Source of the DNA: a bacterium
GTDB taxonomy: Bacteria; Zhuqueibacterota; Zhuqueibacteria; Zhuqueibacterales; Zhuqueibacteraceae
Direction of reading: 5' to 3'
DNA length: 32,277 bases
Assembly: GCA_044869275.1 (NCBI GenBank)
Contig: JBIOXB010000179.1
Location: 1-32,277 of the forward strand
The position numbers were made by a program, and so were the translations under genes. The first letter of the stretch is position 1, and each line of letters begins with the position of its first letter. Shown piece by piece: positions 1 through 32,277 of this stretch. The notes under the pieces are model-generated. The model was not told the origin of the DNA and searched no databases. It was given only the letters and a program-made list of their open reading frames with translations.

Positions 1-716
1 TCAACGAAGCCGCCGCGCGTGTGCTCGGCTGGGCGAATCCTCTCGGCCAGGAGATTCGCGCAGAAGACGACCGATATCGCGCACGCATCGTTGGTGTGGT
101 GAAAGATTTTCATTTTCAATCCTTGCACGAAAGCATCGCCCCGCTGGTGTTGGGGCATTGGAAGAATCCCGTCACCGCTATCGATTATTTCACCGCGCGC
201 ATCAGCACCGGCGCGATGGCGCGAACGCTCGCCGCCTTGCAAAAAGTGCACGAAGAATTCGATCAAACCACGCCCTTCGAATACAATTTTCTCGACGAAC
301 GCTTGAATGATTTTTATCAAGCCGATCTGCGCGTCGGCAAGATCTTCGGCCTTAGCGCGGCGTTGACCATCAGCATCGCCTGCCTCGGGCTGTTGGGACT
401 CGCGGCTTTCATCGCGGAGCAACGCACCAAGGAAATCGGCGTGCGCAAAGTGCTCGGCGCCTCGGTGGGCGGCATTTTGTTCCTGCTTTCAAAAGATTTC
501 ACCAAGCTGATCGTGGCCGCAACGTTGATTGCCGCGCCGCTCGCCTATTTCGGCCTGCAACGCTGGCTGCAAGTTTTCGCGTACCGCATCACTGTCGGCC
601 CGGGAATTTTTTTACTGGCCGGAGTCATGGCCTTATTGCTCGCGCTGCTGACCGTGAGTTTTCAGGCCGTCAAAGCGGCGTTGGCGAATCCGGTGGAGGC
701 GCTGCGGTACGAATAA
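1..716 (+). CDS. MacB/FtsX-family ABC transporter permease #1 (5'-truncated by window edge)
   Basis: Frame is open from base 3 (NEAAARVLGW...). Carries the GVVKDFHF, EQRTKEIGVRKVLGAS and terminal ANPVEALRYE motifs shared with the downstream paralogs. Confidence 0.93.
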   Translation, partial: NEAAARVLGWANPLGQEIRAEDDRYRARIVGVVKDFHFQSLHESIAPLVLGHWKNPVTAIDYFTARISTGAMARTLAALQKVHEEFDQTTPFEYNFLDERLNDFYQADLRVGKIFGLSAALTISIACLGLLGLAAFIAEQRTKEIGVRKVLGASVGGILFLLSKDFTKLIVAATLIAAPLAYFGLQRWLQVFAYRITVGPGIFLLAGVMALLLALLTVSFQAVKAALANPVEALRYE

Positions 717-783
717 GTCATCAGTAACCAGGGATCAGTATTCAGTAACTGGTCACTGGCAACTGAATACTGACTACTGGAGA
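714..783. repeat. Heptamer-built inverted repeat, family A (TCAGTNA / CTGNNNA)
   Basis: taagtca tcagtaa ccaggga tcagtat tcagtaa | ctggtca ctggcaa ctgaata ctgacta ctggaga. Perfect 12-bp IR: TCAGTATTCAGT (735-746) / ACTGAATACTGA (762-773). Confidence 0.9.
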
Positions 784-788
784 GAGAC

Positions 789-3173
789 ATGTTCAAAAAC
801 CATATTCGCATTGCGCTGCGCCAGCTCAGAAAACAGAAAGCCTATGCTTTGATCAACATTTCCGGCTTGGCCCTCGGCATGAGCTGTACTTTTCTCATCC
901 TGCTTTGGGCGCGGGACGAACGGGGTTATGATCAGTTTCATGAAAACGCCGGCAGCATCTATCGCGTCGTGGTAGAATGGAAAGAAAATTCAAGGCGGGG
1001 AGCCAGGACACCAGCGCCGCTGGCGGAAGCTATGCTGCAGGAACTTCCCGAAGTGGCCAAGAGCGTGCGTTTGCACAAAAGGCCGCGCATGGTGTTGCGC
1101 CACGGCGAAAGGGGCTTTTATGAGGAAGGCGAGCTGCGCGCTGATCCCACTTTGTTCGATATTTTCACTTTTCCCTTTGTCGCCGGCAATCGCGAAGCGC
1201 TTGAATCGGGAATGGTGATCACCCAGAAAATGGCGCGAAAATACTTTGGAGAAGCAGATCCCCTTGGCAAGGTTTTGAATGTCAACAACTGGTTCGAAGT
1301 TCCGGTGAGTGGTGTCCTGGCAGAGCTTCCTCGCAATTCTTCGCTCCAGTTTGATTTCGTGCTCGCCCTTAACCCGCTCAAAAAATTCTGGCCGGGAGGC
1401 TTTGGCTGGGGCAACTTCGCGCACGAGACCTTTATCCAGCTTCGCCCGGGCGCCGATCCGGCAGTGGTTGCCCGCCACACCACGGAACTGCTGCGCAAAA
1501 ATGTTCCCGCGATTTCAACGGAACTGAACCGGCTTTATTTGCAGCCCTTGCGGGAGGTGTACCTGAGTCCGGAGGTGCGCGACAGCCAATTTGCGATGGG
1601 AGACAAGAAATACGTTTACGTTTTTTCCGGCGTCGCCTTTCTTGTCCTGATGATCGCCTGCATAAACTTCATGAATCTCGCCACCGCGCGCGCGCTCAGC
1701 CGGACGAAGGAAATAAGCGTACGCAAAGTCATGGGCTCGAGCCGGGCGCAGCTGGTGAGGCAGTTCCTCACGGAATCTGTCTTGCTGTCAATCCTCGCCA
1801 CACTGCTGGCAATCATTTGTGTGGAAATCTTGCTGCCGGCTTTCAATCGAGTTTCCGGAAAGAGCTTGGCGCTGAGCTTTTCCGACCTCCGGCTGTTGTT
1901 GGGTTTGGCGACCATCACTGTCTTAGCGGGCATCGTTGCTGGCAGCTATCCCGCGCTGTATTTGTCATCCTTTCACGCGAGGCATGTGCTCAAGTCCGCC
2001 CCTCTCGCGATGCCATTTGCGCGCGGCAGCGGAAAAGCCGGGCTCCGAAAAGCCCTGGTGGTGTTGCAGTTCGCGCTGGCCATCGTACTGCTAGCCAGCA
2101 CCGCCGTGATTCACGAACAATTGCATTACATGACCCGTCAGCAGCTCGGTTTCGACAAAGACAATCTTGTCTATATCCCGCTCAAAGGCAACTTGGGAGC
2201 GCATTATCGAACGGCCAAGGATGAGCTGCGCAAGCATCCGGAAATTCTGGCCGTGGCGGCGCAAGGATCTGTGCCGACGATCACGGTGAACACCGGCTCG
2301 CTGCTCTGGGAGGGCAAAGATTCAAGAGCGGATTTTCCGGTGGAGGCCAATGCCGTCGATTACAATTTCTTCGAGCTGATGAACATGGAAATGGTCGCGG
2401 GGCGGAGTTTTTCGGAAGCATTTGCTACGGACGCCAGCGCTGCTTTCATCGTCAACGAAGAAACCGTCAAAATGATGGGCATGGCTTCTCCCATTGGCAG
2501 ACAGATTCGCTTGGGCAATAGAAAGGGCGCCATCATCGGCGTGGTCAAGAATGCTCATTTCAAATCCATGCGCCGTAAAATCGAGCCACAAGTTTTTTAT
2601 GTGCCGGCAGACTATAGCACAGAGTTGATGGATTTGTTCGGCATCGTTTTGGTCAAAATAAGAGGCGGCGAGAGGGCAGGAGCCATAGCGCGTCTCGAGC
2701 ACGTTTGGCAACAAGTAAATCCCGATTTTCCTTTCGAATATCACTTTCTCGATCAAACCTACGAAGCGCTGTACCAAAGGGAAGAGCACGCCAGCACGCT
2801 CTTTAACTATTTTGCCCTGCTCGCCGTTCTGCTTTCCTGCCTGGGGCTTTTGGGGCTGGCAGCGTTCACCACCGAGAGCCGGACCAAGGAGGTCGGTATT
2901 CGCAAAGTGCTGGGTGCTTCAGTTTCGCGCCTGGTGCTGCTTTTCACCTCGGATTTTGCCAAATGGGTTCTTCTTGCAAATGTTTTCGCGTGGCCGGTCG
3001 CCTGGCTTGCCACGCAGCACTGGTTGCAGGATTTTGCTTATCATGTTGAAGTAGGTTGGCGGGTGTTCGCATGGGCCGGTGGATTGGCGTTGGTGGTCGC
3101 CCAGCTGACCGTCGGCGTGCAAGCGCTTAAAGCCGCGCTTGCGAATCCGGTGGAGGCTTTGCGGTATGAATGA
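789..3173 (+). CDS. MacB/FtsX-family ABC transporter permease #2 (794 aa; two periplasmic MacB-PCD and two FtsX domains)
   Basis: Starts MFKNHIRIALR. Motifs IACINFMNLATARA, KEISVRKVMG, RTKEVGIRKVLGAS, ANPVEALRYE. Confidence 0.95.
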   Translation: MFKNHIRIALRQLRKQKAYALINISGLALGMSCTFLILLWARDERGYDQFHENAGSIYRVVVEWKENSRRGARTPAPLAEAMLQELPEVAKSVRLHKRPRMVLRHGERGFYEEGELRADPTLFDIFTFPFVAGNREALESGMVITQKMARKYFGEADPLGKVLNVNNWFEVPVSGVLAELPRNSSLQFDFVLALNPLKKFWPGGFGWGNFAHETFIQLRPGADPAVVARHTTELLRKNVPAISTELNRLYLQPLREVYLSPEVRDSQFAMGDKKYVYVFSGVAFLVLMIACINFMNLATARALSRTKEISVRKVMGSSRAQLVRQFLTESVLLSILATLLAIICVEILLPAFNRVSGKSLALSFSDLRLLLGLATITVLAGIVAGSYPALYLSSFHARHVLKSAPLAMPFARGSGKAGLRKALVVLQFALAIVLLASTAVIHEQLHYMTRQQLGFDKDNLVYIPLKGNLGAHYRTAKDELRKHPEILAVAAQGSVPTITVNTGSLLWEGKDSRADFPVEANAVDYNFFELMNMEMVAGRSFSEAFATDASAAFIVNEETVKMMGMASPIGRQIRLGNRKGAIIGVVKNAHFKSMRRKIEPQVFYVPADYSTELMDLFGIVLVKIRGGERAGAIARLEHVWQQVNPDFPFEYHFLDQTYEALYQREEHASTLFNYFALLAVLLSCLGLLGLAAFTTESRTKEVGIRKVLGASVSRLVLLFTSDFAKWVLLANVFAWPVAWLATQHWLQDFAYHVEVGWRVFAWAGGLALVVAQLTVGVQALKAALANPVEALRYE

Positions 3174-3208
3174 GCGGAGGGCGGAGGGCTTAGAGCTTGG
3201 AGCGGAGG
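3174..3208 (+). repeat. Heptamer tandem repeat, family B (left arm only)
   Basis: gcggagg gcggagg gcttaga gcttgga gcggagg immediately after the TGA stop; no reverse-complement arm is seen. Confidence 0.8.
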
Positions 3209-3251
3209 GTAGATATACAATGACCAAGATTGAGATTCAACAACACAAATG

Positions 3252-3325
3252 GGAGGTGGGTTATGGCAAGATTCAGGTTCCAACATCGTGATCATACTTT
3301 CAGACGAAATCTGATCAAGGAGACA
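3252..3325 (+). pseudogene. Possible remnant of a four-helix-bundle (TIGR02436 / 23S_rRNA_IVP-like) gene
   Basis: GGAGG RBS (3252-3256), then ATG 3263 reading MARFRFQ. An alternate frame gives NIVIIL, followed by FRRNLIKE. From memory these resemble the N-terminal and late segments of four-helix-bundle proteins; not verified by search. Confidence 0.4.
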
Positions 3326-3327
3326 TC

Positions 3328-5697
3328 ATGCTCAAAAACTACTTCAAAATCGCCCTGCGTAATTTGCTGAAATACAAACTCAATTCTTTCATCAACATTT
3401 TCGGCTTGGGGATCGCATTTGCCGCGAGCCTTTTAATTTACGTTTTCGCGCGCAACGAGCTGACTTATGATGCTTTTCACAAGAATGCCAAATCGATCTA
3501 CCTCGTTTACAAGGAACGCATTACGCCCACCGGCACGCAGATCACGCGCGATACCTGGCTCCCGATGGCGCAGGCACTCAAGGGCGATTATCCCGCCGTT
3601 GCCAATGCCACCCGCTTGTGGGACGACAACAGTTGGATCGAAGCCAGCGAGCGACGATTTCAAGAGAACATCACCTATGCTGATCCCTCTCTCCTACAAA
3701 TGTTCACCTTCCCCTTACTGCAGGGAGACGCGGCCACGGTTTTTTCCGATCGGCACTCGGCCCTCGTCTCGAAAAAGGTTGCGCATAAATATTTCGGCAA
3801 TGAGGAAGCGATCGGCAAGCGCATCACCATCAATTACAGCACGGATTACGTCATTCGCGGAGTTCTCGAGGACATTCCCTCCAATTCTCAAATTCAAATC
3901 GAGGTGCTCGTGCCCGCCGAAAGCGCTTCGTTCTATGAGGCGAACAAAAACGACTGGGGCAGCTCGTTTGTGTCCACCTTCATTCAGCTCTCACCCGGGA
4001 CCGCCTCCGCCGAGTTGGAAGCGCAGTTTCCAAATTTTGTCACCAAAACCTGGAATGCAGAGATCAATCAGAGCATGAAGCTCAAGCTGACGCCGTTATT
4101 GGAACTTTATAATGAAATCACCGGGGCGCACACCTATGCTTACGTGCTGTTGGGTGTGGCGATGATCATCTTGCTCATCGCTACGATCAATTTCATGAAC
4201 CTCACCACTGCCCGTTCTGTCGAGCGCGCGCGTGAAATCGGCATGCGCAAGGTTTTGGGTGCCCTGCGGCGTGAGTTGATCCGGCAATTCCTCCAAGAGT
4301 CCTTGATGACGGTGATGCTGGCGCTGGTGCTCGGGCTCTGTCTCCTGGAAATCGTTTTGCCGTGGTTCAATTCTCTTTATGGACTCGAGCTTCGCACCGA
4401 TTATCTCAATCATCCGCAGAGCATGCTTGGGCTGCTGGCCTTGGCGGTAGCGGTGGGTTTGCTCTCCGGATTCTATCCCGCCTTCGTGCTCTCGCGCTAC
4501 CAGCCCGGGGAGGCGCTCAAAGGCAGATTCAAGTCCAAACCTGCCGGCTTGCGCTTGCGTTATGGCTTGGTGATCGTGCAGTTCTGTTTGGCCATGATCT
4601 TGATGATCGGCACGGGCGTCATGCGGCGGCAAATTCATTTTATGAAAAATGCCAATCTCAATTTTGACAAAGAAAATGTCATCGCGATTCCGGTGCAGGT
4701 TTCAGATTTCAAAAACCAGGAAGAAGCACGCGTGCGGCTCGAGACTTTCAAGAACGATTTGCGCGAGCAGAGCGGCATTCTAGGGGTGGCGTCGTCCATT
4801 CAAGTGCCGGGAAGATGGCCGAACTCTTTCACATTTGCCTATCCTACTGATCGCGATGATGCTCAACGCCTGCGTGTCCGGCGCGCGCTGGTGGACGAAC
4901 ATTTCTTTGATACTTACGGAATGCACTTCATCGAAGGCCGAAATTTTTCCGAGCAATCGGCTACGGATGCGCAACAGTCGCTGATTCTGAATGAAGCAGC
5001 CTTGCGTGATCTGGGCTGGCCCAACGGCACTGGCCGGCAGATTCGCGTCGGCGAAACGGTTTACAATGTCATAGGCGTGGTCAAAGATTATCATTTTTCT
5101 TCCTTCGCAAATGCCGTCGCTCCGGTGCTGCACTTTTATCGCCCGGCGAATAGCGAGGTGCATCGCGTGATCTCGGTGAAGTTGGCAGCAGGAAATGTTG
5201 CCGCCACTTTGGATTATATTCGCGACCAATGGCGCACCCTCGATCCCGGCCGCCCGCTCGATTTCTTCTTTATCGACGACAATTTCAATCTGCTATACCA
5301 AAGCGAAACGCGTTTGATCACGGCCATCAGCGCCTTTACCGTCCTGGCCATTCTGATCGCCTGTCTTGGACTGTTCGGATTGTCATCCTTGATGGTGGCG
5401 CAGCGCACAAAAGAGATCGGGATTCGCAAGACTCTGGGCGCTTCTCTGGCCAGCATCGTGTTCCTGTTGACGAGAGTTTTCAACAAGCTGGTGATGCTGG
5501 CGTTCATCTTCGCGTGCCCACCGGCGTATTTCGCGGCAAAAACGTGGCTGCAGAATTTCGCTTTTCGCATTGATCTCGGCTGGGAAATTTTCGCCATGAC
5601 CGGTTTGCTCGCGCTCGTGATCGCGTTTCTGACCGTCTGTTTTCAATCGATTAAAGCCGCGCTGGCGAATCCGGTGGAGGCACTGCGTTATGAGTAA
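3328..5697 (+). CDS. MacB/FtsX-family ABC transporter permease #3 (789 aa)
   Basis: AAGGAG RBS; starts MLKNYFKIALRN; motifs INFMNLTTARS, RTKEIGIRKTLGAS, ANPVEALRYE. Confidence 0.95.
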   Translation: MLKNYFKIALRNLLKYKLNSFINIFGLGIAFAASLLIYVFARNELTYDAFHKNAKSIYLVYKERITPTGTQITRDTWLPMAQALKGDYPAVANATRLWDDNSWIEASERRFQENITYADPSLLQMFTFPLLQGDAATVFSDRHSALVSKKVAHKYFGNEEAIGKRITINYSTDYVIRGVLEDIPSNSQIQIEVLVPAESASFYEANKNDWGSSFVSTFIQLSPGTASAELEAQFPNFVTKTWNAEINQSMKLKLTPLLELYNEITGAHTYAYVLLGVAMIILLIATINFMNLTTARSVERAREIGMRKVLGALRRELIRQFLQESLMTVMLALVLGLCLLEIVLPWFNSLYGLELRTDYLNHPQSMLGLLALAVAVGLLSGFYPAFVLSRYQPGEALKGRFKSKPAGLRLRYGLVIVQFCLAMILMIGTGVMRRQIHFMKNANLNFDKENVIAIPVQVSDFKNQEEARVRLETFKNDLREQSGILGVASSIQVPGRWPNSFTFAYPTDRDDAQRLRVRRALVDEHFFDTYGMHFIEGRNFSEQSATDAQQSLILNEAALRDLGWPNGTGRQIRVGETVYNVIGVVKDYHFSSFANAVAPVLHFYRPANSEVHRVISVKLAAGNVAATLDYIRDQWRTLDPGRPLDFFFIDDNFNLLYQSETRLITAISAFTVLAILIACLGLFGLSSLMVAQRTKEIGIRKTLGASLASIVFLLTRVFNKLVMLAFIFACPPAYFAAKTWLQNFAFRIDLGWEIFAMTGLLALVIAFLTVCFQSIKAALANPVEALRYE

Positions 5698-5758
5698 TTC
5701 GCACGCAGCACGCGGTTTCCATCAAAAGAGCCTTCAACACCTCTCAAAGGACAAGCTC

Positions 5759-6784
5759 ATGAAAGCACATCTAGACAGTACACTCCATTTGGCATTCGGC
5801 TTTATCATGGCCGCTGCACTCGATTTTGGTGTTGCGAGCGATTGCTTCTCGCAATCCCGCCACGCCTACGCTTCCGCCCAGCCCATCCGCGAACCGATCC
5901 TGTTCGGTGCCGGTGTGATTTCCACCCCGCTGGATGAATTGAACGCCTGCTTCACGCCGGAGGGCGAGACCATCTATTATTGCCTCAACGCGCCGAGCAA
6001 TCGTATCGGCGTGATCGTGTTTTCTCGTTTTGAAAAGGGCAAATGGCGCACGCCACAAGTCGCGGCTTTTTCCGGACAATATACCGACTATGATCCTTTC
6101 ATCTCGCCGGAGGGCAGCAAGCTTTTCTTCATTTCCAATCGCCCCATTGCAGGAAAACCGGTCGAGGGCAAGCGCCCGAATTTCGATATTTGGGTGATGG
6201 AAAAAACAACAGCCGGCTGGAGCGAGCCCTCCAATCTCGGCGCGCCGGTCAACAACGAGGCGGATCAATTCTATCCTTCGGTCGCAGCGAATGGCACACT
6301 CTATTTCAGCACGATCAAGCAAGGTGAAAAAAGTGGATTTGATTTGTATCGCGCCCGGTGGGTGGAGGGCAAATATGCCGAACCGGAGAAACTGAGCGAG
6401 AACGTCAACTCGCAGTTTGCGGAAATCGACGCCTGTATCGCCCCCGATGAAAGCTTCATCGTGTTTGCCAGCTACAATCGTCCCGAGGAATTGGGTCGTG
6501 GCGATCTTTACCTCAGCTACAACCAAAACGGCGAATGGACGCCGGCAAAGAACCTCGGCGAGAAAATCAATTCCAACGCGCGCGAGTATTGCCCCATTCT
6601 CTCGCCCGACGGCAAATATTTCTTTTTTACCAGTTTTCGCGGTTTCGCGGACAAACCGCTGGACAAAGCTCTGACTCATGAACAATTCGTGCAACATCTG
6701 CGCAGCCCGTTGAACGGCACGGGAAATGTGTATCAGGTGGACGTCAGCGTGCTGCATGAGCAGCGGCCTGGAAGTGATGAATGA
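5759..6784 (+). CDS. Exported PD40 (WD40-like / TolB-like) beta-propeller protein
   Basis: Repeated PD40 motifs (DYDPFISPEGSKLFFISNRP; QFYPSVAANGTLYFS; EYCPILSPDGKYFFFTS) and a hydrophobic N-terminus. ATG 5759 after AAAGGA is preferred over 5690, which overlaps the upstream gene. Confidence 0.85.
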   Translation: MKAHLDSTLHLAFGFIMAAALDFGVASDCFSQSRHAYASAQPIREPILFGAGVISTPLDELNACFTPEGETIYYCLNAPSNRIGVIVFSRFEKGKWRTPQVAAFSGQYTDYDPFISPEGSKLFFISNRPIAGKPVEGKRPNFDIWVMEKTTAGWSEPSNLGAPVNNEADQFYPSVAANGTLYFSTIKQGEKSGFDLYRARWVEGKYAEPEKLSENVNSQFAEIDACIAPDESFIVFASYNRPEELGRGDLYLSYNQNGEWTPAKNLGEKINSNAREYCPILSPDGKYFFFTSFRGFADKPLDKALTHEQFVQHLRSPLNGTGNVYQVDVSVLHEQRPGSDE

Positions 6785-6785
6785 A

Positions 6786-6864
6786 ACAGTGGTCAGTAAT
6801 CAGTGATTAGTGATCAGTATCCACTGATTACTGTTCACTGATTACTGCACGCTGTGCACTGTCC
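6786..6864. repeat. Heptamer-built inverted repeat, family A
   Basis: acagtgg tcagtaa tcagtga ttagtga tcagtat cc actgatt actgttc actgatt actgcac gctgtgc actgtcc. Perfect 13-bp IR: CAGTAATCAGTGA (6794-6806) / TCACTGATTACTG (6835-6847); loop about 6819-6822. Confidence 0.9.
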
Positions 6865-6877
6865 TCGGGAGATGATC

Positions 6878-9301
6878 ATGCTCAACCACTACCTCAAGAT
6901 TGCCTTACGCAACGTGTTCAAGCAAAAGGCCTATTCGTTCATCAACATTTTCGGCCTGGCGGTGGGTATTGCCTGTTGCCTACTGGTCATTCTGTTCGTG
7001 CGGCATGAAAAAAGCTATGATCTTTTTCATGAAAACGGCAGCCGTATTTTTCGCGTGAATTTGGAAAAGAAAACTCCAGCGGGCAGCACGGAACTCAGTG
7101 CGGGGCAGCCGGTGCCGCTGCTCCCGGCGTTACGCGAAAACTTTCCAGAAATCGAACTTGCCACGCGCTTGAAACAGGGTTCCGCCGTGGTGCGCTCTTC
7201 CGGGAACAATGCCACGCACGAAACCTTGTACTTCGCTGATCCAAATTTCTTCACCATGTTTTCTTTTCCCCTAGTCCACGGCAGCGCGGCGGCAGCATTG
7301 TCCCATAAGTCTGCCATTGTCTTGAGCGAAACCGCTGCGCGAAAGTATTTTGGCAAAGACCCGCCACTGGGAAAAACGTTGGCACTCAATTTCGGTGATG
7401 GTTTTCATGATTACCTGGTTTCCGGCGTGGTCAAAAAAATGCCGAGCACTTCGAGCATACAATTTGATTTTTTGCTGCCCTATGAGAATTCACCGAATTA
7501 CGACAATCTTGCAACCCTCTGGACGTCTTGGGGCGCGGTGACATTCATTCAGCTCGCGCGCGGCGCTTCACCCGCGGCATTGCAAGGCAAGCTCGACAGC
7601 ATCATCAAGAATTATTACGGCGAATTGATTCAAACCTGGCAAATTTTGGGCTGGATGGCAAAGGAAGAGGGGGCTTTGAAATTGCAATTGCAGCCGCTCG
7701 CCGCCATTCATCTGGAAGCGCACGTGCAGAACGGCTTGCTGCCCACCAGCAATCCCGCCTACTCTTACATTCTTGCCGGCATCGGCTTGATGGTCTTGTT
7801 GATCGCTTGCATTAATTTCACCACGCTGGCGATTGGCCGCGCCGCCGGCCGCACGCAGGAAATCGGCGTGCGTAAAACGCTGGGCGCAGTTCGCAGCCAG
7901 GTCATGGGACAATTCTGGGGCGAAGCGTTGTTGTTCAGCGTGCTGGCTTTGTGCTTGGGCATCGCACTCGCCGAAGCTTTCCTGCCGGTTTTCAGTGCCC
8001 TGGCAAATCGCTCGCTGGCCATCGGATATTTCGAGAGCTGGGAGATGCTCGGCATTTTCGCCGGGTTGGCATTGTTCGCCGCCCTGGCCGCGGGCAGTTA
8101 CCCGGCGCTTTTTCTCTCGCGCTTTCATCCCGCCGCAACATTGAAAAACAAAACCCCACTCGGCGGCAAGAATCGCTTGAGCCAGGCGTTGGTCGTGGTG
8201 CAATTCTCGCTTTCCGTGCTGCTGATCATTTGCACGCTCGTGATGTCCGGTCAATTGCGCCTGTTGAAAAACGCCAATCCCGGATTTAACGCAGAACAAA
8301 TCGTGGTCATTCCTACCAACACCAGGCAGGGCGAGGGCGAAAAGCTGCTCGCGCTTTGCCGGCAAAAGCTTTCCGGACAAACGAACGTACTCGGCCTCAC
8401 CGGCAATTCCGATGGTTTCAATAAAGAGCCTGGCTGGAAGGCTTTTGGCACCGCCAGCGGCGCGACCTGGCAGGTGAATCTCATGCGCGTTGATCCCGAA
8501 TTCCTCCAGACCTTCGACATGCAAATCGTGCAAGGCCGGGACTTCTCCCGGGAAATGACCTCAGACGCGACGAACGCTGTGATCGTGAACGAAGCGTTGG
8601 TCAGAGAATTTGGCTGGCAGGAGCCGGTGGGACGAAAGTTCGAGGACTTTGCTTTGCGCGGCGTGCAGGAACCGACCATCATCGGCGTGGTGAAAGATTT
8701 TAACTATGCGTCTCTGCACGAGGCGGTCAAGCCCATGGTTTTGCATCTCGATCCCACGGAAGAGATAAGGTATCTTTTTGTGAGAATCGCGCCGGGCAAT
8801 TTTGCCGCAAGCTTGGCGTTGTTGAGCAACACCTGGCGGGAAATCGCGCCGGCGAAGCCGTTCAATTACTATTTTCTCGATGAAGATTTCGACCAGCAAT
8901 ATCGCGCGGAAGAACGCTGGGCGCAAATCGTGCTGTATTCCACATCATTTGCGATCGTCATCGCCGGTATCGGCCTGCTGGGATTGTCGGCGCTCACCGT
9001 GACCAAGCGCACCAAAGAAATCGGCATTCGCAAAGTGCTGGGTGCTTCGGTGTTTTCTGTAGTGCGCTTGTTGACAGATGAGTTCGTGATCCTGGTGGCA
9101 TTGGCAAACCTCCTCGCCTGGCCTGTAGCTTATTTCGCCATGCGTCAATGGTTGCAGGATTTTGCGTATCGCATCGAAATCAGCTGGCAGGTTTTTGCGC
9201 TGGCAGGACTGGCGGTGTTGTTGTTGGCATTGGTAACGGTGAGCTGGCAGGCGATCAAGGCGGCGTTGGCAAACCCGGCGGCGGCGTTGAGGTATGAGTA
9301 G
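6878..9301 (+). CDS. MacB/FtsX-family ABC transporter permease #4 (~807 aa)
   Basis: Start MLNHYLKIALRN at ATG 6878 after GGAG, matching paralog N-termini; motifs IACINFTTLA, RTKEIGIRKVLGAS, ANPAAALRYE. Confidence 0.95.
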   Translation: MLNHYLKIALRNVFKQKAYSFINIFGLAVGIACCLLVILFVRHEKSYDLFHENGSRIFRVNLEKKTPAGSTELSAGQPVPLLPALRENFPEIELATRLKQGSAVVRSSGNNATHETLYFADPNFFTMFSFPLVHGSAAAALSHKSAIVLSETAARKYFGKDPPLGKTLALNFGDGFHDYLVSGVVKKMPSTSSIQFDFLLPYENSPNYDNLATLWTSWGAVTFIQLARGASPAALQGKLDSIIKNYYGELIQTWQILGWMAKEEGALKLQLQPLAAIHLEAHVQNGLLPTSNPAYSYILAGIGLMVLLIACINFTTLAIGRAAGRTQEIGVRKTLGAVRSQVMGQFWGEALLFSVLALCLGIALAEAFLPVFSALANRSLAIGYFESWEMLGIFAGLALFAALAAGSYPALFLSRFHPAATLKNKTPLGGKNRLSQALVVVQFSLSVLLIICTLVMSGQLRLLKNANPGFNAEQIVVIPTNTRQGEGEKLLALCRQKLSGQTNVLGLTGNSDGFNKEPGWKAFGTASGATWQVNLMRVDPEFLQTFDMQIVQGRDFSREMTSDATNAVIVNEALVREFGWQEPVGRKFEDFALRGVQEPTIIGVVKDFNYASLHEAVKPMVLHLDPTEEIRYLFVRIAPGNFAASLALLSNTWREIAPAKPFNYYFLDEDFDQQYRAEERWAQIVLYSTSFAIVIAGIGLLGLSALTVTKRTKEIGIRKVLGASVFSVVRLLTDEFVILVALANLLAWPVAYFAMRQWLQDFAYRIEISWQVFALAGLAVLLLALVTVSWQAIKAALANPAAALRYE

Positions 9302-9375
9302 CTGAGGGCGGAGGGCAGAGGGCAGAGGGCATGGCGCAAAGCGCATAGCATGTACAAGGCTACACACTATGCGCT
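9301..9375. repeat. Heptamer repeat / hairpin, family B (GCAKAGS / GCTMTGC)
   Basis: gctgagg gcggagg gcagagg gcagagg gcatggc gcaaagc gcatagc, then a short inverted arm ctatgcgct (9367-9375). Confidence 0.85.
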
Positions 9376-9417
9376 CGGCGTTTTGTTTTCTCCGTCCCGT
9401 ATTTTCAAATTCGACTT

Positions 9418-9433
9418 TGTGATAAATCTCACA
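9418..9433. promoter_or_regulatory. Candidate CRP/FNR-family (or Rex-like) operator, TGTGA-N6-TCACA
   Basis: Exact TGTGA TAAATC TCACA palindrome 120 bp upstream of permease #5, in the longest spacer of the array. Confidence 0.4.
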
Positions 9434-9553
9434 GGATCGATCAGCGTGACGCGCCGGTTTTCATAAGCACAAAGGTTGCCGGAAGCCAACCGCGAAGCGG
9501 CGAAATCACTATAGACGATAGGCGCAAACAATCGCAAAACCCTGGAGTCAGCG

Positions 9554-11929
9554 ATGCTAAGCAATAATCTTAAAATTGCGTTCCGCCATCTGTTCAAACA
9601 CAAAGGCCACGCCTGCATCAACCTCGCCGGCCTGGCCGTGGGCATGGCGTGCTGCCTGCTCATTTTACTATACGTGCAGAACGAGCTCAGCTACGATCAG
9701 TACCACCAAAAGAAGAACAGGATTTACCGCCTGGCGACGCGCATGCAAAGCGCCTCATTCGACGGTATTGCGAAAGTGAACGGCCCATGGGGTCCTGCCG
9801 TCAAAAAGGAAGTGCCGGAAGTAGAGGAGTCTGTGCGTTTTGTGATCGTAGGGCAGATTTTAGTCGGCAAAGGTGAAAAGCGTTTCTACGAGAACGAGGG
9901 TTTGTACGCCGATTCCACGGTCTTGCAGGTTTTTAGTTTTCCGCTGATTCAAGGCGACGCCCGCACCGTGCTTGCCGCACCCAACACCATCGCCGTTACC
10001 CGCCGCTTCGCGGAGAAATACTTTGGCGAGGAAAGCCCGATGGGGCAGACGCTGCTTTTTGACAATCAGACCGAGTACACCATCACCGGCTTGCTGGATA
10101 ATATTCCTGAGAATTCGCACTTCACCTTTGATTTCCTGCTGTCGATGGCCAGCCTCACACATCCGCAGCGTGACAGTTGGGTGCAATGGAATCAGTTCTA
10201 CACGTATGTTTTGCTGCGGGAAGGCGCACAAACACAAATGGTCGAAGCCAAAATTCCGGCGATTTTGCGGCAAAACATGGGCGAGGAGGCGGCCGCGCGC
10301 TATACACCATTTTTGCAGCCCATGACCAGCATTCATTTGCACTCGCATTTATTTCGCGAAATGGCGGCCAATTCCGACATCGTCTTCATCTATATTTTCT
10401 CCAGCGTCGCGTTGTTTGTTCTGATCATCGCTGCCATTAATTTCATCAACCTCAGCACGGCACAAGCCACGCGCCGCGCCAAAGAAGTCGGGGTCCGCAA
10501 AGTCTTGGGCTCGCAGCGCCAGCAGCTCATCAGACAGTTTCTCACGGAAGCGATTTTGCTGTGCTTGCTCGCGGTGCTGCTGGCGATTAGTCTGGCGGAG
10601 TTTCTGCTGCCCTCCTTCAATGCGCTGGTGGGCAAGAGCCTCGAAATTTCCTGGTTCAAGAATCCACTGCTGTGGCTGGCGGCGCTGGGATTCACCCTGC
10701 TGATCGGCGCGCTCGCCGGCAGTTATCCCGCTTTCGCTCTGTCTGCTTTCCAACCGGTGATTACGCTCAAGGGGCAAGCGGCAGGGCTGTCGAAAAAATC
10801 CGCCTCGCGCAACGGCTTGGTGGTTTTTCAGTTCGCGCTGTCCGCGTTTCTGCTCATGGCTACCGGCGTCATCTTCCGGCAAAGCCAATTCATTCGCGAA
10901 AAAAATCTTGGCTTCAACACCGAGCAAATTGTCACGATTCCGATTCAAAATCCTGCGCTCAGAAATAAATCCGAATCCATCAAACAAGAACTGTTGCAGC
11001 ACCCCAACGTGGTGCAAGTCTCGGCCTCGGCAAATTTACCCGGCGGCGGTGATTGGGGCATTCCCACACAGCCCGAAGGCGTCGCACCTGAACACGCGCC
11101 GCCCATGCGCATGCTTGTGGTTGATCATGATTTTCTGAATACGTTCGAGATCGAAATCGCCAAAGGGCGAAATTTTTCCAAGGAGATGGCCAGCGACAGC
11201 ACGCACGCGTTCATGCTGAACGAAGAGGCCGCGCGGCAATTGCACTGGGCCGAACCTCTCTCCAAAACCATTGCCATGCCCGCGATTCAGCGCGAGCGTG
11301 CGCCGGTGATCGGCGTGGTGAAGGACTTCCATTTCCGTTCATTGCACGAAAGCATCGGCCCGTTACTCATTTTCATCGCACCGCCGGATTGGCTCACGGT
11401 TTTTTCCGTGCGCCTGCGCCCGCAAAACATACCGGAGACCTTGAAATTCTTGGAAGAGAAATGGCGGGAGTTTGATCCCGATCATCCCTTTACTTATTCC
11501 TTTGTGGATGAACGCCTGGCGCGTCTTTATCAAAGCGAAGCGCGCCTGCAAGCGATGTCGGCTTACGCCGCCGGGCTGGGCATTTTCATCGCCTGCCTGG
11601 GCTTGTTTGCCTTGGTTTCATTCGCCACCGCGCAGCGCACCAAAGAAATCGGCATTCGCAAAGTGCTCGGCGCCACGGCCACGAGCATCGTGGGTTTGCT
11701 TTCTAAAGAAACTCTAAAGCTGGTGATCATAGCCAATCTCCTCGCCTGGCCCATAGCCTATTTCGTGATGAAGCGCTGGCTGCAGGATTTTGCCTATCGC
11801 ACGGAATTGCACCCGGGCATTTTTACCCTCACGGCCGTGATCACGATAGCGATCGCGTTTCTAACTGTCGGCTACCAGTCGATCAGAGCGGCATTGGCGA
11901 ATCCGGTGCAGGCGCTGCGATATGAATAA
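9554..11929 (+). CDS. MacB/FtsX-family ABC transporter permease #5 (791 aa)
   Basis: GGAG RBS; motifs INFINLSTAQA, RTKEIGIRKVLGA, ANPVQALRYE. Confidence 0.95.
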   Translation: MLSNNLKIAFRHLFKHKGHACINLAGLAVGMACCLLILLYVQNELSYDQYHQKKNRIYRLATRMQSASFDGIAKVNGPWGPAVKKEVPEVEESVRFVIVGQILVGKGEKRFYENEGLYADSTVLQVFSFPLIQGDARTVLAAPNTIAVTRRFAEKYFGEESPMGQTLLFDNQTEYTITGLLDNIPENSHFTFDFLLSMASLTHPQRDSWVQWNQFYTYVLLREGAQTQMVEAKIPAILRQNMGEEAAARYTPFLQPMTSIHLHSHLFREMAANSDIVFIYIFSSVALFVLIIAAINFINLSTAQATRRAKEVGVRKVLGSQRQQLIRQFLTEAILLCLLAVLLAISLAEFLLPSFNALVGKSLEISWFKNPLLWLAALGFTLLIGALAGSYPAFALSAFQPVITLKGQAAGLSKKSASRNGLVVFQFALSAFLLMATGVIFRQSQFIREKNLGFNTEQIVTIPIQNPALRNKSESIKQELLQHPNVVQVSASANLPGGGDWGIPTQPEGVAPEHAPPMRMLVVDHDFLNTFEIEIAKGRNFSKEMASDSTHAFMLNEEAARQLHWAEPLSKTIAMPAIQRERAPVIGVVKDFHFRSLHESIGPLLIFIAPPDWLTVFSVRLRPQNIPETLKFLEEKWREFDPDHPFTYSFVDERLARLYQSEARLQAMSAYAAGLGIFIACLGLFALVSFATAQRTKEIGIRKVLGATATSIVGLLSKETLKLVIIANLLAWPIAYFVMKRWLQDFAYRTELHPGIFTLTAVITIAIAFLTVGYQSIRAALANPVQALRYE

Positions 11930-11980
11930 ACTGCGCGCAAGTATTTTGGCGAGGAACACCCGCTGAGCAAAAGCTTGCGG
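11930..11980 (+). pseudogene. 51-bp internal relic of another permease paralog
   Basis: Translates TARKYFGEEHPLSKSLR, matching the motif at about residue 150 of every full paralog (e.g. TAARKYFGKDPPLGKTL, SAKKYFGDDDPMGKILR). Confidence 0.8.
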
Positions 11981-11985
11981 GAACG

Positions 11986-12067
11986 GCGTAACGCAAAGCG
12001 CAAAGGGCATAGCGCATAGCGCATAGCGAAGAGAGAGACGCTATGCGCCATGCTCTTTGCGCTCTGC
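11986..12067. repeat. Heptamer-built inverted repeat, family B
   Basis: gcgtaac gcaaagc gcaaagg gcatagc gcatagc gcatagc [gaagagagagac] gctatgc gccatgc tctttgc gctctgc. Confidence 0.92.
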
Positions 12068-12104
12068 CAAACCAAGATCATCAATTCAAACCAGGAGAAG
12101 CCTC

Positions 12105-12362
12105 ATGCCCACAATTTCCATCCAATTGCCCGCGATCGAAGCCGACCAGCAAGTCGAGGTCGAGGTCAAAATCAACGGCCAGAAGAAGCAATATCATTAT
12201 CGCGTCGAAATTTTCGCTTGGGAGCAATGCCCAGATCCCGCGGAAGAACGCGTGAAGTGCTTGCAGCGCATGATCACGGGATATGACAAAGAATGGCAAT
12301 TGGTGCAAATTGGCGCGCCTTTGGAAAAATCGATTCCGATTATGTTCAAGCAAAAGCATTGA
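12105..12362 (+). CDS. Small soluble hypothetical protein (85 aa)
   Basis: AGGAG RBS at 12093-12097, ATG 12105; MPTISIQLPAIEADQQVEVEVKINGQKKQYHYRVEIFAWE... has protein-like composition and fills the gap between two hairpins. Confidence 0.8.
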   Translation: MPTISIQLPAIEADQQVEVEVKINGQKKQYHYRVEIFAWEQCPDPAEERVKCLQRMITGYDKEWQLVQIGAPLEKSIPIMFKQKH

Positions 12363-12373
12363 TGGGGAAGAGA

Positions 12374-12456
12374 GCATAGCGCATAGCGCAGAGGGCAGAG
12401 CGCAGAGGCGATTCCCTCTGCGCCATGCCCTCTGCACTATGCCCTCTGCTCTCAGC
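12374..12456. repeat. Heptamer-built inverted repeat, family B
   Basis: gcatagc gcatagc gcagagg gcagagc gcagagg [cgattc] cctctgc gccatgc cctctgc actatgc cctctgc tctcagc, ending directly at the AAGGAG RBS. Confidence 0.92.
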
Positions 12457-12468
12457 AAGGAGACAACC

Positions 12469-14883
12469 GTGTTCAAAAACTACTTCAAAATCGCCTATAG
12501 GAGTTTTCTGAAATACAAAGCCTATTCGTTTATCAACATCGCCGGGCTGGCGCTCGGCTTGGCTTGCTGCATTTTGATTTTGCTTTACATACAGGATGAG
12601 CTGAGCTACGACAAATTCCACGCGCAAGCCGGGCGGATTTACCGCGTGGTGTGGGAAGAAAACCAGGAAGGCCGTGTGCGGCGCCTGGCCAGTACATTTG
12701 CGCCTTTGACGCCGGCGTTGCGCGCCGAATTTCCTGAAATCTCGCAGATGGTGCGGCTGTTCCCTTACGGCGCCACCGTGGCGCGCGATCAAGAGCGGCG
12801 CTTTCAGGAAAGCCGCTTTCTCTTTGTGGATTCGACCTTTTTCGAGGTTTTTGATTTTCCCTGGCAGCGAGGAGAGGCGCGCACGGCGCTGCACGGGCCG
12901 AATTCCTTGGTGCTCACCGCAGCGAGCGCCAAAAAATATTTTGGCGACGATGACCCCATGGGGAAGATTCTGCGCGTGGAGAACAATCAGGATTTCGAAG
13001 TGACTGGCGTTCTGCAGAACGTGCCCTCCCATTCGCATTTCGATTTCGACTTCCTCGCCAATCTCAACGGCGTTAAAGCCATTTTAGGGCCGTGGGTGCT
13101 GCAAAGGGGCTGGTACTACCCGCCCATGTACACGTATATTTTGCTCCCGCCGCACGCCTCCCCGGAAAAAATTGCCGGCCGTTTGCCCGAATTTGTGCAG
13201 AAATATTTCCCCAAGAATCTCGCTTCGTATACCAAACTGCAACTACAGCCTCTGGCCGCCATTCATCTTTATTCCGATTTGGAAGATGAAATCGCGCCCA
13301 CGAGCAGCATCGCATACGTTTACATTTTTTCGGCGATTGCCGCCTTCATTCTGTTGATCGCGTGCATCAATTTCATGAATCTCGCCACCGCGCGTTCCGC
13401 GACGCGCGCGCGCGAAGTGGGTCTGCGCAAAGTCGTGGGCGCGGAAAGATCGCAATTGATTGGCCAGTTTTTGGGCGAGTCTTTGCTGTGCGCCGTGCTG
13501 GCTTTGTTCTTCGCGCTGATGCTCGTCGAAGTCTTTCTGCCAATGTTCAACACGCTTTCGGCCAAGCAACTTGATTTGAATCTTGGCCGCAATGGGACGA
13601 TCGTGCTCGGCATGCTGGCGCTGGCGTTGGTCGCGGGAATCCTGGGCGGAAGTTATCCGGCTCTTTTCCTTGCGCGCTTTCGCCCGGTGCAGGCTTTGAA
13701 AGGCCAGGCGCTGGCGAGTCCGGCAGGGCGCACGCCCCTGCGCCTGCGCGCTCTGCTCGTGATCGTGCAGTTCGCCGTTTCCGTGGTGTTGCTGATCGTG
13801 ACCTGGGTGGTGCAGGAACAGTTGCAGTTCATTCAGAACCGGCGTTTGGGTTTCGACAAATCGCACATACTCGTGATCCCGATCAAAGATGAAGCAGTGC
13901 AGCAGAATTTTGCCGCGATCAAGAACAACTTTTCGTCCCTTTCCGGCATTTCCCGGATCTCCGCGATCTCGAATTTTCCCTGGGAAAAAGGCTACTACGA
14001 CTTTTTCGTGCGTGCCGAGGGCATGCGTGCGGAAGAGAAATTCAATATGCCGACATTGCTGGTTGATTATGATTTCATTCCCGCGTTCGGAATGGAAATC
14101 GTCGCGGGGAGGGATTTTTCAAAAGAGCACGCCACCGATGCGCAGCAAGCGTTCATCCTCAATGAAACCGCCGTTAAAAAATTGGGCTGGCAGGTGGCGG
14201 TGGACAAGAAAATCGAGATGGAGGCCGTGTCCGCGGGAAAACCGCGCACAGGCAGAGTCATTGGCGTGGTCAAAGATTTTCACTTGCGCTCGCTGCATCA
14301 CACCGTCGAGCCGCTGGCCCTGCTGCTCGCGCCGGCGCCGTACTACCTCGACAACATGGCGATTCGCCTCGAGGCGCAAAATATTCCGCACACGCTTTCC
14401 GCTTTGGAACGCAAGTGGCGCGACCTCGTGCCGCACCGGCCGTTTGACTATTTCTTCTTGGAGGAAGCGTTCGACGCTCTCTATCGCAGGGAACGCAGGC
14501 TGGCGCAAATCTTCGGGTATTTTGCCGCACTGGCCATTTTTGTCGGAGGCCTCGGCCTGTTCGGGTTGGCTTCGTTCATGGCCGAGCAAAAGACCAAAGA
14601 GATCGGTATTCGCAAGGTGCTCGGCGCCTCGGTAGCGGGCATCGTCGCCCTGCTTGCGAAGGATCTCGTCAAGCTCGTGCTCGCCGCGAATCTCATCGCA
14701 TGGCCCGTTGCCTTTTTTGGCATGAATAAATGGCTGCAAGGCTATGCTTATCGCATCGAGATGAGCATATGGACGTTTGCCGCGGCCACCATCATCGCGT
14801 TAACCATCGCTCTGCTCACCGTCAGCTATCAAACCACCAAAGCGGCGCTGGCGAATCCGGTGGAGGCGTTGCGGTATGAATAG
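12469..14883 (+). CDS. MacB/FtsX-family ABC transporter permease #6 (~804 aa)
   Basis: GTG 12469 after AAGGAG gives (M)FKNYFKIAYRS like the paralogs; motifs IACINFMNLATARS, KTKEIGIRKVLGAS, ANPVEALRYE. Confidence 0.95.
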   Translation: MFKNYFKIAYRSFLKYKAYSFINIAGLALGLACCILILLYIQDELSYDKFHAQAGRIYRVVWEENQEGRVRRLASTFAPLTPALRAEFPEISQMVRLFPYGATVARDQERRFQESRFLFVDSTFFEVFDFPWQRGEARTALHGPNSLVLTAASAKKYFGDDDPMGKILRVENNQDFEVTGVLQNVPSHSHFDFDFLANLNGVKAILGPWVLQRGWYYPPMYTYILLPPHASPEKIAGRLPEFVQKYFPKNLASYTKLQLQPLAAIHLYSDLEDEIAPTSSIAYVYIFSAIAAFILLIACINFMNLATARSATRAREVGLRKVVGAERSQLIGQFLGESLLCAVLALFFALMLVEVFLPMFNTLSAKQLDLNLGRNGTIVLGMLALALVAGILGGSYPALFLARFRPVQALKGQALASPAGRTPLRLRALLVIVQFAVSVVLLIVTWVVQEQLQFIQNRRLGFDKSHILVIPIKDEAVQQNFAAIKNNFSSLSGISRISAISNFPWEKGYYDFFVRAEGMRAEEKFNMPTLLVDYDFIPAFGMEIVAGRDFSKEHATDAQQAFILNETAVKKLGWQVAVDKKIEMEAVSAGKPRTGRVIGVVKDFHLRSLHHTVEPLALLLAPAPYYLDNMAIRLEAQNIPHTLSALERKWRDLVPHRPFDYFFLEEAFDALYRRERRLAQIFGYFAALAIFVGGLGLFGLASFMAEQKTKEIGIRKVLGASVAGIVALLAKDLVKLVLAANLIAWPVAFFGMNKWLQGYAYRIEMSIWTFAAATIIALTIALLTVSYQTTKAALANPVEALRYE

Positions 14884-14955
14884 CAGAGCGCAAAGTGCAG
14901 AGCGCATGGCGTAAACTCACGCTTTGCGCTATGCGCTCTGCCCTCTGCTCTCAGC
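14883..14955. repeat. Heptamer-built inverted repeat, family B
   Basis: gcagagc gcaaagt gcagagc gcatggc [gtaaactcac] gctttgc gctatgc gctctgc cctctgc tctcagc, spanning stop codon to RBS. Confidence 0.92.
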
Positions 14956-14967
14956 AAGGAGACAACC

Positions 14968-17337
14968 GTGCTCAAAAACTACTTCAAAATCGCCTGGCGC
15001 AATCTGCTGCGCAAGAAGATGTATGCGTTCATCAACATTTTCGGCTTGAGCGTCGCGATTGCATGTTGCATCGTCGCTTATCTCAACTATGACTACAGCT
15101 ACGGCTTCGATGCTTTTCATAAAAATGCGGACAATATCTTTCGTGTGGAAAGCATTCGCCTCATCAATGGGCAGGAGCAACGCTGGGGCATTGCACCGTT
15201 GCCGCTAGGGCCGGCGCTCGCACAGGATTTTTCTGCCGTCGTACGCGCCGTGCGTTTTGCCAATGCAAACGCAGTATTGAGGTATCAGGACAAGGTGTTC
15301 AATGAAAACCTCCACTATGCCGATCCGGGCTTTTTTGAAATGTTCACGTTTCCCCTGAAACACGGCAGCGCGGAAGTGCTCAGCGACAAGACCAAGCTCG
15401 TGCTCAGCGAAGAATATGCGCACAAATATTTTGGCGACGAGAATCCGCTCGGCAAACAAATCACCGTGCGCTATCCGGGCGGCCAGAAACTGGATTTTAT
15501 CGTGGGCGCAGTGATACGCAAAACTCCCAAAAACTCCAGTCTCGATTTCGACGTTTTGGCCTCCGGCGAAATTTTGGTCGACGTCGGTATTGATGAGCCT
15601 CATAACTGGGCGCATTGGAACACCGCGACCTTTGTGCAAGTTCAAAATCCCGCCGGCATTGCGGCAGTGCACGCACAAATGCAAAAGTATGTCCAGGCGC
15701 AAAACTCGGCCAACCCGCAATTGCCGGTTGCCGGTTTTTATTTCGAGCCGCTGCGAGAAATTGCGTTGCGCGCAAGAGATTTGCGCGCGAATGACCTGCC
15801 CAATGGCGTTCCGCCTTCCGCCATCGCCGGCCCTTCGATCATCGGTGCACTTTTGTTGCTTATGGCCTGCTGTAACTATATGAACACCTCCATCGCCTTT
15901 TCGGCCAATCGCCTGAAAGAAATCGGCGTGCGCAAAGTCGTTGGCAGCTTGCGCAGCCAGTTGGTTGGGCAATTCCTCGGCGAGAATTTGCTGCTGTGCG
16001 CGATTTCTTTGATTCTGGCGCTGGGCTGGACGGAAGTATTGGTACCGGGTTACAACCGCATCATCACTGAAGTCGAGCTGGTGTTAAATTACTCGCAGAA
16101 TATCGGATTGTTGCTTTTTCTCGCCGCGCTGCTGCTGGCCACCGCGCTCGGCGCAGGCGCGTATCCGGCGTTTTATGTCAGCCGGTACAATCCGGTCAAT
16201 ATCATCAAAGGCCGGCAAACTGTGCTCGGTATGAACAAGCTGATGCGTGTTCTGCTTGGCGTGCAATTCGCGCTGTCCATGATTGCCGTCGCCGGCAGCG
16301 TGGTGTTCGCGCAGAACGCCGACTATCAAAACAGCCTCGATCTCGGTTTTGAAAAAAGCTTATTGGCCGTGATGCCGATCGCGAATGAGAGCGAATATGA
16401 GCTTTTGCGCCATGCGATTGTTTCTCATCCCAGTGTGCTCAGCGTGTCCGGCAGCCGGAATCACATCTTTTTTTCCTGGGCGAGAAGGCAGGTGAAAAAC
16501 GAAGAGCGGGAAGCGGAAGTGCAGGTTCTTGGGGTGGGTGTTGATTACTTGAAAACCACCGGTATTCGCCTCGGGAGCGGCCGCGATTTCGATCGTGACC
16601 TGCCGACGGATGCCAGCGATGCCATTCTCATCAACCAAAAAATGGCGACGGAATTCGGATGGTATGATCCCATTGGCAAGCAAGTGGCGTTGGACAGCGC
16701 ACGTTTAAGCGTGATCGGGGTGGTGGAAGATTTTCACAACGACGGTATGTGGCGGCCCATTCAACCGGTTATGCTTCGTTTGGTCAAACCCGAAGCATAT
16801 CGTTTCTTGCAAGCGCGCGTGCATCCGGAGAATTTAGCGGCCACGGTCGTATTTTTGCGCGAGACCTGGCGGCGCCTGATCCCGGAAACGCCCTATGCCG
16901 GTTTCTTTCAAGACGAGATCATGGCCGAGTCCACCATGGTGAATCAAGAGGTGAAAACCATCTTCTTCTATGTCGCTTTGATCGCGGTGGTCATTTCAGC
17001 CATGGGATTGTTTGCGCTCGTCTCCTTGAACATCGCCAAACGCACGAAGGAAATCGGCATTCGCAAAGTCCTGGGCGCGTCGGTGGGGCACATTATTCAT
17101 CTCATCAACCGGGAATTCCTCATCCTGTTGATGATCGCGCTCGTGGGCGCTTATGCGGCGGGATATTTTGCTATCGAAGCGCTGCTGGGCAGCATCTATG
17201 CCTATCACATTCATCCCACCGTAATGGCATTTGTGATGGCAGGCGCATTGATTTTCTTCGTCGCCATTTTTACCGTTGGCTCGCAGGTGTATCGTGTGGC
17301 GACTACAAACCCGGTCAATGCCCTCCGCTATGAATAA
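14968..17337 (+). CDS. MacB/FtsX-family ABC transporter permease #7 (789 aa, more divergent subtype)
   Basis: GTG after AAGGAG; motifs ACCNYMNTSIA, RLKEIGVRKVVG, RTKEIGIRKVLGAS, TNPVNALRYE. Confidence 0.95.
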   Translation: MLKNYFKIAWRNLLRKKMYAFINIFGLSVAIACCIVAYLNYDYSYGFDAFHKNADNIFRVESIRLINGQEQRWGIAPLPLGPALAQDFSAVVRAVRFANANAVLRYQDKVFNENLHYADPGFFEMFTFPLKHGSAEVLSDKTKLVLSEEYAHKYFGDENPLGKQITVRYPGGQKLDFIVGAVIRKTPKNSSLDFDVLASGEILVDVGIDEPHNWAHWNTATFVQVQNPAGIAAVHAQMQKYVQAQNSANPQLPVAGFYFEPLREIALRARDLRANDLPNGVPPSAIAGPSIIGALLLLMACCNYMNTSIAFSANRLKEIGVRKVVGSLRSQLVGQFLGENLLLCAISLILALGWTEVLVPGYNRIITEVELVLNYSQNIGLLLFLAALLLATALGAGAYPAFYVSRYNPVNIIKGRQTVLGMNKLMRVLLGVQFALSMIAVAGSVVFAQNADYQNSLDLGFEKSLLAVMPIANESEYELLRHAIVSHPSVLSVSGSRNHIFFSWARRQVKNEEREAEVQVLGVGVDYLKTTGIRLGSGRDFDRDLPTDASDAILINQKMATEFGWYDPIGKQVALDSARLSVIGVVEDFHNDGMWRPIQPVMLRLVKPEAYRFLQARVHPENLAATVVFLRETWRRLIPETPYAGFFQDEIMAESTMVNQEVKTIFFYVALIAVVISAMGLFALVSLNIAKRTKEIGIRKVLGASVGHIIHLINREFLILLMIALVGAYAAGYFAIEALLGSIYAYHIHPTVMAFVMAGALIFFVAIFTVGSQVYRVATTNPVNALRYE

Positions 17338-17464
17338 CAGTCGGGTGGTGCTTCGAAGGTGAGATCGCACTTCCCGCCTCTCTCGGGCAGCCGCGCGGAA
17401 ACAGAAAGAACATGACCACAAGAATAAAAATGAAAAGCGCGATCGCCGGAATTTTGCCTTTCAT
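17315..17464 (-). CDS. Putative 49-aa single-pass membrane peptide
   Basis: GGAAGGAG RBS 7 nt before ATG 17464; MKGKIPAIALFIFILVVMFFLFPRGC... has a basic N-terminus and one hydrophobic helix; overlaps the permease #7 3' end by 23 bp. Confidence 0.45.
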   Translation of the reverse strand: MKGKIPAIALFIFILVVMFFLFPRGCPREAGSAISPSKHHPTVIHSGGH

Positions 17465-17642
17465 AACGATTCTCCTTCCTGCATGGCTGAGAAGCAACTG
17501 ACATTTATCCGACGTGGGGATGAAGGCAACGGACAGTGAAGAATTCACTCTGAAAAGCGCTGGCAACTCCTTATACTACATTATTGAGAAACGGTTGCGT
17601 TGCGAGCAGGGGGTATTGGCAAAGATGGAGTGATGTTTGGAC

Positions 17643-17730
17643 TGGGAGACGGGGAGAGTGGGGGATGGGGAGAGTGGGGGATGGGGAGAGTGGGGGACGG
17701 GGAGACGGGGAGACGGGGAGAGTGGGAGAT
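17643..17730. repeat. G-rich octamer tandem repeat (11 units, KGGGRGAN)
   Basis: tgggagac ggggagag tgggggat ggggagag tgggggat ggggagag tgggggac ggggagac ggggagac ggggagag tgggagat. Confidence 0.92.
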
Positions 17731-17753
17731 TGTTGGAGTTGGCGAAAGGGTCC

Positions 17754-18422
17754 TTATTGAAAACTGTTGGCGAGTTCCTGAGTTTTGTCCGATTCGTGAA
17801 TATGAACTCCGGTAAGGCTCATTTTCGCGACGTTGATCATTGCCGCTGCAACTGCAAGCGCAGCAATCGGGCGGTATTTTCGCCGCCGGCCCACGAGTAA
17901 AAAGGCAAACGACTTCATTAGAATCTCCCCGACTTTTTCGCCGAACCGAAACTCTGCACGATGTCCCACTAGTAATGAAGGCCGGAAAATGTGAATGGCG
18001 CGAAAAGGCAATTTTTGAATGGCCTCTTCCACTTCCCCCTTGACGCGATTGTAAAAGATTGCCGACCCCGGATTGGCGCCGACTGCTGTCACCAGCAAAA
18101 ACTGCTCTGCCCCATTTTGCGCTGCGAGCTTCGCGGCGGTGACAGGATACTCAAAATCGACGCGGCGAAACGCTGCCTGTGAGCCGGCTTTCTTAATCGT
18201 CGTCCCCAAACAGCAGAAGACGTCATGCACGCGCTTGAGCGGCGCATGTTTTTCCAATTGCTCGAAATCGACGGCGTGCTGTTCCAGCTTGGATTGCTGG
18301 CGGGACAAACTTCTTCGCACCAGGACGATGACGCGATCATAAGCGGGATCGGCAAGCAGCAAGTTGAGAGCATGACCGCCCACCAACCCGCTGGCGCCGA
18401 GCAATAAGGCAGACCTGGGCAT
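17754..18422 (-). CDS. NAD(P)-binding atypical SDR oxidoreductase (TIP30/CC3/YraR-like)
   Basis: N-terminal Rossmann motif LLGASGLVG; FCCLGTTIKKAGS, VDFEY, YNRVKGEVE and IFRPSLL motifs; AGGAAGG RBS. Confidence 0.88.
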   Translation of the reverse strand: MPRSALLLGASGLVGGHALNLLLADPAYDRVIVLVRRSLSRQQSKLEQHAVDFEQLEKHAPLKRVHDVFCCLGTTIKKAGSQAAFRRVDFEYPVTAAKLAAQNGAEQFLLVTAVGANPGSAIFYNRVKGEVEEAIQKLPFRAIHIFRPSLLVGHRAEFRFGEKVGEILMKSFAFLLVGRRRKYRPIAALAVAAAMINVAKMSLTGVHIHESDKTQELANSFQ

Positions 18423-18447
18423 TTCACCTTCCTCCGCTGCAAACGAG

Positions 18448-18474
18448 AGGCCGGCCGTTGTGGACGGCCGGTCT
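18448..18474 (-). terminator. GC-rich hairpin, possible terminator or processing stem downstream of the DUF2911 gene
   Basis: AGGCCGGCCGT-tgtgg-ACGGCCGGTCT; the U-tract is weak. Confidence 0.35.
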
Positions 18475-18507
18475 GCCGTCTCTTTTTAAGGCGAGACGAT
18501 CACTTGT

Positions 18508-19104
18508 TCACATGGTCTGCACGGCGAAAGCCGCCGACAACGAGGCCGTGCCCCACATGGCGGTGATCGTGCCAGTTGCAGCATCTTGCGATTGGACTTC
18601 GATCGTGAAGGTTTCCACCGCTTGTGGCAATGTGGACATCACCATGGGCACGGAAGCGAAATCATCTTCCGCGGGATGGGCGTGACCCCAAACGCCGGTT
18701 TTCCGGTTGAAGATCAGCTCCCAATTGTCACCGCTGACTTTTTTCATCCATAAGGAATAATGCCCTGCCGGAATTACGGTTTCGCCAAACTTGAGACCGG
18801 CGCTGGTGTTGATTTCCGTGGCCTCGTTCATGCCCATGCGCCAAACGGTGCCGTCGGTCGCCTGCGCCATCATGTCGCGGCCCTGCAATTGCGGCCGGCC
18901 ATAATTAATACTTACGGTTTGATCACCGAACGCGGCGCTCGCCACACCGCGGTTGCTTCCGGCCGATGCCGTGGTGCCCGCATCCGCCGCGGTCGCGGGC
19001 GGGGCTTCTTCTGCTTTTTTCTCCTCCGGTTTGGTGCACATGATAAAAGTGAAGGCGGTGGCCGCCAACAAAACATGCTGCATCAAACGATTGTGGCCTC
19101 TCAT
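18508..19104 (-). CDS. DUF2911 domain protein, probable lipoprotein
   Basis: VSINYGRP..GR, VWRMGMNEATEI, IPAGHYSLW and GVWG motifs; signal peptide ending FTFIMC; CAGGAG RBS before ATG 19104. Confidence 0.85.
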   Translation of the reverse strand: MRGHNRLMQHVLLAATAFTFIMCTKPEEKKAEEAPPATAADAGTTASAGSNRGVASAAFGDQTVSINYGRPQLQGRDMMAQATDGTVWRMGMNEATEINTSAGLKFGETVIPAGHYSLWMKKVSGDNWELIFNRKTGVWGHAHPAEDDFASVPMVMSTLPQAVETFTIEVQSQDAATGTITAMWGTASLSAAFAVQTM

Positions 19105-19193
19105 GAAAAATTCTCCTGCAGGTAAGTTGAAATTGAAAAAAGTTTGTGATTCTTTGCCGTGCTTTTCCTGAGTCTTGGTCCCCGGGGACAGCA

Positions 19194-19520
19194 TTATGTG
19201 CGTGACGGCTCCCCGGTTTCATTCGGCGGTTGAAATCCGATCTCACGCTGCTTTTGCTCGCCGAATATCTTGATTTCCGCGAAGGTGTTCTCGTACTTCT
19301 CGATATTTTCCTGCAGCGCGCGGGCCAGCGACTTGGCGTGCTGCGGCGTCATGATGATGCGGGTTTGGATCTTCGCTTTCGGCACACCGGGAAAAATGCG
19401 CGCGAAGTCGAGCACGAATTCCGCCGGCGTATGATTGATGATGGCGAAATTCGCATAAATACCTTCGGCTTCCTTTTCGCCGAGCTCGAGGTTGATTTGT
19501 TGCGGAGCGGGGTTGTTCAT
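19194..19520 (-). CDS. DUF3467 domain protein
   Basis: INLEL..KEAEGIYANFAIINHTPAEFVLDF...PGVPKAKIQTRIIMTPQHAK..LQENI motif; GGAG RBS before ATG 19520. Confidence 0.88.
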   Translation of the reverse strand: MNNPAPQQINLELGEKEAEGIYANFAIINHTPAEFVLDFARIFPGVPKAKIQTRIIMTPQHAKSLARALQENIEKYENTFAEIKIFGEQKQREIGFQPPNETGEPSRT

Positions 19521-19545
19521 TTCGATCTCCAGGAACAAAAAATTT

Positions 19546-19617
19546 GCCCGCGCAATGCGCCAAGCACGCGAAATCTTCACCGCAACACTTTCGCGTCCAT
19601 TCGCGCCTTCCGCGGGC
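19546..19617. repeat. Nonamer-period imperfect inverted repeat
   Basis: gcccgcgcaatgcgccaagcacgcgaaa (19546-19573) / tttcgcgtccattcgcgccttccgcgggc (19589-19617). Confidence 0.7.
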
Positions 19618-19705
19618 CGTCAGGGTCCAGGCCGGTCCTCATAAAACACGGCAACAATACACAATTCCACGCTGATAGTCAAACGAATTTCCACCGACTT
19701 CCACA

Positions 19706-19734
19706 TTGACTTTTCAGCGATTTTAAACTATCTT
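19706..19734 (+). promoter_or_regulatory. Sigma70-type promoter of polA
   Basis: TTGACT (19706-19711), 17-bp spacer, TATCTT (19729-19734), then 6 nt to the ATG. Confidence 0.6.
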
Positions 19735-19740
19735 TATCAC

Positions 19741-22479
19741 ATGCCTCGCACTTCTCAACAGCCGGTTTCGACGCAGAAGCTTTTTTTGATCGATGGCTAC
19801 GCCCTGGCGTATCGTTCCCATTTTGCTTTCATCCGCAATCCCTTGACCAGCTCGCGCGGCGAACCGACCAGCGCCGTTTTCGGTTTTGTGCGCGCGCTCT
19901 TGCAGTTGATTGATCACGAGCATCCTTCGCACCTTGCGGCTGTCTTTGACACGCCGCAGCCCACTTTTCGCCACCAGCTTTACGCGGACTACAAAGCCAC
20001 GCGGCAAAAAATGCCGCCGGAATTGCGCGGCCAACTTCCTAAGATTCGCGATTTTTGCACGGCTTTAGGTGCACAGATAGTGGAAGCCCCTGGTTTTGAA
20101 GCCGACGACGTGATCGGCACGCTTGCCCTGCGTGCCGCGGTCCAGGGCATGCAGGTCTATCTTTACTCGGGCGACAAAGATTTGGCGCAGCTCGTGAACG
20201 AGCGCATCCAGCTTTACAATACCGGCAAAGACGGCGAGACGCAAATCCTGGATGCGGCTGCGGTGCAAGAAAAATTCGGCGTGCCGCCGCGGCAAATCAC
20301 GGATTATCTCGCTTTGCTGGGCGACACTTCCGATAACGTTCCGGGTGTGCCCAAGGTGGGCGAGAAGACCGCAGTTGAATTATTGTCACAATTTGAGAAT
20401 CTGGAGCAATTGCTCATTCACACCGGCCAAGTGAAGCGGCCGGCATTGCGCGAAAATCTGCAGAAATATGCCGAGCAGGCGCGCCTCTCGAAGAAATTGG
20501 TGACACTGGACACTTCCGTGCCGCTCGCGATTGCACCGCACGATTTGAGTCTGGGTAAAATCGACCCTTCGCGCGCCGCTGCATTAAGCCGGGAATTGGA
20601 ATTTAACAGCCTGCTCTCCCGCTTCACCGAATCCGCGGAAGTGGCGCAGTCGGATTATCAATTGCTCGACACGCCGGAGAAAGTTAAGGAACTGGCACAA
20701 CAGTTGTCAAAGCTTCAGCGTTTTGCTTTCGATACGGAAACCACCGCTGCCGATCCGTTGCGCGCGGAATTGGTGGGCATGAGTTTTTCATGGGAGGAAG
20801 GCCGGGGCTATTATGTGCCGGTCGCACCGTCGCCCCGCGAAAATGACTTGAGCGATTTTTATCTGGAAGGCTATTCCACGAAACAAAAAATCTCGCTCAA
20901 GAAGATCTTTCAACCGCTGCTCGAAAGCGACACCGTCAAAAAGTGCGGCCAGAACACGAAATATGATCAGCTCGTCATGAAGCGCTACGGCCTGGAAGTG
21001 CGTGGTGCAGATTTCGATACGATGGTCGCCAGCTATGTGTTGAATCCCAGCAATCGCCAGCACAATCTGGACGCCCTGTGCCTCGAGCATTTCAATTATG
21101 CCAAAATTCCCACCAGCGCATTGATCGGCTCGGGCAAGAAGCAAAAAAGCATGCGCGAGGTGCCGGTGGAGGAGGTCGCGCGTTACGCCAGTGAAGATGC
21201 CGACTTCACCTGGCGCTTGCATCGCCTTTTCGAGCCGAGGCTGCACAAAGGCAATTTGTATGAACTGTATGAAAAAATTGAGATGCCGCTGGTGGAGGTG
21301 CTGCGTGACATGGAATGGGAGGGCATCACCCTCGATTTGCCTTTCCTCCAAAAAATGTCCACCGTGCTGGAAACTTCGCTCGGGCAGTTGGTGGGCGAGA
21401 TTTACGATCTTGCTGGCGAAGAGTTCAATCTCAATTCGCCGCCACAGCTCGCCAAAATTCTCTTTGAAAAGTTGAAGCTGCCGCGCAGGCGCCGCACCAA
21501 GACGGGTTATTCCACGGACGCGGACGTTTTGGAAGAACTGGCAAATTTTCACGCCCTGCCGAAGAAGTTGATCGAATATCGCGAACTTTCGAAACTCAAA
21601 TCGACGTATGTCGACGCGCTGGCCACCATGGTCAATCCCTACACCGGGCGCTTGCACACGAGTTTCAATCAAACCGTGGCCGCGACCGGCAGGCTGTCTT
21701 CCAGCGATCCCAATTTGCAGAACATTCCCATTCGCACCGAAATCGGGCGCCGCATTCGCCGGGCTTTTGTCCCCCGCGAAAAGGGCTGGAAGCTGCTCGA
21801 TGCGGACTATTCGCAGATCGAATTGCGAATCGTTGCGCATCTTTCACAAGATGCCAATATGATCTCCGCATTTCGCCAGGACGAGGATATTCATACTTCG
21901 ACGGCGAGCCGCGTTTTCAACGTGCCGGTGGATGAAATGACACCGGACATTCGCCGTCGCGCCAAAGAAATCAATTTCGGCATTATCTACGGCATGGGCG
22001 CATACGGCTTGAGCAAGCGTTTGGGCATTTCCGTAGAAGAGGGGCACAATTTCATCACGAACTATTTCGTGCAATTCCCCGGCGTGAATCAACTCATCGC
22101 CGGTACGATTGCCGACGCGCACCAACACGGCTTTGTCACGACGATGTTCAACCGCCGGCGCTTTTTGCCGGATATCAATAGCGAAAATCAGAGCGTACGT
22201 GAGGCGGCCGAGCGCACCGCGATCAACACGCCCATTCAAGGCACGGCAGCGGACATGATCAAAATTGCGATGATCAATATTCATCGCCGCCGGCGCGAAG
22301 AAAAATTGCAGGCACGCATGCTGCTGCAAGTGCACGACGAACTGGTGTTCGAAGCACCGGAGCAGGAGCTGAAGTCATTGGAGAGAATCGTGCGCGAAGA
22401 AATGAGCGGCGCGGTGCGGCTGGAAGTGCCGGTTAAAATCGATGTGGGCGTCGGTGACAACTGGTTGGATGCGCATTGA
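19741..22479 (+). CDS. polA: DNA polymerase I
   Basis: 5'-3' exonuclease (LIDGYALAYR, EADDVIG, GDTSDNVPGV); 3'-5' exonuclease ExoI FDTET, ExoII NTKYD, ExoIII YASED; polymerase motifs DYSQIELR, RRRAKEINFGIIYG, QVHDELVFE. Confidence 0.99.
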   Translation: MPRTSQQPVSTQKLFLIDGYALAYRSHFAFIRNPLTSSRGEPTSAVFGFVRALLQLIDHEHPSHLAAVFDTPQPTFRHQLYADYKATRQKMPPELRGQLPKIRDFCTALGAQIVEAPGFEADDVIGTLALRAAVQGMQVYLYSGDKDLAQLVNERIQLYNTGKDGETQILDAAAVQEKFGVPPRQITDYLALLGDTSDNVPGVPKVGEKTAVELLSQFENLEQLLIHTGQVKRPALRENLQKYAEQARLSKKLVTLDTSVPLAIAPHDLSLGKIDPSRAAALSRELEFNSLLSRFTESAEVAQSDYQLLDTPEKVKELAQQLSKLQRFAFDTETTAADPLRAELVGMSFSWEEGRGYYVPVAPSPRENDLSDFYLEGYSTKQKISLKKIFQPLLESDTVKKCGQNTKYDQLVMKRYGLEVRGADFDTMVASYVLNPSNRQHNLDALCLEHFNYAKIPTSALIGSGKKQKSMREVPVEEVARYASEDADFTWRLHRLFEPRLHKGNLYELYEKIEMPLVEVLRDMEWEGITLDLPFLQKMSTVLETSLGQLVGEIYDLAGEEFNLNSPPQLAKILFEKLKLPRRRRTKTGYSTDADVLEELANFHALPKKLIEYRELSKLKSTYVDALATMVNPYTGRLHTSFNQTVAATGRLSSSDPNLQNIPIRTEIGRRIRRAFVPREKGWKLLDADYSQIELRIVAHLSQDANMISAFRQDEDIHTSTASRVFNVPVDEMTPDIRRRAKEINFGIIYGMGAYGLSKRLGISVEEGHNFITNYFVQFPGVNQLIAGTIADAHQHGFVTTMFNRRRFLPDINSENQSVREAAERTAINTPIQGTAADMIKIAMINIHRRRREEKLQARMLLQVHDELVFEAPEQELKSLERIVREEMSGAVRLEVPVKIDVGVGDNWLDAH

Positions 22480-22484
22480 TTTTT

Positions 22485-22512
22485 TTTAGCGTCTTTCGTG
22501 TTTTCCGTGGGC
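22485..22512 (+). repeat. Nonamer tandem repeat (right arm only)
   Basis: tttagcgtc tttcgtgtt ttccgtgggc, similar to the 19589-19617 arm. Confidence 0.55.
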
Positions 22513-22534
22513 GATAACAACTGAGCAGCATTTC

Positions 22535-23869
22535 ATGCCTAATTCCAAAACAGCGCCGGACCCGCCAGCCGCAAACGCCGCCGAGGAAATCACTGCGCTG
22601 AAAAACAAAGTTTCGAACCTCTCGAGCCTGATCGAAGTCAGCATCATCGTCAACAGCACGCTCGATCTCGACAACGTGTTGAGCCTGGTGATGGAAAAGG
22701 CGCAGGCGGTGATGGAAGCCGAAGCCAGCTCGGTGATGCTGATTAATGAAAAAACCGGCATGCTGGAATGGGAAGTCGCGCTCGGTGAAGTGGGCGATCA
22801 AGTCAAACAAAATATTCAGCTGCGTCTGGGTGAAGGCATCGCCGGCTGGGTGGCGCAAAACGGCCAGCCGGTGATCGTGCCCGACGTCAGCAAGGATCCG
22901 CGCTTTTCGCGCAAGAGCGACGAGGAAACCGGCTTCAAAACGCGCTCGATCGTCGCCGCGCCGCTCAAGGTCAAAAACCGCATCATTGGCGTGGCGGAAG
23001 TGATCAATCCGCTGCACGGCAAGGCGTTCACGCAAGACGACCTGGAACTGTTTTCCACTTTTTGCCGCCAGGTCGCGCTCGCGATTGACAATGCGCGCAT
23101 GCACCGCACCCTCCTGGAAAAGCAGAAGCTCGATCAGCAGCTCGAAGCGGCGCGCACGATTCTTGACAGTTTTCTGCCGCAGCGTTTTCCCCGCGACCCG
23201 CGGCAGCGCTTCCAGGTTGCGGCGCGTTCGCTACCGGCGACGCAAATCGGCGGTGATTTTTTCGATTTCATGATTTTGGATGAGGATACCGTGGGCATGG
23301 TCATCGGCGACGTCTCCGGCAAAGGCGTGCCCGCGGCGTTGTACATGGCGCGCTTGTTGAGCGATTTGCGCATTCATTCCAAAAACGACGGCGAGCCCGC
23401 CGCGGTGCTGCAAACGATCAATGAAATTCTGGTCGAGCGCGGACGGCGCGGCATGTTCGTCACTCTGCAATATGCTTTGTTGGAGCTGCCCTCGGGAAGA
23501 GTGAGCTACGCCAGCGGTGGGCATCTGCCTTTGTATTGGCTGCGCGCGCGGGGCCAGGAAGGAGTTTTTGTCGGCTCGGGCGGCGGTGCGCCTCTCGGCA
23601 TCATGCAGGAATCACGTTTTGTGCCGAAAGATTTCCAGCTGTCGCCCGGCGATTATCTCGTGGCGTTCACCGACGGCATTGTGGAAGCAAAGAATCGCGC
23701 CGGCAAACAGTACTCGATGGAACACTTGGGGACAAGTCTAAAGCGGCCCTGGCCCTCGCCACAAGACTTGGTTGATTTCGTCGTGCAGGAAATCCAGAAC
23801 TTCACCGAAGGCATGCCACCGCACGATGATTTGACCATCATTGCTCTGCAGTGGGATGCCAAAGCATGA
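22535..23869 (+). CDS. GAF-domain PP2C/SpoIIE-family phosphatase (RsbU-like)
   Basis: N-terminal GAF (GEGIAGWVAQNGQPVIVPDVSKDPRF); SpoIIE motifs IGGDFFDF, IGDVSGKGVPAAL, FTDGIVEA, HDDLTII. Confidence 0.93.
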   Translation: MPNSKTAPDPPAANAAEEITALKNKVSNLSSLIEVSIIVNSTLDLDNVLSLVMEKAQAVMEAEASSVMLINEKTGMLEWEVALGEVGDQVKQNIQLRLGEGIAGWVAQNGQPVIVPDVSKDPRFSRKSDEETGFKTRSIVAAPLKVKNRIIGVAEVINPLHGKAFTQDDLELFSTFCRQVALAIDNARMHRTLLEKQKLDQQLEAARTILDSFLPQRFPRDPRQRFQVAARSLPATQIGGDFFDFMILDEDTVGMVIGDVSGKGVPAALYMARLLSDLRIHSKNDGEPAAVLQTINEILVERGRRGMFVTLQYALLELPSGRVSYASGGHLPLYWLRARGQEGVFVGSGGGAPLGIMQESRFVPKDFQLSPGDYLVAFTDGIVEAKNRAGKQYSMEHLGTSLKRPWPSPQDLVDFVVQEIQNFTEGMPPHDDLTIIALQWDAKA

Positions 23870-24351
23870 AACCAGCCCGCCGGAAAACGGAGGCACTCTC
23901 CTTCCCTGCGCCCCCGCGCGCGGTGGAAACCGTGCAGTTTCGCCTCTCCAGCGACCCCAAGATGCTGAAGATCGTGCGCGCGGGCATTGCGCATTTGTGC
24001 GACCTCCTCGGCTTCGCGCCCGAACAGCGCAATCAAACCATGCTCGCCGTGGACGAAGCGTGTTCGAATATCATCAAATATGCCTACGAGGGCAAAACCG
24101 ACCAGCTCATCATCATCACCGCGCGCTTGCTGGAGAACGGCATCCAAGTCGTGCTGCGCGATTTCGGCAAAAAAGCCGATGAAGATTTCATCAAGCCACG
24201 CGATTTGGACGACATTCGTCCCGGCGGCCTGGGTGTCCATCTCATTCGCAGCACGATGGATGCCGTCGCCTATACCAATCTCAAACATGGCAACCGCTTG
24301 ACCCTGACCAAATACAATAGGAGTGTTCATGCTGGAAATCGTGACGCGTGA
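23866..24351 (+). CDS. RsbW/SpoIIAB-like Ser kinase (HATPase_c, anti-sigma type)
   Basis: N-box LAVDEACSNIIKYAY, G1 RDFG, G2 RPGGLGVHLI; ATGA overlap with the upstream stop. Confidence 0.9.
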   Translation: MKPARRKTEALSFPAPPRAVETVQFRLSSDPKMLKIVRAGIAHLCDLLGFAPEQRNQTMLAVDEACSNIIKYAYEGKTDQLIIITARLLENGIQVVLRDFGKKADEDFIKPRDLDDIRPGGLGVHLIRSTMDAVAYTNLKHGNRLTLTKYNRSVHAGNRDA

Positions 24352-24673
24352 AAAGGACAAAGCGTCGATTGTGAGCATCAACGGCGATGTCGATTTGTAT
24401 TCCTCGCCGCAGGTGCGCAAAGTGATCATCGGGTTGACCGAGCGCAAAGTGCCGGTGATCGTGATAGATCTGCAGGCCGTCGGCTACATGGACAGCTCTG
24501 GAATCGCAACGTTGGTGGAAGGCTTGCAGCAAATGGGCAAATACAAAGGCGAGCTGAAATTGTTCGGATTGACGGCCGCGGTGCGCGAAGTGTTCGAATT
24601 GAGCCGGCTGGACAAGGTCTTTCAGATTTATCCCACGGAGGAGGCGGCGCTCAAGAGTTCGGCGAAGGATTGA
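24329..24673 (+). CDS. STAS-domain protein (RsbV/SpoIIAA-like anti-sigma antagonist)
   Basis: GDVDLYSSP; VIDLQAVGYMDSSGIATLV containing the phosphoacceptor Ser; AGGAG RBS before ATG 24329. Confidence 0.93.
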   Translation: MLEIVTREKDKASIVSINGDVDLYSSPQVRKVIIGLTERKVPVIVIDLQAVGYMDSSGIATLVEGLQQMGKYKGELKLFGLTAAVREVFELSRLDKVFQIYPTEEAALKSSAKD

Positions 24674-24762
24674 AATGAACGGCATCTCGGCATGCCCTTC
24701 AGGATGAATCCATTTCTTGACTTCTGCAGATGCTCAAAAGGCTTCCTCTGAAAATAAGTTTT

Positions 24763-24822
24763 GTGGTGGCTCCTTTAGGAGCCGAGCGTTCACTGCCACC
24801 TGGTGCCTGAAGGCACTGCTAG
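24763..24822. repeat. REP-like inverted doublet (REPIN-like)
   Basis: GTGGT-GGCTCCT-TT-AGGAGCC (24763-24783) and, inverted, CTAGCA-GTGCCT-TC-AGGCACC (24802-24822), separated by 18 bp. Confidence 0.55.
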
Positions 24823-24920
24823 TGATAAATTCCTGCTTACGTTTACCATGAACGAAGCGGCGATCAATCGATACGGGATCGCGGATTTTTGAAACTCTTC
24901 CTCCGAAAGCATACTGCAAT

Positions 24921-25718
24921 TTGGTCAACTCCGCTCTCGGCTATCTCGGCCGTCAAACCATTGGCTTTCTCGTGCATCTCGACCGCATGACGCGCTTAAG
25001 CGTCGAGACTTTGGTGGAAGCCGTCGTTGCGCCGCTGCGCGGGAAAAAAGTGCGCGGGCGCAGCACCGTCGAGCAAATGGTGCGCATCGGCTTTGATTCC
25101 ATTCCCATCGTCTGCACCATCGCCTTTTTTGTCGGTTTGATTTTGGCGATGCAATCCGCCTATCAGCTCAAACGCTTCGGCGCCACGATTTTTGTGGCGG
25201 ATTTGGTCGCGGTCTCGGTCATTCGCGAACTGGGGCCGCTGCTGACGGCGATCATCATTGCGGGGCGCAGCGGCTCGGCCATCGCCGCGGAAATCGGCAC
25301 GATGAAGGTGGGGGAGGAAATCGATGCGCTGCGCGCCATGGGACTCAACCACGTCAATTTTCTCTTCGTGCCACGCATGGCCGCGCTGTTGATCGTGCTG
25401 CCGTGTTTGACGATTCTGGCCGACGGCATCGGTATTTTCGGCGGCTATCTATTGTCGATTTCCACTCTGGAATTCAGCAGCACGCGCTATTTGAATCAAA
25501 CCGCTTCGGCGCTGCTGATGAAAGATTTGATCACCGGCCTGGTCAAAAGCGGATTTTTTGCCCTGATTATTGCCGTGGTCGGTTGCTATCGCGGCATCAA
25601 CACCGAAGGCGGCGCGGAAGGCGTGGGGAAATCAACGACCTCCTCCGTGGTCACTTCGATTTTTTTGATCATTGCCGCGGATGTTTTCTTCACCGCGTTA
25701 TTTTATTCGGCGTTTTAG
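24921..25718 (+). CDS. mlaE: MlaE-family ABC permease (MCE system)
   Basis: RELGPLLTAIIIAGRSGSAIAAEIGTMKVGEEIDALRAMG and GAEGVGKSTTSSVV motifs; TTG start is uncertain. Confidence 0.92.
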   Translation: MVNSALGYLGRQTIGFLVHLDRMTRLSVETLVEAVVAPLRGKKVRGRSTVEQMVRIGFDSIPIVCTIAFFVGLILAMQSAYQLKRFGATIFVADLVAVSVIRELGPLLTAIIIAGRSGSAIAAEIGTMKVGEEIDALRAMGLNHVNFLFVPRMAALLIVLPCLTILADGIGIFGGYLLSISTLEFSSTRYLNQTASALLMKDLITGLVKSGFFALIIAVVGCYRGINTEGGAEGVGKSTTSSVVTSIFLIIAADVFFTALFYSAF

Positions 25719-25721
25719 CGC

Positions 25722-26567
25722 ATGATTTCCACAGCCTCTACTTTCGAACCTGGCCCTATTTCCCAGCCCAAGGACGTTGTCATCTCCATTCGAGACCTCC
25801 ACACACATTACGATGGCCGCCCGATTCTGCAGGGTATTGAGTTGGACGTGCAGCGCGGCGAAACCATGGTGATTCTGGGCCGCTCGGGCTGCGGCAAGAG
25901 CACGCTGCTGCGCCATCTGGTGGGATTGGCGGCGCCGACTTCGGGGCAAATCGTGATCAAAGGCTACGATCTCGCCAGCATGCCCGAGGACGAACTCGTT
26001 CCCGTGCGCCGCAAGCTCGGCATGCTGTTTCAAAGCGCGGCCTTGTTCAATTCCATGTCGGTCGGCGAAAACGTCGCACTGCCCTTGCGCGAGCATACGG
26101 AGTTGGAAAAATCCACGATTGACATCATGACACGCATGAAGCTCGAACAAGTCGGTTTGTCGGGCTTTGAGAATTTCATGCCCGCGCAATTGAGCGGCGG
26201 CATGAAAAAACGCGCCGGCCTCGCCCGTGCCATTGCGATGGATCCCGAGATTCTGTTTTGCGACGAGCCTTCCGCCGGGCTCGACCCGGTGGTCGCGATG
26301 GGCATTGATCAGCTCATTCTCAAGTTGAAAAAGGCGTTTAAAATGACTATCGTCGTGGTGACGCACGAATTGGCCTCGGTGTTCACGATCGCCGATCGTA
26401 TCGCCATGCTGCATGAGGGCCGCGTCGTGGCGTTCGGCACGCCGGAAGAATTGCAGGCGTGCGCGAATCCTCTGGTGCAACAGTTCCTGAATCGCGAAGC
26501 TGATGCGGAGGAACTCAATCGCGAACGCTATTTGAACAATCTGGCCGGTGAGCAGCAGAGCTCCTAA
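25722..26567 (+). CDS. mlaF: MlaF-family ABC ATPase
   Basis: Walker A GRSGCGKS, GMLFQSAALF, signature LSGGMKKR, Walker B ILFCDEPSAGLDP, H-loop VTHE. Confidence 0.93.
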   Translation: MISTASTFEPGPISQPKDVVISIRDLHTHYDGRPILQGIELDVQRGETMVILGRSGCGKSTLLRHLVGLAAPTSGQIVIKGYDLASMPEDELVPVRRKLGMLFQSAALFNSMSVGENVALPLREHTELEKSTIDIMTRMKLEQVGLSGFENFMPAQLSGGMKKRAGLARAIAMDPEILFCDEPSAGLDPVVAMGIDQLILKLKKAFKMTIVVVTHELASVFTIADRIAMLHEGRVVAFGTPEELQACANPLVQQFLNREADAEELNRERYLNNLAGEQQSS

Positions 26568-26654
26568 GCATTCAACCCGGAGGCACCAGGCGGCATAGGG
26601 TCATGGCTCAGTGCGGCGGCGCGGTGCCTCAGTTATAAACACTAGGAATTGAAA

Positions 26655-27551
26655 ATGCAGTATCACTCCCGCGAAGTCAAAGCAGGATTGCTGGTGGTGG
26701 GCAGCTTGATCGTGCTGGTCATTTTTTTTGTAACCATTACCAAGGTCGATTGGCGGAAAACGGAAAACGAGTACAAGGCCCGCTTCGATTACATCGGCGG
26801 CATCGAAGCCGGCAGCATGGTGCGCTACGGCGGTTTTTTGGTGGGCTCCGTGACCGACCTCTATCTCGCGCCGGATGACAACACCAAGCTGGAAGTGGCG
26901 CTGGCCGTCGATTCGCGCACGCCCGTGCGCAAAAGCTCGGAGGCGTTGATCACTTCGATTTCCTTGATGGGCGAATACTACATCGAAATCACGCCGGGCG
27001 TGGTCACGGATGAGCTGCTGCCCTCAGGCAGCATCCTGCGCACCCGCGATGTGCCTTCCTTCTCGCGCATGAGCGAGCCCCTGATGAACGTCAGCGATCA
27101 GATGACACTGTTGCTGGAGCGCACCAATGATCTGCTCAGCGACGAAAACCGCCAGCGTTTCAGCAATATTCTCGCGCACGCCGACACCCTGGTGTCCGTC
27201 AATGCCGATGATATTGCCGGCATGATTTCCAATTTGAATGCGCTGACGCAGCAAATGCAAAGCCTGAGCACCAAGCTGGATAAAATGATGGGGGACAATT
27301 CGGAGATCTTGGAGGCGACCTTTTCACAAATGAATCAAACCATGGTGCGCGCGGATTCGGTGCTGCACACACTCAATCAAACCATGTCGCAAGTGCAGCA
27401 ACTGGTGGCGGCGAACAGCCTCAGCTTGCAGGAAACCATGGCAAATTTCGAAAGCGCCTCGCAGAATTTCGAACAATTCAGCCGCACCATCAAAGAGCGT
27501 CCGTGGAATTTGGTGCGCAAATCCGCACCGCCGGAGCGCCAGCTGCCTTGA
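26655..27551 (+). CDS. mlaD: MlaD/MCE-domain protein with long helical C-terminus
   Basis: N-terminal TM helix; MCE motifs (GIEAGSMVRYGGFLVGSV, SLMGEYYIEITPG); coiled-coil tail ending IKERPWNLV. Confidence 0.88.
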   Translation: MQYHSREVKAGLLVVGSLIVLVIFFVTITKVDWRKTENEYKARFDYIGGIEAGSMVRYGGFLVGSVTDLYLAPDDNTKLEVALAVDSRTPVRKSSEALITSISLMGEYYIEITPGVVTDELLPSGSILRTRDVPSFSRMSEPLMNVSDQMTLLLERTNDLLSDENRQRFSNILAHADTLVSVNADDIAGMISNLNALTQQMQSLSTKLDKMMGDNSEILEATFSQMNQTMVRADSVLHTLNQTMSQVQQLVAANSLSLQETMANFESASQNFEQFSRTIKERPWNLVRKSAPPERQLP

Positions 27552-27560
27552 CCATGAAAA

Positions 27561-27745
27561 TCAAAAAGCAAACAGAAAACCGCAAAGAACAAAAGCCGAA
27601 GGGGGGAATGGTGAAAGGTCTGCATCCATGAGTGCTTATGCTGTTAGAATCAAACTCCCCAAAGCCGGTGAGCGCGTGAAGAATAAAACGGAACTTGCTA
27701 AACCGTTTGCTTTTTGCTCTTTGCCTTTTGCCTTTTGCTTTTTGC
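27561..27745. repeat. Heptamer inverted repeat, family C (GCAAAAG / CTTTTGC)
   Basis: Degenerate left arm tcaaaaa gcaaaca gaaaacc gcaaaga acaaaag ccgaagg (27561-27602); right arm cgtttgc tttttgc tctttgc cttttgc cttttgc tttttgc (27704-27745). Confidence 0.75.
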
Positions 27746-28314
27746 TAACCGCCTGCGGCGGTGTGCCGGAGACCTTTTATTACACCGTTTCCAATTTGAA
27801 GGTCGCGCCCGACCAGGCGGACAATCATCAAGCTGGGACGCGGGATATCGTTTTGGGCGTGGAAAAATTCAGCGCAGAGACGCTTTACAATGATGACCGC
27901 ATCATTTATCGCGATTCACCGTTCGAGGTGAAATACTATCACTATCGCCGTTGGGCCGCTCCGCCACGCGCCTTGGTGACGGACGAAACGCTCAAGCGAA
28001 TGCGCGCTTCAGCGTGCTGCCGTGAAGTCGTCGCTTCTCCTTCCGCCGGGCGAGTCGATTATCTGTTGACGGGACGCGTGCTCGCGTTCGAAGAATGGGA
28101 TCGGGATGAGAAATGGTATGGCCGCGTGGCGCTGCTGGTGCAACTCTTGGACCCAGCCTCGCGGCGCGTGTTGTGGAGCGAGGTTTTTCAAGCGGAGACG
28201 CCGGCGGCGAAAAAAGTTCCAGCGGCGATAGTGGAAGCCATCAGTACCAGTCTGCAGCAGTGTATTTCGGAGTTGCAGAACAAATTGCCCGCCGCATTCG
28301 CTGCGCCACATTGA
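27676..28314 (+). CDS. PqiC-like ABC-type transport auxiliary lipoprotein
   Basis: Lipobox LLTAC; YYHYRRWAAPP and DYLLTGRVLAFEE motifs; located after mlaD. GTG 27676 is preferred; ATG 27628 is the alternative. Confidence 0.82.
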   Translation: MKNKTELAKPFAFCSLPFAFCFLLTACGGVPETFYYTVSNLKVAPDQADNHQAGTRDIVLGVEKFSAETLYNDDRIIYRDSPFEVKYYHYRRWAAPPRALVTDETLKRMRASACCREVVASPSAGRVDYLLTGRVLAFEEWDRDEKWYGRVALLVQLLDPASRRVLWSEVFQAETPAAKKVPAAIVEAISTSLQQCISELQNKLPAAFAAPH

Positions 28315-28323
28315 GCGCGCCTG

Positions 28324-28794
28324 TCACAAGATCTCGGCCCCGAACCCCTTGAGCTGATAAATCGTCATCGGTCCGGCTACGCTGCTCGCATCAAACGCGG
28401 CGCCTTGCTCCTCGGCCAGGTGCGCGAGGTATCCCCGCGCCTGCTCCTGGGAAAGCTCGATTTTATAAACCTCGCCTTCCACCCGCGCGCTTTTTCCTTT
28501 GGCGGTCAGGGGAAATATAATCTCGCCGTCATTCACTTTCACTTTGATTTTCTGGCCGGGTTGATCACCGGCTATTTCCATCCAGCATCCTGCTTTGGCG
28601 CACACCTCCAAAACCTCTCCCCGGATCAGGACTCTTTTTCCCAGAAAGCCCTCCGGCGCTGACAGAATGTGAGCGATTCCAGTCTCGTTTTGCAAAGTGA
28701 GCGCCGCGCCGTAGGCCGTGCCGGGGATTGTCCGCTTTTGGCAACCGCCCAAAAGCAGCGAACAGCAAAAAGCATAAGTCAAAAGCGATCGCAT
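28324..28794 (-). CDS. DUF4920-family lipoprotein (OB-fold-like)
   Basis: Lipobox LLGGC; GEVLEVCAKAGCWM and VKVNDGEIIFP motifs; GAGGAG RBS before ATG 28794. Confidence 0.8.
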   Translation of the reverse strand: MRSLLTYAFCCSLLLGGCQKRTIPGTAYGAALTLQNETGIAHILSAPEGFLGKRVLIRGEVLEVCAKAGCWMEIAGDQPGQKIKVKVNDGEIIFPLTAKGKSARVEGEVYKIELSQEQARGYLAHLAEEQGAAFDASSVAGPMTIYQLKGFGAEIL

Positions 28795-29507
28795 ACCATT
28801 CTCCTCAGTGAAATGTTGCAATGCAGAGCGTGCTGCGCGGATTATGAGGATAGCAAATTCGAAGGGCAATTGCAACAGAGGCTTGAGATTTGCGTAATGA
28901 CTTTGATCAGGAGGGTAGCTGCCGCCCGGGGGCCGCGCCCCTTAAAAGAATTTTCATTTTTTTGACCAAATCGTGAATTATCTCTTGCATTTGCATCAAA
29001 AAATTTGTTTATTGCGCACGTTTTTTAAACGCATGTTGAACTTTGAGGTGAGTTTTTCGGTTATGTATGCTTCCAATGCGTTGGCTGCCAGCGAGAACGG
29101 CGAGCCTCCGAGTAGTGGTAAAAATTCTTCGACGCCTTCTTGCCCCTGGGAGGGGTACGGTACCAACCTGCCTGTCATACTCCGCCTGATTGAACCTTTT
29201 TCCCTGATCACAGTTTTGTCTTCTCATTTTAAGCGAGTGCCTCCGGTGTGAGAACATTTTGCCTTTGGCACATGGATCCGCGCTGCTACGCACGGCTGCC
29301 TTCGGAGAATCCACACAGGCCCGACCGGGCAACCGTCGCAAGGATGCTGGTTGCAAGCGTTATACTTCATGGCAAATATGACCATCCCGGGACTCCCGCC
29401 GTATGGGGATTCCGGGAAATTATTAAAGTGTTTTTGTTGAAATCACCGCCGGTTTCGCACCGGCAGCACCCATAACTTTTGTTCAAACCACATGAGGAGA
29501 ATTTCCC

Positions 29508-30569
29508 ATGCGTATCGGACTGACTTTCAACATGAGAAGAGCTTCGGGACAGCCCGAAGAAGACGATCCGGACTTATCGCCGTTATCGGCCCCCGGCGTC
29601 GCCGGCCTGGATAATTTCGCGGAGTGGGACGACGAGCAGACGGTGAATGACCTGCTCGAAACCATCGGCAAGTATCACGATGTCATTCCCATCGAAGCGG
29701 ATTTGAACGCTTACGAAAAACTGCGCCGCGTGCGGCCGGAACTGGTGTTCAACATCGCCGAAGGATACCACGGCGTGTCCCGCGAATCGTTGATTCCCGC
29801 CATGCTGGACATGCTGCGTATTCCCTACACGGGTTCCGATCCGTTGAGCCTCGGCCTGTGTCTCGACAAATCGCGCGCCAAGGAAATCCTGGCGTTCCAT
29901 CGCGTGCCCACGGCGAAATTCTCCGTGCTCAAGGAGTGGCCGTTGAACGGCCAATTGCGCCACATGGATTATCCCATGTTCATCAAGCCGTTGAGCGAAG
30001 GCTCGAGCAAAGGCATTTGGATGGACGCCATCGTCGACGATCGCGCCGGCTTGAAAAAAATCGTGGAAAAAGTCTGGCAGACATACGACCAGCCCGCGCT
30101 GGTGGAAGAATTCATGCCGGGCCGCGAGTTTACCGTCGCCTTGCTGGGCAACGGCCCCTCATTGCGGGTGTTGCCTATCGTGGAAATTTCCTTCGACTGC
30201 TTGCCCGAAGGCGCCAAGCCCGTCTATTCTTATGAAGCCAAATGGCTGTGGGATTCCGCCGACAAAGAGCTCGAGATTTACAAATGTCCGGCAAACCTCG
30301 ATGACGAGCTGCGCGTCAAGATCGAAACGCTTTGCAAGAGGGCGTTCAACGTTCTCGGCTGCCGCGATCTGTGCCGGATCGACGTGCGCTTGGACGCCGA
30401 AGGCGAACCGAACATCCTGGAATTGAATCCGCTGCCGGGTCTCATCAAGGATCCGAAAATTCATTCGTGTTTTCCCAAAGCGGCTTATACCGCGGGCATG
30501 ACCTTTGACGAATTGATCCTTGCGATCATCAATGAAGCGCGCGGGCGATTGCGTCTGGGGCAGAACTAA
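29508..30569 (+). CDS. D-Ala-D-Ala-ligase-like ATP-grasp protein 1 (non-canonical)
   Basis: VFNIAEG, IPYTGS, LDKSRAK, IKPLSEGSSKGI, EEFMPGREFTV, RIDVR and LELNPLPG motifs; GAGGAG RBS. Confidence 0.9.
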   Translation: MRIGLTFNMRRASGQPEEDDPDLSPLSAPGVAGLDNFAEWDDEQTVNDLLETIGKYHDVIPIEADLNAYEKLRRVRPELVFNIAEGYHGVSRESLIPAMLDMLRIPYTGSDPLSLGLCLDKSRAKEILAFHRVPTAKFSVLKEWPLNGQLRHMDYPMFIKPLSEGSSKGIWMDAIVDDRAGLKKIVEKVWQTYDQPALVEEFMPGREFTVALLGNGPSLRVLPIVEISFDCLPEGAKPVYSYEAKWLWDSADKELEIYKCPANLDDELRVKIETLCKRAFNVLGCRDLCRIDVRLDAEGEPNILELNPLPGLIKDPKIHSCFPKAAYTAGMTFDELILAIINEARGRLRLGQN

Positions 30570-30637
30570 TTCGCGCATTGGGATGAACATTCAAATCGGT
30601 GCAGGCGCTTCTGGGCGCCTGCATTTCTAGGGAGTTC

Positions 30638-31726
30638 ATGAACGGAAAGAAGATTTTAATCGCATACAATGTGCCTGAGCGCGAGCAGCGCGGGCGCGAC
30701 ATCGATTTCATTTCCGAAGTGGATGTGCTGAGCCAGGTCAATGCCGTGCGCAGCGCCTTGCACGAGCTGGATTATGATGCCGCCGCCGTGCCTTTGCAGA
30801 GATCGGTGCCGGCGTTCATCGAGCGCTTGACGCGCTTCAAGCCCGACGCGATCTTCAATCTCGTCGAGGGCTGGCAGGGCGAGAGCCGCTATCATCAAAA
30901 CCTGCCGCCTTTGTACGAGCTGCTCGGCTTTGAATACACCGGCGCCGCAACCTCGGCGCTGGTGTTGAGCGGGGACAAGTGGACCACGAAAATGCTGCTC
31001 GATCAAGCACATTTGCCCGTGCCGCGCGGCATGATTTGCAGTGAGGTGCCGGGCCGCTGCCGCTTGCGTTATCCCGTCATCGTCAAGCCTGCGCACGAAG
31101 ACGCAAGCTTGGGTATTGATTTTGACTCCGTGGTTTACAACCTTACAGACCTGCGCCGGCGCGTGGCTTGGGTGATTCAAAACTATCACCAGCCGGCGAT
31201 CGTGGAGGAGTATATCGACGGACGCGAGTTGAATATCGCCATTCTCGGGGATCAATTCCCGGTGGCGCTGCCGATTTCCGAAATCACTTTTCCATTGGTG
31301 CCGGAAGGCCAGCCGCGCATTTGTTCGTACAACGTGAAGTGGATGGAAAGCAGCCCGGAGTATCGCTGGGTCGAGCCCGTCTGTCCGGCATTGCTGGATG
31401 AAGAAACTACGTTGCGCGTGGAGAAGCTGGCGATTGCCGCGTTCCGCCACCTCGGCTGCCGCGATTACGCGCGCGTGGATATGCGGCTGTCGCCCAACAA
31501 TCAACCTTATATCGTCGAAGTGAATTGCAATCCCGATCTCTCGTCTGATGCCGGATTCGCGCGTTCGGTGACGGCTTCCGGACGGACTTACACCCAGGCG
31601 ATTGGCGAAATCGTGGGGTGTGCATTGCAACGAGGAGAAGCGCATGCGCATTCGCGCCCTGCAACGCGAAGATCGGCAGCCCATCGCGAGCCTGCTCCGC
31701 GCCACCAACCGGTTCTCGCCGGTTGA
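30638..31726 (+). CDS. D-Ala-D-Ala-ligase-like ATP-grasp protein 2 (non-canonical)
   Basis: IFNLVEG, YTGA, VKPAHEDASLGI, EEYIDGRELNI, RDYARVDMR and EVNCNPD motifs; ATG 30638 after GGAG; C-terminal tail overlaps the GNAT gene. Confidence 0.9.
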   Translation: MNGKKILIAYNVPEREQRGRDIDFISEVDVLSQVNAVRSALHELDYDAAAVPLQRSVPAFIERLTRFKPDAIFNLVEGWQGESRYHQNLPPLYELLGFEYTGAATSALVLSGDKWTTKMLLDQAHLPVPRGMICSEVPGRCRLRYPVIVKPAHEDASLGIDFDSVVYNLTDLRRRVAWVIQNYHQPAIVEEYIDGRELNIAILGDQFPVALPISEITFPLVPEGQPRICSYNVKWMESSPEYRWVEPVCPALLDEETTLRVEKLAIAAFRHLGCRDYARVDMRLSPNNQPYIVEVNCNPDLSSDAGFARSVTASGRTYTQAIGEIVGCALQRGEAHAHSRPATRRSAAHREPAPRHQPVLAG

Positions 31727-32123
31727 AATCGAAGTGGCGCTCGAGCTGATCGATATTTATCTCCTTCAGCCGCTCCAAAAAGATTATCGCTTCCAGTGCG
31801 CCGTGGACGAACACGGGCGCGTCGCCGGCTATGCGTGCTTCGGGCCGACGCCCATGACCGAGGGCACCTACGATTTGTACTGGATTGCCGTTGATCCGGA
31901 ACGGCAGCGCCAGGGTGTGGGCGATTTGTTGCTTGAATTTGTAGAATCGCAAGCGCGTCGTGAAAACGGCCGCTTGTTGATGATCGAAACCTCCTCCCAG
32001 CCAAAGTACGATCCCACCCATTTTTTCTATCGCAAACATCACTATCGCGAGATCGCGCGCATTCCGGATTTTTATGCGGAGGGGGATGATCGGGTGATTT
32101 ATTGCAAGAAGTTGAGGGAGTGA
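31644..32123 (+). CDS. GNAT-family N-acetyltransferase
   Basis: YDLYWIAVDPERQRQGVG (acetyl-CoA binding motif), IETSS, FY..HHY and IPDFY motifs; GAGGAG RBS before ATG 31644. Confidence 0.92.
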   Translation: MRIRALQREDRQPIASLLRATNRFSPVEIEVALELIDIYLLQPLQKDYRFQCAVDEHGRVAGYACFGPTPMTEGTYDLYWIAVDPERQRQGVGDLLLEFVESQARRENGRLLMIETSSQPKYDPTHFFYRKHHYREIARIPDFYAEGDDRVIYCKKLRE

Positions 32124-32277
32124 ACGCTCTAGAAATATTTCAATGCCGAACTAAGCTGGACTTTATCCATTTTGAATATGTTCAGACGCAGAGTAAATTA
32201 TAGTCATTTCCCTTAGGAGGAATGACCTTTGCCTACTCTGCCGCCAGAGTTTACAGTTTTAGCAGTTGCTTTTGAAC

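Follow-up and report, generated by a model that had tools for sequence, protein, structure and literature searches.

Tandem-heptamer hairpins at the junctions of a bacterial permease array: gene-less forms of a four-helix-bundle element and a probable reshuffling of genes without a dedicated recombinase

Integron cassette arrays hold intact genes in variable order with palindromes between them, together with IntI and attC, and REP sequences are intergenic elements with known roles. The cyanobacterial STRR repeats presumably belong with the TAACTGA heptamer repeats, the class nearest to one of the hairpin families described below (family E). Further comparisons come from passages of the papers cited. 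The ORF-bearing intervening sequences (IVS) of 23S rRNA (S23p; Coxiella, Leptospira) carry a four-helix-bundle gene in the loop of terminal inverted repeats, with tandem heptamers (GACAGAT) of strain-variable copy number before a deletion-prone ORF (PMC4990558). TAACTGA heptamer repeats occur in Beggiatoaceae, cyanobacteria and Bacteroidetes, mostly as direct repeats (PMC4679880), and the passages searched in that paper mention neither intervening sequences nor four-helix or S23 proteins. REPIN/RAYT systems comprise dispersed intergenic inverted repeats in several families, each with a partner gene (PMC3337134, in part). Clusters of duplicated ADOP-like permeases extend over 42 kb in Psychroflexus torquis (PMC3914696) and number 28–33 copies in Dyadobacter (PMC11573002), and the passages of these two papers mention neither junction repeats nor order changes. 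In the literature searched, which took in few subscription journals and no supplements, we found no described class of element of the kind reported here and no junction repeats in permease arrays.

The window analysed here is the whole of contig C179 (32,277 nt) of a bacterium of the Zhuqueibacteraceae (GCA_044869275.1). Its forward strand carries a series of two-lobed MacB/FtsX permeases, beginning with P1 (21–716; 3′ part with an FtsX domain, cut by the contig start) and P2 (789–3173; 794 aa, orthogroup 17; two MacB_PCD and two FtsX domains), followed by P3 (3328–5697; 789 aa, orthogroup 27), P4 (6878–9301; 807 aa, orthogroup 9), P5 (9554–11929; 791 aa, orthogroup 2), P6 (12469–14883; 804 aa, orthogroup 10) and P7 (14968–17337; 789 aa, orthogroup 3), the last of this array piece, assigned by domain profiles and, from P2 on, by orthogroups. 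Cargo lies within the array: a forward-strand PD40 beta-propeller protein gene (5759–6784), which has different neighbours in genome G016; an opposite-strand gene fragment (9433–9465; 25/33 nt identical to G001), which we take by resemblance to be Uma2-like and which is intact at the same junction in G001, an unpublished genome; and a forward-strand gene for a conserved 85-aa protein (12105–12362; homologs 60–86%), without a Pfam or NCBIfam match or an assigned function, which Atlas places at 0.96 to a cluster without a name. P5 is followed by an internal fragment of 17 codons from a deleted permease gene (11930–11980, forward; tblastn E 2e-8). The tandem paralogs, with MacB_PCD and FtsX domains in duplicate, and the small cargo genes among them resemble ADOP (TIGR03434), but the scores of 244–328 bits lie below that model's cut-off of 622. 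Past the array end stands an octamer array (GGGGAGA-type, 17640–17730), one arm of the same class, whose family occurs in paired copies elsewhere. Rfam returned zero matches across 1–20000.

The sequence-only reading had described tandem 7-mers at seven junctions, built from two unit families (TCAGTNA and GCAKAGS), and we recovered both families and the 7-mers in all seven intervals, far above chance. Folding was compared with 200 dinucleotide shuffles. Family E (CAGTNAT left arm, TNACTGA-type right arm) forms hairpins at 714–783 (stop codon to Shine–Dalgarno (SD); z −3.7) and 6786–6864 (z −9.2), and family C at 11986–12067 (z −7.2; 7 nt are missing at 12023 in one contig of DNA run X3), 12366–12456 (ending at an SD; z −8.5 for 12374–12456) and 14883–14955 (stop codon to SD; z −6.7). 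The reported reverse-complement arms are thus complete at five of the seven sites; in the family C hairpin at 9301–9397 the right arm has decayed, the fold being weak over 9301–9375 as first delimited (z −1.9) and stronger when extended to 9405 (z −4.2), and at 3174–3208 only a left arm is present (family C, GCGGAGG/GCTTAGA units; z +0.6). The described placement also stood, with the left arms at 714, 3174, 6786, 9301 and 14883 beginning in or a few bases past the stop codon, AAGGAG directly after the right arms at 12456 and 14955, and the right arm at 783 overlapping GGAG. None of the seven sites has a GTTRRRY core of the attC type or a T-run directly past the hairpin ends as originally given, while a short T stretch follows the extended 9301 stem at about 9400. 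A GTAG/CGTC-type tag at the hairpin foot matched loosely, and on a single side only, at two of six sites.

Across the genome, where arm and intergenic counts rest on 4922 heuristic gene calls, we counted 342 period-7 and 149 period-8 arrays, against 6–42 for every other period from 4 to 12, and 303 of the 342 were not wholly within a called ORF. Arms were found in 585 of 3857 intergenic regions tested (about 15%; null about 3), and an orientation-free count gave 214 non-permease and 17 permease hairpins, so that a hairpin signal specific to the array had to be given up. The link between arms and the permease array is nevertheless real: all 23 permease–permease junctions carry arms, compared with 479 of 3073 (16%) other co-directional junctions, an enrichment whose significance is overstated because junctions are not mutually independent. 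In relatives, 53 of 64 short permease junctions have arms (null 1.8) and 28 have a stem. Tandem paralogy itself was rejected as the recruiting factor (13 of 67 other tandem-paralog junctions with arms). Arms are rare between divergent gene pairs (28/396), and of 115 non-permease hairpins, 63, against 30 expected, have their first arm at most 8 nt from the stop codon; arm-bearing sites showed no clear target motif ahead of the stop codon. Delimitation of every gene by such hairpins was not confirmed: the P3-to-PD40 gap (5698–5758) has no arm, so that the PD40 gene lacks one on its 5′ side, the 51-nt permease fragment stands between the P5 stop and the hairpin at 11986, and the stem at the 3′ end of P7 is non-heptamer.

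The hairpins are gene-less forms of a widespread element in which a TIGR02436 gene, encoding a four-helix bundle of the same protein family as that of the rRNA IVS, lies between inverted 7/8-mer arms. Of the ten TIGR02436 genes in the genome, nine stand next to arms belonging to these families (read by eye), and an intact left arm–gene–right arm copy sits inside a permease–permease junction (G000:C185). The window itself holds a remnant of a clade-C gene (3242–3325, forward), in which the leader, SD and first seven codons (MARFRFQ) are fused to an internal piece; it is a doubly deleted copy that has lost the remaining gene and the right arm. Its two pieces match the intact gene at 33/38 and 35/46 nt, with an alignment score of 84 (20 nt of the permease start included) against a maximum of 35 in 200 shuffles. 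The remnant also aligned with two relatives, and comparable broken copies occur in the arrays of G009, G010 and G001. An S23p/four-helix-bundle ORF between inverted repeats, seen in the intact copy and the remnant, is shared with the rRNA IVS, but the elements here sit between genes that code for proteins, their gene-less copies number in the hundreds, and there are many unit families.

Each unit follows its protein. The MAR/KFRFQ clade goes with GCAKRGC and the LPHAKSFR clade with CAGTNAT, and a clear arm was present at 78 of 100 loci, whose units agreed within two letters in all 36 pairs above 80% protein identity and in 8% of 2582 pairs below 30%. Among 80 clade-C loci from many phyla, a family-C arm stood upstream in 69, inverted downstream in 67 and on both sides in 61, and unrelated unit families accounted for at most 2. 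With each unit tied to one protein clade, sequence is conserved and not structure alone, contrary to what had been proposed from the two-family layout. Arms of one hairpin were also not co-adapted (match 0.836 within hairpins vs 0.817 between hairpins of a family, p 0.19), on a coarse measure by which three small families did score higher within than between. Family E right arms are TAACTGA or near variants just before start codons (714–783, 6786–6864), as in the TAACTGA repeats, but they occur in pairs and go with a protein clade. REPIN/RAYT hairpins likewise lie near stop codons, but the arms here are tandem 7/8-mers rather than single palindromes, and the partner is a four-helix bundle rather than an HUH transposase, the Y1 genes of this genome not being arm-flanked.

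It is possible, and we hold it only tentatively, that the four-helix-bundle protein, as a pentamer, binds the unit of its own family, in mRNA or single-stranded DNA, and works in trans on copies without a gene. Each family would then be a regulon or be moved by the protein, and hairpin shape would be a by-product of two inverted binding arrays. The clade–unit match across phyla would fit, although linkage alone would likewise yield it, as would the presence of about one four-helix-bundle gene per unit family in the genome, the commonest arm length of 4–5 units (187/414), the protein's pI of 9.1 and its PDB match to the homologous five-chain structure 2GSC (E 3e-10), described as a homopentamer in PMC4990558; no Avd chain was among the PDB matches. 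Against this, the four-helix-bundle family is not known to have a nuclease motif. The Coxiella protein is apparently not made in vivo, according to PMC4990558, and passages of PMC5758913 describe Avd, a similar pentamer, as binding nucleic acid without detectable specificity. In its favour, a repeat-binding protein acting as the mobile element was proposed by MacGregor in 2015 (PMC4679880, in part).

We then compared array order, as the earlier reading had suggested, using 181 permeases from 14 genomes with arrays covered in part, and found that it is not identical among relatives. The same downstream neighbour was kept in 13 of 150 cases and order was reversed in 46 of 119 comparisons (45/115 without unpublished genomes). 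The polA-rsb-mla block, by comparison, keeps its collinearity within a single contig in 8 of the 11 family genomes; in the other 3 it is divided among contigs. Orthogroup 2 (P5) had no permease within 1.6 kb downstream in 7/7 relatives, and loss alone from a single ancestral order was rejected, with 41 of 90 comparisons reversed even without this orthogroup. The genes themselves travel intact: over residues 30–730, 103–108 of 108 genes per segment grouped with their own orthogroup, making chimeric permeases from internal crossovers rare, and the drop to 66 and 21 of 108 in the last 60 residues may be due to a shortage of signal (0.82 vs 0.80 identity). Order changes and shared tracts of this kind might come from faulty assembly of repeats in short-read metagenome bins, since every genome is fragmented and, in run X1, the ends of independent contigs fall at shared junction words; we find this scarcely credible, as shared tracts are mostly below 60 nt, some adjacencies are common to related genomes, and the X1 contigs cover the window without any change of order and with 0 differences in the eight pieces listed, X1 being possibly the source run.

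The scrambled order of intact genes, the palindromes between them and the small opposite-strand cargo genes at varying junctions resemble integron arrays, and the sequence-only reading had suggested that permease cassettes are moved by an HUH enzyme or a tyrosine recombinase acting in trans on folded single-stranded hairpins. The genome indeed has five tyrosine-recombinase loci, six Y1 HUH matches and three reverse transcriptase (RT) matches, but 0 of these 14 loci are bracketed by arms, none of the six Y1 matches has an arm within 700 nt, and the best IntI (TIGR02249) match reached 117 bits against a cut-off of 265 (genome 94% complete). The layout of a diversity-generating retroelement was absent, the three RT loci lying on other contigs or far from TIGR02436 matches. 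The attC core is missing, spacers do not accompany their gene, the three gene remnants in the window all end outside hairpins, and the majority of arms, the same hairpins genome-wide, lie between ordinary genes. Such an enzyme is thus very unlikely here; the array is cassette-like in that whole genes change order, but as an outcome, and precise enzyme-made excision is not supported. Gene removal at a hairpin was seen in 0 of the 15 joints listed of 56, in four DNA runs represented by contigs, which drop rare variants so that excision joints could escape, and the relatives are too distant for base-level breakpoint mapping.

The spacers behave differently from the genes. Spacer likeness was higher between same-genome paralogs (0.081/0.070) than between orthologs elsewhere (0.039/0.046), and shared tracts of at least 18 nt were absent at both gene ends from all 292 ortholog pairs, against 8 and 18 among 1381 paralog pairs within a genome and 9 and 17 among 11201 paralog pairs across genomes; the one identical tract above 100 nt, in G010, is a possible assembly error. 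In the window, a tract spanning the right-arm end, SD, GTG start and first codons (12442–12496, forward) is identical at 54/55 nt to 14941–14995, while the P6 and P7 proteins are only 33% identical, and we read this as a probable recent conversion between neighbouring junctions. Synonymous sites in gene tips showed hardly any greater likeness within genomes (0.57/0.59 vs 0.56/0.57), which implies that conversion is short or rare and gives no sign of broad homogenisation of coding tips.

Selection might instead maintain a stem in the RNA wherever two genes of a long polycistron join, as an RNase III site or a REP-like 3′ barrier that sets permease stoichiometry and for which any family suffices. 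Junction saturation holds although different families predominate in different genomes' arrays, and one site outside the permease tips, 3′ of the 85-aa gene, carries family C in G016 but family E in both G005 and G014, a swap that junction conversion does not explain and that points to targeted insertion or selection. The abutment of arms on stops and their rarity between divergent genes fit as well, as does the lack of any excess of promoter- or terminator-like sites in 1–18000, and in the Coxiella IVS the RNase III cut lies at the stem's first heptamer (PMC4990558, in part). The source assembly (94% complete genome) gave no match for rnc, yet RNase III is present in 29 of 30 relatives, by which its loss was rejected as an explanation of stem tolerance. 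We nonetheless regard the RNA stem as rather doubtful: G-U mismatches on the mRNA strand did not exceed A-C mismatches (363 vs 331, p 0.24; at permease junctions 25 vs 15, p 0.15; in relatives 30 vs 44), the arms lack co-adaptation, 6–7 of the 23 permease junctions have no full stem, and many junctions of relatives are armed without one.

Taken together, we consider it likely that gene-less element hairpins fill the joints of an old permease array whose order is shuffled by recombination and conversion without a dedicated recombinase. Elements lie just past stop codons genome-wide, deletion of the four-helix-bundle gene would leave a hairpin behind, and slippage would alter unit number in the arms. 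In an old paralog array whose gene tips are the sole well-conserved DNA, the series tip, spacer and tip recurs from gene to gene as a quasi-repeat some 150 nt long, at which homologous recombination, presumably of the RecA type, and gene conversion could copy spacers from joint to joint. Such copying would let arms saturate the junctions and one family dominate each genome, and recombination at junctions would move whole genes and scramble their order. The whole-gene order changes most likely stem from ordinary recombination rather than a dedicated enzyme; the outcome would be cassette-like with no dedicated recombinase needed. A more ambitious version, which we think unlikely, makes each four-helix-bundle clade a putative pentameric reader of its own 7/8-mer that seeds or marks gene-less hairpins right behind stop codons. 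In permease arrays these hairpins would have become working joints, with which a cassette array lacking an integrase would rearrange dozens of export permeases and adjust their expression by position.

These results link IVS-type four-helix-bundle genes, intergenic heptamer repeats and large ADOP-like clusters, which have appeared in print only separately. The rule of one clade to one unit makes the decades-old question of what makes or binds heptamer repeats testable, and the shuffling of whole permeases that diverged long ago suggests that conserved gene tips and repeat spacers can act in a cassette-like manner without an integrase. If the unit-reader version were true, the orphan IVS protein family would gain a function and the heptamer repeats of bacteria an explanation.

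The window is the whole of contig C179 in a genome (G000) of 6.67 Mb that is 94% complete; the RNase III gene, present in 29 of 30 relatives, was not found in this assembly, likely owing to an assembly gap. A domain search placed seven two-lobed MacB/FtsX permeases in positions 1-17337, six of them complete and one partial, alongside genes for a PD40 protein and a protein of 85 aa. The permeases share 32-43% identity with one another and score under the ADOP cut-off, and 44 two-lobed permease ORFs are spread over 12 contigs of the genome. The 85-aa protein (12105-12362) belongs to an unnamed Atlas cluster most frequent in Bacteroidota; in relatives, where it is 60-86% conserved, its gene is found close to those of permeases or ABC ATPases. 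The sequence-only reading had proposed palindromes of tandem 7-mers as borders of permease cassettes. Such 7-mers are present at all seven sites (714-783, 3174-3208, 6786-6864, 9301-9375, 11986-12067, 12374-12456 and 14883-14955), none of which contains an attC core, as it had also stated. The palindromes were borne out in part: five sites fold strongly (z −3.7 to −9.2) and the site at 9301 folds once extended (z −4.2), while 3174-3208 is a single arm (an arm being a tandem array of a 7- or 8-base unit, and a hairpin two inverted arms). Hairpins do not delimit every gene, since some boundaries have none.

Genome-wide, 342 period-7 and 149 period-8 arrays were counted, against 6-42 for other periods. 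Arms, detected with profiles of 18 unit families in intergenic regions of 20-1500 nt delimited by our own heuristic gene calls, occur in 585 of 3857 regions with a null of 3 (every third region shuffled, scaled up), at frequencies of 16% in ordinary co-directional gaps, 13% in convergent and 7% in divergent ones, and they begin within 8 nt of the stop codon in 63 of 115 non-permease hairpins, about twice the 30 expected. All 23 permease-permease junctions of the genome carry arms, 16-17 of them as full hairpins and 19 with units of family C (GCAKRGC type); in relatives, arms mark 53 of 64 short permease junctions (null 1.8), where other unit families predominate. Tandem paralogy in general was rejected as the cause of arms, as other tandem paralogs have them in 13 of 67 cases, with no enrichment. 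At the mlaD-lipoprotein junction (27562-27744) two A-rich 7-mer arms enclose a long loop; the right arm, seemingly in the region of the lipoprotein signal peptide, is kept in several relatives, and the left arm is variable.

The arms accompany four-helix-bundle genes of TIGR02436, the rRNA intervening-sequence (IVS) protein family. Nine of the 10 such genes in the genome are adjoined by arms, each, judged by eye, with a different unit or variant, and 54 of 100 loci in this genome and its relatives have inverted arms under a strict automatic test. Where an arm was clear (78 loci), units differ by at most two letters in 36/36 pairs with >80% protein identity and in 8% of 2582 pairs with <30% identity; the two unit families of the window correspond to two protein clades, clade C (MAR/KFRFQ; family C) and the LPHAKSFR clade (family E, CAGTNAT). 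Because the relatives are not independent, a wider clade-C set was drawn from the species collection, namely the best 80 of 122 loci, covering Ignavibacteria, Desulfobacterales, Nitrospirae, Balneolaceae, Kiritimatiellales and others. A family-C arm lies upstream at 69 of these loci, inverted downstream at 67 and on both sides at 61, against at most 2 for unrelated control families and 8-9 for a related A-rich one. Unit sequence is therefore conserved with the protein, and the earlier view that structure is conserved rather than sequence is not supported; there was no strand bias in stem pairing (363 G-U vs 331 A-C) and no co-adaptation of arms (likeness within hairpins exceeded that between hairpins in 103 of 202). 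On contig C185, a four-helix-bundle gene with GCAKRGC arms sits between two permeases, and window positions 3242-3325, downstream of the lone left arm, are a doubly deleted copy of it in two pieces (33/38 and 35/46 nt identity). A permease lies within 3 kb at 16 of the 80 clade-C loci; at six, one a Calditrichia record, the gene is ~160 nt or less from permeases on both sides. In relatives G004 and G010 it has a complete hairpin on either side, the layout of the window's 85-aa gene. A four-helix-bundle clade extended at its N-terminus by RNKNRGYM pairs with 8-mer, not 7-mer, units (G000 C165:2226 and C174:7867; loci L097, L105, L111, L116 and L117). Several GxxExxY (TIGR04256) genes inside inverted arms of ~9-nt period (G000 C235:3701-4042, C113:9461-9802, C211, C139:3919 and C203:25984) are a parallel gene-plus-arms class.

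Gene order in the permease arrays is truly scrambled. Among 181 permeases of 14 genomes, taken from fetched regions covering part of the arrays and grouped at 54% identity, an orthogroup was followed by the same neighbour in 13 of 150 comparisons (13 of 39 when limited to those in which each genome showed both neighbours), and relative order was reversed in 46 of 119 (45 of 115 leaving out the unpublished G001 and G014), so that gene losses alone are insufficient as an explanation. The adjoining polA-rsb-mla block (19741-28314: polA, then GAF-SpoIIE, anti-sigma, STAS and a Mla-type operon) is collinear within the same family. Beyond it lie two D-Ala-D-Ala-ligase-like genes and a GNAT gene (29508-32123), and the contig end (32152-32277), 99-100% identical to the ends of contigs C171, C186 and C229, is probably an insertion-sequence end. 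The orthogroup 2 permease (9554-11929) has no permease within 1.6 kb downstream in 7/7 relatives seen, often ending the array, unlike its internal place in the window. Permease genes are coherent over residues 30-730, which locates exchanges near the gene tips. Spacers track the genome rather than the gene. Positions 12442-12496 and 14941-14995, at neighbouring junctions of distant paralogs, are identical at 54 of 55 nt, and G010 has longer near-identical tracts between neighbouring junctions. In the tips, synonymous sites are hardly homogenised at all, which makes conversion either short or rare.

Scrambled order would suit integron-like recombination by a dedicated system acting on the hairpins, and as in integron arrays cargo occupies changing junctions: opposite-strand small gene pairs, and genes presumably Uma2-like, recur at differing ones (G004:C120, G010:C99, G001:C191, G007:C6 and G016). 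A second small conserved ORF (~80-90 aa, MNLKEILQK-like start) also occurs in array junctions (G004:C120, G005:C13, G010:C11 and G012:C64). Against such a system, IntI gave no match above the cut-off, no pair of arms encloses any of the 14 recombinase, HUH or RT loci (one of the RTs has a hairpin on its downstream side only), and gene losses are imprecise: three leftovers end outside hairpins, namely that of the four-helix-bundle gene, a piece of a permease gene (11930-11980) and a piece of a cargo gene (9433-9465, identified through G001). Among the joints listed in DNA-run contigs there was no excision joint, and one low-depth contig had a 7-nt unit deletion. We consider a dedicated system very improbable. 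Most likely, the element would instead have come into such arrays long ago, as the presence of clade C in arrays across phyla suggests, and decayed in place to gene-less hairpins; spacers would have been copied from junction to junction, given the conserved tips on both sides of each, and whole permease genes moved by crossovers within tip-spacer quasi-repeats. Homologous recombination is the presumed agent, in line with the established behaviour of direct repeats. At one site outside permease tips the unit family differs between G016 and both G005 and G014, which suggests targeted insertion or selection for the stem; RNA processing at the stems is plausible by analogy.

Among known systems, in the portions of the sources consulted, the Coxiella IVS, which RNase III cleaves, has the TIGR02436-type protein family along with heptamers in tandem (Warrier et al. 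2016, PMC4990558), TAACTGA repeats are reported with a binder not known there (MacGregor 2015, PMC4679880), and ADOP permease clusters (PMC3914696, PMC11573002), REPINs (PMC3337134) and Avd (PMC5758913) are described. Searches of open-access papers turned up no account of gene-plus-arms elements outside rRNA, nor of repeats at the junctions of permease arrays. ORF-bearing IVSs are located in rRNA, whereas the window's IVS-type element lies outside it and is like REPINs in behaviour. The feature is real: an IVS-type, REPIN-like element outside rRNA saturates a shuffled ADOP-like array.
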